A DNA stretch of 64,000 nucleotides from Bacteroidota bacterium (lineage in GTDB: Bacteria; Bacteroidota; Bacteroidia; Bacteroidales; B18-G4), in contig JABMQZ010000106.1 in the NCBI GenBank assembly GCA_013202965.1, positions 3,315 through 67,314 of the forward strand, written 5' to 3'. This document shows, in pieces, positions 1-64,000 of the stretch. Position 1 is the stretch's first letter, and each line of letters starts with the position of its first letter. A program made the translations under genes and the position numbers. A model generated the notes under the pieces. That model did no database searches and was not told the origin of the DNA. It was given only the letters and a program-made list of their open reading frames with translations.

Positions 1-376
1 TCGGCATTTTGCAAAATAGCTGTAAATCGTTCATTTGGCTTATTCCTCTTTGGAGGATAAGCAGGAACTCCGATCATGCCAGCGAAAAAACACCCATATA
101 AAGAGAGGATAAACTCTATTCCGCTTGGGAAAAGCAATAATACACGATCACCTTTTTCTCCTGATCTCTGAAGATATGCTGCAATGGATTTCGATCTCTT
201 GACAATCTCCGAACAGCTGATTTTTTCTTTTTCATTTTCACCATCTTCAAGAAAGATATATACAATTTTTTCAGGGTATTTCTCAGCATTTTTCTGAAGT
301 ACTGATACCAGGTTACTGTCCGGGTAACTTGTCTCTTTATCAGAGGAAGTTAGAAATTGTTTGTCCTTGGTACTCA
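1..376 (-). CDS. Fatty acyl-AMP ligase / AMP-dependent synthetase, N-terminal part (gene continues past the left window edge)
   Basis: Not in the ORF track because it is open at the window edge. My own minus-strand translation from the ATG at 374-376 gives MSTKDKQFLTSSDKETSYPDSNLVSVLQKNAEKYPEKIVYIFLEDGENEKEKISCSEIVKRSKSIAAYLQRSGEKGDRVLLLFPSGIEFILSLYGCFFAGMIGVPAYPPKRNKPNERF. This is a typical FAAL-type adenylation-enzyme N-terminus. Confidence 0.7.
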
Positions 377-404
377 TATACAGGAATAAAGGGTGAAACG
401 ATGG

Positions 405-412
405 CAAAACTA
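405..412 (-). promoter_or_regulatory. Candidate Bacteroidota -7 box (TAGTTTTG) for the FAAL gene
   Basis: The minus strand reads TAGTTTTG, matching TAnnTTTG, 29 nt upstream of the ATG at 376. The motif is short, so a chance hit is possible. Confidence 0.3.
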
Positions 413-529
413 CATTTTTTTACGGTATTCTTTTGCCGGCTCATAACAAGGTATAATAATTGCTGTGAAGGAAGTGTAGCCGACAAGATCCGCATCATTC
501 TTGTGTTTCTGAATGTGAAAAGACTGTAT

Positions 530-1942
530 TTATCTGAAAGGACTGGATTCGCTAAACTCCTTACTATTCTTATCCAAACCAAAGATATCCTCGAGATTTT
601 TCATAGGCCGCATACCTTCATACACCAGATTATAATATTGAAGATTCGATCCGTATGACCAGATGGCGGACAAAGGGTTTTTAGTTTGTTTTAGCGTCCT
701 TAAAAACTTCTTTTTAAGAATCTTATCATTATATAAGGCATCCCAGTTTTTTCTGACTTCAGACATAAATACTTCCCTGCTCATGTTTTGGTGATTAAAA
801 ACGACATCCACAAAATCATAAAGCTGCCAGTCCTCAGGGTAATTATTAAATGCGATTTTTTTGTCAGCAGTCATCCTGTTGAAGAGTCCGGTTCCGGGAA
901 GTGGGGTTAGGATGGTTGCCTGCACAGCGTCAATAGCTGCATTGTTGATGTATTCTGTTCTACTGGCCATGGTTTCCGGAGTGTCGCTTTCAAGTCCGTA
1001 AATAAAAGCTCCCAGTATGGATATCCCATATTTGTGGATATTCTCGAACACCTCATCGTAATGATCAATGCCGATCTTAATGTTCAGTATCTTGTTGGTT
1101 TCTTCGAGCTGATCAATCCTTTCCGATTCTATACCAAGAAGTACCATCACACAGCCACTTTTGGCCGCCAGCTCAAGCACTTCTTCATTGTCAGCGAAAT
1201 TTAAAGAAGCAGAACAAAACCATTGCTTTTTGATGCCCCTCTCAAGCATGCCTTTGAAAAGTGCAATAGCCCTTCTCTCTGATTTTTTCCCATATCCGAT
1301 CAGGTTGTCATCAACAAAATAGATTTTTTTATGCGTAATAGTTTCCAGTTCATCCAGGACTTCTTCTACCGGACGCTCCCTGTATTTGTTGCCGTTAAAG
1401 GTATGCACCGAGCAAAAATCGCACATCATCGGGCATCCACGGGTGGTTTGAATGCTGGCAAACTGGTATTTCTTATGAAAAAGATGCCGGGCCGGGTAAA
1501 CAGCATTTTCAAAAGGAAGAAGTTTCCCTTTGTAGATCTTTTGAAGTTGTCCTTTTTCAAAGTCTTCTATCAGCTGCTTCCAGACACTCTCGACCTCGCC
1601 CTTCACTACAGCATCAAAAAACTGAATTGATTCTTCAGTCATCATGGAAGCGTGGATTCCTCCCAGTACAGTAGGAATACCTTTTTTTCGGTAGATGTCA
1701 GCCAGTTCATAAGCACGGGCAACACTGGAGGTAAGTGCTGTGATCCCAACAAGATCAGCTTCGCGATACCTAAACCTTTCAAAGTTTTCATCCAGGATTT
1801 CAACATCCCAGTCTTCAGGTGTAAGTGCTGCTACAATGCCCAATCCTATTGGCGGGTATATCACATGACTGTGAAGGATAAGTCCCTGCCTGTTTGTGCT
1901 CAAAGGATTGATGAGAAGAAGTTTTTTCTTTTTCGATGCCAT
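530..1942 (-). CDS. B12-binding-domain radical SAM enzyme (class B), paralogue A
   Basis: N-terminal cobalamin-binding-like region (LLLINP...DLVGITALTS...TVLGGIHAS). Radical SAM CxxxCxxC motif in TTRGCPMMCDFCSV. DUF4070-like tail. I chose the ATG (MASKKKK) at 1942, because the track start at 1951 is a TTG. Confidence 0.85.
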   Translation of the reverse strand: MASKKKKLLLINPLSTNRQGLILHSHVIYPPIGLGIVAALTPEDWDVEILDENFERFRYREADLVGITALTSSVARAYELADIYRKKGIPTVLGGIHASMMTEESIQFFDAVVKGEVESVWKQLIEDFEKGQLQKIYKGKLLPFENAVYPARHLFHKKYQFASIQTTRGCPMMCDFCSVHTFNGNKYRERPVEEVLDELETITHKKIYFVDDNLIGYGKKSERRAIALFKGMLERGIKKQWFCSASLNFADNEEVLELAAKSGCVMVLLGIESERIDQLEETNKILNIKIGIDHYDEVFENIHKYGISILGAFIYGLESDTPETMASRTEYINNAAIDAVQATILTPLPGTGLFNRMTADKKIAFNNYPEDWQLYDFVDVVFNHQNMSREVFMSEVRKNWDALYNDKILKKKFLRTLKQTKNPLSAIWSYGSNLQYYNLVYEGMRPMKNLEDIFGLDKNSKEFSESSPFR

Positions 1943-1991
1943 GTACGGCAAAAATAATCATTAAAAATTTAATTAATTTATTTCAAGTATA

Positions 1992-1999
1992 TAGATTTG
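1992..1999 (+). promoter_or_regulatory. Candidate -7 box (TAGATTTG) for the ACP-KASIII-SDR-GT2 operon
   Basis: Exact TAnnTTTG match 50 nt upstream of the ACP ATG, in an AT-rich divergent spacer. Confidence 0.35.
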
Positions 2000-2048
2000 T
2001 ACCACTTCATAAAAAAATGTAATTTTACCGCAAATTGAGAGAACAATC

Positions 2049-2291
2049 ATGGTTGCAATTGAAGAATTCATTAAAGGAGTTCAAGGAGAGTTTGAAGACA
2101 TGGAGTCGGGTGCACTGAAGCCCGGCAGCACGATCCAGGAGCATTTTAACTGGGATTCGATCAATGCCCTGATCTTCATCGCACATGTGAATGTAGAATA
2201 TGATGTGGTGATCAATGCTGATGATCTTGTAAACTCCAATACCGTGCAGGACCTCTACAATATCGTGTCATCAAAGGCAAACGCCGCTTAA
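2049..2291 (+). CDS. Acyl carrier protein-like (80 aa)
   Basis: The size, the acidic helical sequence and the candidate phosphopantetheine site WDSINALIF (DS motif) fit an ACP. It sits directly upstream of KASIII. Confidence 0.7.
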   Translation: MVAIEEFIKGVQGEFEDMESGALKPGSTIQEHFNWDSINALIFIAHVNVEYDVVINADDLVNSNTVQDLYNIVSSKANAA

Positions 2292-2299
2292 TATAGCCA

Positions 2300-3355
2300 A
2301 TGGCAGTTTTTAGTATCCCCGATATCAGGATCGCCGGTATCGCCGCATCCGTTCCCCGTCAGGAATATAATAACAGGGGTTATGAATTGATTTCCGAAAA
2401 GGAAAGGGATACCTTTATCAAAATTGCAGGTGTGGAAAAACGCAGGGTCGCTGTTCCGGGGATGGCTACCTCCGATTTGTGTCTGGCAGCTGCACAAAAA
2501 CTTCTTGAGGAGCTAAATTGGAAAACGGAAGATGTTGAATTGTTGATCTTCGTTTCCCAGTCGCGCGATTACCTGATCCCTGCAACAGCAGGTATTTTAC
2601 AGGATAAACTGGGACTTCCGAAGTCATGCATGGCCTTTGATATCAGCCTGGGTTGTTCAGGATATGTTTATGGCCTCTCCGTAATGGGAAGAATGATGGC
2701 CAATGGTGCTATTAAGAAAGGCCTGTTTCTGGTTGGAGATGTCTCCACACAAAATACATCATTTAAAGATAAAAGCACCTTCCCCTTATTTGGGGATGCT
2801 GGTTCTGCAACGGCGATAGAATATGTGAAAGGGGCAGCGGAGATGGCATTTAATCTGCAAACCGATGGAGCTGGTTACAAGGCCATTATCATCCCTGACG
2901 GAGGTATCCGGAATTTTGCGTCCCGTAAATCTTTTGAATACGAGGAGATTTCAGAGGGAATTGTCCGGAATAAATTTCACATTGCTCTCGACGGCCTGGA
3001 AGTATTCAACTTTTCTCTGAGGGAAGTAGCACCCAATATTAAAGCCCTGCTGAAGTATTCTGATAAAGATGTGGAGGATATTGATTATTTTGTGATGCAC
3101 CAGGCCAACAGATTGATGAACGAGACCATCAGGAAACAACTAAAGATCAGCCCGGGAAAATACCCTTATTCCATGAAAGAATACGGGAATACAAGTTCGG
3201 CATCCATACCCCTGACAATTGCTGCTGCCCTTTCGGAAGAGGTGTCTGCCAAAGATTTGAATATGCTGTTTTCCGGCTTTGGGGTCGGGCTTTCCTGGGG
3301 TAGTGTTGTTCTGAAAACAGATAAAATTCTATGCCCTGAAATCATTGAACTCTAA
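2300..3355 (+). CDS. 3-oxoacyl-ACP synthase III (FabH-like KASIII)
   Basis: Catalytic triad contexts are present: ISLGCSGYVYG (Cys), VMHQANRLM (His) and YGNTSSASIP (Asn). Confidence 0.85.
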   Translation: MAVFSIPDIRIAGIAASVPRQEYNNRGYELISEKERDTFIKIAGVEKRRVAVPGMATSDLCLAAAQKLLEELNWKTEDVELLIFVSQSRDYLIPATAGILQDKLGLPKSCMAFDISLGCSGYVYGLSVMGRMMANGAIKKGLFLVGDVSTQNTSFKDKSTFPLFGDAGSATAIEYVKGAAEMAFNLQTDGAGYKAIIIPDGGIRNFASRKSFEYEEISEGIVRNKFHIALDGLEVFNFSLREVAPNIKALLKYSDKDVEDIDYFVMHQANRLMNETIRKQLKISPGKYPYSMKEYGNTSSASIPLTIAAALSEEVSAKDLNMLFSGFGVGLSWGSVVLKTDKILCPEIIEL

Positions 3356-3366
3356 ACCTCCAATAT

Positions 3367-4116
3367 ATGTCTTTTTGTGATCTTAAGGGAAAAATTGTGC
3401 TGGTAACAGGAGCTTCATCCGGGATCGGGATGCAAGCAGCCATCAGCATCAGCAAGCAAGGCGCTACACTCATTATTAGCGGACGTAACAAGGAAAAACT
3501 TGCGGAAACACTCAGCCTGCTTGCAGGAGATAAGCATTTAATGCATTCAGGCGACCTGACAAATGACGAAGACAGAGAGGAGCTCTTACAGATGCTTCCC
3601 AAACTGAATGGTCTGGTGCAATGTGCAGGCATTGTAGGCCCGACACCTGCCAAGTTCATCCGGCAGGATGATATCAAAAAAATGTTCGGGATCAACTACA
3701 GGGTGCCGGTTTTGCTCACTGCCTCCATCCTGCAAAAAAAGAAACTCATGAAGGATGCTTCTGTAGTTTTGATGTCTTCCGTTGTAACCCGCAGTCCGTA
3801 TTTCGGAGGCGCCCTGTATGCAGGATCAAAAGCTGCCATAGAAGCATACACAAAATCACTTGCCCTTGAGCTTGTTGATCGCGGGATACGGGTCAACTGC
3901 CTGTCGCCCGGACTGGTGAATACACCTCTGATCACCGACCCTGCCAAAGAAGCAAACCCTGAGATGGTGGAGGACTCGCTGAAAAGATATATTGCCAAAT
4001 ATCCGATGGGCATCGGGCAGCCTGAGGATGTTGCCAATACCATTGTCTTTCTGTTGTCTGACGAATCGAAATGGATCTCCGGCACCAACATCGACATGGG
4101 CGGGGTGATAAGATGA
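3367..4116 (+). CDS. Short-chain dehydrogenase/reductase (FabG-like ketoreductase)
   Basis: TGASSGIG Rossmann motif and the YAGSKAA catalytic Y-x3-K motif. Confidence 0.85.
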   Translation: MSFCDLKGKIVLVTGASSGIGMQAAISISKQGATLIISGRNKEKLAETLSLLAGDKHLMHSGDLTNDEDREELLQMLPKLNGLVQCAGIVGPTPAKFIRQDDIKKMFGINYRVPVLLTASILQKKKLMKDASVVLMSSVVTRSPYFGGALYAGSKAAIEAYTKSLALELVDRGIRVNCLSPGLVNTPLITDPAKEANPEMVEDSLKRYIAKYPMGIGQPEDVANTIVFLLSDESKWISGTNIDMGGVIR

Positions 4117-4167
4117 GGTATGGGGTATGCGGGGATTTGAGCAATATACCCAGATTTCATTTTTTGC

Positions 4168-4230
4168 ATATTGTATAATACATATTGAATACTGTATACT
4201 GTATATTGTATACTGTATATTGTAAATTAT
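4168..4230. repeat. Tandem heptamer array, 9 units in constant phase (ATATTGT ATAATAC ATATTGA ATACTGT ATACTGT ATATTGT ATACTGT ATATTGT AAATTAT)
   Basis: Read directly from the spacer between the SDR stop (4116) and the GT2 start (4262). A shorter GGTATGG GGTATGC GGGGATT run begins immediately after the stop, at 4117-4137. Confidence 0.85.
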
Positions 4231-4261
4231 CCTATATTTGTTATAACAAACCATTATCCTG

Positions 4262-5185
4262 ATGTCACAACCCGATTATTCAGTGATTGTTCCCGTATTC
4301 AACAGTGATGACACACTGGAGGAGTTATTCGTGAGGACCAAAGCCGTTTTTGAACAAATGGATGCTTCATTCGAATTTGTTTTCGTGGAAGATTGCGGAT
4401 GGGACAACAGCTGGGATGTTCTCAAGAAGCTCAAAGATGAAAACCCGGAAATGGTCACTGCAATTAAGTTGCACAGGAATTACGGGCAGCATAATGCCAC
4501 CGTTTGCGGTTTTAGTTTTGCCCGGGCTGAACGGGTGATCACCATTGATGATGACCTGCAGCATCCTCCTGAAGAAATATCAAAGCTTATTGCGGCCTTT
4601 GATAAAGATGAAGCAGATATCGTTTACGGTATCTTCACCAAAAAGCAACATTCCATGATCCGCAACATGGGAAGCCGCTCCATGAAAAGGACTTCTAAAT
4701 TATTTTTGAAGGGATCGGGTAAAGGATCCTCTTTTCGCCTGATCAAAAAGAAGATCATCGACAAGCTGCTGGAACACAACATTCATTTTGTTTTCATTGA
4801 TGAACTCCTCCTCTGGTACACTGGTGATTTCTCTTTTGTTGAGGTGGAACATCATAAGCGGAAAAGTAAGAAATCGGGGTATTCAACGCAAAAACTCCTG
4901 AGCCTGGTGGCGGATCTGATGTACTTTTATACCAACATTCCTCTCAAGTTAATGGTTTACGGTGGAATGATCGCTTCTTTGGTTTTCTTTCTTTTTGGGA
5001 TGAAGTTTGTCCTGCAAAAATTGTTGTTCGATGTTGCTGTGCCAGGCTATACCTCCACCATTGTAACCATTCTCTTCTCCACCAGCATCATCGTTTTCAG
5101 CCTGGGGGTGATCGGTGGCTACCTGAGCCGGATATATATGGTGCAGAATAAAAAGCCTCCCTTTACGGTGAAAAAAGTCCTTTAA
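4262..5185 (+). CDS. Family 2 glycosyltransferase, GtrB/ArnC-like polyprenyl-phosphate glycosyltransferase
   Basis: N-terminal YSVIVPVFNSDDTLEE, a DDDLQH (DxD) motif and two C-terminal hydrophobic helices. At about 307 aa it is typical of GtrB/ArnC-type enzymes. Confidence 0.8.
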   Translation: MSQPDYSVIVPVFNSDDTLEELFVRTKAVFEQMDASFEFVFVEDCGWDNSWDVLKKLKDENPEMVTAIKLHRNYGQHNATVCGFSFARAERVITIDDDLQHPPEEISKLIAAFDKDEADIVYGIFTKKQHSMIRNMGSRSMKRTSKLFLKGSGKGSSFRLIKKKIIDKLLEHNIHFVFIDELLLWYTGDFSFVEVEHHKRKSKKSGYSTQKLLSLVADLMYFYTNIPLKLMVYGGMIASLVFFLFGMKFVLQKLLFDVAVPGYTSTIVTILFSTSIIVFSLGVIGGYLSRIYMVQNKKPPFTVKKVL

Positions 5186-5268
5186 TGCTTACCGCTTAAC
5201 GGCGACCGTATACCGGCTTCAATAATTTACAAAGATATGCTTCTGCAACAAACATCCTGAAATGTGAT

Positions 5269-6567
5269 CTATTTTTTCAATTCCCTGATCAGCTGCCGGA
5301 TCTGTGTAAAATCACTTTTCTTAAAGATCAAAATCTCTTTCAGGGGAACCTTTACAATGAGGGAGTAGGCGATCATATATCCTATCGAACCTGCAGTGTA
5401 ACTTACATTGGTTGCCATGGCTGCACCTGCACCGCCATATTGCGGGATCCATAAAAGATTGAGCAGAATATTCAGGAGCAAGGCAGGAAGGAAAATGTAA
5501 AGTATGATCTGTGGCTTCCCCAGTCCCGCAAGATGTCCGCTCAGGATCCGGAAGATCACCACCATGATAATACCCGGCAGGATCAACTGGATGATACGTA
5601 TACTTGGAATATACTCAGATCCGAAAATAAGAGGTATTAAGTATGGTACCAGGAAAAAGATGGCAACGGAAGCAATGACAGATAAAAGAAATGAAAGGCG
5701 CACCAATACCCCTGTGGTGGATGTCATGGCTGCCTGATCCCTGGTAGTTGCTGTGCGACTGAAAACCACAATGCCTATGGCCAGCGGTAACAACCACAGT
5801 TGTTCGGCAATAGAAACACCGAGAGAATAAATGCCTACTTCCGTAGCATCCCTTAGCTTTTCAATGAACAGGATATCAATACGAAAATTTAACTGTATGA
5901 TAAAAAAGGATGCTGAAAACAGAATGCCGAGTCTTAACAGGCTTATGATGATTTCTTTATGAATTCTTAGCCTGATCCTGTATGTGTTGCTGATGAGGAC
6001 AATCCCATAGATGGCAACGATAAGTCCGGAAACCAGGAAGGCGATGATGGCTCCAAGAATTTCAAAGCTAAAGGCCCAGACCAGCAAGGCAATCAGGCCG
6101 AGGTTAATGGCATTGGTAATCCAGTTCAGCTGGTTGGCTTTGTTGATCTCATCATCGCCCAGGAATATGCCACCAATGTAAACGATGGCAAGCCTGCCGG
6201 GGATTACCAGTAGCACGAGTCCGATCATTAAGAGCGTAAAAGATGGCTCATCGTAAATCCAATACGTAATGGCGGAAATGATGATGCCAAGTACCGAAGC
6301 CATGATCAGCAGCACGATGACAGAGGAAACCAGCTCATTCTTATCATATTTTCCTTTACCTACATGTAAGATGGCTGAACCGCGGATACCCAAATGCGTA
6401 AGACTGACCACGATCATGGGGATGATCACCAGTGCAGTGAAAATGCCGTATTTATCCGGGCCAAGTACCCGGGCAAGGATGATGCTTGCCAGCAAACCGG
6501 CAATGATAGAAAATGCATTGCTGTTAAAAACACCTATAACATCCCTGACGAACCTTCTTTTTGCCAT
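5269..6567 (-). CDS. Polysaccharide/oligosaccharide flippase (Wzx/MOP superfamily)
   Basis: 432 aa and almost entirely hydrophobic multi-pass membrane sequence, in a glycan-cluster context. Confidence 0.7.
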   Translation of the reverse strand: MAKRRFVRDVIGVFNSNAFSIIAGLLASIILARVLGPDKYGIFTALVIIPMIVVSLTHLGIRGSAILHVGKGKYDKNELVSSVIVLLIMASVLGIIISAITYWIYDEPSFTLLMIGLVLLVIPGRLAIVYIGGIFLGDDEINKANQLNWITNAINLGLIALLVWAFSFEILGAIIAFLVSGLIVAIYGIVLISNTYRIRLRIHKEIIISLLRLGILFSASFFIIQLNFRIDILFIEKLRDATEVGIYSLGVSIAEQLWLLPLAIGIVVFSRTATTRDQAAMTSTTGVLVRLSFLLSVIASVAIFFLVPYLIPLIFGSEYIPSIRIIQLILPGIIMVVIFRILSGHLAGLGKPQIILYIFLPALLLNILLNLLWIPQYGGAGAAMATNVSYTAGSIGYMIAYSLIVKVPLKEILIFKKSDFTQIRQLIRELKK

Positions 6568-6658
6568 GAAAATCCTGATTGCTTTGCGAATGTAAGAAAA
6601 AAGTTGATTTGGGTATCGGGTGCAGGGTTCCAGATACAGGGACAGGCCTGTTCGGTCT

Positions 6659-8035
6659 TTAGTCGTTCTGCAGCCCTTTCAGGAGTATATTCGGATCAAG
6701 CGGGGGTTTTATTCCCCTGAAAACCAGGTTATGCCTTTCCACGTTCGACAGGTAGGCCCAGGCTGCGGCTTTTGCATTACGGGTGGCCTTGAGGCTTCGG
6801 AGCATCTTCTTTTGCAGGAGTTTGTCATTATACATGATCGACCAGTTTTCCTGCATGGCATCCATAAATTCCCTGCTCTGCATCTTCGCCGGCTTATGTA
6901 CAACTTCAAGGAAATGATAATGTTTCCAGTCCTCCGGGAAATTCGTAGAAAGCAGCCTGTTTTCTTTTTCTATCCTGTGGAACAATCCGGTACCGGGCAA
7001 GGGTGTGACGATGGTGGCCTGCATGGCATCCATACCGCTGTCGATGGCAAATTGTGTCCTGTCAAAAAGATCCTGCTTCGAATCACTGTCGAGGCCATAG
7101 ATCAGGGCACCCAATACACTGATGCCGTATTTATGGATGCGATCGAAAACCTCCTGATATTTCTCAATGCCCATCTTCAGGTTCAGTTTTTTATTTATTT
7201 CCTGAAGTTGTTCTTCCTTTTCCGATTCTATACCGATCAGGATCATGCGGCAACCGCTTTCTGCAGCATATTTCAGCACCTCTTCATTATCAGCTACGTT
7301 CAGTGAAGCCTGGCAATACCAGTCTTTCTTTATGCCTCTCCCGATCATGCCCTTGAAGAGGCTGATAGCCCTTTCAGCAGATTGCCTGGAATAGCCGATG
7401 ATATTGTCATCAACGAAATAAACCAGGTCCTGTGGGATGGTTTCAAGTTCATCCAGTACCTCTTCTACGGGCCGCTGGCGGTAACGGCTGCCATTAAATA
7501 TATGAACCGAACAAAAATCGCAGTTCATCGGGCAACCCCGTGTCGTTTGTATGTTGGCATAGGTATAGTAAGGATGAAACAGATCGCGCCTGGGGATGGG
7601 CATATTCACCATTGGCAGCAATTCTCCCTGGTAGCGGTTTTTAAGCTTGCCCTTTTCAAAATCATTGATAAGATGCCTCCATGTACTTTCAGCTTCACCG
7701 ATTAAGACAACATCAAAAAAAGTTGCTGCTTCATCAGCAAGCATGGATGCATGGATCCCACCAATTACTGTTGGGATGTTCGCTTTTCTATATATGGAAG
7801 AGAGCTCATAAGCCCTGTTGATGTTAGCAGTTACTGCAGTAATGCCGACCAGATCAGCTTCTTTGAATTTGAATTCATCAAAATTTTCGTCTATGATCTC
7901 AATTTCCCAGTCGGGTGGAGTAAGCGAAGCGATGATCCCAAGGGCAAGGGGTGGCGACAGGGCATGTGTGTCGTAATACCCGTGTTTGGTATACTGGTTC
8001 CATGGATTGATCAGGATCAGCTTCTTTTTTTTCAT
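6659..8035 (-). CDS. B12-binding-domain radical SAM enzyme (class B), paralogue B
   Basis: Collinear with paralogue A, about 60% identical by eye. Motifs include TTRGCPMNCDFCSV, IPTVIGGIHAS and QATIVTPLPGTGLF. I chose the MKKKKLILINP start at 8035, and the longer track ORF to 8149 looks like an over-extension. Confidence 0.85.
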   Translation of the reverse strand: MKKKKLILINPWNQYTKHGYYDTHALSPPLALGIIASLTPPDWEIEIIDENFDEFKFKEADLVGITAVTANINRAYELSSIYRKANIPTVIGGIHASMLADEAATFFDVVLIGEAESTWRHLINDFEKGKLKNRYQGELLPMVNMPIPRRDLFHPYYTYANIQTTRGCPMNCDFCSVHIFNGSRYRQRPVEEVLDELETIPQDLVYFVDDNIIGYSRQSAERAISLFKGMIGRGIKKDWYCQASLNVADNEEVLKYAAESGCRMILIGIESEKEEQLQEINKKLNLKMGIEKYQEVFDRIHKYGISVLGALIYGLDSDSKQDLFDRTQFAIDSGMDAMQATIVTPLPGTGLFHRIEKENRLLSTNFPEDWKHYHFLEVVHKPAKMQSREFMDAMQENWSIMYNDKLLQKKMLRSLKATRNAKAAAWAYLSNVERHNLVFRGIKPPLDPNILLKGLQND

Positions 8036-8165
8036 TCTGATTAGCATGCAAAAGTTCTGATACAAAGATATTATTTTTGAAGCATGCTTTGTCCGGGCAG
8101 TTGAAAGCACAGATGAAATGATTAATTTTGCCCATTCAGCATGCTGCATTTAATATGAAGTCAAT

Positions 8166-8831
8166 ATGATTATCTCAAAATACAATATCCGTTACATACG
8201 GCTTCAGGAAGAGGATATTGAGCTGGTTCGAAAGTGGCGAAACCATCCAAGTATTGCCAAATACATGGTATACCGCGAAGAGATCACTCCTGAAATGCAA
8301 AAGAAGTGGTTTGCATCAATCAATAATAATGAGAACCTCTATTTCATCATTGAATATAAGGGGAAGAAGATCGGTCTGATCAATGGAAAGGATATCAACT
8401 GGAAAAAAAAGTCGATGGAAACAGGGATTTTTATCTGGAACAAGCATTACCGGAAGACTCATATCCCAACGCTTTGCACCTTGATATTTGCTGAACTCGG
8501 TGTTTTGATCTGGGGCCTGAAGCCCAGGGCCACAATCCTGAAAAGCAATGACAGGGCACTGAAATATAATAAAATGCTTGGGTTTAAAGTTATTGAGGAT
8601 GATCCTGATAAGGAGTATGTCAAGCTGGCAATGGACAAGGATAGTTCCGGCTTTATCGCAAAGAAACTAAAAGCTGCCCTCTTTTTGCTTGCCGGAAATG
8701 AACCGATCAAGATGGTTTTTGAAAAGGAAGATATTGACAGCGGCCTGCTGGATATAATATTGTCAGGCTTAAATCATTCCCTCATAAAAAATCATGAAAA
8801 AGGGGATGATACGGAAACGTATTATTTCTAG
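8166..8831 (+). CDS. GNAT-family N-acetyltransferase (PseH/WecD-like N-terminus) with a C-terminal extension
   Basis: RLQEEDIELVRKWRNHPSIAKYM...EMQKKWF resembles the N-terminus of sugar N-acetyltransferases of the GNAT fold. The C-terminal ~70 aa are not recognisable. Confidence 0.55.
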   Translation: MIISKYNIRYIRLQEEDIELVRKWRNHPSIAKYMVYREEITPEMQKKWFASINNNENLYFIIEYKGKKIGLINGKDINWKKKSMETGIFIWNKHYRKTHIPTLCTLIFAELGVLIWGLKPRATILKSNDRALKYNKMLGFKVIEDDPDKEYVKLAMDKDSSGFIAKKLKAALFLLAGNEPIKMVFEKEDIDSGLLDIILSGLNHSLIKNHEKGDDTETYYF

Positions 8832-8907
8832 TAAATGAGGAGATGAGCATTCCGGCGCAATATTGCCTGGCATATTTTAATGTTGGGAGCAGAAGCCAGG
8901 CCTAAGC

Positions 8908-9495
8908 TTACTTTTCATAGAAATGCATTTCCCGAATGTATTTGTACACCCGGGGGGGAAGCATATACCTGATGTCTTTCCCTTTTTTTATTGAATCCCT
9001 GATAAAACTGGCTGAGATCTCAAGCAGGGGTGCATCGAACAAGCTGATATTCTGGTGGCCGCGATATTTGCCGGGCTCATAGTTCGGACGGTTGTAAATA
9101 TAAAGGGCATAATTCTCAAGCAACACCTTGTAATTCTTCCATTTATGAAAACTGGGAAGGATGTCGGTGCCCCCGATCAATACAAAGTGCTTGTCAGGGT
9201 ACTTTTCGTCAAGATATGCCAGGGTATCGATGGTATATGATGGCTGGGGCATCTTGAACTCTATGTTACAGGAGCGCATTCGGGCATCATCTTCAACGGC
9301 TATGTTTACCATTGCAAGCCGGTGATAATCGGCCAAAAGGCTGTTCTTCTCTTTGAGGGGGTTCTGGGGGGAAACAACAAACCACACCTCCTTCAGGTCG
9401 GTATATTCTATCATATACTCGGCCAGGATCATATGTCCTGTGTGGATCGGATTAAAAGATCCAAAAAACAAACCGGTCTTTACTTTATCAGGCAT
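8908..9495 (-). CDS. nadD: Nicotinate-nucleotide adenylyltransferase
   Basis: GLFFGSFNPIHTGH (the (H/T)xGH motif) and the overall length. Confidence 0.9.
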   Translation of the reverse strand: MPDKVKTGLFFGSFNPIHTGHMILAEYMIEYTDLKEVWFVVSPQNPLKEKNSLLADYHRLAMVNIAVEDDARMRSCNIEFKMPQPSYTIDTLAYLDEKYPDKHFVLIGGTDILPSFHKWKNYKVLLENYALYIYNRPNYEPGKYRGHQNISLFDAPLLEISASFIRDSIKKGKDIRYMLPPRVYKYIREMHFYEK

Positions 9496-10060
9496 CTGTA
9501 TTTAAAAAATCCGACACTAGCTTTTTTGCTTCTGCAATTGCTGTATCCAGATCATCATTTACAATGATCTCATCAAATTCAACGGCTTTACCAATTTCAT
9601 GGCGCGCTTTGTCTATACGTTTCAAAATATTCTCTTCCGTATCGGTTGAACGCTTTCTCAAACGTTCTTCAAGAACTTCAAATGAGGGTGGCATGATAAA
9701 AATTGCAAGGGCATATTTGCCATACTGTTTTTTAATGTTCAATCCCCCGTAAACATCAACATCGAAGATGACGTGCCGGCCTTTACTCCGGATACGTTCA
9801 ACCTCCGATTCGAGGCTGCCGTAAAAATGATCTTTGTATACTTCCTCCCATTCAAGGAATGCATCTTCCCTGATCTTTTCTTTAAATTCTTCAAGGCCGA
9901 TGAAATAGTAATCTTTGCCATTGGTTTCACCTGCTCTTTTTGGCCGGCTGCAAGCCGAAACTGAAAATTCCAGGTCAGCACCTGAATCAAGCATGGCTTT
10001 CATCAGTGTGGTTTTGCCGGCACCGGAAGGTGCAGAGAAAATGATCAGCTTTCCTTTCAT
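9488..10060 (-). CDS. gmk: Guanylate kinase
   Basis: P-loop SAPSGAGKTT, then SVSACSRPKRAGETNGKDYYF. It overlaps nadD by 8 nt. Confidence 0.9.
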   Translation of the reverse strand: MKGKLIIFSAPSGAGKTTLMKAMLDSGADLEFSVSACSRPKRAGETNGKDYYFIGLEEFKEKIREDAFLEWEEVYKDHFYGSLESEVERIRSKGRHVIFDVDVYGGLNIKKQYGKYALAIFIMPPSFEVLEERLRKRSTDTEENILKRIDKARHEIGKAVEFDEIIVNDDLDTAIAEAKKLVSDFLNTDA

Positions 10061-10935
10061 CAGAGTATATTGAATAATTGTTCCTTCACCTTTTCCAGTT
10101 CATCCTTCATCAGCACCACGATTTTTTGAATGTCTGCATCATTGGCTTTTGAGCCAAGTGTATTGATCTCCCGGCCCATTTCCTGGGAAATAAAAGCGAG
10201 TTTCTTGCCGTTGGCCCCATTTTCCTTAAGGGTTTCGAGAAAATATTTACAGTGTTTCTTCAGCCGGACTTTTTCTTCGGTAATATCAAGTTTCTCCAGG
10301 TAATATATGATCTCCTGCTCGAAGCGGTTCATATCTATTGTTCCTGAAGGTACTGAATCTTTAAACTGTTTCATCAGACGCTCCCTTGTCTTAAGGATCC
10401 GGTTTTTCTCAAGTGGTAAGATCTTCTCAAGAAGTTTCTCAATATTTTCTACACGGGATACCAGATCTTTCTCCAGGGCCAGTCCTTCCTGCACCCTGAA
10501 TTCATTCAATTTCCCGATGGTATCAAGCACAATCTGCCTGACCTTGTTCCACTCATCTTCATAAAGTTCAGGCTGCTCTGCTTTTAAAACATCAGGCATC
10601 TTCACGAGTGTGTGGATCAAATCCTCATTTATTTCAAGTTGAAGTTCTTCTGCCAGGGCCTTCATTTCCTCAAAATACTGTTTGGCAAGTGGCCGGTTAA
10701 AACGGTAGCTTGCCGTTTCCACGCTCTTATCAATATTGATATTCAGTTCAATTTTGCCGCGTTCAAGGCCGGAAGTGAGTAAAATTCTGAGTTCAGCTTC
10801 TTTCTCCCGGTAAATTAGGGGTAAACGTAAACTGGCATCAAATTGTTTGCTGTTCAGGGATTTAATTTCTACACTAATACTCTTGTCAGGCAGAGCAAGG
10901 ATACTCTTGCCAAAACCTGTCATTGACTTGATCAT
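10060..10935 (-). CDS. yicC: YicC family stress-induced protein
   Basis: The MIKSMTGFG start is typical of YicC, and a C-terminal DUF1732-like region (EMGREINTLGSKAND) is present. Its stop overlaps the gmk start by 1 nt. Start taken at 10935. Confidence 0.8.
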   Translation of the reverse strand: MIKSMTGFGKSILALPDKSISVEIKSLNSKQFDASLRLPLIYREKEAELRILLTSGLERGKIELNINIDKSVETASYRFNRPLAKQYFEEMKALAEELQLEINEDLIHTLVKMPDVLKAEQPELYEDEWNKVRQIVLDTIGKLNEFRVQEGLALEKDLVSRVENIEKLLEKILPLEKNRILKTRERLMKQFKDSVPSGTIDMNRFEQEIIYYLEKLDITEEKVRLKKHCKYFLETLKENGANGKKLAFISQEMGREINTLGSKANDADIQKIVVLMKDELEKVKEQLFNIL

Positions 10936-11051
10936 ATGCGCTAGTTTATAGCAAAGATAAGAATGAAATTGCATTCTGCAAATATCAGGAGGCCCTTAGT
11001 AAAAATCTTAATTCAAAGAATTTTGATTAAATTGCGTCAAATACCTTCGGT

Positions 11052-13997
11052 ATGCTGGATCAATTGGCAAGATATTTTGGCCTGACAGTCTTTGTGCTTT
11101 TAATGATTGCTTTTTCCGGGGCATTGTTTTCACAGGAAGCTGTTGTGCGCCATTTTTCTGAAGAAGAAGGATTACCGGGTAATGATGTCTACGATATATT
11201 GAGTGCCACAAGTGGTTATATGTGGTTTGCCACGGATAATGGCGTTTCCAGGTATGACGGCCATACTTTTAAAAATTATAATGTATCGGATGGCTTGCCC
11301 ACAAATTCAGTTTTAAAATTATATGAAGACCTGCTTGGCCGGATCTGGTTTCTTGCCTATAATGGGATGTTGAGTTGTTACGATAAAGATGAGATCTTTG
11401 CTTATCAGTACAATGATTCCATTATAAAATATTTTACTGATAATTATCTCAGCAAAATATGTGTGGATTCCTCCGGTGGAATACTTTTATCTCCAAGACA
11501 GGGAGGGAGAGCATATATTACAGCTGAAGGCAGTATACACACACGCATGAATCTAATTCCCCGTTGGGGTGATTCAATTTACCTGACATTTGAAGATTAC
11601 GGAAATGACCATTTCATGAGTATCTTGAATGAAAAACCGGATGCATATGAACAAAACGGGTCCTTATTCCATATGGATAATAAATATTATTTAAAGATTG
11701 ATTGTACTGCCATAAAATTCCAGAGGAATTATCTGAAAACAGCAAATGGTGAATATGTTGTCAGTTACCGGAATAGTGTGTATGTTATTAAAGACTACAT
11801 GCTTATAGCAAAAAAGGATTTTGAAGAGGAAGTGCTGTCTCTTTATAATGATAAGCAAGGACATTTGTGGGTGAGTATAAAATTTAACCATGGAATTTAT
11901 ATGTTTGATAATGCATTGCTTAACGGCCAGGCAAGCCATTTCTTTGATGACTATACGGTGACCAGTGTCAGGCAGGACAGGGAAGGGGATTACTGGTTCA
12001 GTACGGAAGGCCATGGTGTTTTTTTTATTCCCACCTTTGATTTCAATTTGTATACCCTGCCGGGGGAAAACAGGAATCTAAATGTAATGGCTCTTGAAAT
12101 ATCAGGTGACAGGCTTTGGTTTAGCACAAGAGAAAAAGAACTGTATTCAGGCAGAATATCAAAGGGGAGGATAAGCGATATACGACGAACAGACATCGGT
12201 AATCCAAAGAATTGGATACATAACATTATTGTAGACAGAGATGGTTATTTATGGCTGTCATCAACCAGATATCTAAGGTATGATCCGGCAGGCTTTCCCC
12301 GCCCGCTTGATACGGTTATTTTTGCAACTTGCCTGGGGAAGGCCAGGGGAGATACAATCTATGCATCCTTTAAAAGACTCGGGATTTATGTGGGTAATGA
12401 ATTACTATTGCTCGGTGAACCGGGTGTAGGAAAGAGGATATATTCAATTTTCCCGGAGGATCCCGCTAAAGTCTGGCTGGGCACCTTGTATGGTTTATAT
12501 CTTTTTAACGGACAAAATTATTTTTTTAAGGGTGATCTGGCACCAGTATTGAATGAACGTATAAATTGCATTAATAAAATTGGCGATATGCTGGTGGTAG
12601 GGACTGCGGCACATGGCTTGGTATTGCTGAAAGGAGATAGTACCGCTCACCTGATTTCTACTCAGAATGATTTGAGTGGGGATGCTGTAAAATCCGTATT
12701 TATCCAAAACGATTCTATTCTATGGGTAGGTACCAAGTCAGGCCTGAATAAGATCTTATTTAGTAAATCAGGATCGGAATATTATATAGAAAGCTATGCT
12801 GAATGTGACGGGCTTCCGTCTGATGAGATTAACAGGATCAGCATGCACGATGGGTATATCTGGCTTGCCACGGGCAGTGGTCTCGTTTCTTTTTTGCCAG
12901 ATGATGTTGATCCGCATGAGATCCCCCCGATTATCAAGATCAGCAATATTCAGATCAATGACAGGGATACTGCCGTTATGGATAAATACGTGCTTGATCA
13001 TGACCAGAATAATATAAGGATCAGTATGACCGGGATCAGCTTCAGGGAAGGGGGAAGTCTGAAATACAGGTACATGCTGTCTAACTATAATGATGAAATA
13101 GTTGAGACTAAAAATCAGTGGGCATATTTCTCCAACCTTTCTCCCGGTGATTATACTTTTTTTGTGAATGTAGGTAATGCGCATGGAGTTTGGAACGAAG
13201 CACCGGAAAGTATCAGATTTCACATAAAAAAACACTATACGCAAACTATCTGGTTTCTGATACTTCTGATCCTGGTATCTTCACTCCTCCTTGCAGGTAT
13301 TCTTATTTTCCTGCATAGACAACAAAAGATCAAGGGAAAAGCCAGGATGGATCTGACCCTGATGGAGCAAAAAATGTTCCGATCGCAGATGAACCCGCAC
13401 TTTGTATTTAATGCATTACTGGCCATACAGGGATTTATGTACCAGAACAACCCCAGGGATGCCGGCAGGTATCTGACAAGCTTTGCCAAGTTGATCAGAC
13501 ATACACTGTATGGCTCCAGTGAGGAATATATTTCCCTGGATCAGGAAATTGAAGCCATGGAGTACTACATGGATCTTCAGCGCTTGAGATTTAATGAGAA
13601 ATTTGAATATCACGTCAAAACAGAAGGAGACCTGATGCCTGAATCAATAAAGATCCCACCGATGTTGATACAGCCCTTTATTGAAAATGCGATAGAGCAT
13701 GGCTTGCAGCACATGAACGGAAAAGGGAAGTTGCTTCTGAGCTTTGAAATGCCTGATGTGTATCTTAAGATTATCATTGAGGACAATGGAATTGGCAGGG
13801 AGGAAGCAATGAAATTACAGCAGAAAAGGAGCAGGCTGCATAAATCTCTTGGAATGGAAATTATGCGTAAAAGGATTGCATCCCTGAATCTGATCATGGA
13901 TAAAAAGATCAGCCTTACTATTTTGGATCTGAAAGATGCAGCAGGAAATGGAATAGGAACCAGGGTAACGATATATATACCACACCGATCAGTCTGA
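11052..13997 (+). CDS. Hybrid sensor: two-component-regulator propeller repeats + Y_Y_Y domain + TM + LytS-type histidine kinase
   Basis: Repeated propeller motifs (D..G..W..T..G...YD), a TM helix (IWFLILLILVSSLLLAGILIF), the His_kinase motif FRSQMNPHFVFNAL and an HATPase region (IEDNGIG). Confidence 0.8.
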   Translation: MLDQLARYFGLTVFVLLMIAFSGALFSQEAVVRHFSEEEGLPGNDVYDILSATSGYMWFATDNGVSRYDGHTFKNYNVSDGLPTNSVLKLYEDLLGRIWFLAYNGMLSCYDKDEIFAYQYNDSIIKYFTDNYLSKICVDSSGGILLSPRQGGRAYITAEGSIHTRMNLIPRWGDSIYLTFEDYGNDHFMSILNEKPDAYEQNGSLFHMDNKYYLKIDCTAIKFQRNYLKTANGEYVVSYRNSVYVIKDYMLIAKKDFEEEVLSLYNDKQGHLWVSIKFNHGIYMFDNALLNGQASHFFDDYTVTSVRQDREGDYWFSTEGHGVFFIPTFDFNLYTLPGENRNLNVMALEISGDRLWFSTREKELYSGRISKGRISDIRRTDIGNPKNWIHNIIVDRDGYLWLSSTRYLRYDPAGFPRPLDTVIFATCLGKARGDTIYASFKRLGIYVGNELLLLGEPGVGKRIYSIFPEDPAKVWLGTLYGLYLFNGQNYFFKGDLAPVLNERINCINKIGDMLVVGTAAHGLVLLKGDSTAHLISTQNDLSGDAVKSVFIQNDSILWVGTKSGLNKILFSKSGSEYYIESYAECDGLPSDEINRISMHDGYIWLATGSGLVSFLPDDVDPHEIPPIIKISNIQINDRDTAVMDKYVLDHDQNNIRISMTGISFREGGSLKYRYMLSNYNDEIVETKNQWAYFSNLSPGDYTFFVNVGNAHGVWNEAPESIRFHIKKHYTQTIWFLILLILVSSLLLAGILIFLHRQQKIKGKARMDLTLMEQKMFRSQMNPHFVFNALLAIQGFMYQNNPRDAGRYLTSFAKLIRHTLYGSSEEYISLDQEIEAMEYYMDLQRLRFNEKFEYHVKTEGDLMPESIKIPPMLIQPFIENAIEHGLQHMNGKGKLLLSFEMPDVYLKIIIEDNGIGREEAMKLQQKRSRLHKSLGMEIMRKRIASLNLIMDKKISLTILDLKDAAGNGIGTRVTIYIPHRSV

Positions 13998-14115
13998 GAT
14001 AGAAAACCATCCATTGCTCCCAGTGTCAGGACCGGCTTATTTCAGCCACACAAAGTCTTGCTTTTTTTGTATATTTACCTCGATTCAGGCACCCTTGCCA
14101 TAAAGAAAGGACGAT

Positions 14116-14865
14116 ATGATAAAGACAATTATTGTTGATGATGAAGTGAAAGCCCGGGAAACTATCCTGAACATGCTCGCAACTTATTGCCCGGACGTTG
14201 AAGTTATTGCTACAGCAGGAAGTGTGAGCGAAGGAGAAGAAATACTTTCTTTGCATGAGCCCGACCTTGTATTACTGGATATTAAGATGGCCGATGGGAC
14301 TGGGTTTGATCTCTTGAAAAGGCTGGATAAAATTAATTTTTTTGTGATCTTCATTACTGCTTTTGAGGAATTTGCCATCAGGGCGTTCAAATTTAGTGCG
14401 CTGGATTATATCCTGAAGCCTCTGGATCCCGATGAACTTGCAAATGCAGTGATAAAAGCTAAAGAAGAAATTGAAAAGGCAAATATGTCGGTAAAGCTGG
14501 ATGCTTTGTTCCAAAATCTTGGGGCATTGAGCAGCGATACAAAAAAAATAGTACTCAAAACAGCCTCTTGTGTTCATGTCGTCAACCTTAAGGATATTAT
14601 CAGGTGTGAATCGGATAAGAATTACACCCACTTTTTTACCATTGAGGGGGAGGAGATCACAGTCTCCAAAACCCTTAAGGAATTTAACGAATTGCTGATT
14701 GATTATAGTTTCTATAGGGTACACCAGTCACATCTGATCAATCTTGAACATATGAAACGTTATGAGAAACAGGGTGGCGGATTTTTGGTTATGGACGATA
14801 ATTCCCGCATACCTGTTTCCTTCAGGAAAAAAGAAGATCTGATGAAGTTGTTCAAAAGCCTTTGA
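14116..14865 (+). CDS. LytTR-family response regulator
   Basis: REC domain (IIVDDE...DLVLLDIKM) plus a LytTR DNA-binding domain (YRVHQSHLINL). Confidence 0.9.
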   Translation: MIKTIIVDDEVKARETILNMLATYCPDVEVIATAGSVSEGEEILSLHEPDLVLLDIKMADGTGFDLLKRLDKINFFVIFITAFEEFAIRAFKFSALDYILKPLDPDELANAVIKAKEEIEKANMSVKLDALFQNLGALSSDTKKIVLKTASCVHVVNLKDIIRCESDKNYTHFFTIEGEEITVSKTLKEFNELLIDYSFYRVHQSHLINLEHMKRYEKQGGGFLVMDDNSRIPVSFRKKEDLMKLFKSL

Positions 14866-14883
14866 CCTGAATGCACCTGAACC

Positions 14884-15972
14884 ATGACTGACGAAACCAA
14901 TATACAAAACGGAAAATCGATTTTCTTTGATGATCCCTGGCAGTATTATAATGCCATGCTTGAGGATATTGAAGGGGCCGAGACGAGTATAAGTGTTGAG
15001 ACGTACAAGTTCGGCAGCGGAAATATTGGGGAAAGATTCCGGGATGTTCTGACACGGAAAGCTGAAGAAGGAGTAAAAGTGAGGATACTGATCGATTCCT
15101 GGGGAGCCCAGGTTTCTCATGCATTTTTCAGTGAGCTGGAAAAAAGCGGTGGTGAAGTTCGCTTTTTTATGAAAATCAAGCTTGTCTGGGATTTCTTCAC
15201 CAAAAACCATCGCCGAAACCACCGGAAAATCTTGCTTATCGATGATAAAATTTCCTATATAGGCTCAGCCAATCTTGCCGGGCATTCACTGAACTGGCGT
15301 GAATCGATGCTCAGGCTTGAAAATCCTGAATTAAACAAGGTCTTGCAAAAGATATTCATCGAAGATTTTGAGATGTACAACAGCTATACATTCAAGAAAC
15401 CAGGACTGACCCGTCTTCTCAAATCCGGTAATTTTGAAATCATTCGCGATGTTCCATCCATCACCCGGCAAACGATCAAAAGCCGTTATGAAAACTTAAT
15501 TAGAAATGCCAGGCAAAGGGTAGTCATTGAAACACCTTATTTTCTCCCAGGGTTCAAGCTGAGAAAGGCTATGTCTGATGCAGTTAAAAGAGGCGTGGAC
15601 ATTACCGTGATCATTCCTAAGAATTCCGATGTCCACCTGGTCGACCTGCTCAGGGGAAGGTATCTCGGAATGCTTCATAAAAACGGAGTGAAATTTCGTA
15701 TGTATCTTCCTCATAAACTACATGCTAAACTGCTGCTCATTGATAGAGAAACTTTCGCCCTGGGCTCAGCTAATTTTGATTATCGCAGTTTCAGGTATCA
15801 GCATGAAATTATCCTTGTTGGCAGTGATCAGGATATAATATCCCAGATCAGGAGCCATATTTTCGACTGTCTGCAGAACAGTGAACCTTTTAATTATGAT
15901 GAATGGTTGAAGAGACCTTTTATCCAACGCTTTTACGAGTGGATTTTTCTTCCTTTCAGGCACCTTCTCTGA
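14884..15972 (+). CDS. Phospholipase D / cardiolipin synthase-like protein (two HKD motifs, no obvious TM)
   Basis: HRKILLIDD...GSANL and HAKLLLIDR...GSANFD. Confidence 0.8.
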   Translation: MTDETNIQNGKSIFFDDPWQYYNAMLEDIEGAETSISVETYKFGSGNIGERFRDVLTRKAEEGVKVRILIDSWGAQVSHAFFSELEKSGGEVRFFMKIKLVWDFFTKNHRRNHRKILLIDDKISYIGSANLAGHSLNWRESMLRLENPELNKVLQKIFIEDFEMYNSYTFKKPGLTRLLKSGNFEIIRDVPSITRQTIKSRYENLIRNARQRVVIETPYFLPGFKLRKAMSDAVKRGVDITVIIPKNSDVHLVDLLRGRYLGMLHKNGVKFRMYLPHKLHAKLLLIDRETFALGSANFDYRSFRYQHEIILVGSDQDIISQIRSHIFDCLQNSEPFNYDEWLKRPFIQRFYEWIFLPFRHLL

Positions 15973-16099
15973 GTTGTGAACTTAATGTCTATAGCTTATT
16001 GGATATCGTTCCGACAAACAAATAACAACTGCTTAATATTTCGTATTCATCCTCTCACATTTATAATAATTCTAAACAGATTCATGCTGGAAATATCTA

Positions 16100-16107
16100 T
16101 ACATTTG
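16100..16107 (+). promoter_or_regulatory. Candidate -7 box (TACATTTG) for rocD
   Basis: Exact TAnnTTTG match 128 nt upstream of the preferred rocD ATG (16235). Confidence 0.35.
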
Positions 16108-16127
16108 CAGTAGTTATTAATCTAATA

Positions 16128-16150
16128 ATTCCTCGTGGCTTGCTGCGAGG
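16128..16150 (+). repeat. Small hairpin element ATTCCTCGTGGCTTGC..GAGG (second copy at 63944-63967)
   Basis: A 16-nt exact match between the two sites. Both fold as CCTCG...CGAGG-type hairpins and both lie downstream of a TAnnTTTG box. Confidence 0.4.
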
Positions 16151-16234
16151 TTTCCTGATAATATCCCCTGATTTTCAGGGGAGATGTACCGCCTTAGCGG
16201 GACAGAGGGGTATTATTATAAAAAAAATCATAAA

Positions 16235-17467
16235 ATGAAGGAAGTATCTGCTGCCGGCTTAACATCAGCACAAGCCATTGAGCTTGAAAACCATTATGGT
16301 GCACATAACTATCATCCTTTGCCTGTCGTGCTGTCAAAAGGAGAAGGTGTATACGTATGGGATGTAGAAGGAAAACGTTATTTTGACTTTTTATCGGCAT
16401 ATTCTGCAGTGAACCAGGGCCATTGTCATCCCAGAATTGTGGATGCAATGGTGGAACAGGCCAGAATCCTTACACTCACTTCAAGGGCTTTCTACAGCGA
16501 TGCTCTTGGCGTTTATGAGAAGTTTCTTTGTGAGTATTTCGGATATGACAAGGTTCTGCCCATGAACACCGGTGTTGAAGGAGATGAAACTGCTTTGAAG
16601 CTGGCACGTCGCTGGGGGTATGATAAGAAAGGCATCCCCGAAAATGAGGCAAAAATTGTTGTTTGCGAAAATAATTTTCATGGCAGGACCATTACCGTTA
16701 TATCAATGTCGACCGATCCGGATGCACGTGGTGGCTTTGGCCCTTATACTCCGGGCTTTGTCATCGTCCCCTATAATAATTTGCAGGCGCTTGAGGAAGC
16801 CCTTCAGGATCCCAATGTTGCGGGCTTTCTGGTAGAGCCCATTCAGGGAGAAGCCGGCGTATACGTACCTGACGACGGATATCTTGCAAGTTCGTTCGAA
16901 CTTTGTAAAAAGCATAATGTACTGTTTATTGCTGATGAAGTACAGACAGGTATTGCCCGTACAGGGAAATTGCTTGCCTGTGATCATGAAAATGTCCACC
17001 CGGATATCCTGATCCTGGGTAAAGCATTATCCGGAGGGGTATATCCTGTTTCTGCAGTACTGGCTGATGATGACATCATGTTATGTATTAAGCCCGGGCA
17101 ACATGGCTCAACCTTTGGTGGTAACCCGGTAGCTGCCAGGGTTGCGATAGCTGCACTGGAGGTTGTGAGAGATGAAAAACTTGCAGAAAATGCGGAGGTT
17201 ATGGGGGAGATTTTTAGGTCGGAGATGAGCAAAATCGATTCCGATATGATAGCGCTTGTGCGGGGAAAAGGATTGTTGAATGCGATTATGATCACACCTA
17301 AAGATGGAAAGTCGGCATGGGATGTATGTGTGAGAATGCAGGAAAATGGACTGCTGGCAAAGCCAACCCATGATCATATTATACGCTTCGCTCCACCACT
17401 GGTTATCAATGAGGCACAGCTTTATGAAGCAATAGACCTGATAAAGAAATCCATACTGTCTTTCTAA
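16235..17467 (+). CDS. rocD: Ornithine aminotransferase
   Basis: [52 protein letters not shown] and [15 protein letters not shown] are class-III aminotransferase/OAT signatures. Start moved to MKEVSAAG. Confidence 0.9.
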
Positions 17468-17469
17468 GA

Positions 17470-20004
17470 TCAGAAGTTAACCGCCAGCCTTAAGTTGAAA
17501 AGGCGGGGTGTCAGATAATTCGGGACAGCATATTCACGGCCATTTTTATCCTTAACCCAAATATAGGAAATGGTATTATGGATTTGGAAGAGATTAAATA
17601 TTTCCAGGCTGATCCAGGCCGACCTGATATACTTCAAAGGATTCTTCGCACCAAAACTACTGTACCCACCTATTAATTCTTTGGAAAAACCGATGTCAAC
17701 CCTCCGGTATGGAGCAATACGGTAAACATGTTCATATTTGGGAGAATTTGGAGGGCCGAAAGGCAGGCTGCTTCCAAATATAAGCTTGATGTGCATTTTC
17801 CAGGTCGGATTTCGTGGGATGTAATCCTGGAAGAAAAGTGCAAAGTGAACACGTTGATCGGTAGGGCGGGGGATATACCCTGGAAATATTTGGGTGCTGT
17901 CAGTGGCTGTCTGGTCTTCCGTATATCCCGGAATGATCATTTCTCCTCCTTCATTATAATATTCCCAATAATAATCACCCTTGATATCCTCCATGGTCTT
18001 CAGGAATGAAAGACTTGCCCAGGAATCAATACCTTTTATGAATTCACCATTCACTTTCAGGTCAAGGCCATAGGCATATCCCTTGGACAAATTATCTCCG
18101 TAATACCGGATACGCACATTGTCAATGACATAGGGCACCAGGTCGTCCAGTATTTTATAGTATGCTTCGCTAACAAATTTAAACGGTCTGCCCCATGCCA
18201 TGAAATCCCAGTCGCTTCCTATCACGAAATGAATCGATTTCTGAGCCCGCACATTCGGATTGATCCGACCTTGCAAATCTCTTAATTCCCTGTAAAATGG
18301 AGGCTGCTGATAGTAACCAACGGAAAGTCTGAAGAGGATATCTTTCTTCCAGTTTGGCTTTATAGACAGTGTTGCCCTGGGACTAAGTAAAAATTGTTTG
18401 TTGACATTCCAATAACTTCCGCGTATACCGGCAATAAGATATGCATTGGCCTCTCCCAGATGAAAGTTCCAGGTATTCTGGATGAAGGCAGTATAGCGGT
18501 TCGAATGAAATGAAGTATCTGTACGGTATGCTGAAAACAACTCCAGTTGAGGATTGTAAACCGGATATGGATCTCCTACGGTAAAGGGTGGTTCGGGGAT
18601 GGTGTAGCCGGCAGAGTCAACGAGTTCCCATTCGTTCAGTTCATCCTGAATGATCTCGTGCTGGTACCTGATCCCCCATTGCAGGTAATGCTTGCTCAGG
18701 TCGAGAAAGCCCTTGTGCTCAACATTATAAACGCTGGCAAGAAGGTAATTTCTGGCGTGGTCGAGAAATGCCCCTACGCCTTGTGCTTCAACTACTTCTC
18801 CAAACTGTTCTTCGCCAATCTGGTTTTCCAGTTTACCGATATAATATTCGCCGAGGATGTCAAATGTTTCGCTTTCCCGTGTCTGGAAAGCGGAGGTGAT
18901 GAATTGTAATTTCAGATGGTCCTGTGGGTAATAATCCAGGCTGAGCGCTCCCATATAATTTTCAAAACGATCCAGTTCCTGTCCCTCGAAATAGATATTC
19001 AGCCTGTATGCCTCCTGCACGGTCCCAAATTCCGTTTGCCGGCTTGAAGGGATAACCTTATAGGAGTTGCGGGCATAATTTCCCAAGAAGGATAATTCCA
19101 CTTTTGGTGAGATCCTGTATGAAAACAATGCCTGCACATCGGCAAAATTAGGCTTGTAATCTCCTTCAGTTTCAAGACTTTTAAGAATGTAAGAGTTGGA
19201 TTTGTAGCGGATTCCCGTCAGGTATGAAAACTTCTGATTTTTAGATAATCCTTCTACATGTACTTCTGCACCAAGCATGCTAATTTGAAAAGAGCCGCCA
19301 AAAGAAGTGGGCTTCTTATATTGAATATCGAGTACGGAGGACATCTTGTCGCCATATTTAGATTCAAAGCCACCGGCCGAGAATAATATGGAACTGACAA
19401 GTGCAGGGTTTATAAAACTAAGGCCCTCTTGCTGTCCTGAGCGGATAAGGAATGGCCTGTATATCTCTATGCCGTTTACGTATACCAGGTTTTCATCAAA
19501 GTTTCCTCCCCTGACTGAATACTGGGAACTCAATTCGTTGTTGGAGCTTACCCCCGGCAATGTTTTCAGGATGTCTTCCACTCCTCCTCCCAGTGTTGGG
19601 ATCTCAGTGGCTATTTTAGGGTCCAGGCGCTGAAGGTTTGTATGCCTGATCTGCTTGTCCACGATTTCAATATCCGGAAGTTGTTCGGCAGATACTTTCA
19701 TTATTACACTCAGTTCATGTCTCTGGCCGGGCTGAAGAAATATCCTGAACATCTGTTTTTCATAACCAATAAATGATATTACCAGTGTAAGTTCAGTGGT
19801 AGGGGGCACAGATAATTCAAAGCGGCCGTCATTATCAGTAGCAACCCCACCGGCATAACCGATCACTGCAACATTGGCATACTCAACTACTTCGCCTGCT
19901 TCATCGCTTATCCGGCCATAAATAATGGCATTTTCCTGAGCGATAGCCATCACAGCCACAAGAAGGATGCTTAGGGTAATGAGTATTTTTTTTATTTTCA
20001 GCAT
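17470..20004 (-). CDS. TonB-dependent receptor with N-terminal CarboxypepD_reg-like domain
   Basis: Signal peptide, the YGRISDEAGEVVEYANV carboxypeptidase-regulatory fold, a plug region, a long beta-barrel and a terminal aromatic residue (..AVNF). Confidence 0.8.
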   Translation of the reverse strand: MLKIKKILITLSILLVAVMAIAQENAIIYGRISDEAGEVVEYANVAVIGYAGGVATDNDGRFELSVPPTTELTLVISFIGYEKQMFRIFLQPGQRHELSVIMKVSAEQLPDIEIVDKQIRHTNLQRLDPKIATEIPTLGGGVEDILKTLPGVSSNNELSSQYSVRGGNFDENLVYVNGIEIYRPFLIRSGQQEGLSFINPALVSSILFSAGGFESKYGDKMSSVLDIQYKKPTSFGGSFQISMLGAEVHVEGLSKNQKFSYLTGIRYKSNSYILKSLETEGDYKPNFADVQALFSYRISPKVELSFLGNYARNSYKVIPSSRQTEFGTVQEAYRLNIYFEGQELDRFENYMGALSLDYYPQDHLKLQFITSAFQTRESETFDILGEYYIGKLENQIGEEQFGEVVEAQGVGAFLDHARNYLLASVYNVEHKGFLDLSKHYLQWGIRYQHEIIQDELNEWELVDSAGYTIPEPPFTVGDPYPVYNPQLELFSAYRTDTSFHSNRYTAFIQNTWNFHLGEANAYLIAGIRGSYWNVNKQFLLSPRATLSIKPNWKKDILFRLSVGYYQQPPFYRELRDLQGRINPNVRAQKSIHFVIGSDWDFMAWGRPFKFVSEAYYKILDDLVPYVIDNVRIRYYGDNLSKGYAYGLDLKVNGEFIKGIDSWASLSFLKTMEDIKGDYYWEYYNEGGEMIIPGYTEDQTATDSTQIFPGYIPRPTDQRVHFALFFQDYIPRNPTWKMHIKLIFGSSLPFGPPNSPKYEHVYRIAPYRRVDIGFSKELIGGYSSFGAKNPLKYIRSAWISLEIFNLFQIHNTISYIWVKDKNGREYAVPNYLTPRLFNLRLAVNF

Positions 20005-20015
20005 ATGCCTTAGCC

Positions 20016-20693
20016 CTATGGCGCAGTTTCAATATCCGATCTGCGTTTGAATTTTCCATCTTTCCATGCCTTGATAAACTTTGCCCAGGCAAATGGATTG
20101 AGTACAGTAATGGGTTGCGTCTGACCGTTATAATATAATTTATCGACCTGTTGGTTGACCAGGTATTTAAAACTCACACTTCCTTCGGCAGGAAGGTGTT
20201 CCGCTTTTTCTAATAACTGACGGGGATTGAGATTTTTTCTGGCGATCTCAAGATCGTCATCCGGGATTTCCAGGGTGAGAAAAGCCTCCTTGAATTGTGC
20301 TTTTGTAGGCCAGGGATAGATCACTGTTTCGCTTAACCAAATAGTATCGGTTGACATTAACTGGATAATGGAATACCTGTTATTGCTAATGGAATCAGGT
20401 ACAATGAACCTGTCCGCTTTGAAGCCGACGGCACTAAATTGGACTGTATCCAGCTTCTTGGCAACAAAAGAAAAATACCCGTTAAAATCACTGATTGTCC
20501 CTCGCATAGAGTTGATCACTATGATATGCGCCAGGGGGATAGCCGTGAGGCTGTCGGATGTAATGATTACCCCTGAAAACTGTATAAGCTCATCCATATT
20601 GTATTCTTCTTCCTCCTGGGCAGATACAATGCCAGCAGAAAAAAGCAACAATAATCCTAAAAGCAATCCGGAGGATTTCTTCATCATCTGCAA
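20016..20693 (-). CDS. Secreted carboxypeptidase-like regulatory domain protein
   Basis: Signal peptide (LLLFSAGIVSAQE), then a FSGVIITSDSLTAIPLAHIIV...GYFSF motif. Confidence 0.5.
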   Translation of the reverse strand: MQMMKKSSGLLLGLLLLFSAGIVSAQEEEEYNMDELIQFSGVIITSDSLTAIPLAHIIVINSMRGTISDFNGYFSFVAKKLDTVQFSAVGFKADRFIVPDSISNNRYSIIQLMSTDTIWLSETVIYPWPTKAQFKEAFLTLEIPDDDLEIARKNLNPRQLLEKAEHLPAEGSVSFKYLVNQQVDKLYYNGQTQPITVLNPFAWAKFIKAWKDGKFKRRSDIETAP

Positions 20694-20782
20694 AAATAGC
20701 CTAAATGAACTTGATTGAAAAGTTTAACGATACGCGGCGCTTATTATTTTAAGATCAGACAGGATGAGGCTGTAAAAAGAGC

Positions 20783-20815
20783 AAAAAAAATGCTGCCATG
20801 ATCACATGACAGCAC
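20783..20815 (-). terminator. Rho-independent terminator of rpmB
   Basis: The minus strand reads GTGCTGTCATG-TGAT-CATGGCAGCA (one mismatch) followed by TTTTTTTT, about 20 nt after the rpmB stop. Confidence 0.6.
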
Positions 20816-20835
20816 ATAAGATATTTTTCCAGGGT

Positions 20836-21075
20836 CTAACCTTTATAATGCCCTTGTTCTTTGGCATCCTTCAGTGCCTCGCTTATGCCCTTCTTATTGA
20901 TGGTACGTAAACCGGCAGCTGATACTTTCAGTCTTATCCATTTATCTTCCTCAGGAATATAAAATCTCTTCGTCTGCAGGTTAGGATAGAATTTTCTCCT
21001 GGTTCTCGTGTTTGAATGAGAAACATTGTTTCCAGACATTACTTTCTTTCCTGTTATTTCACAAATTCTTGACAT
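20836..21075 (-). CDS. rpmB: 50S ribosomal protein L28
   Basis: [34 protein letters not shown] is a canonical L28 sequence. Confidence 0.95.
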
Positions 21076-21224
21076 CTTCTTAATCTTTTCAAAATGAACG
21101 CTCTAAAAACGGAGTGCAAAGAACGGAATATTTTTTTAATTATTCAAATGAAAATAAAAAAACTTAAGGATACCAACCTTTTATCTCTAAAAAGTGTCTA
21201 CTTTTATGATAAAGACCATACAAC

Positions 21225-23135
21225 ATGAAACCAAAATTCAGAATTGATCTGCACAAGGAGAAAAGATGGTTCATCAGCAGGCGGCCATCTAACAAGCTAT
21301 TTTTCATATTGCTGGGTATATTGGCAACTCTTTGGTTTATAATCAGGGTGCTTCCCAAGCCAAGTCGTGCCTCCTATCCGTGTATGCAGGTGGCAGCTCC
21401 TTTTGCGGCGAGTTTTATTGCTTATGTTTCTGGTTTATTGATCTCTGTTACAGCCTACAGGAAGCTTAGATCACTTCATCATGAATGGAATTTTCTTGGT
21501 ACTGCTTTTACTATTGTAGCATTGTCGATAGGGATTTTGCTGCTTACAGGAGGAGACAATGTATCTGGCAGGGCTGGAACGACAGGTATTTTGCTGGATG
21601 ACCCACCCAATACTCCGATTGGTATAGCACGTGGCATATATCCAGGCAGGGTGGCCTGGGTTTGGAATCCTGGGGCAACGGATGAGACATGCACCAATGA
21701 ACCTGGAGATTACTGGTTTCAGGATGATAATGTAGATACAGAAGTGATTGAGAATATGCTTTCCAAATCCTTGCAACTCTTGAGTGGTGAGGATGACGAC
21801 AGCCTTGCCTGGGATGCTCTCTTCAGGCATTATAATGAAACACACGGGAATGGAAATGTTGCATATACACCCGGACAAAAAGTTACTATAAAAATAAATC
21901 TTACTACAGGGGGCTGGGGAAATGTAAATTTGACAACTTATGAAAAAACACAACTCCTTGAAATGATGGATGGAACACCCCAACTGATCGTGGCTATGTT
22001 GAAGCAACTCATCGATGTTTTTGGAGTAGCACAGGAGGATATTTCAATAGGCGATCCTATCCGGCATTTCTACAATCAGTATTGGGACAGATGTCATGTG
22101 CTGTACCCGGATGTTCTCTACCTGGATAAGCTCGGGTACCTGGGCCGCACTGCCGTTGTCACTACACCGGAACCTGTGCTGTTCTACAGTGATGGAACCA
22201 TTAATGATTCATTGCCGACAGCATTTACTGAAGCAGATTATATGATAAATATGGGATGCCTGAAACAACATGACCTGGCGGGAGGTACTTTTTGTGCAAA
22301 GAATCATTTCGGCTCTATTTGCCGGAATTGGGCCATGCATTTACATTATGCCCTGCCAAGCCCAACACCAAACGGATTTGAAAATCTTGGCTATGGAAAA
22401 TACAGAAATCTTGTCGACCTGATGGAACACAAAGATCTTGGAGAGAAAACCATGTTATTTCTGATCGATGGTATCTGGGGCGGGGAGTTGCCTGTCACGG
22501 AACCGGTAAAATGGCAGATCGAGCCCTTCAACGATGACTGGCCTAACTCGATCTTTGTTTCACAGGACCATGTGGCAATTGAATCGGTAGGAATAGATTT
22601 TGTGAGGGCACAGTTCGATGAATATGCCGATATGTATGGGGCAGATGATTATCTTCATCAGGCAGCAGATTCAGCAAACTGGGCAGATGGAATTGTTTAT
22701 GATCCGGAAGCTGACGGTGTGTTGATCCCAAGTCTCGGTGTGCATGAACACTGGAACAACGACATTGATAAAGAATATACCAGGAACCTTGGCATAGGCG
22801 ATGGCATTGAACTGGTAAAATACCTCATGACAGGTATTGACGATGGGCAGGGATATAGCAATGTAGAAGCTATGGCATATCCGAACCCCTTCATTGAGCA
22901 AATAAACATTGAATATGTACTTTATTCAGGGGCTAAAGTCAGATTGAGTATACATGATCTCAACGGTAAAAAGCTGGCGTCATTTGCGAGTGATCACTCA
23001 TCAGCGGGAAAATTCAGTTTTGAATGGAACGGATCAGCTTACAAGGATGGGGTTTATATTTACAGCCTGCAGATTGCCAGTGAAACAGGGATCAAGCAAA
23101 TACAGGCTAAAATTCTAAAAGTAAGCGCATATTGA
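21225..23135 (+). CDS. DUF362-like protein with an N-terminal TM region and a T9SS C-terminal sorting domain
   Basis: The central region resembles DUF362 (ITIKINL...LKQHDLAGGT...). The C-terminal ~80 aa (AYPNPF...YIYSLQ...KILKV) matches the Por/T9SS sorting-tail pattern. Confidence 0.5.
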   Translation: MKPKFRIDLHKEKRWFISRRPSNKLFFILLGILATLWFIIRVLPKPSRASYPCMQVAAPFAASFIAYVSGLLISVTAYRKLRSLHHEWNFLGTAFTIVALSIGILLLTGGDNVSGRAGTTGILLDDPPNTPIGIARGIYPGRVAWVWNPGATDETCTNEPGDYWFQDDNVDTEVIENMLSKSLQLLSGEDDDSLAWDALFRHYNETHGNGNVAYTPGQKVTIKINLTTGGWGNVNLTTYEKTQLLEMMDGTPQLIVAMLKQLIDVFGVAQEDISIGDPIRHFYNQYWDRCHVLYPDVLYLDKLGYLGRTAVVTTPEPVLFYSDGTINDSLPTAFTEADYMINMGCLKQHDLAGGTFCAKNHFGSICRNWAMHLHYALPSPTPNGFENLGYGKYRNLVDLMEHKDLGEKTMLFLIDGIWGGELPVTEPVKWQIEPFNDDWPNSIFVSQDHVAIESVGIDFVRAQFDEYADMYGADDYLHQAADSANWADGIVYDPEADGVLIPSLGVHEHWNNDIDKEYTRNLGIGDGIELVKYLMTGIDDGQGYSNVEAMAYPNPFIEQINIEYVLYSGAKVRLSIHDLNGKKLASFASDHSSAGKFSFEWNGSAYKDGVYIYSLQIASETGIKQIQAKILKVSAY

Positions 23136-23140
23136 TCTGC

Positions 23141-24394
23141 TTACTGCTGATCATTTTTTACAATCATCATTCTTAATTTGTTCAGGGCCGTCACGGCAGC
23201 CAGGCGGATATTACGCTTCCTGTTTTTTCCAAAGAGGAATTTTTCTGCAATTGTCGCTGACGGACCTGCTACGGCAATCCAGGTAGTGCCGACCGGTTTC
23301 TGCTCTGTTCCCCCATCCGGGCCTGCAATGCCTGAAACGGCAATGGCATAATCGGTTCCGAATTTAATTTTAACAGCCCGGGCCATCTCTGTCACCGTTT
23401 GTTCACTGACTGCCCCATGAGCCATTAATGTGTCTTCTTTTACATCCAGGACTTCGGCTTTTATCTGATTTGAATAAGCGATAACCGAACCGGTGAAATA
23501 CGCAGAGCTGCCGGGTATGCTGGTGATGAGGTGTGCGATATACCCTCCCGTGCAGCTTTCAGCAGTTGCCAGGGTTTTAGCCTGTTTTTTCAGCAATTTT
23601 CCCACAACTTCCTCAAGGGTGTCTTCCCCATATCCGAAGATCAGCTCAGGGATCAGTGCTCCAAGTTCTTTCACTTTTTCATCCAATTCTTTGCTGAGCA
23701 TTTCTTGATCACTTCCTGTTCCGGTCAGCCGAAGCCTGACAATGCCCGGCTGTGGTAAATATGCCAGCTTCATATGATCCGGTAGCTTTTCTTCCCAGTC
23801 CTGGATCATCTCCGAAAGAAATGATTCTCCGACTCCCTGGGTAAGTATCTTTTTATAAAGCATATGCAAGCCGTTCAATCTTTTTCTAAGTTTGGGAAGA
23901 ACATGATCTGAGAGCATGGCTTTCATCTCAAAAGGGACACCCGGCATGGAAACATAAATCCGGCCTTCTTTCTCAAACCACATGCCCGGAGCGGTTCCGT
24001 TCTCATTGGTGATGGGAGTACAGTTATGTGGGATTTCGGCCTGTTTGCGGTTGACTTCCAAGATGGGCATTCCCCGCTCCCTGAATAGTTTTTCTACATT
24101 CCTGAATGATGGCTCATGGAAAAGCAGTTTTGAATCAAAATATTCGCAAAGTGTATTTTTTGTTATGTCATCACGTGTTGGCCCCAGTCCTCCGGTAATA
24201 AGAATTACATCCGCCCGGGTGAAAGCATCGTCCAGTGATTGCAGGATATCTTCCCTGCTGTCGGAAATCGTTGTGATCCTTATAACCTCAATTTTTGCAA
24301 GACTCAGTTGTTCGGCCATCCAGGAAGCATTGGTGTTGATTACCTGCCCGATCAGCAATTCATCGCCTATACTAATGATTTCCGCCTTCATCAT
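23141..24394 (-). CDS. cinA: CinA-family protein (MoCF-binding domain + NMN deamidase domain)
   Basis: MKAEIISIGDELLIGQVINTNASWMAEQL at the N-terminus and TAESCTGG in the C-terminal domain. Confidence 0.85.
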   Translation of the reverse strand: MMKAEIISIGDELLIGQVINTNASWMAEQLSLAKIEVIRITTISDSREDILQSLDDAFTRADVILITGGLGPTRDDITKNTLCEYFDSKLLFHEPSFRNVEKLFRERGMPILEVNRKQAEIPHNCTPITNENGTAPGMWFEKEGRIYVSMPGVPFEMKAMLSDHVLPKLRKRLNGLHMLYKKILTQGVGESFLSEMIQDWEEKLPDHMKLAYLPQPGIVRLRLTGTGSDQEMLSKELDEKVKELGALIPELIFGYGEDTLEEVVGKLLKKQAKTLATAESCTGGYIAHLITSIPGSSAYFTGSVIAYSNQIKAEVLDVKEDTLMAHGAVSEQTVTEMARAVKIKFGTDYAIAVSGIAGPDGGTEQKPVGTTWIAVAGPSATIAEKFLFGKNRKRNIRLAAVTALNKLRMMIVKNDQQ

Positions 24395-25291
24395 TTAATT
24401 TATCATGGATGAGAATCCGAGTTCTTTGGGAATGATGGTCATCACAGGAGCTTCGGTATTTCTGATGATATATTGGGCTGAGCTGCCCAGGAAAAGATCG
24501 AATAAACCGGCTTCACGCTGTGTCATGATCATGACCATGTCTATGGTTTCATCTTTATTGGAATAATCAACGATCAGAGGGGCAAGGGTTTTTGATGTTC
24601 CCGATTTCTGAAGGATCTCACCGCTGCACCTGATCTTTTCTTTCTTGATAAAAGAAATCACCTGATCCATCTGTTGTTGAAGCTTGAGCAGGATATCATT
24701 GCTTCCCTTTGACCAGTAAACCGATACAACCTTAATGCTTGAATTAAAAAGCTTTGCCATCTCCACGGCATGGCTCACTTTCTGCCGGGTTTCCTGCGTT
24801 AGATCCAGCGGAAGCAAAATGTTTCTGCAGCCCTTATCTTTATGTGGATTCTTTACAATGATCACAGGACACTCGGATTTTTTGATCACCCTCAGTGTAT
24901 GGGTCCCAATGTGGTTTTTCCCGGTGTCGGGATCTTCATTGTTGATGCCCTGGAGAATAAACTTAGAATGCAGGAGGTGAGCTCCTTTCAGGATCTTGTC
25001 ATGTGCTTTGCCATGGGAAATCACTGCATTTACTTTTGTTCCTGATTTCCGGGAGGCTTCAGTTGCAATCTCCAGCAACTGATTTCTCATCTGATCTTCA
25101 TATTCCTTTTTCATGCTCTTCGAACGTTCACTGCCAAAGGCTGAAAATAAATTTTGATTATCCCTGATAACATGATAGAGGGTAATCTCCAGGCCTGTCA
25201 TTTTTGCAAGAGAAAATGACGCATCAAGGGCAGCCAGGGATCGCTTGCCAAAATCGGTGGGAACGAGAATGCTATTGTATATATTCTTCAT
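24395..25291 (-). CDS. Tandem universal stress protein
   Basis: Two Usp-like halves (ILVPTDFG..., VMIMTQRE...GSSAQYIIRNTEAPVMTI). Confidence 0.7.
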   Translation of the reverse strand: MKNIYNSILVPTDFGKRSLAALDASFSLAKMTGLEITLYHVIRDNQNLFSAFGSERSKSMKKEYEDQMRNQLLEIATEASRKSGTKVNAVISHGKAHDKILKGAHLLHSKFILQGINNEDPDTGKNHIGTHTLRVIKKSECPVIIVKNPHKDKGCRNILLPLDLTQETRQKVSHAVEMAKLFNSSIKVVSVYWSKGSNDILLKLQQQMDQVISFIKKEKIRCSGEILQKSGTSKTLAPLIVDYSNKDETIDMVMIMTQREAGLFDLFLGSSAQYIIRNTEAPVMTIIPKELGFSSMIN

Positions 25292-25351
25292 TATATTTAC
25301 ATAAAATCATTTATGTTGCTTGAGTGCGCAAAGTTATTTAAATTTGTTCTG

Positions 25352-26230
25352 ATGAAAAAGATTACAGCGTCGGAGTTAATTATTAATCCTGATGGAAGTT
25401 TGTATCATATACATCTTCGTCCGGAACATCTTGCGAAAAAGATCATCCTTGTTGGGGACCCTCAGCGGGTTCCTATGGTCTCAGTATTTTTCGACAAGAT
25501 CGATTTTATGTTTGAGAACAGGGAGATCGTAACGCATACCGGCTATTTAAATAAAGAACGCCTTACGGTGATGTCAACGGGCATGGGCACCGATAATATT
25601 GATATTGTCCTTAACGAACTGGATGCCCTTGTCAACGTTGACCTGATCACACGTACCATTAAAGCTAAACACACCAGCCTCGATATTGTTCGCCTGGGTA
25701 CCTCCGGCGCCATGCAAGCTGATATTCCTGTCGACTCTTTCGGGCTGTCTACGCATGGGCTTGGGATGGACGGGCTGCTTCATTTTTACAGACATCGCTA
25801 TGTGTGTGACAGAAAAATGACTGAGGCTTTCAGGAAACATACCCGTTGGCCCCAAAAACTGCCCTCACCATATGTGGTAAAAGCTTCCGGATTACTCAGG
25901 AAGAAGCTCGGGGAAGGCTTTATTCATGGGATCACCATCACCGCTCCAGGCTTTTATGGCCCGCAGGGGAGGGAAATCAGACTTAAGACTGCTTATCCGA
26001 ATCTGAACCAGCGAATTAGTACATTCAGGTATAAAGATCAGCGCATTATCAACTTCGAAATGGAAACCTCCGCGCTTTATGCACTTGGAAAAATGCTTGG
26101 ACACAACACCCTTACAGTTTGTGCCATTATTGCCAACAGGATGAAAGAAACATACTCCCGTAACCCGAAAGACACTGTGATGCGGCTGACGAAACTTGTA
26201 CTTGGCAGGCTTGTGGGAACAAAACTATAA
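25352..26230 (+). CDS. Nucleoside phosphorylase (PNP_UDP_1 / uridine phosphorylase-like)
   Basis: ILVGDPQRV, STGMGTDNIDIV, RLGTSGA and FEMETSALY. Start taken at MKKITASE. Confidence 0.7.
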   Translation: MKKITASELIINPDGSLYHIHLRPEHLAKKIILVGDPQRVPMVSVFFDKIDFMFENREIVTHTGYLNKERLTVMSTGMGTDNIDIVLNELDALVNVDLITRTIKAKHTSLDIVRLGTSGAMQADIPVDSFGLSTHGLGMDGLLHFYRHRYVCDRKMTEAFRKHTRWPQKLPSPYVVKASGLLRKKLGEGFIHGITITAPGFYGPQGREIRLKTAYPNLNQRISTFRYKDQRIINFEMETSALYALGKMLGHNTLTVCAIIANRMKETYSRNPKDTVMRLTKLVLGRLVGTKL

Positions 26231-26282
26231 GAATAGCGAATAAAGAATAGCGAATAAAGAATAGCGAATAAAGAATAGCGAA
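26231..26282. repeat. Tandem array (GAATAGC GAATAAA) x3.5 that fills an entire convergent intergenic spacer
   Basis: It begins at the first base after the TAA at 26228-26230 and ends 1 nt before the stop of the minus-strand gene at 26284. Period is 7 nt, with a 14-nt super-period. Confidence 0.95.
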
Positions 26283-26283
26283 C

Positions 26284-27144
26284 TTAATCACTTTTGCCTG
26301 TAAGCAGGTCGTCTGCATTCTCCGGGATGTAATTACGGATGATGTTGCTTACCATCTTCACATATTCTTCACCTTTGGCAGAGTATCTTGATAAGCCCCG
26401 GGCAAGGCTGAAGGGATCGATGGGCTTGTTTCCATTCCGGAGTTTTGCACGGGTCTCGCGAAGGCCACGATATGCAAAACCGGTATTCAGGATCCACAGA
26501 TAATCTTCTATTCCTGCCATCTCGCTCGTATAGGCTTTTACATAAAAATCCGCACTGTCATTAGCTGCCGGCCTGACCCCACATCCTTCGGTATAACAGT
26601 GTACTCCGAAATAGTTGTTGTCGTTACGGGCAAAGCCTGAGTTTCCCCAGCCGGATTCAATGATGGCTTGCGCCATCACCAGTCTCAGAGGAATGATATC
26701 TGCACGCTTCAGCAGTTTATTTATTGTAATGAGCAGATCCGAAAGTGGTGGGGCCGGAGATGTAGCAACAGCATCGATCCTGTATTTCTTTAAGAATGAA
26801 TTGAGTTTATACAAGTGTTCAGCACTCGCCTGGCCGGCATCTTTCATTGTATCTTTCAGGTCCAGGATATCATTCCGTTGCTGCAGGATCTTGTTGTTTG
26901 CAGTGTGTATTTCCGGTAGGAAACGTGCCAGAAAAGCTTTATGAGATTCGGGGATCTCCCGTACTGTGCTGATGTCTTTAGGAGCAATTGAATTTGCCGG
27001 TTTTATATCGTGCCGCGCTGTTGGACTACCGCAAAATTGCATGATGAAAAAAATAAATATCAGGAAAAACTGTTTAAATGTCCGTTGATAACGTATTCCG
27101 ATTTTTTTCAAAACTGCTGAATTTAGTATTAAATTTGAATACAA
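26284..27144 (-). CDS. Glucosaminidase-domain protein (mannosyl-glycoprotein endo-beta-N-acetylglucosaminidase-like)
   Basis: VMAQAIIESGWGNSGFARNDNNYFGV is the glucosaminidase/FlgJ-type motif. The start codon is uncertain. Confidence 0.65.
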   Translation of the reverse strand: MYSNLILNSAVLKKIGIRYQRTFKQFFLIFIFFIMQFCGSPTARHDIKPANSIAPKDISTVREIPESHKAFLARFLPEIHTANNKILQQRNDILDLKDTMKDAGQASAEHLYKLNSFLKKYRIDAVATSPAPPLSDLLITINKLLKRADIIPLRLVMAQAIIESGWGNSGFARNDNNYFGVHCYTEGCGVRPAANDSADFYVKAYTSEMAGIEDYLWILNTGFAYRGLRETRAKLRNGNKPIDPFSLARGLSRYSAKGEEYVKMVSNIIRNYIPENADDLLTGKSD

Positions 27145-27203
27145 TAATAAGGATAATTATTATCAGATAAAATGAAAGACAGATTTCGGATTAAGAACTT
27201 TAA

Positions 27204-28079
27204 ATGCAAAATAATAAGCAACATAAAGAACTGAAGGCCCTGATAAGCTTGTTGGATGAGCCGGATGCGGAAGTGTATGAGCAGATCAGCTTGAAGATAC
27301 ATGCTTACGGCACTGATGCCATCCCGGTGCTGGAAGAAAGCTGGGAACAATCCTTTGATCCCTTTCTTCAGGAGCGGATTGAAGATATCATTCACCTTAT
27401 TCAGTTGGATGACCTTTATGCAGACTTGTACAGCTGGGCGCAATTTGGGAAGGATGACCTCATGAGGGGATTTATGCTGGCTGCACGCTATCAGTACCCG
27501 GACCTCAACGCTGAGAAAATCATTCAGCAGGTGGGACAACTTATGCAGGATGTCTGGCTTGAGCTAAACCCCAAGCTCACTGCCCTGGAGAAGATCAAGG
27601 TTGTGAATCATATCCTGTTTGATATTCATAAATTCAGGGGAAATAAAAGCAATATCAAGAGCCCTGACAACCTTTATCTGAATATACTGCTTGAAACCAG
27701 GAAGGGCAATCCACTTTCCATTGGAATCTTGTATATCATCATAGCAAGAAGCCTGAAACTTCCCGTTTATGGAGTAGATCTTCCCAATCATTTTGTTCTG
27801 GCTTATATGGATGTGGGTGAGAATATGAATATGGAAAGCAGTGAAAACGACCAGGCTATTTTTTACGTAAATCCGTTCAATCGCGGGATGCTGTTTACCC
27901 ATAACGAAATTGAAGCATATATCAAGCAAATGAAGTTGCCGCATAATGACAGCTATTTCCAGGCTTGCGATAATCTAACTATCATCCGGCGTTTATTCGG
28001 AGAGCTTGTTAGTCTCCACCAGGAACTCGGAAACAAAGAGAAGGTGGAAGAACTCAGGAAACTGGGGAGTGCCATTTAA
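27204..28079 (+). CDS. SirB1/transglutaminase-like (Transglut_core2) family protein
   Basis: LLETRKGNPLSIGILYIIIARSLKLPVYGVDLPNHFVLAY is typical of the SirB1 N-terminal domain. Confidence 0.6.
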   Translation: MQNNKQHKELKALISLLDEPDAEVYEQISLKIHAYGTDAIPVLEESWEQSFDPFLQERIEDIIHLIQLDDLYADLYSWAQFGKDDLMRGFMLAARYQYPDLNAEKIIQQVGQLMQDVWLELNPKLTALEKIKVVNHILFDIHKFRGNKSNIKSPDNLYLNILLETRKGNPLSIGILYIIIARSLKLPVYGVDLPNHFVLAYMDVGENMNMESSENDQAIFYVNPFNRGMLFTHNEIEAYIKQMKLPHNDSYFQACDNLTIIRRLFGELVSLHQELGNKEKVEELRKLGSAI

Positions 28080-28136
28080 ATGCATTGACAAAACTGATTA
28101 ATTCATAATTTAGCACTTTTATACAGTTTCTCATTT

Positions 28137-29399
28137 ATGTTTAAGTATTTCAGACGGTCAGAATATTTCAGGAATGTTTTTACGCTCATGAGCGGGGCAG
28201 CTATTGCCCAGGCCATTCCCCTTTTGATCTCTCCTGTACTAAGCCGCCTCTACACCCCTGAAGAATTTGGTGCTTTTGCTTTTTACATGTCAATAGTAGG
28301 GGCTTTCGCAATTATTGCTACGCTACGCTATGAGATGGCAGTCATCATGCCAAAAGATGATGCAGATGCTGTAAACATTGCCGGACTTGCCTTTCTTGTC
28401 GATATCTTTCTGAGCCTTTGCCTGTTGATAGCGATCATAATATTGGAAATGACCCTATTGGAATACTTTTCGATCAGCCATATATTAAAGATCTGGCTAT
28501 ATTTCCTTCCTCTTTTTGTTTTTCTGATTGGATCAGTAAATATCTTCCAGCATTGGTTTAACAGGAACAAACGCTATAAAGGTCTGGCATTGGCCAAGGT
28601 GATCAACTCCCTGGGAAATAATGTCACCATTCTGCTTCTGGGCTTTGCGGGTGCAGGTGCGTGGGGACTGCTCATCGGAAACATGTTTGGGCTCATTCTC
28701 TTCAATGCTTTCTTTATTATTAAGATCTATGTCCTTGATCGTAATAAATTCAAATTTTTCAACAAGACTTCTCTCCGCCCGCTTGCAAAAAAGTATAAAG
28801 ACCTGCCCATTGCCAATACTCCACAGTCATTCTCAGAAATGCTGCAGATGAACGGCATCATTTATTTATTGAAGATATTTTTTAATTCCACCGTAATTGG
28901 TTGGTATTCTTTTTCTCTGCGTATCCTCCAGGCACCTATGTGGTTGGTAGTGACTTCTATTGCCCAGGTGTTTTATAAAGAGGCTTCTGAGAAATACAAT
29001 ACTGATAGCAATATTCTCCCTACGGTTACCAAAACGATCAAGATAACTGCAGTGGTTGGCTTACCGGTACTGCTGGTGCTGCTCCTGGCAGGTCCCTGGA
29101 TTTTTGCATTGGTTTTTGGAGAACCATGGAGGGAAGCAGGAGTATATGCAAGGATTCTGGCTCCATGGATGTATTTTGACTTCATCCGCTATTCCATTGC
29201 CCAGGCGCCACTGATCGTTTCCAAGATCAAACCCATGTTTTTCCTGTCACTCATCGGTACTACTTTTGTGATCCTCTCTCTAACCACTGGGGCATATGTT
29301 TTTGGGGATGTACGCATATCATTTGTATTTTTATCGTCGTTTATGGCAGTTTATGATATTGGGATCATACTGTGGATCCTGAAAATAGTTAGAACCTAA
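28137..29399 (+). CDS. Oligosaccharide flippase (Wzx-like)
   Basis: A 420-aa polytopic membrane protein at the head of a glycosyltransferase cluster. Confidence 0.7.
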   Translation: MFKYFRRSEYFRNVFTLMSGAAIAQAIPLLISPVLSRLYTPEEFGAFAFYMSIVGAFAIIATLRYEMAVIMPKDDADAVNIAGLAFLVDIFLSLCLLIAIIILEMTLLEYFSISHILKIWLYFLPLFVFLIGSVNIFQHWFNRNKRYKGLALAKVINSLGNNVTILLLGFAGAGAWGLLIGNMFGLILFNAFFIIKIYVLDRNKFKFFNKTSLRPLAKKYKDLPIANTPQSFSEMLQMNGIIYLLKIFFNSTVIGWYSFSLRILQAPMWLVVTSIAQVFYKEASEKYNTDSNILPTVTKTIKITAVVGLPVLLVLLLAGPWIFALVFGEPWREAGVYARILAPWMYFDFIRYSIAQAPLIVSKIKPMFFLSLIGTTFVILSLTTGAYVFGDVRISFVFLSSFMAVYDIGIILWILKIVRT

Positions 29400-29409
29400 T
29401 CCGGGAATT

Positions 29410-30027
29410 TTGGTATTACACGATAAGATCATCGACAAACATAATCTCCTTCCAGGGCTTGAGAACATGGAAAGGCTGGCCATTGAACTGGGTTGTGGCC
29501 AGAAAAAAATAAGTGAAGATGTGATAGGCATAGATGCCATTAACACTGAGGCTGCTGATATCATTGCTGACATCAGTCAGGGATTGAGTTTCCTTCCGGA
29601 TAATAGCGTGGATATAATCTATTCCAATCACGTACTTGAGCATTTCGATGACCTGGGTTTTATCATGGGAGAGATTTATCGGGTTTTAAAACCGGGAGGT
29701 AAAACAATTGGGCAGGTACCGCATTTCTCCAATCCCTATTATTACAGCGACTACACCCATAAAACAACTTTTGGATTGTATACATTTTCTTATTTTACCT
29801 CCGAACAACGATTCAAAAGAAAGGTGCCGTCGTTTTACAATGATTGCAATTTTAAACTGATCAGGATTAAATTAGTTTTTTATTCACCCTTTAAGTTGAT
29901 TAATGCACTGAGAAAGATATTTACCCTTGTTTTTAATTCCTCGCGCTTCATGCAGGAATATTACGAAGGCAGTCTTAGCACCTTTATCCCGGCTCATGAA
30001 ATTGCATTCGAACTGGAAAAATCATAA
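29410..30027 (+). CDS. Class I SAM-dependent methyltransferase
   Basis: LELGCGQKK (motif I) and VLKPGG. It has a non-ATG (TTG) start in the track, so the start is uncertain. Confidence 0.65.
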   Translation: MVLHDKIIDKHNLLPGLENMERLAIELGCGQKKISEDVIGIDAINTEAADIIADISQGLSFLPDNSVDIIYSNHVLEHFDDLGFIMGEIYRVLKPGGKTIGQVPHFSNPYYYSDYTHKTTFGLYTFSYFTSEQRFKRKVPSFYNDCNFKLIRIKLVFYSPFKLINALRKIFTLVFNSSRFMQEYYEGSLSTFIPAHEIAFELEKS

Positions 30028-30033
30028 GATGGG

Positions 30034-30870
30034 ATGATAGAAAATAAAGCGTTTATCAGGGAGCTAAGCATTATCATTGTGAATTACAATGGGGGTGAAT
30101 TATTATTGAATTGCATTAACAGCCTTACGAGATATCTTCCTTCAGGCTTTGAAGTAATCGTTTTTGATAATAATTCCAGCGACAATTCTGCCGATAAACT
30201 TGAGCAACAGTTTGCGGATGAGAGTTTCTTAACCCTGATCAGATCAGATGTAAATCATGGCTTTGCCAGGGCAAACAACCTGGCAGCTGAAAGGGCAGGG
30301 GGGAGCTGTCTTCACTTCTTGAACCCTGATGTATTGATAAATTCCCGGATGGCTGAAGATTATGGCATGATCATAAACGGCAACAAGAAAGGAATATTCG
30401 TGACCGGGCTTATCGATAATGAAGGTCGCGTCCAGAAAATGCAGCACCTCATCCCCACCCTGGGGAATTATTTCAAGGCCTTATTTTGCAGGGGAAAGGC
30501 AGCATCCTGGAATATTGGAGCCAGTGTGATCATGGATACTACAGCATTCAAAGACCTTGGCGGATGGGCAGAAGATTATTTCATGTATGCGGAAGACCTC
30601 GACCTCTTTTATCTTGCGTACAAAAAGAAAATACCAATCACCTACATTGACAGCACCATCACCCATATTGGCAAAGGCTCGAGTGAAACTGTTTGGTCTG
30701 GCATGGAAAGAGCCATACTGATCGAACGGTCGACTCGAAAATTTTACACCAAGTACAAGATGGGCTGGCAGTATTATATTATACGCCCGATACAATTAAT
30801 ATATATTCTGATAAATGAGCCGAAAAATTTTGGAATTACTGTAAAAGCAATATTACATTCATTCTCCTAA
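30034..30870 (+). CDS. Family 2 glycosyltransferase
   Basis: LSIIIVNYNGGELLLNCINSL, FDNNSSD and YAEDLDL. Confidence 0.8.
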   Translation: MIENKAFIRELSIIIVNYNGGELLLNCINSLTRYLPSGFEVIVFDNNSSDNSADKLEQQFADESFLTLIRSDVNHGFARANNLAAERAGGSCLHFLNPDVLINSRMAEDYGMIINGNKKGIFVTGLIDNEGRVQKMQHLIPTLGNYFKALFCRGKAASWNIGASVIMDTTAFKDLGGWAEDYFMYAEDLDLFYLAYKKKIPITYIDSTITHIGKGSSETVWSGMERAILIERSTRKFYTKYKMGWQYYIIRPIQLIYILINEPKNFGITVKAILHSFS

Positions 30871-30871
30871 G

Positions 30872-31990
30872 ATGAAACGAGTATTATTCCTGGCCGATCC
30901 GTATTCAGTTCACACATATAAGTGGGCCACCTCCCTCTCGGAATTTGGGTATAAGATCTGCATTTTTTCTCTTCGGAGGCTTGACGAAAACAGCTTCGAT
31001 TATGGAGAGGAAATAGAAATTATACACTATGTACTCTCAAAGGATGTTTTAAGGCAAAAAAGCGGAAGTATTTTTAAGCTAAAGTACCTTGGAGCGCTCA
31101 GACATTTGCGAAAGACAATTAAAAACTTTAAACCGTCTATCATTCATGCACACTATGCCAGCAGTTATGGACTTCTGGGAGCATTGAGCGGATTCCACCC
31201 CCTGCTGATCTCATTGTGGGGAAGCGACATTTATGATTTTCCACAAAGGTCATATCTTCACAAAAGAATCTTAAAATACAATCTCAGCAAAGCCGATGTA
31301 GTCTTGTCCACCAGCAAAGCTATGGCAGATGAAGCTGGGAAGTATATTCAAAAACCAATTGAAATTACACCTTTTGGTATTGATATCGATATTTTTCAGC
31401 CATTAAAAACTGAAAGTGTTTTTGGCCCGGAGGATATTGTGATAGGAACAGTTAAGGCGCTGGAGAAAATCTATGGGATTGATTACCTGCTAAGGGCTTT
31501 TAAATTGCTGAAACAAAAACACCCTTCCAAATCGCTTAAACTGCTGATCGTTGGTGAAGGATCGCAAAAACAGCAACTTATAGATCTTGTTTCAGAATTC
31601 CACCTTGAAAACGATGTAGCGTTTCCCGGCTGGGTAAGACATGAAAAACTCCCCGCATATATTAATATGATCGATGTTTTTGTTGTTTTATCGCGTAGCG
31701 AGAGTTTTGGTGTAGCTGTACTTGAGGCCTCTTCATGCGGAAAGGCAGTGGTAGTGTCTGATGCGGGTGGACTGCCTGAAGTAGTGAAGGATAAGGAAAC
31801 AGGCATGGTAGTGCCCTCAGGAGACGTAGAAGCGGCATCACAGGCCATCGGAAGCCTGATCACAGATGAACAATTGCGCATGAAATTCGGTAATGCTGGC
31901 AGAAAAAGAGTACTGGAATTTTACAACTGGCAGGATAGTGTGAAACAAATGGCTGATATTTACGAAAAGCTAATTGGGCCTGAGAAATAG
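30872..31990 (+). CDS. Family 4 (GT-B) glycosyltransferase
   Basis: ESFGVAVLEASSCGKAVVVSDAGGLPEVV (E-x7-E region). Confidence 0.85.
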   Translation: MKRVLFLADPYSVHTYKWATSLSEFGYKICIFSLRRLDENSFDYGEEIEIIHYVLSKDVLRQKSGSIFKLKYLGALRHLRKTIKNFKPSIIHAHYASSYGLLGALSGFHPLLISLWGSDIYDFPQRSYLHKRILKYNLSKADVVLSTSKAMADEAGKYIQKPIEITPFGIDIDIFQPLKTESVFGPEDIVIGTVKALEKIYGIDYLLRAFKLLKQKHPSKSLKLLIVGEGSQKQQLIDLVSEFHLENDVAFPGWVRHEKLPAYINMIDVFVVLSRSESFGVAVLEASSCGKAVVVSDAGGLPEVVKDKETGMVVPSGDVEAASQAIGSLITDEQLRMKFGNAGRKRVLEFYNWQDSVKQMADIYEKLIGPEK

Positions 31991-32019
31991 AATGAGCTCA
32001 TACTGAATTATCTACACAT

Positions 32020-32607
32020 TCAGATAATCTTCCGGAAGGTTTTTATCATGATGGAAAGATCGGTGGTAAAAGATTGCTCCCTTACGTATTTCATGTTAAG
32101 CTCCAGTTTTGCCGGCATGATCTCTGTGATATATACCCTGTCAGGGTCTTCGCTCTGCCCCAGGAGCTCATCTTCATCGATATATTCAAGAGAAGCGTAA
32201 TCAGTGAGACCGGGCCTGACATTTAATACTTTCATCTGTTCCGCTGAGTATAGTTCAACATATTTGCGCACTTCCGGCCGTGGGCCTACAAAACTCATAT
32301 CCCCTTTCAGTATGTTCAGCATCTGTGGCAACTCATCTAATTTGGCTTTTCGGAGAAACCTACCTGCCCGGCTTACCCGCGGGTCATGATTACCAAGGGT
32401 GAGCAAACCCAATGTATCTGATTCCGGCCGCATGCTGCGGAATTTGTACATGCGGAAATCCCTGTTGTTTTTTCCAACCCTTGACTGTAAATAAAAAATG
32501 CCACCGCGGGAGTCGATAATTATCCGGATGGAAATGATGATAAAGACAGGCAATAATATAAGCATGAAAGCCAGGGACATGAATATGTCAAACAGTCGTT
32601 TTAGCAT
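32020..32607 (-). CDS. Polyprenyl-phosphate sugar phosphotransferase (small PglC/WbaP-C-type 'bacterial sugar transferase')
   Basis: MLKRLFDIFMSLAF..., KFRSM, DELPQMLNILKGDMSFVGPRP. Confidence 0.9.
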   Translation of the reverse strand: MLKRLFDIFMSLAFMLILLPVFIIISIRIIIDSRGGIFYLQSRVGKNNRDFRMYKFRSMRPESDTLGLLTLGNHDPRVSRAGRFLRKAKLDELPQMLNILKGDMSFVGPRPEVRKYVELYSAEQMKVLNVRPGLTDYASLEYIDEDELLGQSEDPDRVYITEIMPAKLELNMKYVREQSFTTDLSIMIKTFRKII

Positions 32608-32609
32608 AT

Positions 32610-33818
32610 TTAGAGTACTTCTTCCACCGATTCAATAACTGCATTGATAACCGTTTGAACCTGTTCGTCGTTCAGATCATAATACACCGGCAAGGTGATC
32701 ACACGGCTGAAATTATCATAACTGACAGGGTAATCATCTATCGTATATCCGGCATTTTTATAATAGCTTAGCATGGGAAGAGGGATGAAATGCACATTTA
32801 CCGAAACCTGCCTGTCAAAGATCCTGCTGATGATACTGTTCCTCTGCGCTTCATCAATTCCTTTTATCCTGAGCAGATAAACATGGTATGAAGATGTTTT
32901 ATCAGCAGTTTCGTATGGGGGAAGAATGGCCCAGTCCTTATCAGCCAACCCCTCGCTGTACAGCTCAAATATTTGCTTTCTTCTTACCAGCATGTCTTCA
33001 TCGTAGCGTTGTAGCTCTACTATGCCCATTGCTGCCTGTATGTCGGTCATATTATATTTATAACCGGCTTCTATCACATCGTATTGCCAGCTACCAGCCC
33101 TGGTTTTAGCCAGGGCATCTTTGGTTTGGCCATGGAGCGACTTAATACATAAATATTTATATACTTTTTCATTGTTGAAAGGCTTGGGAAGATTCAGGCA
33201 TACTGCTCCGCCTTCAGCAGTGGTCATGTTTTTAACTGCATGGAAAGAAAAAACGCTGGTATCGGTAAATGTTCCTGTTTTTCTTCCTTGGTATCTGGCG
33301 CCGATGGAATGTGCGGCATCTGAGAGTACCAGGATCCTGCCAAGCATTTCCTGTTCCTGCGTTTTCGGAGTGAACATCTTTCGAATGAACTCCTCATTCA
33401 CTAATTTGTTCATCTCATCGTAATCACAGGGAAAGCCTGCAAGGTCAACGGGGATGATCACTTTTGTAGCCGCTGTGATGGCCTGCCTGATTTTTTTGGT
33501 ATCAATGTTAAAATCTGCTCCTGAATCTACAAAAACCGGCTTTGCGCCGCAATGAACCACTACATTGGCCGTGGCAGTGTAAGTGTATGCCGGAACGATT
33601 ACCTCATCACCTTCACCCACACCAAACCAGCGGAGCATCAATTCGAGTCCTGATGATCCTGAATTTACGCAAAGCGTGGCCTCATGTCCGCAGTATTCAC
33701 TGATCATTTTCTCGAATTGCCTGGTGCGCGGACCGGTAGTGATCCATCCGGATTTAAGGGCAGCGGTTACCTCGTCAATGATTTTCTGATCGATGCGCGG
33801 CGGGGAAAATGGGATCAT
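32610..33818 (-). CDS. DegT/DnrJ/EryC1/StrS-family sugar aminotransferase (PglE-like)
   Basis: FSFHAVKNMTTAEGG (PLP lysine context), plus the N-terminal IPFSPPRID...GWITTGP. Confidence 0.9.
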   Translation of the reverse strand: MIPFSPPRIDQKIIDEVTAALKSGWITTGPRTRQFEKMISEYCGHEATLCVNSGSSGLELMLRWFGVGEGDEVIVPAYTYTATANVVVHCGAKPVFVDSGADFNIDTKKIRQAITAATKVIIPVDLAGFPCDYDEMNKLVNEEFIRKMFTPKTQEQEMLGRILVLSDAAHSIGARYQGRKTGTFTDTSVFSFHAVKNMTTAEGGAVCLNLPKPFNNEKVYKYLCIKSLHGQTKDALAKTRAGSWQYDVIEAGYKYNMTDIQAAMGIVELQRYDEDMLVRRKQIFELYSEGLADKDWAILPPYETADKTSSYHVYLLRIKGIDEAQRNSIISRIFDRQVSVNVHFIPLPMLSYYKNAGYTIDDYPVSYDNFSRVITLPVYYDLNDEQVQTVINAVIESVEEVL

Positions 33819-33832
33819 GGTCTGAATTTTTA

Positions 33833-34786
33833 CTATTGATTTGCGGCAAGAAAATCGTTTATATTCTTTTCTACCCTGTCCAGCACATTTGATACATCTG
33901 CTTTCACGAATTTATCACCGGTGATGCTTTCATAAAGTTCAATATATCTTTCAGAAACTGTATTGATAAACTCATCAGACATAAAGGGAACTTCCTGTCC
34001 TTCCTGTCCCATGAACCCCTGTCCCATGAGCCATTCACGAACAAATTCCTTGCTAAGCTGTTTTTGTTGCTCATCATTTTCCTGCCGTTCTTCGTAACCT
34101 TCACGATAAAAATAACGTGAGGAATCCGGTGTGTGAATCTCATCGATAAGGTAGATCTGATCGCCCACCTTCCCGAATTCATATTTGGTGTCAACCAGGA
34201 TCAATCCCATTTCTGCTGCAATTTCAGAACCTCTTTGAAAGAGTTCACGTGTGTATTTGTCCAGAAGGAAATAATCTTCTTCGGAAACAAGCCCCTGGCG
34301 AATGATCTCTTCTACAGAAATATCTTCATCATGAGCGCCTTCCCGGGCTTTGGTGGTTGGGGTTACTATGGGCTCCGGAAAAGCCTGGTGTTCTTTCATC
34401 CCATCGGGTATAGGTACGCCGCAGATCTCGCGTGCTCCCTTTTTATATGTTCGCCATGAACTGCCGGTAAGATATCCGCGGATGATCATCTCCACCGGGA
34501 AAGGATTGCAAAAACGGCCCACCGTCACCATGGGGTCGGGAACAGCAATTTTCCAGTTGGGAACAATGTCAGCGGTGGCATCAAGGAATTTTGCGGCAAT
34601 CTGGTTCAAAACCTGTCCTTTATAGGGTATTCCCTTAGGGAGAACCACATCAAAAGCTGAGATCCGGTCACTTACAACCATCACCATCAGCTCGTCTCCT
34701 ATATTATATACATCGCGTACTTTTCCTTTATACAAACTTTTTTGCCCGGGGAAACTAAATTCTGTTTTCGTTATAGTATTGTTCAT
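33833..34786 (-). CDS. purC: Phosphoribosylaminoimidazole-succinocarboxamide synthase
   Basis: [10 protein letters not shown]...[10 protein letters not shown]...LVDTKYEFG. Start set to MNNTITK (34786), because the 400-aa track ORF over-extends into the divergent promoter. Confidence 0.9.
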
Positions 34787-34869
34787 TCTTTTTGGTCTAA
34801 TGGGTTTACAAAAATAGAGATAATTCAGTAATTTTGCAGTTCTTAGCAGAGAATATTTTTCACCTGATA

Positions 34870-36675
34870 ATGGATCACAATATGATAAAACAACATATTT
34901 CCCATATGCTTGCAGAGCGGGCCGGACAATATCAATCCCGCGAAGTTTTCCGGTATTTTGATAAAAGCACTCAAGGAATTCTTTCCATGAGCTGGGACGA
35001 AATGATCGGACAAACCCATAATGTTTCAAGAGCAATCAAGTCCCTGGGATACGGCTATGATGATAAAATTGGCATTTTCAGTGGCAACAGGCCTGAGTGG
35101 ACTATTGCCGATTTTGGCATACTCGCTGTACGCGGAGTGGCAGTTCCATTTTATTCGACATCATCTAAACATGAAATAAAGTACATCGTGGATGAAACTG
35201 AGATGAAGCTGATGTTCGTAGGCAATCATGATCAACTTGAGAAGGCATTGTGGGTGCTTGACCATTGTGACACACTGGACAGGCTTGTGGTATTTGAACC
35301 CGGAGGGATACTGAAAGATGAGCGCTGTATGGCATGGAAGGAATTTCTCGAATTGGGTTCAGATGAAAAATATGCTCTTATGGCAGAAAAGGCCCTGGCA
35401 GAGGCTGAAGAAGATGACCTGGCCACAATCATATATACATCAGGGACTACCGGTGAGCCAAAAGGCGTGATGCTGGGCCACAATCATTTTATGTTCGCCT
35501 TCGGCATTCACGATAAGCGAATTCCAATGGAAGACACAGATGTTTCTATGTGTTTTCTGCCATTGAGCCATGTATTTGAGCGTACCTGGACCTTCTATGT
35601 CCTGTATAAGGGTGCAGTCAATCATTATCTGGAGAATCCGCGGGAAGTAATAGAGATGATGCCGAAAGTCAGGCCAACGACCATCTGTGTGGTTCCCAGG
35701 TTTTTTGAAAAAACCCATGAAGGCATTATGCTTGAATATTCAAAGTGGCCCGGGTATAAAAAGAAATTGTTTGACTGGTCGCTTAAGATTGGTTATCAAA
35801 TATCGGATTACAAAAGTAAAAATCTGAAAGTTCCGGCCTTGTTAAAGAATAAATACGCGCTTGCCGATAAACTTGTTTTGGGGAAACTCAGAAATATCTT
35901 CGGTGGTAATATTAAATTCATGCCTGTATCAGGTGCAGCCATCAGGCCTGAGCTTCTCAGGTTTTTTCATGCTACCGGCCTCTTCGTGAATTATGGATAT
36001 GGGGCAACGGAAACGACTGCAACCGTATCATGTTTTAAGTCAGATGTTTATAATTTTGATACATGCGGAACTACCATGCCTGATGTTGAAGTGAAGTTCG
36101 GAGAAGAAGGGGAGATCATGGTGAAAGGCGGAACAGTATTCAGTGGTTATTACAATAAACCTGAAGAAACACTTGCTGCTCTGCAGGATGGTTATTATAT
36201 GACCGGTGACAAAGGGTATTTTGCAGATAATGGTGATCTTGTGATGACTGACAGGATCAAAGATCTTATGAAAACCTCCTTGGGGAAATATATTTCCCCA
36301 CAGAAACTCGAACTCCTTTTAGGTAATGACAGGTATATCGAACAGATGGTCGTTGTGGGTGATGACCGTAAATTTGTATCAGCCCTGATCGTTCCCTCAT
36401 ATGAAAACCTGCACGAAAAGGCAAAAGAATTTGGATTAAGTTCTATGACGGATGCAGAGGTAGTTGAAAACGAAGTGATCCTTGCTTTTATGCAAAAACG
36501 TATTGATCTTCTCCAGGAAGAACTAAGTCAACACGAAAAAATTGTAAAATTTCATCTCTTGCCTGAAGCCTTCAGTATTGAAAAAAATACCATGACCAGT
36601 ACATTAAAGTTACGCAGGAAGATCATCGCAAAGCAATACTGTGATCAGATCGAGGCCATGTACTTATCTTCTTAG
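34870..36675 (+). CDS. Long-chain fatty acid-CoA ligase (AMP-binding)
   Basis: [23 protein letters not shown] and [18 protein letters not shown]. The start could be 34870 or 34882. Confidence 0.85.
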
Positions 36676-37542
36676 CTTCCATCGTTTATGTGTCCACAAC
36701 CAGTTTTCAGGCTTATTGATGATTACGGATTCAAGTTTTGCAGCATAACGCCGTGTAATCTCCCCCTCCTGAAGATCCTTCGGATCGTCGGCCAGTAATG
36801 AAAGCTCAATTTCATAAAAGCCACGTTTTACCCTTTGAATATCCACATACATGACAGGGTAATTATTATTCCTTGCATGTTTTTCAGGCCCGTGAAGAAA
36901 AGCGGTGTCGATGCCGAGAAAGTTGATCCAGTATGCCCTGGAAACATTTGAAGGACTCTGGTCCGCGACGAGCATATAAATTGCCGGAATGTGACGGTTT
37001 TCTTCAAAAGTTTTTGTTGTTTCTGTGATGGGTGCCAGGGTGGTTCCAAACCTGGCACGGCTTTTAAGCAGAAACTTATTTATATATGGGTTGCTGAGCG
37101 GTTTATATATGGCAAATGTTTTGTGAATCACCTGGAGGTTGGCAGAAAGGCTGCCCCATTCCCAGTTACCATAATGGCCGGTCACGGCAATGATGCTTTT
37201 CCCCGCTTCATAATAGGGCTTCACGGTTTCAGGGTTAAGGATTTTATGTCGGCGAAGGATCTGCTTTCGACTCATGGTAAATGACCGGATGCCTTCCACA
37301 ATTATATCGGAAAGGTTTATATATACAGGCTTCAGCAGCTGAGTCAGCTCCTTCTTATCCTTTTTTGGAAATGCCAGCTGAAGATTATCCAGAACCACTT
37401 TTTTCCTGTATGAAAAAATATGAAACAGGAATACATAGATCAGCCAGGAAAATGCATACATCAGGCGATATGGGAGGATACCGATAAACCATATCAGCAG
37501 GTAAAAGAAGAAAGCGGAAATAATTTTCATGCTTATCGGCAA
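36664..37542 (-). CDS. Lipid A biosynthesis (LpxL/HtrB-like) lysophospholipid acyltransferase family protein
   Basis: N-terminal TM, the GHYGNWEW (H-x4-type) motif and about 290 aa. Confidence 0.7.
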   Translation of the reverse strand: MPISMKIISAFFFYLLIWFIGILPYRLMYAFSWLIYVFLFHIFSYRKKVVLDNLQLAFPKKDKKELTQLLKPVYINLSDIIVEGIRSFTMSRKQILRRHKILNPETVKPYYEAGKSIIAVTGHYGNWEWGSLSANLQVIHKTFAIYKPLSNPYINKFLLKSRARFGTTLAPITETTKTFEENRHIPAIYMLVADQSPSNVSRAYWINFLGIDTAFLHGPEKHARNNNYPVMYVDIQRVKRGFYEIELSLLADDPKDLQEGEITRRYAAKLESVIINKPENWLWTHKRWKLRR

Positions 37543-37595
37543 TGCTATTTACCGACAAGGATAGTCTTTTTTCATGAAAAGGAAAGGACCTGACA

Positions 37596-37994
37596 CTAAT
37601 CCTGAAGCCCCAGTTCCTGCATTTTTTTATCTATTTTGTCTGAAATCGCTTCAAACCTTTTCTGAAACTCCTCCTTTTGCGCGCAGGCAGCATAGTTGCT
37701 CCAATCTGTGTACCAGGTCATCATCGACTCGGAAAGCTCAGTATATTCCTCTCCAATCTCTAAATTTGTGGGATCCTTGACATAAGCTTCCAGGATTTCC
37801 AGATAGTCGTCTGTCCATTTTTCATAATCATCAAGGAATTCATCACATGTTTTCGCAACATCATCATCCGCTGCAACATCTGATTCTTCGATATTAACAG
37901 CTTCGTCGCTGATTTCTTCCGTTTGTTCAGCGCTTCCTCCGCATGAGAACATGGTGAAACTCAGTACCACAAAGACATAAAATAATTTTTTCAT
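37596..37994 (-). CDS. Small acidic lipoprotein, function unknown
   Basis: Lipobox-like LSFTMFSCGG followed by a highly acidic mature part. Confidence 0.5.
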   Translation of the reverse strand: MKKLFYVFVVLSFTMFSCGGSAEQTEEISDEAVNIEESDVAADDDVAKTCDEFLDDYEKWTDDYLEILEAYVKDPTNLEIGEEYTELSESMMTWYTDWSNYAACAQKEEFQKRFEAISDKIDKKMQELGLQD

Positions 37995-38090
37995 AAGCTT
38001 AAAATTTGAATGAATAAGGTTTGTAAATTTGGTTTGTGATGCAATAAAGATACGAATTTTTTGCAGGAATGAAGACTGCTGGCTACCCGC

Positions 38091-38132
38091 CTTCGTTATT
38101 CGCTATTCGCTATTCCTTATTCCTTATCTTTT
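38091..38132. repeat. Tandem heptamer array (CTTCGTT ATTCGCT ATTCGCT ATTCCTT ATTCCTT ATCTTTT)
   Basis: Read directly. It straddles the phoH stop codon (38117-38119) and covers its last four codons. The unit is the reverse complement of the 26231 array unit (GAATAGC). Confidence 0.85.
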
Positions 38133-39073
38133 CCGTAGGCAGCAATAATGTTGCCAACAAGCTTATGACGAATAATATCTTTCTCGTCAAGGTAAATAAA
38201 ATCAATGCCTTTGGTTTTCTTAAGTATCCGGGCTGCGTGTATCAGGCCGGATTCCTGTTTTGGTGGCAGGTCGATCTGGGTGATATCCCCTGTTACTAAA
38301 AATTTTGCCGTACGTCCCATCCGTGTCAGGAACATTTTGATTTGGTTGGGTGTAGCATTCTGTGCTTCATCCAGGATGGCAAAGGCATGGTCGAGGGTAC
38401 GGCCACGCATGAAAGCCAATGGAGCTACCTCAATGGTGCCATCTTCAAGGTAAGATAAAAGTTTTTGTGTGGGCAGCATATCCCTGAGGGCATCATAAAG
38501 CGGTTGCAGATAAGGGTCCAGCTTTTCTTTCAGGTCTCCGGGCAGAAAGCCGAGGTTCTCACCTGCTTCCACTGCCGGCCGGGTAAGAATGATCCGCTTG
38601 ACTTCTTTGTTTTTTAAGGCCCTTACCGCCAGTGCTACTGCAGTATAGGTTTTTCCTGTTCCGGCGGGGCCGATGGCAAAAATAAGATCATGTTCTTCGC
38701 TGCTCTTAACCATCCTGCGCTGGTTTACAGTCCTTGCTTTAATCAGTAGTCCGTCGCGGCCAAAAACCAGTACATCATTGTTTTTATCTTCCTTTGTCTG
38801 CTTCATAACATCATTGTTGTCTTCTGTTCCCATGATCTGCAGCACATCGTTTTCCGTGATCCTCCCAAAGCGCTCGTAAGAAGCCAGCAGAAGTGAAAAC
38901 CGGCGATCAAATTCTTTAAGGTCCTTATCGGGACCTGCCACTTTAAGTGTGTCTCCCCGGGCGATCACTTTTAACTGGGGAAACATTGTTTTAATGAGGT
39001 TCAGGTTGCTGTCGTTGATCCCGTATATTTCCAGGAGACTGTATGCTTCTAAGGAGATGATCTTTTCGCTCAT
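38117..39073 (-). CDS. phoH: PhoH-family ATPase
   Basis: Walker A (IGPAGTGKTY) and ILDEAQN. Confidence 0.9.
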   Translation of the reverse strand: MSEKIISLEAYSLLEIYGINDSNLNLIKTMFPQLKVIARGDTLKVAGPDKDLKEFDRRFSLLLASYERFGRITENDVLQIMGTEDNNDVMKQTKEDKNNDVLVFGRDGLLIKARTVNQRRMVKSSEEHDLIFAIGPAGTGKTYTAVALAVRALKNKEVKRIILTRPAVEAGENLGFLPGDLKEKLDPYLQPLYDALRDMLPTQKLLSYLEDGTIEVAPLAFMRGRTLDHAFAILDEAQNATPNQIKMFLTRMGRTAKFLVTGDITQIDLPPKQESGLIHAARILKKTKGIDFIYLDEKDIIRHKLVGNIIAAYGKDKE

Positions 39074-39162
39074 ATATGCTATTGTGTTAATATTATGATG
39101 GCCGTTCAGGACTTATATTTTATCAAAATTATTAAAAAAACAAATGATGTATCCGAAATTAT

Positions 39163-39170
39163 TACTTTTG
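39163..39170 (+). promoter_or_regulatory. Candidate -7 box (TACTTTTG)
   Basis: TAnnTTTG match 50 nt upstream of the ATG at 39220. Confidence 0.3.
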
Positions 39171-39219
39171 ATAGCGGTTTAGAAGGGATAATAACAATAC
39201 GACCATAACATTCAGCTAT

Positions 39220-39996
39220 ATGCCGGTAATAACACTCACCAGTGACTGGGGAACAAAAGATCATTACCTTGCTTCGGTAAAGGGTATGATATTAAAGCAG
39301 ATGCCGGATGCGCGCATTATCGATATTTCTCATCATATCCCTCCCCATAATCTTACCCAGGCTGCCTTTGTAATAAAGAACTGCTACAGGGATTTCCCCC
39401 CGGGAACCATACATATTATAGGGATCAGCACCGAGGAATCAGAGGCGATGCCGCATACTGCAGTCCTGGCAGAAGGACAATTTTTTATTGGATGTGATAA
39501 CGGCATCTTTTCACTCATCTTTGATGAGCTTCCCGAGAAGATCGTTGAGATTGATGTGATCCAGGATTCGGAATTTTTTACTTTTTCCTCGCGCGACCGC
39601 TTTGTCAGGGCTGCCGTGATGCTGGCAAAAGGGGACGACATATCTGAATTGGGCAATCCCCGGGATAAATTGAATGAAAAGATCCTGTTTGCCCCGGTAG
39701 TGGAGAAAGATGTGATCAAAGGCATGGCCATATATGTGGATAATTACGAGAATGTGATCACCAATATAAGCAGGGAAAGGTTCCGGGAAGTAGGGAAAAA
39801 CAGGAAGTTCAGCATTATTATCAGGGGAGAGGAGATCAGGAAGATCTACGATTCATATTCTGATGTTCCGGTAGGCGAGATCCTCGCTCTTTTCGGTTGC
39901 CATGGCTTCATGGAAATTGCCATGAACAACGGCACGGCCGGCAGCCTGCTGGGCCTGGATACCGATGATCCGATAAGGGTGGAGTTTTATGATTAG
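39220..39996 (+). CDS. SAM hydrolase / SAM hydroxide adenosyltransferase family protein (DUF62)
   Basis: ITLTSDWGTKDHYLASVKGMIL, and the length and architecture are typical of the family. Confidence 0.75.
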   Translation: MPVITLTSDWGTKDHYLASVKGMILKQMPDARIIDISHHIPPHNLTQAAFVIKNCYRDFPPGTIHIIGISTEESEAMPHTAVLAEGQFFIGCDNGIFSLIFDELPEKIVEIDVIQDSEFFTFSSRDRFVRAAVMLAKGDDISELGNPRDKLNEKILFAPVVEKDVIKGMAIYVDNYENVITNISRERFREVGKNRKFSIIIRGEEIRKIYDSYSDVPVGEILALFGCHGFMEIAMNNGTAGSLLGLDTDDPIRVEFYD

Positions 39997-40052
39997 TCGA
40001 TTGTCGATACTCGCTATTCGTTATTCGCTATTCGATGTTCCCGCTTCGTACA
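39997..40052. repeat. Tandem heptamer array, 8 units all starting with TCG/TCC (TCGATTG TCGATAC TCGCTAT TCGTTAT TCGCTAT TCGATGT TCCCGCT TCGTACA)
   Basis: It begins at the first base after the TAG stop (39994-39996). Confidence 0.85.
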
Positions 40053-40189
40053 AGGAGATGAGAGAAGGCTGTCATCTTTATACTAAACTTCACTCCTTCA
40101 CGTTTCCATTAAAATCATTATTTTAGCGCCTTGCTTCGGGATGCAGACCTATTGCACCTGCCGGCTTAATGGATTAAGTATACTAAAGA

Positions 40190-40921
40190 ATGTTTGTACT
40201 GCTACGAAAGGAAATCGAAGGCTTTTTGAGCTCCCTCATCGCGTATATCGTGATCGTGGTATTCCTGGTTGTGGTAAGCTTCTTCCTCTGGGTGATACGT
40301 TTTGGGAATAACATCATTGCAAACGGCTATGCCGGCATCGATGGCCTCTTTACGATCGCACCCATGGTTTTCCTCTTCCTGATCCCTGCCATTACCATGC
40401 GGATGTTCGCCGAAGAGAAAAAAGGAGGCACCATCGAACTCCTCCTGACACAACCCCTGTCGGATATGCAGATCATCCTGGCCAAGTATTTTGCCGGGCT
40501 TATACTGGTGGTCTTTGCTCTGCTGCCTACACTGGTGTATTATTATTCAGTGTATCAACTCGGCATGCCTCCCGGAAACATTGATGCCGGTGCCATGTGG
40601 GGCTCCTACATCGGTTTGCTTTTCCTCGGTGGAAGCTTTGTTGCCATAGGATTGTTTGCATCTTCCATTACTGATAACCAGATCGTTTCCTTCATCCTGG
40701 CAGCCCTGCTATCAGCATTTTTCTATATAGGCTTTGAATTTATCTGGCCACTGGAAGTTTTCGGAAACGTGGGGCTTTTTATCGAATCCCTGGGCATCTT
40801 TGCCCATTATGAGTCCATCAGCAGAGGGGTGATCGACAGCAGGGATCTTGTGTATTTTGTGAGTGTCATCGGATTGTTCCTTATGCTGACAAGGTTTACA
40901 CTGGCAAGCAGGAAATGGTAA
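40190..40921 (+). CDS. gldF: Gliding-motility-associated ABC transporter permease
   Basis: A 243-aa ABC-2-type permease located directly upstream of a GldG-like gene. Confidence 0.75.
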   Translation: MFVLLRKEIEGFLSSLIAYIVIVVFLVVVSFFLWVIRFGNNIIANGYAGIDGLFTIAPMVFLFLIPAITMRMFAEEKKGGTIELLLTQPLSDMQIILAKYFAGLILVVFALLPTLVYYYSVYQLGMPPGNIDAGAMWGSYIGLLFLGGSFVAIGLFASSITDNQIVSFILAALLSAFFYIGFEFIWPLEVFGNVGLFIESLGIFAHYESISRGVIDSRDLVYFVSVIGLFLMLTRFTLASRKW

Positions 40922-40952
40922 AGAATTAAGATAACAGCAAGAACTAAACACA

Positions 40953-42689
40953 ATGGGCAACAAAAAAAATAACCAGAAACGCAGCAGCCTGATCCGGCTT
41001 GTTCTGGGTATTGTGATCATTGTGTTCGTAAATATCATCAGCGCAAACCTCTTTACCCGTATCGACCTTACCGCGGAAAAACGCTATACCGTTGGCGATG
41101 ATACCAGGGAGCTGCTCAGGAAACTTGATGATGTGGTTTATTTCCAGGTCTACCTGAAAGGCGATCTTGCCCCGAGGTACAAACGCCTGCAGCAGGCCAC
41201 ACAGGAAATGCTGGATGAGTTCAGGGTATATACCGACAACATACAGTATCAGTTCATTAACCCTTCTTCGAATGATGACCCGAAGGAACGATACAATACC
41301 CATGAAAACCTGAAAGAGCGTGGGCTGATTCCTGCGGAGGTAAGGGAGGATGATGCCGAAGGGGTGAAGTTCCAGATCATCTTTCCCGGGGCCATCGTCT
41401 CATACAAGTCGAAAGAAATGCCTTTGCAACTTCTGCGCCCGGAAAGAGGTGCCACGGAAGATGAGATGGTGAACCGCGCCATAGAAAACATTGAATTCAA
41501 CCTGGCTTATGTCATTAACCTGCTTTCCAATGAACGGAAATCAAAGATCGCTTTTATCGAAGGGCATGGCGAATTTAACTTGAAGGAAACTGCAGACATA
41601 ACACGCGCTTTGCAGGAAAATTATGTTGTAGAAAGGGTGAGACTGAACGAGCGGGTCAATATCCTTACTGAAAGGGTGGAATCCGACTCGGGCAACATGG
41701 CTATACGGAATATTTACAAGGCCATCATTATTGCCGGGCCTGATTCTGTGTTCAGCGAGAAAGACAAGTTCATCATCGACCAGTACATCATGCATGGTGG
41801 CAAGGTGTTGTGGTTGGTGGATGCGGTATTTGCCAGCATGGACAGCCTGCAATTCGGTGGAGCTACCATGGGCATCACCAATAATGTCCACCTGGATGAT
41901 CAGCTGTTTAATTATGGTGTCCGCCTGAATACCAATCTCATCATGGACTTGATTGCCCTTCCCATCCCGGTCACTACCGGAAGCCTTGCCGGGCAACAAC
42001 AGATCGATTTCTTTCCATGGTATTTCTTCCCCCTGGTGACCCCTCAGATCAACCACCCGGTGGTGAGCAACCTGAGTGCGGTAAAAACAGAATTCGTCAG
42101 CAGTATCGATACAATCAGGATTCCCGGAATAAAGAAGACTTTCTTGCTCAACAGCTCACCATATTCAAGGAGGCTGAATGCCCCCGTGTATATTAACCTG
42201 AATATCCTGGGCTATGAACCGGATGAACATCTGTACAATGAAGCATTTCTCCCTGTGGCTGTTTTGCTGGAAGGTGAATTCTCATCTTTGTACAAAAACA
42301 GGATATCTCCCTCCCTGGCATACAGCAAGGAAATAGGCTTTACAGAATATAGTGAGCCGACAGCCATGATCATTGTCTCTGACGCAGATGTGATCAGAAA
42401 CCAGCTGCATTATTCTCAGGGCTATCCGCTGGCACTGGGTTACGACCAATTTACAGAACAAACTTTTGGCAATAAGAAGTTTATTCTGAATGCGATCGAT
42501 TACCTGACGGAAGGCTCGGATCTTATCAGCATCCGCTCCCGTGAACTCAAACTCCGGCTCCTTGACAATACCTACCTGAAAGGGAATGACCTGAAGTGGA
42601 AACTGATCAATGTCGTAATACCGCCACTGCTTGTGATTATTTTCGGAATTATTTATATCTTCATCAGGAAGAAAAGATATTCAGCTTAA
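40953..42689 (+). CDS. gldG: Gliding-motility-associated ABC transporter accessory protein
   Basis: N- and C-terminal TM anchors around a large ABC_transp_aux-like region (YFQVYLKGDLAP..., KIAFIEGHGE). Confidence 0.75.
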   Translation: MGNKKNNQKRSSLIRLVLGIVIIVFVNIISANLFTRIDLTAEKRYTVGDDTRELLRKLDDVVYFQVYLKGDLAPRYKRLQQATQEMLDEFRVYTDNIQYQFINPSSNDDPKERYNTHENLKERGLIPAEVREDDAEGVKFQIIFPGAIVSYKSKEMPLQLLRPERGATEDEMVNRAIENIEFNLAYVINLLSNERKSKIAFIEGHGEFNLKETADITRALQENYVVERVRLNERVNILTERVESDSGNMAIRNIYKAIIIAGPDSVFSEKDKFIIDQYIMHGGKVLWLVDAVFASMDSLQFGGATMGITNNVHLDDQLFNYGVRLNTNLIMDLIALPIPVTTGSLAGQQQIDFFPWYFFPLVTPQINHPVVSNLSAVKTEFVSSIDTIRIPGIKKTFLLNSSPYSRRLNAPVYINLNILGYEPDEHLYNEAFLPVAVLLEGEFSSLYKNRISPSLAYSKEIGFTEYSEPTAMIIVSDADVIRNQLHYSQGYPLALGYDQFTEQTFGNKKFILNAIDYLTEGSDLISIRSRELKLRLLDNTYLKGNDLKWKLINVVIPPLLVIIFGIIYIFIRKKRYSA

Positions 42690-42704
42690 AAGATCCCTCT
42701 GCCC

Positions 42705-43760
42705 ATGAAAAAAAACAGATTCCTTCTCCTCCTTACGCTTATTCTGGTGATCATTGCCGTATTGTTTGTAAACCGGCGATACACCACCCTGGATGATACC
42801 GAAAGCGGTTTTGCGGTTGCTGATACATCAAAGGTAAGCAGGATCTTTATGGTCGACAAGAATAACCGCAGCGTCGAACTTCAGAGGGAAAACCCAGCTA
42901 AATGGATCCTCAACGGGAAGTACCTGGCGCACAATTTTAATATTTCCATGCTGCTGGGAACCATGCATGACATTACTGTTCGTTACCCTGTGCCCATTGC
43001 TGTCAGGGACAATGTCATTAAGCGCATGGCAAGCATGGGCGTAAAGGTGGAGATCTACCAGGAAGGATACCGTATCAATCTTTTTGACCGGATAAAACTG
43101 TTTCCATACGAGAAACTGAGCAAGACCTATTACGTTGGCGATGCCACCCCTGACAACCGGGGCACTTATATTCTGATGGAGGATGCGGAAAACCCATATG
43201 TGGTATTTCTCCCCAGCCTCAGAGGTTTCATATATCCCCGCTTTTCAACCGACGAGACCGATTGGCGTGACCATAGCGTTTTTAAAACGCCTTTGCAGGA
43301 TTTTGCTTCGGTCACACTGGAATTTCTGGAAAAACCGGAGGAATCTTTCAGGGTGGATGCAGATGCAAAGGGCAATTTTACACTGACCACCTTGCTGGAC
43401 GAAACCCGGCAAGGCTTTGACACCCTTCGCATGCTGCAATTTGTGACTGCCTTCAAGGATATTCGTTTTGAAGCGGTACTAAACACCAAACTGGAAGCTT
43501 CATACATTGATTCCATTGCTTCCGGGCCGGGCTTACATATCATTACATTACTGGATAGAGAAGGGAATGAGTTTGTGGTACACACTTTCCGCAAAAGCGG
43601 GATCAGCGAGTTTTACGATAAAGATGGTGTCGCACTTGAGCCTCTCGATCTGGATCGCATGTATGCCTACGTGAATGAAGGAAGGGATTTTGTACTGATA
43701 CAGTACTTTGTGTTCGATAAAGTATTGAGAACTGCATCATATTTGCAGAAAAAGGAATAG
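42705..43760 (+). CDS. DUF4340-like protein (usual gldG neighbour)
   Basis: N-terminal anchor, the size, and its position after gldG. Sequence-level recognition is weak. Confidence 0.5.
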   Translation: MKKNRFLLLLTLILVIIAVLFVNRRYTTLDDTESGFAVADTSKVSRIFMVDKNNRSVELQRENPAKWILNGKYLAHNFNISMLLGTMHDITVRYPVPIAVRDNVIKRMASMGVKVEIYQEGYRINLFDRIKLFPYEKLSKTYYVGDATPDNRGTYILMEDAENPYVVFLPSLRGFIYPRFSTDETDWRDHSVFKTPLQDFASVTLEFLEKPEESFRVDADAKGNFTLTTLLDETRQGFDTLRMLQFVTAFKDIRFEAVLNTKLEASYIDSIASGPGLHIITLLDREGNEFVVHTFRKSGISEFYDKDGVALEPLDLDRMYAYVNEGRDFVLIQYFVFDKVLRTASYLQKKE

Positions 43761-43791
43761 AACAGTTTTTATTCCAGTTAAACGCAAGCAA

Positions 43792-45030
43792 TTGAAACTT
43801 CTCATCCTTAGCCAGTATTATCCTCCCGAAGTTGGTGCTGCCCAGAACCGGCTGCATGAGCTTGCTGTACAACTCAGGCGGAAAGGTGTGGAGGTAAAAG
43901 TGCTGACGGCCATGCCCAATTACCCGCAGATGAAGATCCATGATGGATACAGGCGTAAATGCCATAAAAAGGAAGATATTGACGGCATCACTGTGTACAG
44001 GTCATGGATATATGTGAAAGACAGCAAGTCGATATTTCAACGCCTGTTGAATTATTTTTCTTTTGTGTTTACATCATTTTTTGCGGGCTGGTTCAGAATT
44101 GGAAAATGTGATTACATACTGTGTGAGTCTCCCCCTCTTTTTCTTGGGATGTCGGCATATCTGTTGTCAAGGCTAAAAAGGGCCGGACTGATATTCAATG
44201 TTTCTGACCTGTGGCCCGAAAGTGCTGAAAAACTAGGGCTCATTAAATCAAGATTTTTGCTGGGCATGAGTACTCGCATGGAGGAATGCCTGTATAAGAG
44301 ATCGGTGCTGGTGACCGGACAAACGCAGGGGATCATAAATAACATTTCCGGAAGGTTTCCTGATAAAGCCGTTTACTGGTTGCGGAACGGAGTTGATCTG
44401 TCCTATTACAACCCGGATAATATCAAAACCGCCTGGCGTACTGAAAATGGGTTTAAGCAAGATGATTTCCTGATCTATTATGGTGGAATACTTGGGCATG
44501 CACAGGGGCTGGAAGTGATCCTGAAAGCTGCCGTCCGGCTGAAAATTATGCCCGGGATCAGGTTTATTGTAATGGGCAGTGGGCCTGTGAAAGATACTTT
44601 GTTGGCAATGAAAGAAGAGCAGCAACTCGATAATGTGATTTTTTTCGAAACAGTTACTAAAAGTGACATGCCTTCCGTTGTTGCCTCCATGGATGTGTCC
44701 GTGATCCCGCTGAAGAAGCTGGATTTGTTCAAAGGGGCCATTCCGTCCAAGATATTTGAAAGTCTGGCAATGAAAAAACCCATTCTTCTTGGGGTGGAAG
44801 GAGAGGCCAGTGACCTGTTTATTGAAGAAGGAAGCTGTGGACTCCATTTTGAGCCGGAAAATGATGAGGATCTTGCCGAAAAGGTGTTACTTTTATATCA
44901 TGATCAAAAATTGACGGCGGCGCTGGGTACTAATGCCAGAAAATATGTGGAATTAAAGTTTGACAGGAAAAAGATTGCGGCTGAATTTTATGAAGAACTA
45001 ATGAAGATCAGTGACACTGGCTCTAATTAA
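43792..45030 (+). CDS. Family 4 glycosyltransferase (WcaI-like)
   Basis: KLLILSQYYPPEVGAAQNRLHELA is the typical WcaI-type N-terminus. The start is a TTG. Confidence 0.8.
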   Translation: MKLLILSQYYPPEVGAAQNRLHELAVQLRRKGVEVKVLTAMPNYPQMKIHDGYRRKCHKKEDIDGITVYRSWIYVKDSKSIFQRLLNYFSFVFTSFFAGWFRIGKCDYILCESPPLFLGMSAYLLSRLKRAGLIFNVSDLWPESAEKLGLIKSRFLLGMSTRMEECLYKRSVLVTGQTQGIINNISGRFPDKAVYWLRNGVDLSYYNPDNIKTAWRTENGFKQDDFLIYYGGILGHAQGLEVILKAAVRLKIMPGIRFIVMGSGPVKDTLLAMKEEQQLDNVIFFETVTKSDMPSVVASMDVSVIPLKKLDLFKGAIPSKIFESLAMKKPILLGVEGEASDLFIEEGSCGLHFEPENDEDLAEKVLLLYHDQKLTAALGTNARKYVELKFDRKKIAAEFYEELMKISDTGSN

Positions 45031-45054
45031 ATTGTTAAACTGTTAAATTGTTAA
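45031..45054. repeat. Tandem octamer array (ATTGTTAA ACTGTTAA ATTGTTAA)
   Basis: It begins at the first base after the TAA (45028-45030) and overlaps the putative TTG start of the next gene. Confidence 0.7.
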
Positions 45055-46307
45055 TCAGCGAAAAACATATTGCCCGCTTATACCAGACTGAATTTATTGC
45101 ATTTGCATTTCTCCTGCCTATATACAGGAAAGTGATTCCCTATGTAATTGCCGTCATGGTGCTCACATGGTTGCTGGAAATGGACTTTGTCAATAAGGCC
45201 AAAAGACTGGCAAAATCACGGCACAGGCAGAACACTTTGCTTTTCGCAGGAATATATATTTTATACTTACTTGGTTTAATGTATACCGTAAATTATAATT
45301 ACGGCCTATTTGACCTGGAGGTTAAGATGTCACTTATTATTTTTCCTGTGATCATGGCGACTGTGAGGGATGAGGTGCTTTCTTTGGCTGTGGCGAGACA
45401 GGTGCTCTGGGCCTTTATATTTGGAGTATTTGCTTCAATGTTATTGTGTTATGCTATCGCATTGGCTGATTATCTTGAAAGCGGTTCGATGATGGCATTC
45501 TATTACAGCAGGCTTTCCATACTGATCCATCCTTCATACCTTGCCATGTTCGTTAGTTTAGCCATTGCCATACTCTTATATTTCCTGTATAAAGGCTTAT
45601 TAACTACAAGGCTTAGAAAATTACTTGCTGTTTTGCTCGTATTTATGTTCGAGTTTTTTGTGATCATGCTGAGTTCCAAAGCCGGGATCCTCGGCCTTGC
45701 CATCACGCTTGCTATTTTCACTTCATATGTCATTTTTGAGGAAAGGAGAATTGCAAGGGGCCTGGTCTCTGGTGGCTTGCTTGCTGTTTCCTTTGTTTTC
45801 CTGTTAATGTTATTCCCTGCCTCCGCCGAACGCTTTGCCCAAAGCCGGGAAGTTATTGAACGTGCAGATGTCACTTCCAAAGAGATTGCCAGCAGCACCG
45901 GCGAAAGGATTATGATCTGGTGGTATACTTTTGAGATCACAAACGAGAATTTTTTGTTTGGTGTGGGAACGGGTGATGTGAAAGATCATTTATTGGATAA
46001 ATACTATGAAAAGGAAATGAATAATGCTTTCCGCCTGGAATTAAATGCGCACAATCAATACCTTCAAATTCTAATTGCGATGGGGATCATCGGGATGATC
46101 GTGCTGATGCTGAACCTGGTCCTGCCGACATTGTACAGCATTGAGCAGAAACATTTTCTGTATTTTATCTTCCTAATCCTGATCGGCTTTAATTTCCTGT
46201 TCGAATCTATGCTTGAAACACAGGCCGGGGTGGTCTTTTATGCATTCTTCAATGCATACTTTTTTGCCATAAAAAAAGATCCCGCCTCTTTAGAAACGGG
46301 ATCCTAA
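45048..46307 (+). CDS. O-antigen ligase / polymerase family membrane protein (Wzy_C)
   Basis: A polytopic membrane protein with the periplasmic-loop motif GTGDVKDHL...AHNQYLQIL. The start is uncertain (TTG). Confidence 0.7.
   Translation: MLISEKHIARLYQTEFIAFAFLLPIYRKVIPYVIAVMVLTWLLEMDFVNKAKRLAKSRHRQNTLLFAGIYILYLLGLMYTVNYNYGLFDLEVKMSLIIFPVIMATVRDEVLSLAVARQVLWAFIFGVFASMLLCYAIALADYLESGSMMAFYYSRLSILIHPSYLAMFVSLAIAILLYFLYKGLLTTRLRKLLAVLLVFMFEFFVIMLSSKAGILGLAITLAIFTSYVIFEERRIARGLVSGGLLAVSFVFLLMLFPASAERFAQSREVIERADVTSKEIASSTGERIMIWWYTFEITNENFLFGVGTGDVKDHLLDKYYEKEMNNAFRLELNAHNQYLQILIAMGIIGMIVLMLNLVLPTLYSIEQKHFLYFIFLILIGFNFLFESMLETQAGVVFYAFFNAYFFAIKKDPASLETGS
46271..46303 (-). terminator. Rho-independent terminator of gdhA, embedded in the 3' coding end of the convergent ligase gene
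   Basis: The minus strand reads GATCCCG-(12 nt)-CGGGATC followed by TTTTTTT, about 40 nt downstream of the gdhA stop. Confidence 0.5.
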
Positions 46308-46312
46308 AGTCA

Positions 46313-46340
46313 ATTTCTGACTTCTGATTTCTGGTATCTG
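46313..46340. repeat. Tandem heptamer array (ATTTCTG ACTTCTG ATTTCTG GTATCTG)
   Basis: Lies in the 38-nt convergent spacer between the ligase stop (46307) and the gdhA stop (46346). Confidence 0.8.
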
Positions 46341-46345
46341 AATTC

Positions 46346-47701
46346 CTATACGTATCCCTGTGCCATCATGGCATCAGCAATTTTTACGAAACCACCAATG
46401 TTGGCTCCTGTTACATAGTCAATATAGTCACCATCTTTCGGGCCATATTTTACACAGGTTGCATGAATGTCTTTCATGATCTGCTGCAGTCTGGCGTCAA
46501 CTTCTTCCCTTGTCCAGGAAAGGCGCAGTGAGTTCTGGCTCATTTCAAGTCCTGAAACGGAAACACCACCTGCATTGGCAGCTTTACCCGGGCCGTACAT
46601 GATCCTGGCATTCTGATAAACTTCAACTGCTTCTGGTGTGGAAGGCATGTTGGCACCTTCTGAAACCAGGAAACAACCATTGGCGATCAGTGTTTTAGCA
46701 TCTTCTTCATCAATCTCATTCTGTGTTGCACTCGGAAGGGCAACATCACATTTAATGCCCCATGGGCGTTTTCCTTCATAATACTCACAGCCATACTTTT
46801 CAGCATACTCCTTGATACGTCCTCTCTTCACATTCTTTAATTCCATGATGTAAGCAAGTTTTTCTGAATCTATGCCATCAGGATCGTAGATGAAGCCGGC
46901 TGAATCAGAAAGTGTAACGACTTTTCCACCCAGTTCAGTAGCTTTTTCAGTAGCATATTGTGCAACATTTCCTGAACCTGACACACAACAAATTTTTCCT
47001 TTCATGCTGTCGCCACGGGTTTTAAGCATTTCCTGGGCAAAATAAACCTGTCCGTAACCGGTGGCTTCCGGACGAATAAGGCTGCCACCCCATTCACGGC
47101 CTTTACCTGTGAGAACACCTGTAAATTCATTTTTAAGTCTTTTGTACTGGCCAAAAAGGAAACCGATTTCCCTGCCGCCCACGCCGATGTCTCCGGCAGG
47201 TACGTCAGTGTTGGGTCCGATATGGCGAAACAATTCTGTCATGAAACTCTGGCAGAATGCCATCACCTCATTGTCTGACTTTCCTTTGGGATCGAAATCA
47301 GAACCACCTTTTCCTCCGCCCATAGGCAGTGTGGTCAGGCTGTTTTTGAATACCTGCTCGTAAGCAAGAAACTTCAACACACCAAGATTAACGGTAGGGT
47401 GGAAGCGGAGTCCGCCTTTGTAAGGGCCGATCGCAGAATTCATTTCAATTCTGTATCCTTTGTTGATCTGGATTTCGCCTTTGTCATCTTTCCAGGGAAT
47501 TCTGAATAAAATAACTCTTTCTGGTTCTCCTATTCTCTCAAGGATTTTAGCAACCTTATATTTCGGGTTTTCTTCGACATAAGGGATGATGGTTGTAACC
47601 ACTTCCTCTACTGCCTGGTGAAATTCAACTTCACCCGGATTCTTGGCTATTACATTGGCCATGAATTCCTTAATTACAGAATCATATGCGTTGTTTGTCA
47701 T
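46346..47701 (-). CDS. gdhA: NADP-specific glutamate dehydrogenase
   Basis: KGGLRFHPTVNLGVLKFLAYEQVFKNSLTTLPMGGGKGGSDFDPKGKS is a canonical GDH sequence. Confidence 0.95.
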   Translation of the reverse strand: MTNNAYDSVIKEFMANVIAKNPGEVEFHQAVEEVVTTIIPYVEENPKYKVAKILERIGEPERVILFRIPWKDDKGEIQINKGYRIEMNSAIGPYKGGLRFHPTVNLGVLKFLAYEQVFKNSLTTLPMGGGKGGSDFDPKGKSDNEVMAFCQSFMTELFRHIGPNTDVPAGDIGVGGREIGFLFGQYKRLKNEFTGVLTGKGREWGGSLIRPEATGYGQVYFAQEMLKTRGDSMKGKICCVSGSGNVAQYATEKATELGGKVVTLSDSAGFIYDPDGIDSEKLAYIMELKNVKRGRIKEYAEKYGCEYYEGKRPWGIKCDVALPSATQNEIDEEDAKTLIANGCFLVSEGANMPSTPEAVEVYQNARIMYGPGKAANAGGVSVSGLEMSQNSLRLSWTREEVDARLQQIMKDIHATCVKYGPKDGDYIDYVTGANIGGFVKIADAMMAQGYV

Positions 47702-47890
47702 AACAAAATATGTGTTTTGGTTCTTGAATAATTGATTTTGCGAAAATGTTGCACAATATTAATGAAAAAATATGTAGAAATGCAAGATTCTCGTGTTATT
47801 TTAATTCTAAATAACATTCACTCATAGTAAAGGCAGAAAACGCAATAATTAGTACCTTTACAAGGTGTATCCATAATAATAATTTGCTAA

Positions 47891-50800
47891 ATGGAAAAAC
47901 GAGATAGGCCGAACAAAGATTTGAAGCGATTGCAGGCGGAAGCCGGGGAGAGATTAAAAGAACTTGCTGCGATCAACCAGACCACACAGTTATTGAGTGA
48001 AGGCAAGACCGTTGAAGAAACCCTGGCCCGCATCGTTGATATTCTGCCACCGGCATGGCAATACCCGGAATATACAGTTGCACGCATAGTTTTTGGTAAA
48101 CTCATATTTACCAGTGCGAATTTCATGCCTACAAACTGGAAGCAGCAACAGGCTTTTGAAACCATCGATGGCATTAAAGGCTCTATTGAAATATTCTACA
48201 TACGGGAGTTCCCCGACCTGGATGAAGGCCCTTTCATGGCGGAAGAAAGACAGCTGATCAACAACCTTAGCGGCCTCATCACGGGATATCTTAACAGTCT
48301 GAAGGGGCGTACACTCTTAAAAGAAGAAAAAGACATTCCCGGAAAGAAAAGTCCGGATATCTTGCCAGACAAACCTCAGGTCTATAGTCGTCAGCTGCTT
48401 CAAAAGTTTCTTAATAAAAATAACTACGACCGTGATATCTACCACGACCTTATGCCATTTAAGGTCAAAGAGATCCTCCTGGTTGCCAACCTATATGATG
48501 CATACAGCATTGAAAAGGAAGGCCGGTTTTCGGAGCACGTCCTGGGTGAATATCATCAGCTGAGCCTGACTTCAATTCCAAGGATCACCGGTGTTTCAAA
48601 TGAACAGGAGGCGATGGAGCAATTGCGTTCCAAACATTTTGACCTCGTGATACTGATGATGGGTGCTGACAAGAAATCTCCCATTGGATTGAGCTGCCGG
48701 ATCAAGAAGGAATATTCATATATCCCTGTATTCCTTTTGCTGAATAATAACAGTGACATAGAGTACATATCACGGCGAAAAGCTTCCACCAAACATATTG
48801 ACAAAGTATTTGTCTGGAACGGAGAATCAAAGGTATTCTTTGCCATGATCAAGCATGTGGAGGACAGCATCAATGTTGAGAATGATACCAATATTGGCAT
48901 GGTACGGGTGATATTGCTGGTGGAAGATTCCCCTAAGTATTATTCCAGGTATCTCCCCATGCTGTACAATATCGTGCTGGAGCAAACCAGACATATCATT
49001 GATGACGTCAGCACCGATGAATTATACAAGGTTCTCAAACTCAGGGCAAGGCCAAAAATATTGCTGGCTTCCAATTACGAGGAAGCTGTTGATATCATTG
49101 ATAAATACAAAGACTATCTCCTGTGTCTTATCACGGATGTGAAGTTCGAAAGGAATGGAAAAGAAGAACCCCAGGCAGGCCTGGATCTGGTGAAATATTT
49201 AAGGGAAAATACCAGGCATCTGCCCATCATCATACAGTCATCTGAGGAAGCCAATGCAGATAAAGCGTATAAACTGAAATCTACTTTTATCAATAAGAAT
49301 TCTGAAAGTCTTTCACAGGATTTTAAGAGTTTTATTACACATTATCTCGGCTTTGGTAATTTTATTTACCGCAACGATAAAGGACAGGTTATTGCTGTGG
49401 CAAAATCGCTTAAAGAATTTGAGAGGTTGCTTAAAACCATTCCGGATGAATCGCTTATCCATCATGCAAGAAAAGATCAGTTCTCCTTATGGTTGATGGC
49501 CAGGGGAGAGATACAGGCAGCCAAGATCCTTAGCCCGCATAAAGTCACTGATTTCGGAAGTCCACAGAAGATCAGGGAATATCTGCTTGAGATTATCTCC
49601 AAGTTCAGGAATGAGCAGGAGAGGGGCAAAATCGTTCCCTTTGAAAAATCGGCCATCACCGACGATTCCAATATTGTTGCACTGATGGAGGGTTCCCTTG
49701 GAGGAAAAGGCCGGGGAATCGCCTTCATCAATACCTTGATCTATAATTATGATTTCAGTCAGCAACTCCCCGGCATTCATATAAAAGCTCCGAAAACAGT
49801 TTTAATAGGCACCGAAGAGTTTGAATATTTCATGGAACGAAATGGCCTGACAGAATTGATCTTAAATGAAAAAGATTATTCAAAGATCAAAAAGGCATTT
49901 CTCAAGTCCCGCCTTACAGAAACCATGATCAAAAGATTAAAGATGGTGCTCGTCGATTTCAAAAAACCGATCGCCATAAGGTCATCCGGACTGTTTGAGG
50001 ATTCGCTGATGCAGCCATTTGCCGGAATATTTGAAACTTTTCTTTTGCCAAACAGCCACCCCGATCCCAAAGTGCGCCTGCAGCAGGCCATGGATGCCAT
50101 AAAAATGGTATATGCCAGTGTGTATTCAGAAATGGCCCGCGGCTATGTGGAAGCCGTCCATTATAAGATCGAAGAGGAAAAGATGGCTGTGGTCATTCAG
50201 GAAGTTGTAGGAAATCAGTATGATCATTACTTTTACCCGCATATCAGTGGTGCAGCCCAGTCATTTAATTATTACCCGGTATCGCACATGAAACCTGAAG
50301 AGGGATTTGTTGTAGCCGCTGTCGGACTGGGAAAATACGTTGTGGAGGGTGAAAAAGCATTCCGTTTTTCTCCAAAGTATCCTGAAATAGAGATCAACAG
50401 CCCCAAAGACCAGTATAAAAACTCACAGCTGCAATTTTTTGCTGTCGACCTGGAGAAAAAAGAACCGAATCTCCTGGAAGGCGATATCGCAGGACTGGCC
50501 CGGCTGGATATAGATGAAGCGGAAAAACAGGGAACCCTCAAACATTGCGCTTCTGTTTATAATCCCGATAATGACCAGATTCTGCCGGGGCTGACCCATC
50601 CCGGCCCACGCATTGTGAATTTTGCCAATATCCTTAAATATAAGTATATTCCACTTGCGCAAACGATCGAAGTTGTCCTTGATGTCGTGAAAGAAGCACT
50701 GGGATCTCCTGTGGAAATTGAATTTGCTGTCGACCTGAACAAAGATAAAAACGGACTGGCATCTTTTTACCTCTTACAGATCAAACCACTGCTCGGGAGT

Positions 50801-51349
50801 GCATCCGACTATAATGTCAATCTGGATAAGATCAAAAAGGAAAGTATTCTGATGTATTCCGAAAAAGGGATGGGCAATGGTATCATTGAGGATATCGAAG
50901 ATGTGATTTATGTTGATCAGTCGACTTTCGATAAAGCGGATACTGTCGAAATTGCGGAGGAAGTGAACAAACTGAATACCTTGATGGTTGCTGATAAGCG
51001 GAAATATATTCTGATTGGGCCGGGCCGTTGGGGAACACGTGACCGCTGGATCGGGATACCTGTCAACTGGCCTCAGATCTCAAATGCAGGCATCATCATT
51101 GAAACAAGTCTTGAAGATTTTCCATTGGATGCTTCTTCAGGATCACACTTTTTTCACAATGTCACCTCCATGAACGTCGGATATTTCTCTGTTCAGCCTG
51201 AGTTCGCGAACAGCTACATCAGGTATGATATTCTTGCCGGGCAGAAACTGATCAGTGAAATGAAATACGTGAAGCATATTCGTTTCAAAAAGCCATTGAA
51301 AGTCAGGATGGATGGAAAAAAACGGATTTCAGTGATCACCCTTGAATGA
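47891..51349 (+). CDS. Multidomain protein: N-terminal sensor-like domain + two receiver-like domains + PEP/pyruvate-binding (PPDK_N ATP-grasp) domain + conserved C-terminal domain
   Basis: Sensor-like part: LKELAAINQ...ILPPAWQYPEYTVARIVFG...IEIFY...DEGPFMAEERQLINNL. REC-like parts: KEILLVANLYD... and RVILLVEDSPKY... ATP-grasp signature: GSLGGKGRGIAFIN...IRSSGLFED. No phosphohistidine TSHAA-type motif was seen. Confidence 0.65.
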   Translation: MEKRDRPNKDLKRLQAEAGERLKELAAINQTTQLLSEGKTVEETLARIVDILPPAWQYPEYTVARIVFGKLIFTSANFMPTNWKQQQAFETIDGIKGSIEIFYIREFPDLDEGPFMAEERQLINNLSGLITGYLNSLKGRTLLKEEKDIPGKKSPDILPDKPQVYSRQLLQKFLNKNNYDRDIYHDLMPFKVKEILLVANLYDAYSIEKEGRFSEHVLGEYHQLSLTSIPRITGVSNEQEAMEQLRSKHFDLVILMMGADKKSPIGLSCRIKKEYSYIPVFLLLNNNSDIEYISRRKASTKHIDKVFVWNGESKVFFAMIKHVEDSINVENDTNIGMVRVILLVEDSPKYYSRYLPMLYNIVLEQTRHIIDDVSTDELYKVLKLRARPKILLASNYEEAVDIIDKYKDYLLCLITDVKFERNGKEEPQAGLDLVKYLRENTRHLPIIIQSSEEANADKAYKLKSTFINKNSESLSQDFKSFITHYLGFGNFIYRNDKGQVIAVAKSLKEFERLLKTIPDESLIHHARKDQFSLWLMARGEIQAAKILSPHKVTDFGSPQKIREYLLEIISKFRNEQERGKIVPFEKSAITDDSNIVALMEGSLGGKGRGIAFINTLIYNYDFSQQLPGIHIKAPKTVLIGTEEFEYFMERNGLTELILNEKDYSKIKKAFLKSRLTETMIKRLKMVLVDFKKPIAIRSSGLFEDSLMQPFAGIFETFLLPNSHPDPKVRLQQAMDAIKMVYASVYSEMARGYVEAVHYKIEEEKMAVVIQEVVGNQYDHYFYPHISGAAQSFNYYPVSHMKPEEGFVVAAVGLGKYVVEGEKAFRFSPKYPEIEINSPKDQYKNSQLQFFAVDLEKKEPNLLEGDIAGLARLDIDEAEKQGTLKHCASVYNPDNDQILPGLTHPGPRIVNFANILKYKYIPLAQTIEVVLDVVKEALGSPVEIEFAVDLNKDKNGLASFYLLQIKPLLGSASDYNVNLDKIKKESILMYSEKGMGNGIIEDIEDVIYVDQSTFDKADTVEIAEEVNKLNTLMVADKRKYILIGPGRWGTRDRWIGIPVNWPQISNAGIIIETSLEDFPLDASSGSHFFHNVTSMNVGYFSVQPEFANSYIRYDILAGQKLISEMKYVKHIRFKKPLKVRMDGKKRISVITLE

Positions 51350-51382
51350 ATCAGTGACAATGGCTGAAAGGGAAGGATATAC

Positions 51383-51431
51383 AGATGCTGGATGCTGGAT
51401 ACGGGATACTGGATGCTGGATACTGGACAGC
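51383..51431. repeat. Tandem heptamer array (AGATGCT GGATGCT GGATACG GGATACT GGATGCT GGATACT GGACAGC)
   Basis: Read directly, 33 nt after the stop at 51349. Confidence 0.9.
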
Positions 51432-51703
51432 TCGCGGAGGGGAGATTCATCAGAAGGCTTATTTAAATTTACTCTAAATTGCTTTATTGTATAATTGATA
51501 ATTGTTTGGATTTCAAAACCTAAGAAAAATGCATCTGATGAAGGGCAGCTTAAGGTGCTGAGACTCCGCGGAACTTAATAGGCTCCTACACTTAATTTTT
51601 ATATAATTGTGTGTGAATAGCGGGACAGAAAAAAAATAATTTAATGTTATTGCCCGCTCATAAAGTTGAGAAATAGTAATTTGATAAACTAAAGGAAAAA
51701 AAG

Positions 51704-52564
51704 ATGTATGAACTGATCTCTCTCAAGCTGAAATGCCCTGTTTGCGGGGAGTCGCTGATGGATGACAGCCACCTTGTCGACAATGAAACCAGTATTATGC
51801 TGAATGTGGAAATGGCTGGAAAGAAAGGCGAGATCCGGCTGAGCTCAATATATGGCAGCTATAACTATGTTACGGATGTAGAGATGCCTAAGGGAGAAGT
51901 TGCTAAATTCAGTTGCCCTCACTGTAAAACACAAATTACCTCGGACTCAGAATGCCTTTCCTGTGGTGCCAACATGGTACCCTTTTACCTTGACATGGGA
52001 GGGAAGGTCACGATTTGCTCAAGAAGTGGCTGTAAAAATCATATCGTCGAGTTTGAAGACCTCTCGATTGCATTGAAAAAACTCTACCAGGAATACGGGC
52101 TGGCCGGCAAGGATGACTTCAAGCCTGAGCGTAAAATCACTCCGGTTGAGCAAGCGGTTGATGAAAATAAGGAAATCATCGAATCAGGAACATTTCTGAA
52201 TGCCTATTGCCCGCATTGCGATAAGAGCCTCCTGGAAGATGGCATGCTCAAACTGAAAATCCACAATGGTGAAGAAGGCTTCCTGATGCTCAGCCCATAT
52301 CTGAACGTATTTACCTCCAAGTCGACTATTTTTCTTGCCGAAGAAAAAACTGTTAAGGATATACGTTGCTGCCATTGTAACCAAAGCCTGATCTCTGCAG
52401 ATAAAACATGTGAAAAATGCGACTCTTCAGTGGCAAAGATCGCTATTGGAGCCAGAACAAAACTGATCGATTTCTATATCTGTACAAAGAAAGGTTGCCG
52501 CTGGCATGGCCTCAGTTCGGATGACTTGATTGATATCCGCCTGCAGGACAGCCTTGAGTGGTAA
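51704..52564 (+). CDS. Cys-rich protein made of two copies of an 8-Cys/1-His CxxC module (paralogue 1), function unknown
   Basis: Module 1: C11xxC14...C71xxC74-x9-C84xxC87-x17-C105x4C110xxH113. Module 2: C169xxC172...C222xxC225-x10-C236xxC239-x20-C260x4C265xxH268. Paralogues lie at 59776 and at the N-terminus of the 61501 ORF. Confidence 0.8.
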   Translation: MYELISLKLKCPVCGESLMDDSHLVDNETSIMLNVEMAGKKGEIRLSSIYGSYNYVTDVEMPKGEVAKFSCPHCKTQITSDSECLSCGANMVPFYLDMGGKVTICSRSGCKNHIVEFEDLSIALKKLYQEYGLAGKDDFKPERKITPVEQAVDENKEIIESGTFLNAYCPHCDKSLLEDGMLKLKIHNGEEGFLMLSPYLNVFTSKSTIFLAEEKTVKDIRCCHCNQSLISADKTCEKCDSSVAKIAIGARTKLIDFYICTKKGCRWHGLSSDDLIDIRLQDSLEW

Positions 52565-52567
52565 GTT

Positions 52568-53962
52568 CTACCATTCACCACTTGTAAGATATTCATGAAT
52601 TCCTTTTGCTGCGGTTTTACCAGCACCCATTGCTAATATTACAGTTGCTGCGCCGGTTGCAACATCACCCCCGGCAAAAACACCTCTTTTTGTAGTTTTA
52701 CCTGTTTGCAGATCGGTAACAATGGTTTCTTTTCTTGTGATTTCCAGGTCTGGTGTAGTAGCCGGAATTAATGGATTGGGGCTGTTACCGATAGCAATAA
52801 TTACAATATCTACAGGTATTTTAATATTTGAGCCATCAATAGGAACAGGCCTTCTTCTGCCCGAATCATCCGGTTCGCCAAGTTCCATCCTGATACATTC
52901 AGCTTCTTTTACCCATCCGTTTTCGCCATGAAAAGCAATCGGGTTGGTTAATAGCTGAAAATTAACACCTTCTTCTTCGGCATGGTGAATTTCCTCATTC
53001 CTGGCAGGCATCTGCTCTTTTGCACGGCGATAAATCAATATGGATTCTTCCGCACCAAGACGTAGGGCAGTCCTCGCACAATCCATGGCTACATTGCCTC
53101 CGCCAACTGTGGCAACTCTTTTCCCTTTTGCAATGGGGGTTTTGTATTTCGGGAATAAATAAGCTTTCATCAAATTTGCCCTGGTAAGGTATTCATTGGC
53201 AGAATAAAGTCTGTTTAGGTTCTCACCCGGAATTCCCATAAACCAGGGTAAACCGGCACCTGTGCCAAGAAAAATTGCATCGTATTCCTCCAGTAATTCA
53301 TCAAGGCTTTTGATCATGCCGATCACTGTATCCGTATGTAATCTAACCCCCATTTTAGAAAGAAAGTCGATCTCTTTGAATACAATTGCTTTGGGAAGTC
53401 TGAATTCGGGTATTCCATACACCAGCACACCACCCGGCTCATGCAGGGCCTCAAAAATTTCAACCGTGTGCCCAAATCTAACCAGGTCTGCTGCTGCAGT
53501 GATACCAGCAGGACCGGCACCAACAACAGCCACTTTCTTTCCTGTGGATTTTGGCAGTACCGGTATTTCTATTTCAATATTTTCTCTTTCCCAATCTGCC
53601 AGGAAACGTTCTAACCTGCCAATAGCAACAGGCTCATATTTCTTCCCCAGGATGCATTCTCTTTCACACTGTTCTTCCTGAGGGCAAACCCGCCCACAGA
53701 TAGCCGGTAAGATATTTTTCTCCTTTAACCTGACAATCCCCTCTTTGAATTTTTTTTCAGCTATAAAACCTATAAAACCTGGAATATCTATTTCTACCGG
53801 ACAACCATCGACACATAATGGCTTTTTGCACTGAAGACAACGATGTGCTTCTGCTATGGCTTCTTCAGGGGAATAACCATAAGGAACCTCATTGAAGTTT
53901 TTAATCCGTTCTTCCGGTGGTTGCTCACGCATGGGATTTTTATTTGGAATAATCTTACCCAT
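52568..53962 (-). CDS. GltD/NfnB/SudA-like NAD(P)H oxidoreductase subunit (2x[4Fe-4S] + FAD + NAD(P)H)
   Basis: RCLQCKKPLCVDGCPVEIDIPGFI, CGRVCPQEEQCE, VAVVGAGPAGITAA and VFAGGDVATGAATVILAMGAGK. Confidence 0.85.
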   Translation of the reverse strand: MGKIIPNKNPMREQPPEERIKNFNEVPYGYSPEEAIAEAHRCLQCKKPLCVDGCPVEIDIPGFIGFIAEKKFKEGIVRLKEKNILPAICGRVCPQEEQCERECILGKKYEPVAIGRLERFLADWERENIEIEIPVLPKSTGKKVAVVGAGPAGITAAADLVRFGHTVEIFEALHEPGGVLVYGIPEFRLPKAIVFKEIDFLSKMGVRLHTDTVIGMIKSLDELLEEYDAIFLGTGAGLPWFMGIPGENLNRLYSANEYLTRANLMKAYLFPKYKTPIAKGKRVATVGGGNVAMDCARTALRLGAEESILIYRRAKEQMPARNEEIHHAEEEGVNFQLLTNPIAFHGENGWVKEAECIRMELGEPDDSGRRRPVPIDGSNIKIPVDIVIIAIGNSPNPLIPATTPDLEITRKETIVTDLQTGKTTKRGVFAGGDVATGAATVILAMGAGKTAAKGIHEYLTSGEW

Positions 53963-53963
53963 A

Positions 53964-54779
53964 TCACAACCTTTCTTTTGATATTATTTCTTCTTCAATG
54001 TATGCTTTCCTTCGGTCAAGAACGATATCCCAGTTTATCTTGTGACCATCGAAATGAGGGCCGTCAACACAGGCAAATTTTGTTTCTCCACCTACCTCAA
54101 GCCTGCAGGCACCACACATACCGGTTCCATCTATCATAACAGGATTCATGCTAACAATGGTATTAATACCATAAGGCTTGGTAGTATGGGCTATCTTGTA
54201 CATCATATAAGTACAGCCAACTGCAAAAACCATATCATAATATTCTCCCGATTCCAGGTTCTCTTTTAGCAGGTCATGTGAATGACCTTTTGAGCCGAGA
54301 GATCCGTCAGTTGTACTGTAACGAACTTCATCAGCCACAGATTCAAGTTTTTCATTCCAGTATAGAAGAAACCGGCTTCTGGCCTCCGAATAGCAAACAA
54401 CCTTGTTACCACATTCTTTCAAAGCTTTAGCCAAAGGATATATCGCACCGATTCCATAACAACCTCCAACTAAACCGACAGTTCCGTATTTTTTTATTTC
54501 AAAAGATCTTCCAAGCGGGCCGGTGAATGAAAAAATCTCATCACCGGTATTTAATGCAGCCAGGCTTTGGGTTCCTGCACCAATCTCAAGAAAAAGGATG
54601 CTGATTGTTCCTTGTTCATTATCCCAATCAGCAATGGTAATAGGGATGCGTTCAGCATATTTGTCCGGAATAACAATAACAAATTGACCCGCCCTGGCCT
54701 TCTTTGCAATATCCGGTGCCGCAACAATAAACTCATGGATATTTGGGACAATATGCTCTTTATGTAAAATCTTAACCAT
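53964..54779 (-). CDS. NfnA/SudB/PyrK-like FAD/NAD-binding subunit with C-terminal [2Fe-2S]
   Basis: GQFVIV...RIPITIAD, GPLG, LVGGCYGIGAIYP and GTGMCGACRLEVGGETKFACVDGP. Confidence 0.85.
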   Translation of the reverse strand: MVKILHKEHIVPNIHEFIVAAPDIAKKARAGQFVIVIPDKYAERIPITIADWDNEQGTISILFLEIGAGTQSLAALNTGDEIFSFTGPLGRSFEIKKYGTVGLVGGCYGIGAIYPLAKALKECGNKVVCYSEARSRFLLYWNEKLESVADEVRYSTTDGSLGSKGHSHDLLKENLESGEYYDMVFAVGCTYMMYKIAHTTKPYGINTIVSMNPVMIDGTGMCGACRLEVGGETKFACVDGPHFDGHKINWDIVLDRRKAYIEEEIISKERL

Positions 54780-57129
54780 GTTTCCCTCCTTTTTTATCGA
54801 TAAGCTGTTTCATGTCAGGGATTAGTTTTGACATGGAATTCCCCTGATAGAGAAAATAATCTGGTTCGGGAATCATTTCTATTTTACGCTTCTTCAATGG
54901 AATTTTAATATCAGGCATGGATAACACAAATTTTGATGTTTTCCTGCTGGTTTTATCAATTGACAAATCGAGCTTAGCCGTAATTTCCTCATATATTTCA
55001 TTCGTTTTTCTATACTGAAAGCTTTTATTTTTGAGTTTTCGACTTATATTAGAAAGTATTTGCCATGTTGGCTTTATGAATTCAGGTGCATGAACAGCCG
55101 GATTTATCTGTTTTAAATTTCTTTCAATATTAATAATATGACCATTTGATTCAGTAAAACAATATGCAGGTAATAAGATATCAGCATATTTGGATGTTTC
55201 GGTTATGAACATATTCTGCTGAACAAAAAATTCAAGTTCATTCAATTTTTCATGATCCGGCAGATCACCTTTGAGGAATAATGATTTAAAATTATTCCCC
55301 GGAAGATTACTTATCATTTCATCAGTTGATAATCCTGATACAGGTGAAATATCTATACCCCAAGCCTCTGACCATTTTTTTTCCCCATTTCTGACTTCCA
55401 GAAATCCGGGTAAATATTCCGGGTGCATACCGGTGTAAGTGGCTCCAAAACGATTTCCGTCGTCAACCAAAAACATCATCCCGCAATCAGCGAATTTATT
55501 TAAGGCAAAATGGATATTTGAAAGTAAATTAAAATTATCATTACTTGATGACGATTTAAACAAGGTATCACCTGCAATTATCAGTATTTTTTTTGCTGGT
55601 GCAAGCGATTCGATGATTTTCCTGATCTGTGCCTGTTTGATGCCTGTTGCCGTGGATGCATGTTTTTTATCAATAAGCTTTAAAGCATCGGATATGTCTT
55701 TAGGGAATTTAATGTTTTGCGCGGTCTTGAGGTCTTTTAGTATCTGAAGAAGAAAAATATTTTCTGAGCCCGGATGATATATTATCCGTTCATTCGAAAA
55801 CTGGTATGTTCTGTTTAAATGGGAATGAGCCGTAATAATTTTAGCATCATGATGATATGCTTTCCTGACCCTGTTTTCTATTATGGGATGTGATACCGAA
55901 GCGTTTGATCCAATTATAAAAATAGCGTCAAATCCAATAATTTCATCAATTCCGACAGGCTGAAACCCATGTACTTTTTTAAACAGAGATCGGTCATTGT
56001 AAGTGGGGGAAAGGTCTATATTGTTAGATCCCATAACTACTCTGCAAAATTTTTGCAATGCATAGGAGTTTTCAATCGTATCGTGGGCAGAACCGATTAT
56101 TCCAAAATCATTTCCACTGAATTCTTTAAAATGTTTTGTTATAATATCGATGGCCTGATCCCAGGTTATTTCAAGCCAGGCGCCATTTTTATTGATAAGG
56201 GGTTTTATGATTCGTTCCGGGTGATGTGTAATATCTGCCGGTATAAATTTCCCGCGGATGCATAATTGATCCGGTTCGGTCCTTTTTCCCGGCCTGGGAC
56301 CGATGTTAACAATCCGGTTGCCTTTTGTGTTGATGTTCATCCTGCAACCTACAGAACAAAGTATACATGTAGATGTTGTTGAATCGGTCGGGACACCTAC
56401 CCAACTGCCCATTTTTTCAGAAAGGGAACCAGTAGGGCATACATCTACACATGCACCACAATATTCACAACCTGCTTCTATTTGGGATTCACCAAAAGCA
56501 GTGCCAACCAGGGTAGAATTACCACGCTGCACAAAAGCCAGAACCCCGCTATATCTTTCTTCATTACATATTCTAACACATCTGCCGCAAAGGATACATA
56601 AATTATAATCCAAATCGTAAAAGGGATTATTCTTGATGGCTTGAACATTTCGATAGGTTATGGGGAACCTGATATCTTTTAGGTCAAGATATTCAACCAG
56701 GTCCTGTAGCTCACAACCTCCATTGCTTGTGCAGAAGTTACAACCGGTAGTAACAGTAACCTTTCTTGTGGTATACATGAAATCCTGACATTCCTTTTTA
56801 TCGTTGCATATCAGGCATGAATATGGATGTTCCGAAAGAATGAGCTCAAGAATTTCACGTCTGATGGATTGCAACTCAGGAGATTTAGTGCTTATTTCCA
56901 TCTCATTGGTGACCGGAGTTGTACATGCGGTTGGATAACCTATCATGTTTTTTATCTCCACAATACATAAACGGCACCCACCATAGCTTTTCAAACCTTT
57001 AAGATAACAAAGGGTGGGAATATATATCCCTGCGGACGTAGCCGCATCCAGTACCGTTGAACCTTCAGGAACCTGAATTTGTTTCCCGTCGATTTCAACT
57101 GAAATATATATACCCTTATCTGATTTCAT
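54772..57129 (-). CDS. NuoG-like Fe-S subunit with a molybdopterin-oxidoreductase-fold domain that looks catalytically degenerate
   Basis: N-terminal 2Fe-2S ferredoxin fold (TLCYLKGLKSYGGCRLCIVEI), HPYSCLICNDKKECQ, CILCGRCVRIC, CEYCGACVDVCPTG and Molybdop_Fe4S4 (CILCSVGCRMN...LCIRGKF). No H-cluster motif. No Cys/Sec-His at the FDH active-site position (it reads NNIDLSPTYND). Confidence 0.75.
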   Translation of the reverse strand: MKSDKGIYISVEIDGKQIQVPEGSTVLDAATSAGIYIPTLCYLKGLKSYGGCRLCIVEIKNMIGYPTACTTPVTNEMEISTKSPELQSIRREILELILSEHPYSCLICNDKKECQDFMYTTRKVTVTTGCNFCTSNGGCELQDLVEYLDLKDIRFPITYRNVQAIKNNPFYDLDYNLCILCGRCVRICNEERYSGVLAFVQRGNSTLVGTAFGESQIEAGCEYCGACVDVCPTGSLSEKMGSWVGVPTDSTTSTCILCSVGCRMNINTKGNRIVNIGPRPGKRTEPDQLCIRGKFIPADITHHPERIIKPLINKNGAWLEITWDQAIDIITKHFKEFSGNDFGIIGSAHDTIENSYALQKFCRVVMGSNNIDLSPTYNDRSLFKKVHGFQPVGIDEIIGFDAIFIIGSNASVSHPIIENRVRKAYHHDAKIITAHSHLNRTYQFSNERIIYHPGSENIFLLQILKDLKTAQNIKFPKDISDALKLIDKKHASTATGIKQAQIRKIIESLAPAKKILIIAGDTLFKSSSSNDNFNLLSNIHFALNKFADCGMMFLVDDGNRFGATYTGMHPEYLPGFLEVRNGEKKWSEAWGIDISPVSGLSTDEMISNLPGNNFKSLFLKGDLPDHEKLNELEFFVQQNMFITETSKYADILLPAYCFTESNGHIINIERNLKQINPAVHAPEFIKPTWQILSNISRKLKNKSFQYRKTNEIYEEITAKLDLSIDKTSRKTSKFVLSMPDIKIPLKKRKIEMIPEPDYFLYQGNSMSKLIPDMKQLIDKKGGKHG

Positions 57130-57161
57130 GTTATTTATTATGACAGTTTAATCATAGATTA

Positions 57162-59030
57162 TTAAGATACTATTATAATTGCATCGCCGGCGATAGCATC
57201 AAACCTGCAAATTTCATAACAGGCCCTGCATTTAATACACTTTTCAGGATCAAGGTTATGTGGTTCGCTTCTGGGGCCTGTAATAGCACCGGTCGGACAA
57301 ACTTCCACACAGCGCTGACAACCTGTACATTTCTCCTTTATCACCCTGTATTCCACCAGGTCGCGACAAACTGCCGCAACACAACGTTTGTCTTCAATAT
57401 GTTCTTGATATTCACGGTAAAAATATTTAAGTGTTGTGAGAACCGGGTTGGGAGCAGTTTGTCCTAAGCCGCAAAGAGATCCGTTTTTTACGGTTTTTGC
57501 AATATTTTCAAGTGTTGCAAGGTCATCGATGCTTCCAGTGCCTTTTGTGAATTTCTCAAGTATCTCTACCATCCTTTTGGTTCCGATACGGCATGGCGTG
57601 CATTTGCCACAACTTTCTTTACTGGTAAAATTTAAAAAATACTTGGCCACATCCACCATGCATGAATTTTCGTCCATAACGATCAATCCACCTGAACCCA
57701 TAATCGATCCGGCCTCAGAGAGTGATTCATAATCGATAGGCAGATCAATATGTTCTTCGGTCAGGCAACCACCTGAAGGCCCTCCGGTTTGAACAGCCTT
57801 AAAAGGTTTTATTGTCCCCCCTCCAATATCATAAATTATTTCACGCAATGTAATACCGAGAGGAACTTCAATTAATCCTGTACGCCTTACCTTTCCGACA
57901 AGGGCAAATGTTTTAGTTCCTTTGCTGTTTGCGGTTCCATACTGATTGTACCAGTCACCACCATTTCTCAGAATATTTGGGATTGTTCCCAGGGTTTCAA
58001 CATTATTGATTGTTGTTGGATTACCATTCAATCCTGATAAAGTCGGATATGGTGGCCTGCTTCTGGGCATGCCCCTTTCTCCTTCAATAGAGGCGATCAA
58101 TGCAGTTTCTTCACCACAAACAAAAGCACCTGCCCCTTCTTTAAGTTTTATTTCAAGATTGAATCCGCTATCAAGAATATTCCTGCCAAGTAATCCGGCC
58201 TGTTTCATCTGGGCAATAGCAATGTTAAGTCGTTCAATCGCCAGGGGATACTCGGCCCTGATATAAATGTATGCCTGGTTTGCACCTAAAGCATAAGCTG
58301 CAATGATCATGCCCTCAAGCAATGCAAAAGGATCTCCTTCTATAAGGGATCTGTTCATGAAAGCTCCCGGATCACCTTCATCAGCATTGCATATCAGATA
58401 TTTTATCTTTCCTTTAGCTTCCCGGCAGAATTGCCATTTTTTGTATGTTGGGAATCCGGCACCACCTCTTCCTCTTAAGCCGGATATCCTTATTTCTTCA
58501 ATTACTTCTTCCGGTCCTTTTTCAAAGGCATTGATCAGCCCTGAAAAACCATCCCTTGCAATGTAATGCATGATGTTTTCAGGATCAACAATGCCACAAT
58601 TCCGTAGTACAATACGTTTCTGGTATTTCAGCATAGGAAGTTCCCAGAATGATTTTGTGCCATTAATTGTTTCGATTCCATCACCCAGGTGCGCCAAAGG
58701 TTTGAGTTTGGATTCATCACTGAAGGCAAACTCTTTGATGATCTTTTTAGCCCTGTCAGCATCAACATTATTAAAAGTAAAACGCGATGATCCGGGTTTT
58801 TGGACATCGAGCAAAGGTTCAAAATAACACGGTCCGATACACCCCACTTTTATGGTTTGGAACTTATATTTTGAATTATCCTTGATTTTCTGAATGCTTT
58901 TCCAGACATCACCTGCTCCTGATGCCAATCCGCAAGTTCCCATGCCAACATACACTACCGGATCGGAACTATGCTGAAGCATTTCCCATTGTTCTTGTGC
59001 GGTTTTTTGCAGCTGTTCAAAATCATTCAT
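57162..59030 (-). CDS. NuoF/HydB-like NADH-binding flavoprotein with extra Fe-S domains (Bfu-type B subunit)
   Basis: GLRGRGGAGFPTYKKW, NADEGDPGAF and ESCGKCTPCRIGT. The N-terminal thioredoxin-like region has GTCGLASG...GCIGPCY. The C-terminal region has CTGCQRCVEVCPTG and CIKCRACYEIC. Confidence 0.9.
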   Translation of the reverse strand: MNDFEQLQKTAQEQWEMLQHSSDPVVYVGMGTCGLASGAGDVWKSIQKIKDNSKYKFQTIKVGCIGPCYFEPLLDVQKPGSSRFTFNNVDADRAKKIIKEFAFSDESKLKPLAHLGDGIETINGTKSFWELPMLKYQKRIVLRNCGIVDPENIMHYIARDGFSGLINAFEKGPEEVIEEIRISGLRGRGGAGFPTYKKWQFCREAKGKIKYLICNADEGDPGAFMNRSLIEGDPFALLEGMIIAAYALGANQAYIYIRAEYPLAIERLNIAIAQMKQAGLLGRNILDSGFNLEIKLKEGAGAFVCGEETALIASIEGERGMPRSRPPYPTLSGLNGNPTTINNVETLGTIPNILRNGGDWYNQYGTANSKGTKTFALVGKVRRTGLIEVPLGITLREIIYDIGGGTIKPFKAVQTGGPSGGCLTEEHIDLPIDYESLSEAGSIMGSGGLIVMDENSCMVDVAKYFLNFTSKESCGKCTPCRIGTKRMVEILEKFTKGTGSIDDLATLENIAKTVKNGSLCGLGQTAPNPVLTTLKYFYREYQEHIEDKRCVAAVCRDLVEYRVIKEKCTGCQRCVEVCPTGAITGPRSEPHNLDPEKCIKCRACYEICRFDAIAGDAIIIVS

Positions 59031-59475
59031 AATTACTCAAAATCTGACGTAGTTTAATAACCGACAATCTGCTGTGTATATCGTTATCAACCATCATTAC
59101 CGGTGCAATGGCACAACATCCCAAACATGCAACCCTTTCAAGATCAAATCTGCCGTCTTCCGTAGTACTACCGGGTGTTATCCCAATTTCCATCTGTAAT
59201 GCACTCAGTATAAAATCCCCACCCTGAACATGACAGGCTGTTCCCAGGCAGATCTTTATCGAATGTCTGCCGGGTGGATTAAACTTGAATTGAGAGTAAA
59301 AAGTGGCAACACCATAAATTGTGCTACAGGATATATTCAAATATTCGGAAATTTCTCTAATGGTGTTAGATGGAATATATCCTTCCTGATGCTGAACATG
59401 TTGAAGAATAGGAATCAGGTCTCCTTTACTGCATTCAGGAAAGTGTTTACCAAGCGTATTTAACAAACTGCTCAT
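59023..59475 (-). CDS. NuoE/HydC-like thioredoxin-fold [2Fe-2S] subunit
   Basis: CLGTACHVQGG...CLGCCAIAPVMMV. It overlaps the NuoF-like gene by 8 nt. Confidence 0.9.
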   Translation of the reverse strand: MSSLLNTLGKHFPECSKGDLIPILQHVQHQEGYIPSNTIREISEYLNISCSTIYGVATFYSQFKFNPPGRHSIKICLGTACHVQGGDFILSALQMEIGITPGSTTEDGRFDLERVACLGCCAIAPVMMVDNDIHSRLSVIKLRQILSNYE

Positions 59476-59775
59476 TGTATATTCGAATTTGAGTTTTATC
59501 CAAATTACTTTTATTACAATAAATCCACAATTTGATTTCTGTCAGCTATAACATATTTTAATCAATAAATATAAGAATAATTTATAATGTGAAGAAATTA
59601 TTTAAATTAACTGATATCTTTAATGAGCCATAAAATCTATTTATAATAATTATAAATACAGGGCAATTTATTTTTATACAGCATACTATTTTTTTTTTTA
59701 ATATAATTGCAAACATTAACTTAACTGAGGCTGTGCACATGATTCCACTTAATTGCCTCATAAATATAGTAAATT

Positions 59776-60630
59776 ATGGACGATATTCTAAATGATTTTA
59801 TTTTTTTACGGGTAAAATGCCCGATCTGTGATCATTCCCTTATGGATCAGGAAAACTATGTTGATGGTAAACCGGGAATTAAATTGTTTGTTGAATCTGC
59901 AGAGAATAAAGGAATTATCGTATTGAGTGCTATTTATGAAAGTTATAATTACAGGTGTGATATTCCGATCGAAAGTGGTGATATAGTTACTTTCTCCTGT
60001 CCGCATTGCGGGAAAGTAATTACAAGTAAAACCGAATGCGAATATTGTGAAGCAGCTATGGTACCTCTTGAACTGGATATTGGAGGAAAGGCAAGCATTT
60101 GCTCAAGAAGTGGTTGTAAAGGGCATTTCCTGGAATTTGAAGATGTCTTGCTTGCTTTTAATAAGCTTTACCAGCTTGGTGATTATAAAGGTTCAATTCC
60201 GGAAGGATTAAAAGAAAACGGAGAATCAACAGAAATTATTAAAACAGGGACTTTCCTTAATCCCTATTGTCCGAAATGCAATAAGTCTCTTATAAAAGAT
60301 GGATTGATCACACTGAAAATCATTAACGACAGGAATGAGGAAGGTCTTGTGTTTCTAAGCCCATTCCTGAATGTGTTCACTTCCAGGTCAACAGTATTTT
60401 TAAAGGAGGATCAAACAGTTAAGGATATTATCTGCACCCATTGCAATACAAGTATAATCGATTTAGACAGGAATTGTGAACAATGCGGATCACCTGTCGC
60501 TAAAATAAAAGTGAGTGCCCGCACCAAATTCATCGACTTTTATATATGTTCAAAAAAAGGATGCAGGTGGCATGGGCTGAGTAATGAAGATCTTCATGAA
60601 ATTGATCTTGAAGACAGTATGGAATGGTAA
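59776..60630 (+). CDS. Cys-rich double CxxC-module protein (paralogue 2), function unknown
   Basis: Same motif spacing as paralogue 1: C15xxC18...C75xxC78-x9-C88xxC91-x17-C109x4C114xxH117, and C165xxC168...C220xxC223-x10-C234xxC237-x20-C258x4C263xxH266. About 55% identical by eye, with the same C-terminal DS(L/M)EW. Confidence 0.8.
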   Translation: MDDILNDFIFLRVKCPICDHSLMDQENYVDGKPGIKLFVESAENKGIIVLSAIYESYNYRCDIPIESGDIVTFSCPHCGKVITSKTECEYCEAAMVPLELDIGGKASICSRSGCKGHFLEFEDVLLAFNKLYQLGDYKGSIPEGLKENGESTEIIKTGTFLNPYCPKCNKSLIKDGLITLKIINDRNEEGLVFLSPFLNVFTSRSTVFLKEDQTVKDIICTHCNTSIIDLDRNCEQCGSPVAKIKVSARTKFIDFYICSKKGCRWHGLSNEDLHEIDLEDSMEW

Positions 60631-60664
60631 ATAATGATATTGAGGAAAGATAAAAAAAGTAGAT

Positions 60665-61489
60665 ATGTTTCAGATAAAGAAAAAAGAAACAATGGCAAAG
60701 GGGACGATCGTTAGATTTGATATTGATGCCCCTAAAATTGCAAAAAAGTTAAAACCGGGACAATTTGTCATTATCAGGGTAAATGAGACAGGAGAAAGAA
60801 TTCCTCTAACAGTTGCCGATAAGGATGCATTTGCAGGGATCATAACTATTATCTTTCAGGTTGTCGGGAAAACAACTGCATTGATGAGATCGCTCAATGA
60901 GGGCGATTTTTTATTGGATGTTGTCGGGCCATTAGGTAAACCAGCAGAAGTTGATAATATTGGTACTGTTTTAATGGTTGGCGGAGGTACGGGTGTGGCA
61001 ATTCTTCATCATGTGGCAAAAGCATTTCATGAAGCAGGAAATTATGTTATCGGTATTATGGGTGCCAAGGAAAAAGATATGCTCATCCTTGAAAATGAAA
61101 TGATAGCCATATGCGATGACCTTGTTGTTACAACTGATGACGGGAGTTATGGGGAAAGAGGATTTGTTACCCAGCCACTTGAGAAATACCTGAATGAACG
61201 TCATGATATAAAATTGGTTTATACCATTGGTCCGATTATTATGATGAAGAATGTTGTGAAGCTGACAAAAAAGTTTAATGTTCCGACTTTAGTTAGCTTA
61301 AATCCTATTATGATAGATGGAACAGGTATGTGTGGAGGCTGCAGGGTAAAGGTGAATAACGAAACCAAGTTCTGTTGTGTTGACGGTCCCGACTTTGATG
61401 GTTACCAGGTTGACTTTGATGAATTGCTTAAAAGGAATTCGATGTATTTACAGGATGAGAAAGATTCATTGTTGTTTTCAATCAAGTAA
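60665..61489 (+). CDS. Second NfnA/PyrK-like FAD/[2Fe-2S] subunit
   Basis: GQFVIIRVNETGERIPLTVAD, GPLG, MVGGGTGVAILH and GTGMCGGCRVKVNNETKFCCVDGP. An alternative start exists at 60692. Confidence 0.85.
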   Translation: MFQIKKKETMAKGTIVRFDIDAPKIAKKLKPGQFVIIRVNETGERIPLTVADKDAFAGIITIIFQVVGKTTALMRSLNEGDFLLDVVGPLGKPAEVDNIGTVLMVGGGTGVAILHHVAKAFHEAGNYVIGIMGAKEKDMLILENEMIAICDDLVVTTDDGSYGERGFVTQPLEKYLNERHDIKLVYTIGPIIMMKNVVKLTKKFNVPTLVSLNPIMIDGTGMCGGCRVKVNNETKFCCVDGPDFDGYQVDFDELLKRNSMYLQDEKDSLLFSIK

Positions 61490-61500
61490 AACGAAGAAAT

Positions 61501-63330
61501 ATGTTAGAACAGGATATAAGATATTTAAAGTATAAAACCTATTTAAGTTTTTACTGCCCGCATTGTAGCAACACCTTCAATGTGGAAAGGGCACATGAAA
61601 AGTCATTGATATTCAATGCAAAATGGAAAAATGAAGACCTGGTGTTGAAGCTCAGTCCTTTTCTCGATGTTTTTGATATTAAAACATCTATTGAAATGCC
61701 ACAGGATGAGGTTCTGGATGATCTGTTCTGCCCGCATTGTAAGCAAAGTATTATTGATCCTCATGTTCATTGCGATGAATGTGGTTCCAAGGTCGGTAAA
61801 GCAATAGTATCAGCATATGCCAAGCTCATTCCGTTTTATTTTTGTTTGAAAAATGGATGTGAATGGCACGGCATTACAAAAGAGGACGAAAAGAAAATCA
61901 AGTTAAAAATTCCTCGTCAGCTTATGCCTGAGCAGGATCAGAAATTAAGGGTTAATAATTTTCAGGAAGTACCCTATGGTTATACTACCGAACTGGCAAT
62001 GCTTGAAGCCGGCAGATGCCTTCAGTGTAAAAAACCGAAGTGTGTTGAAGGATGCCCTGTAAATATTGACATACCCGGATTTATTGAATTAATAACCCAG
62101 GAGAAATTTACTGAGGCAGTACACAAAATTAAGGAAACCAACGTTTTTCCGGCAATTTGCGGACGTGTCTGCCCCCAGGAATCCCAGTGTGAAGTATTAT
62201 GTATTCTTGGTAGAAAAGATGAACCCGTAGCCATAGGTCGATTGGAACGTTTTGTTGCAGACTATGAAAGGAAAATGGATCTGGTTGAAATACCTGAAAT
62301 TAAAAAAAATACAGGTAAGAAGATAGCTGTTATCGGTTCAGGCCCTGGTGGTTTAACAGTTGCTGCCGATATGCGTATGCTTGGCTATGAGGTTACCATT
62401 TTTGAAGCCCTGCATGAATCAGGTGGAGTATTAACGTATGGTATTCCTGAATTCAGGCTTCCCAAATCAATTGTGCAATCTGAAATTGATTATTTAATAA
62501 AACTGGGTGTCAGGATAGAACTGAATCATATCATTGGGAATATCCTTACGGTTGATGAACTACTTGAACATTTTGACGCAGTTTATATTGGTGTAGGTGC
62601 AGGATTGCCCTGGTTTATGAGCCTTGAAGGTGAAAGCCTGGGGAATGTATTCTCGGCCAATGAATATCTCACCCGTATGAACCTGATGAAAGCCTATAAA
62701 TTTCCCGAGTATGACACACCTATGCCACATGGCAATCATATTGCCGTGATCGGTGGCGGAAATGTGGCCATGGATTGTGCCAGAACGGCAAAGCGTACCG
62801 GTGCATCAGAAGTGACTATCGTATACCGAAGATCACGCCATGAATTACCGGCCAGGACCGAAGAAGTGCACCATGCAGAAGAAGAAGGTATAAATTTTAA
62901 GCTTCTTACATCTCCTACCCGGTATATCGGCACAGACTCAAGTATAATCAAGTCCATAGAATGTATTAGAATGGAACTTGGCGAACCAGATGCTTCAGGA
63001 AGAAGAAGACCGATACCTATTGAGGGTTCCAACTTTATCATGGATTGCGATATGGCAATTGTTGCCATAGGAAACGGTCCCAATCCGATATTGTTCCAGT
63101 CAACTCCGGATTTAAAACTTAATAAAAGGGGCTATATCGAAGTAAATCCTGATACTATGGAAACCTCCAAAGAGTTTGTATATGCCGGCGGCGATATTGT
63201 AACCGGAGCTGCTACCGTTATTCTGGCAATGGGTGCCGGAAGGATCGCTGCCACAGCTATGCATAAAAAGCTGACAGCCATACAGGAGAAGGCGAAAAAG
63301 AAGGTGGTGCCTAAGAAGAAAAGCGAATAG
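61501..63330 (+). CDS. Fusion protein: single CxxC module (aa ~15-125) + GltD/NfnB-like oxidoreductase (aa ~145-609)
   Basis: N-terminal module: C19xxC22...C77xxC80-x10-C91xxC94-x20-C115x4C120xxH123, which has module-2 spacing. LSPFLDVFDIKTSI and FYFCLKNGCEWHG align with the free paralogues. The rest is NfnB-like: RCLQCKKPKCVEGCPVNIDIPGFI, IAVIGSGPGGLTVA and YAGGDIVTGAATVILAMGAG. Confidence 0.85.
   Translation: MLEQDIRYLKYKTYLSFYCPHCSNTFNVERAHEKSLIFNAKWKNEDLVLKLSPFLDVFDIKTSIEMPQDEVLDDLFCPHCKQSIIDPHVHCDECGSKVGKAIVSAYAKLIPFYFCLKNGCEWHGITKEDEKKIKLKIPRQLMPEQDQKLRVNNFQEVPYGYTTELAMLEAGRCLQCKKPKCVEGCPVNIDIPGFIELITQEKFTEAVHKIKETNVFPAICGRVCPQESQCEVLCILGRKDEPVAIGRLERFVADYERKMDLVEIPEIKKNTGKKIAVIGSGPGGLTVAADMRMLGYEVTIFEALHESGGVLTYGIPEFRLPKSIVQSEIDYLIKLGVRIELNHIIGNILTVDELLEHFDAVYIGVGAGLPWFMSLEGESLGNVFSANEYLTRMNLMKAYKFPEYDTPMPHGNHIAVIGGGNVAMDCARTAKRTGASEVTIVYRRSRHELPARTEEVHHAEEEGINFKLLTSPTRYIGTDSSIIKSIECIRMELGEPDASGRRRPIPIEGSNFIMDCDMAIVAIGNGPNPILFQSTPDLKLNKRGYIEVNPDTMETSKEFVYAGGDIVTGAATVILAMGAGRIAATAMHKKLTAIQEKAKKKVVPKKKSE
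61555..61869 (+). other. Extent of the CxxC module (first Cys to the conserved His) inside the fusion ORF
   Basis: Coordinates derived from residue numbers C19 to H123 of the 61501 ORF. Confidence 0.7.
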
Positions 63331-63510
63331 ATCGAACGATTGAACGATATCCGATTTTTCTCATCATAATGAAATCTGCATTTTGCAATGAGTATTTCAT
63401 CCTCTTTCACTTGATAAATAAGTTTGTGAAAGAATAAAATTCAAAATTTATTCGGAGGTTATTAGTTTAACCGCATGTAAGATAAGAAAATCTCAGATAT
63501 AAGTAAGGTT

Positions 63511-63598
63511 CTCGCAAAGACCGCCTAGATACACGCAAAGATCACAAAGAACATTTCTAATCTTTGCGGGCTTAGCGCTTTTTTGCATACTTTGCGTG
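63511..63598. repeat. Palindromic GCAAAG/CTTTGC element (REP-like)
   Basis: CTCGCAAAGA (63511) and CACGCAAAG (63532) face TCTTTGCGGG (63561) and CTTTGCGTG (63590). Only one copy lies in this window, so whether it is dispersed in the genome is unverified. Confidence 0.5.
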
Positions 63599-63613
63599 GA
63601 AGAATTAAAATAG

Positions 63614-63669
63614 GGGTGAGGCCTGGGGTGTGGGGCATGAGGCATGAGGTTTGCGAATTGCTGGCTGAG
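63614..63669. repeat. Tandem heptamer array (GGGTGAG GCCTGGG GTGTGGG GCATGAG GCATGAG GTTTGCG AATTGCT GGCTGAG)
   Basis: Read directly, with the GnnTGrG phase kept over 8 units. Confidence 0.7.
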
Positions 63670-63715
63670 GGGTTTTCTCACTTTGTTCGAAATGACAACA
63701 TCTAATTTTTAGAGA

Positions 63716-63756
63716 GGGAAATGGCGGGATGCGCACAGCGCGTCCCGCCATTTCCC
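63716..63756. repeat. Near-perfect 19-bp-stem palindrome/hairpin (GGGAAATGGCGGGATGCGC-ACA-GCGCGTCCCGCCATTTCCC)
   Basis: 14 bp of perfect outer stem, one G-T wobble, 4 bp of inner GC stem and a 3-nt loop. Confidence 0.85.
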
Positions 63757-63899
63757 CTTGTTTAGATAAGGATTTTGTCTTCTCGAAAGAACCCCGATGG
63801 TGATCGGGGTGATTGAGAGATCCCCTCAGCTTACTTATGCTAAGAAAAATATTTTACCGGACACCACTGATTCCGGAATCACTATTCATGGGGAATTCG

Positions 63900-63907
63900 T
63901 ATTTTTG
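63900..63907 (+). promoter_or_regulatory. Candidate -7 box (TATTTTTG) ahead of an ORF that starts at 63986 and runs off the window
   Basis: TAnnTTTG match. It is followed by hairpin element copy 2 (63944-63967) and an ATG at 63986. Confidence 0.3.
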
Positions 63908-63943
63908 ATGGGAAGAAACGAAGAATTAGTGTTAAATAAAATG

Positions 63944-63967
63944 ATTCCTCGTGGCTTGCCACTGAGG
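63944..63967 (+). repeat. Second copy of the ATTCCTCGTGGCTTGC hairpin element
   Basis: A 16-nt exact match to 16128-16143. It folds as CCTC-GTGGC-TT-GCCAC-T-GAGG. Confidence 0.4.
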
Positions 63968-64000
63968 ATAATCAATTTAAGAAAATGAAATTAATCACCA

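Follow-up and report, generated by a model that had tools for sequence, protein, structure and literature searches.

An N-terminal module of eight cysteines and one histidine is fused to a complete NfnB, and this fusion is genuine and widely conserved in anaerobic Bacteroidales. The sequence studied is a 64,000-nt stretch of contig JABMQZ010000106.1 from a Bacteroidota bacterium, referred to here as the window. The fusion is encoded at 61501..63330 on the + strand, in a single continuous frame of 609 amino acids that is uninterrupted in the window. Together with a free version of the protein, which holds two copies of the module and is encoded in the same operon, the fusion points to an undescribed accessory part of NfnAB. 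NfnAB is the simplest and most studied flavin-based electron-bifurcating enzyme, and is treated as a system of two subunits and five cofactors. The features of the two nfn loci in the window are collected in Table 1.

Table 1. Features of the fusion gene, its operon and the second nfn locus of the window.
Feature	Position	Strand	Remarks
Free two-module CxxC protein A, 286 aa	51704..52564	+	faces the unfused nfnB-like gene tail to tail
Unfused NfnB-like paralogue, 464 aa	52568..53962	-	lacks the module; shares 61% identity with fusion residues 142-593
Second nfnA-like gene, 271 aa	53964..54779	-	NF004862 353 bits; pairs with the unfused NfnB-like copy
Free two-module CxxC protein B, 284 aa	59776..60630	+	first gene of the operon, 34 nt 5' of nfnA
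nfnA-like small subunit, 274 aa	60665..61489	+	NF004862 391 bits; DHODB_Fe-S_bind E 1.5e-12; 11 nt 5' of the fusion
N-terminal 8-Cys+His module of the fusion, residues 1-124	61501..61872	+	C19, C22, C77, C80, C91, C94, C115, C120, H123
Conserved connector, residues 125-149, ITKEDEKKIKLKIPRQLMPEQDQKLR	61873..61947	+	its second half belongs to the N-terminus of NfnB
Complete NfnB (NfnL/GltD-type) core, residues 150-592	61948..63276	+	two [4Fe-4S] motifs and FAD/NADPH domains
Variable Lys-rich C-terminal tail, residues 593-609, and stop codon	63277..63330	+	
Terminator-like 19-bp hairpin with T-rich tail	63716..63756	+	sole such site in 59400-64000

The cysteine pattern ascribed to the fusion in an earlier note on this DNA, C19xxC22...C77xxC80-x10-C91xxC94-x20-C115x4C120xxH123, is exact, and the C19 codon (TGC) is read from the sequence at 61555-61557. 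The same note had described the module as one unit of the type found second in the free proteins, and the alignments bear this out. Aligned with the C-terminal module of either free paralogue, residues 1-135 of the fusion show 36-39% identity (BLASTP E 1e-32 to 1e-34; 37-39% for residues 1-124), all eight cysteines and the histidine being kept, while identity to the N-terminal module is only 20-28%. The description of a Lys-rich linker followed by a complete NfnB held in part. NfnB is complete, but PRQLMPEQ belongs to its N-terminus and is not a spacer, since homology to 4ylf_B begins at residue 140; the true linker comprises about 12-15 residues. The connector (residues 125-149) is better conserved than the module itself, with a mean pairwise identity of 77% versus 62%, and K136, P138, R139 and P143-D146 are invariant among the fusions. 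Furthermore, the spacing between H123 and C173, the first cluster cysteine of NfnB, is 49 residues in all fusions, including P0247, a fusion of high G+C content that is 54% identical to that of the window. The C-terminal tail has a mean pairwise identity of just 13% among fusions. In the AF2 model the module is all-beta with a pLDDT of about 80-92. Confidence is low at residues 137-160, from the linker into the Fe-S domain, the pTM is 0.63, and the module is not placed confidently against NfnB.

Judged by its sequence, the 609-aa product is a true NfnB. In an NfnAB (NfnSL)-type oxidoreductase this is the large subunit, which binds NADPH and FAD and carries two [4Fe-4S] clusters. Residues 142-592 are 57% identical to NfnB of Thermotoga maritima. 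Pfam assigns Fer4_20 (PF14691) to residues 150-259 (E 2.5e-43) and Pyr_redox_2 (PF07992) to residues 274-580 (E 1.3e-34), and the TIGR01316 score of 574.7 bits exceeds the cut-off of 471.75. The PDB sequence search returned 4ylf_B (E 3.1e-168) and 5jca_L (E 4.7e-153), and Foldseek matched the same chains with 57% identity and a TM of 0.83, and with 54% identity and a TM of 0.81, respectively. The cluster cysteines C173, C176, C181, C185, C220, C224, C230 and C234 do not vary among 77 fusions. The gene for the NfnA partner, a PyrK-like subunit with FAD and an Asp-ligated [2Fe-2S] cluster, lies directly upstream, and its translation contains GERIPLT and DGTGMCGGCR-x10-CV, in agreement with the ERIPLT-type (ERxPxT) and DGTGMCGxCR-x10-CV motifs listed for NfnA (PMC6405883).

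The continuous frame recurs in independent assemblies, as the earlier note had asked to see confirmed. Uninterrupted ORFs of 598-614 aa are present in 9 GTDB species-representative MAGs, and the fusion was found in 44 further metagenome loci. The best 120 matches of a full-length protein search are fusions without exception (120/120; 593-613 aa), with identical Cys/His spacing. All nine ligand-type residues (C19, C22, C77, C80, C91, C94, C115, C120 and H123) are invariant in the 77 fusions, in which P20 and H21 of C19-P-H-C22 are at least 90% conserved. The module is under purifying selection, with a dN/dS of 0.06-0.23. P0247 retains the same spacing. An impression that the fusion is rare, given by a word-indexed search with the 144-aa module alone that returned 4 fragments, was rejected; the full-length search and the genome scan show it to be a sensitivity artefact. 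The profile used in the exhaustive search of representatives included about 210 C-terminal NfnB columns, so that most of its 12,422 matches are ordinary GltD-like proteins. When the best 150 of these 12,422 were re-scored with a module-only HMM, about 14 full-length representatives of the free family and one fusion representative (P0247) were obtained.

In principle, the fusion could stem from a frameshift, an assembly mis-join or a wrongly called start, the real products being a separate small CxxC protein and a normal NfnB, but this can be given hardly any probability. Broken frames do occur in three short contigs of low coverage, with a 44-nt deletion inside the module in L003, three in-frame stops in L001 and late divergence in L004 (P0001). 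In addition, all 77 Bacteroidales-type fusions have M142, whose counterpart in the unfused paralogue is Met11, near the N-terminus. An assembly artefact is nevertheless refuted by the independently assembled intact frames in the window, the 9 MAGs, the 44 metagenome loci and the best 120 protein clusters. Even in L003 the module-NfnB junction is still in frame, and M142 is replaced by Lys in P0247. The three broken frames were judged to be contig-specific lesions or errors and rejected as evidence against the fusion.

Gene order links the free proteins to the same enzyme. The nfnA-nfnB pair directly adjoins a free two-module gene in 47 of the 51 loci that could be judged, and the order free gene, nfnA, fused nfnB is found in 44 of them. 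Wherever nfnB lies 3' of a free gene in the same direction, it is of the fused type (44/44). Other orders occur in distant high-G+C lineages: L018 and L019 hold nfnA and the fusion with no free gene, while in L020 nfnA is followed by an unfused NfnB of 483 aa and then by the free two-module gene. The number of modules per NfnAB varies accordingly across lineages from 1 to 2 or 3, most genomes keeping the free protein beside the fusion in the same operon and hence three modules per NfnAB. A single fixed architecture is hard to fit to this range. The components are fused in the window, the 9 MAGs and the 44 loci, and separate in L020 and in the window at 51704-53962. The earlier note took the fusion as evidence that the free CxxC proteins work physically with this oxidoreductase family. 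This Rosetta-stone argument is strengthened independently by the neighbourhood, the alternative gene orders and the purifying selection on the module. These sequence data make a strong case for a functional link of the free proteins with NfnAB, and physical contact of the module and the free proteins with the enzyme would be expected.

In the window, the stretch from 59776 to 63330 is free of terminator-like sites, in line with transcription of the three genes as one unit. A sigma-70 promoter scan performed no better than shuffled sequences, and an Rfam scan of 63300-64000 returned nothing meaningful. The window tail (63331-64000) finds no counterpart 3' of the fusion in MAG L005, which is 97% identical. 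The second locus was correctly described as holding an NfnB-like copy that lacks the module and adjoins a free CxxC gene, but these two genes converge. With their stop codons 3 nt apart, they cannot be co-transcribed. The same convergent arrangement is found in L030, L041 and L043. A PPDK_N-like gene precedes the gene of protein A, as in 23 of 38 loci, and NuoE, NuoF and a NuoG-like gene lie next to nfnA and nfnB in this other operon. The alignment of the fusion to the unfused copy begins at M142.

Proteins A and B are 56% identical to each other. Among 110 homologues, 16 cysteines, two histidines and the C-terminal tryptophan are invariant. Where the fusion runs on into NfnB, the free proteins instead terminate with an invariant tail of acidic residues and Trp, [ED][DNS]Sx[ED]W-COOH, which may possibly serve as a docking peptide. 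AF2 models protein B (pLDDT 80) as two beta modules joined by a disordered linker.

Neither a curated family nor a PDB fold match was found for the module. The sole Pfam match of the fusion module is DUF7559 (19.9 bits versus a cut-off of 27), and no zinc-ribbon model reaches its threshold. Protein A passes none of the cut-offs, while protein B reaches 27.8 bits for both Zn_ribbon_6 (cut-off 25) and DZR (cut-off 27.3), although no single stretch passes alone. The zinc-ribbon-type matches, sub-threshold or borderline throughout, comprise DZR, Zn_ribbon_6, Zn_ribbon_3, HypA and the zinc-knuckle region of tRNA-synt_1g. Residues 37-111 of protein B match positions 102-174 (of 391) of PF09334 with 23 bits against a cut-off of 20.1, and the top PDB sequence matches are non-significant MetRS chains (E 0.25). 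An identity of the free proteins as MetRS was rejected, as only the zinc-knuckle region of PF09334 is matched and the class I catalytic Rossmann domain is lacking. Since the match is limited to this stretch, homologues labelled "methionyl-tRNA synthetase" or "class I tRNA ligase" at source are over-annotated. Foldseek of the free-protein model against the PDB returned nothing at E<=1e-3; the weak top matches are C-terminal zinc ribbons of TopoI (E 8e-3, probability <=0.35, TM 0.13-0.14). In the predicted structure C19xxC22, C77xxC80, C91xxC94 and C115x4C120 flank beta strands, as expected of knuckle pairs. The eight-cysteine module is probably metal-binding.

NfnB would thus appear to have acquired, and stably kept, an all-beta Cys8His domain of about 124 residues at its N-terminus, paralogous to the second module of the free protein whose gene heads the same operon. 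Each module is predicted to bind two metal ions. One site would be formed by the nested knuckle pair C77xxC80/C91xxC94, the other by C19xxC22 with C115x4C120 and H123. By analogy with zinc ribbons and MetRS zinc knuckles, the metal is most likely Zn. The connector of fixed length and high conservation would hold the fused module beside the N-terminal Fe-S domain of NfnB. To our knowledge, this domain is the exit or entry end for low-potential electrons in every structurally studied relative, namely NfnAB, glutamate synthase, DPD and StnABC/NfnABC. At this end, the fused module may join the free two-module subunit in forming a platform where a partner docks or electrons are handed off. Candidate partners are a ferredoxin, a flavodoxin, or the Bfu-type NuoE/NuoF/StnC-like complex often encoded next door. 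The preferred reading, given about an even chance, is that the module is a structural metal domain and, with the free subunit, creates a site for docking or hand-off where ferredoxin would meet NfnB. Besides the varying number of modules per NfnAB, two observations count against this reading: in 4 of the 51 judgeable loci the free gene has no nfn neighbour, and in L010 the fusion is present with no free gene upstream.

The modules could instead be redox-active, with a rubredoxin-like Fe(Cys)4 or another Fe site, and act as a tethered carrier that extends the low-potential path of NfnB. In that case the free two-module protein would serve as a dedicated carrier with several centres, leading for example towards the neighbouring Bfu-type complex or oxidative-stress enzymes. 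Such a role appears somewhat unlikely. CxxC/CPxC knuckle pairs suit Fe(Cys)4 as well as Zn, CPxC being equally typical of rubredoxins, and the module lies directly N-terminal of the domain with two [4Fe-4S] clusters, behind a connector that is conserved and seemingly rigid. P0290, of another NfnB-like lineage, has a 2x[4Fe-4S] domain of ferredoxin type in the same place, which marks the NfnB N-terminus as an addition site for electron-carrier or partner domains. Moreover, NuoE/NuoF/StnC-like genes (about 1230 aa) lie 3' of the fusion in 19 of 33 loci, and a hemerythrin gene lies upstream of the nfnA-fusion pair in L018. Yet no rubredoxin match (PF00301) was found at E<=0.01, whereas several weak zinc-ribbon matches were, rubredoxins are missing from the Foldseek matches of the free-protein model, and in the MetRS knuckle, the closest analogue by sequence, the Zn is structural. 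An extended form of this idea, in which the three modules (one fused, two free) make a short, redox-active protein wire from the NfnSL-type unit to the Bfu-type NuoE/NuoF/StnC-like complex encoded beside it, is quite improbable. It would entail a supercomplex of two bifurcators and a new class of Cys8His electron-transfer domain.

Regulatory functions were weighed as well. The modules might be thiol/Zn redox switches, in which oxidation of CxxC pairs, including CPHC, frees the metal and turns the oxygen-sensitive enzyme off or alters its assembly. The invariant cysteine pairs, C19-P-H-C22 among them, are in keeping with such a switch, as are the anoxic habitats of the organisms, presumed anaerobes from their MAG sources. 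The module also appears dispensable for the core chemistry, because an unfused NfnB paralogue is encoded in the same genome. Nothing specific favours the switch, however; the fold is all-beta and not thioredoxin-like, CPxC is also common in purely structural zinc ribbons, and we regard it as improbable. As nucleic-acid-binding zinc-ribbon regulators, e.g. autoregulators of the operon, the CxxC proteins would couple the level or redox state of the enzyme to expression through the fusion. Some homologues are labelled "RNA-binding Zn-ribbon" or "ssDNA-binding Zn-finger topoisomerase 1", and zinc ribbons of TopoI head the Foldseek list. These labels rest on sub-threshold motif matches, the Foldseek probability and TM-score are as low as given above, and a covalent, rigidly spaced tie to the Fe-S domain of an enzyme is unusual for a DNA- or RNA-binding regulator. 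This role is highly improbable.

An NfnAB with a strictly conserved Cys8His domain is found in a large environmental clade of Bacteroidales as well as in at least two lineages of high G+C content, and a dedicated two-module partner protein accompanies it. Public annotation hides the system, as the fusions are named "NADPH-dependent glutamate synthase" and the partners "hypothetical protein". A literature search for NfnAB combined with a zinc ribbon found no paper. Should the modules select which partner takes up the low-potential electrons, or be electron carriers in their own right, the redox balance predicted for these anaerobes would have to be revised and the field would gain a new accessory domain. 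If they are structural zinc sites only, they would be a modest addition to the domain repertoire of the family.

Characterised NfnAB enzymes resemble the window's system in the full NfnB, with all eight cluster cysteines, and in the canonical nfnA placed 11 nt upstream. Unlike it, they have neither an N-terminal Cys-rich domain nor a third subunit. A survey of Nfn architectures from 2019 distinguishes four patterns (A-D), none of which includes this module (PMC6405883). Zinc ribbons and the connective-peptide zinc knuckle of MetRS (PF09334) share with the module the nested CxxC knuckles in a beta-rich insert, but the extra C-x4-C-x2-H element is absent from those motifs, and MetRS possesses a synthetase catalytic domain that the free proteins lack. 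NfnB/GltD-like proteins such as P0290, whose architecture we take to be of the AegA/YgfT type, likewise carry an additional Cys-rich domain ahead of Fer4_20. Their domain is a classical CxxCxxCxxxCP dicluster ferredoxin, while the module has another motif, is all-beta and gives no Fer4 match. The Bfu-type transhydrogenases StnABC/NfnABC (8OH5, 9BOV, 9N5U) also contain a GltD/NfnB-like domain, and the available parts of two reports on these complexes describe no CxxC module (PMC11829005, PMC12018979). In StnABC/NfnABC the GltD domain is embedded in a HydA/NuoG-type subunit, whereas the fusion of the window is a stand-alone NfnB.

The fusion gene encodes an N-terminal module of eight cysteines and one histidine followed by a complete NfnB. 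The earlier note's pattern of C19xxC22, C77xxC80-x10-C91xxC94 and C115x4C120xxH123 is present in full within residues 1-124. The NfnB core is 61% identical to the unfused paralogue in the window and matches T. maritima NfnB both in a sequence search of the PDB (E 3e-168) and in a fold search (57% identity, TM 0.83).

Features of the fusion, the free proteins and the associated nfn genes in the window
Feature	Position	Strand	Remarks
Free protein A	51704..52564	+	286 aa, two modules
Unfused NfnB-like paralogue	52568..53962	-	
nfnA-like gene of the paralogue	53964..54779	-	
Free protein B	59776..60630	+	284 aa, two modules
Canonical nfnA	60665..61489		11 nt upstream of fusion; profile match; motifs ERIPLT and DGTGMCGGCR-x10-CV read in translation, of the types defined for NfnA in PMC6405883
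Fusion	61501..63330	+	609 aa, one open frame without interruption in the translated window
NfnB core	fusion residues 150-592	+	Fer4_20 and Pyr_redox_2; above TIGR01316 cut-off
Lys-rich C-terminal tail of fusion (IQEKAKKKVVPKKKSE)	63277-63327		13% mean pairwise identity among fusions; absent from unfused paralogue
Hairpin downstream of fusion	63716-63756		19 bp, GC-rich, perfect-looking, T-rich tail

When one genome from each GTDB species was scanned, nine Bacteroidales/Bacteroidota MAGs showed a module 78-97% identical to that of the fusion, and in each of them the frame stays open for 598-614 codons. The best 120 matches to the full-length fusion are all 593-613 aa long and 71-96% identical at 97-100% query coverage. 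In all 120, the module starts within residues 1-4 and the spacing is C-x2-C-x54-C-x2-C-x10-C-x2-C-x20-C-x4-C-x2-H-x49-C, the last residue being the first NfnB cluster cysteine. Given the open frame in the window, the nine MAGs and 120/120 best matches, the fusion is confirmed and is not a product of a frameshift or assembly join. Where sources name these homologues, they are called "NADPH-dependent glutamate synthase" (NCBI) or "glutamate synthase small chain" (JGI).

The frame is broken in three short contigs. P0001 diverges late. In L003 (1693-2130, JGI 3300021179 scaffold), a 44-nt deletion in the module removes the C91xxC94 region and shifts the frame, while the module-NfnB junction downstream is still in frame; the scaffold also contains N runs, which makes an assembly error possible. 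In L001 (927-1478, Logan SRR21545384), three stop codons (TAG, TAG, TAA) interrupt the fusion gene in frame; the nfnA directly upstream on this contig is free of them. At the positions of two of these stops homologues have Gln or Lys, and the third stop occupies an additional codon. A single C-to-T change separates each of the three from a Gln codon, and the gene caller translated TAG as Gln. Gene decay, sequencing damage or recoding could account for these stops.

Residues 1-124 of the fusion match the C-terminal half of free proteins A and B end to end (36-39% identity, BLASTP E 1e-32 to 1e-34), with all cysteines and the histidine kept. The N-terminal halves are remoter copies of the module (20-28% identity to that of the fusion, 24-27% to their own C-terminal halves), so the free proteins are duplicated internally, and "module-2 type" is the proper label for the fused unit. 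A local module HMM counts five modules across the three proteins. No Pfam or NCBIfam family covers the module; the only Pfam match of the fused copy is DUF7559, below threshold. The free proteins give borderline matches to double-zinc-ribbon models and also match the zinc-knuckle part of the methionyl-tRNA synthetase (MetRS) model (positions 102-174 of 391), and a PDB sequence search returned MetRS alone, below significance (E 0.25). AlphaFold2, using a 110-sequence alignment, predicts the free protein fairly confidently (pLDDT 80) as two all-beta modules with a disordered linker between them. Foldseek found no PDB match to this model at E<=1e-3, the top matches being weak ones to TopoI C-terminal zinc ribbons. 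In the AlphaFold2 model of the fusion, the module is once more well predicted (pLDDT about 80-92); confidence is low at residues 137-160 and in much of the Fe-S domain (pTM 0.63), and the model does not fix where the module lies with respect to the [4Fe-4S] clusters.

All nine ligand-type residues are invariant in a set of 77 fusions, as are Y18, N27, L51-S52-P53, L55-D56, F58, P78, L109, G119, W122 and G124. For the module, dN/dS comes to 0.23 in the comparison with the closest MAG and to 0.06 with the next. Averaged over pairs of fusions, identity reaches 62% in the module, 77% in residues 125-149 and 80% in the NfnB core. The segment that the earlier note called a Lys-rich linker is therefore no floppy spacer: its length never varies, and its second half belongs to the ordinary N-terminus of NfnB, where similarity to 4ylf_B begins at residue 140.

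The free family comprises at least 184 database clusters, all of about 262-320 aa and mostly from Bacteroidales MAGs, which are unnamed, "hypothetical" or mislabelled from zinc-motif matches. Sixteen Cys, two His and a C-terminal Trp are invariant in 110 aligned free proteins. All 110 end in [ED][DNS]Sx[ED]W-COOH (60613-60630 and 52547-52564 in the window), as do the high-G+C relatives P0257 and P0259; this tail looks like a conserved C-terminal docking peptide.

Eighty metagenome loci with a free gene were retrieved and annotated locally. The order free gene, nfnA, fused nfnB occurs in 44; in 18 the contig ends after nfnA, in three the free gene converges on a pair of unfused nfnB and nfnA, four lack nfn in at least 1.5 kb downstream and 11 are too short to judge. 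Counting co-directional and convergent arrangements, nfnAB adjoins the free gene in 47 of 51 judgeable loci, and every co-directional downstream nfnB is of the fused type (44/44). The convergent layout of the window, where the stops of free gene A (+) and the unfused nfnB-like gene (-) lie 3 nt apart (52564-52568), recurs in L030, L041 and L043. MAG L010 (JAUWPX010000020.1) has nfnA and the fusion without a free two-module gene within 6 kb upstream, and differs in this from its close relative L012. Two distant high-G+C lineages depart from this pattern informatively: L018/L019 (67-69% G+C) carry nfnA and a fusion of 54% identity but lack a free gene in the vicinity, and L020 (61% G+C) carries nfnA, an unfused 483-aa nfnB and, 20 nt downstream, a free two-module gene. 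Besides neighbourhood conservation, this is the fused-here, separate-there pattern that a Rosetta-stone argument needs, and the earlier note's proposed link between free CxxC proteins and NfnB is supported.

Genes resembling NuoE, NuoF and StnC (Bfu-type) lie after the fusion in 19 of 33 loci, or else before the free gene. In its other operon the window encodes NuoE, a NuoF-like and a 785-aa NuoG/Fdh-like protein without GltD insert, then separate nfnA and nfnB (52568-59475, -). This looks like a "split" Bfu-Nfn arrangement; the related loci L015 and L017 instead encode a NuoG-like protein of 1230 aa in which a GltD domain is embedded (StnC/NfnABC type). Before free gene A (46346-51349) lie a glutamate dehydrogenase gene (-) and a gene (+) whose 1152-aa product has a PPDK_N domain and a response-regulator-like segment. 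Of 38 metagenome loci with sufficient flanking sequence, 23 have a PPDK_N-like gene upstream of the free gene, often accompanied by a glutamate dehydrogenase gene. Where related MAGs have nuoE-like and nuoF-like genes, the window has 63331-64000, whose first 390 nt or so hold only one ORF (62 aa, minus strand); downstream of its fusion, the 97%-identical MAG L005 lacks DNA resembling this stretch.

Each module has a knuckle pattern suggestive of two tetrahedral metal sites, the inner one (C77/C80/C91/C94) nested in an outer one (C19/C22/C115/C120(/H123)). By analogy with zinc ribbons and MetRS, zinc would be the default guess for the metal; the sequence would also admit iron, as in rubredoxin. 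In every relative with a characterised structure, as far as is known, the GltD/NfnB fold exchanges low-potential electrons with its partner through the N-terminal Fe-S domain. For NfnAB this partner is ferredoxin, for glutamate synthase it is the alpha subunit, and for DPD it is the other protomer; the structures behind this are 4YLF, 6S6S and 1H7X, all among the PDB sequence or fold matches obtained here. The most economical reading is that, at the ferredoxin end of NfnB, the fused module and the free protein would form a platform for docking or hand-off. This reading draws on three observations: the module is held at a fixed distance ahead of the Fe-S domain; P0290, a 607-aa NfnB-like protein of another lineage found in the representative search, carries in this N-terminal place a classical 2x[4Fe-4S] ferredoxin domain; and the invariant free-protein tail falls where the fusion runs on into NfnB. 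Gene neighbourhood makes the Bfu-type complex a candidate partner of this platform, though not the sole one, as its genes are absent in L018 and L020.

Among the papers searched, none joins NfnAB with "zinc ribbon". A term search of a Bfu-family survey for zinc gave no match (PMC9304861), and the module is absent from the titles and abstracts of two NfnABC structure papers (PMC11829005, PMC12018979). A 2019 survey of Nfn architectures distinguished four patterns (one split, fusions in two orders, and one eukaryotic), none of which has the module (PMC6405883). What is new here is a variant of a known enzyme family with a conserved accessory domain and subunit, both uncharacterised.
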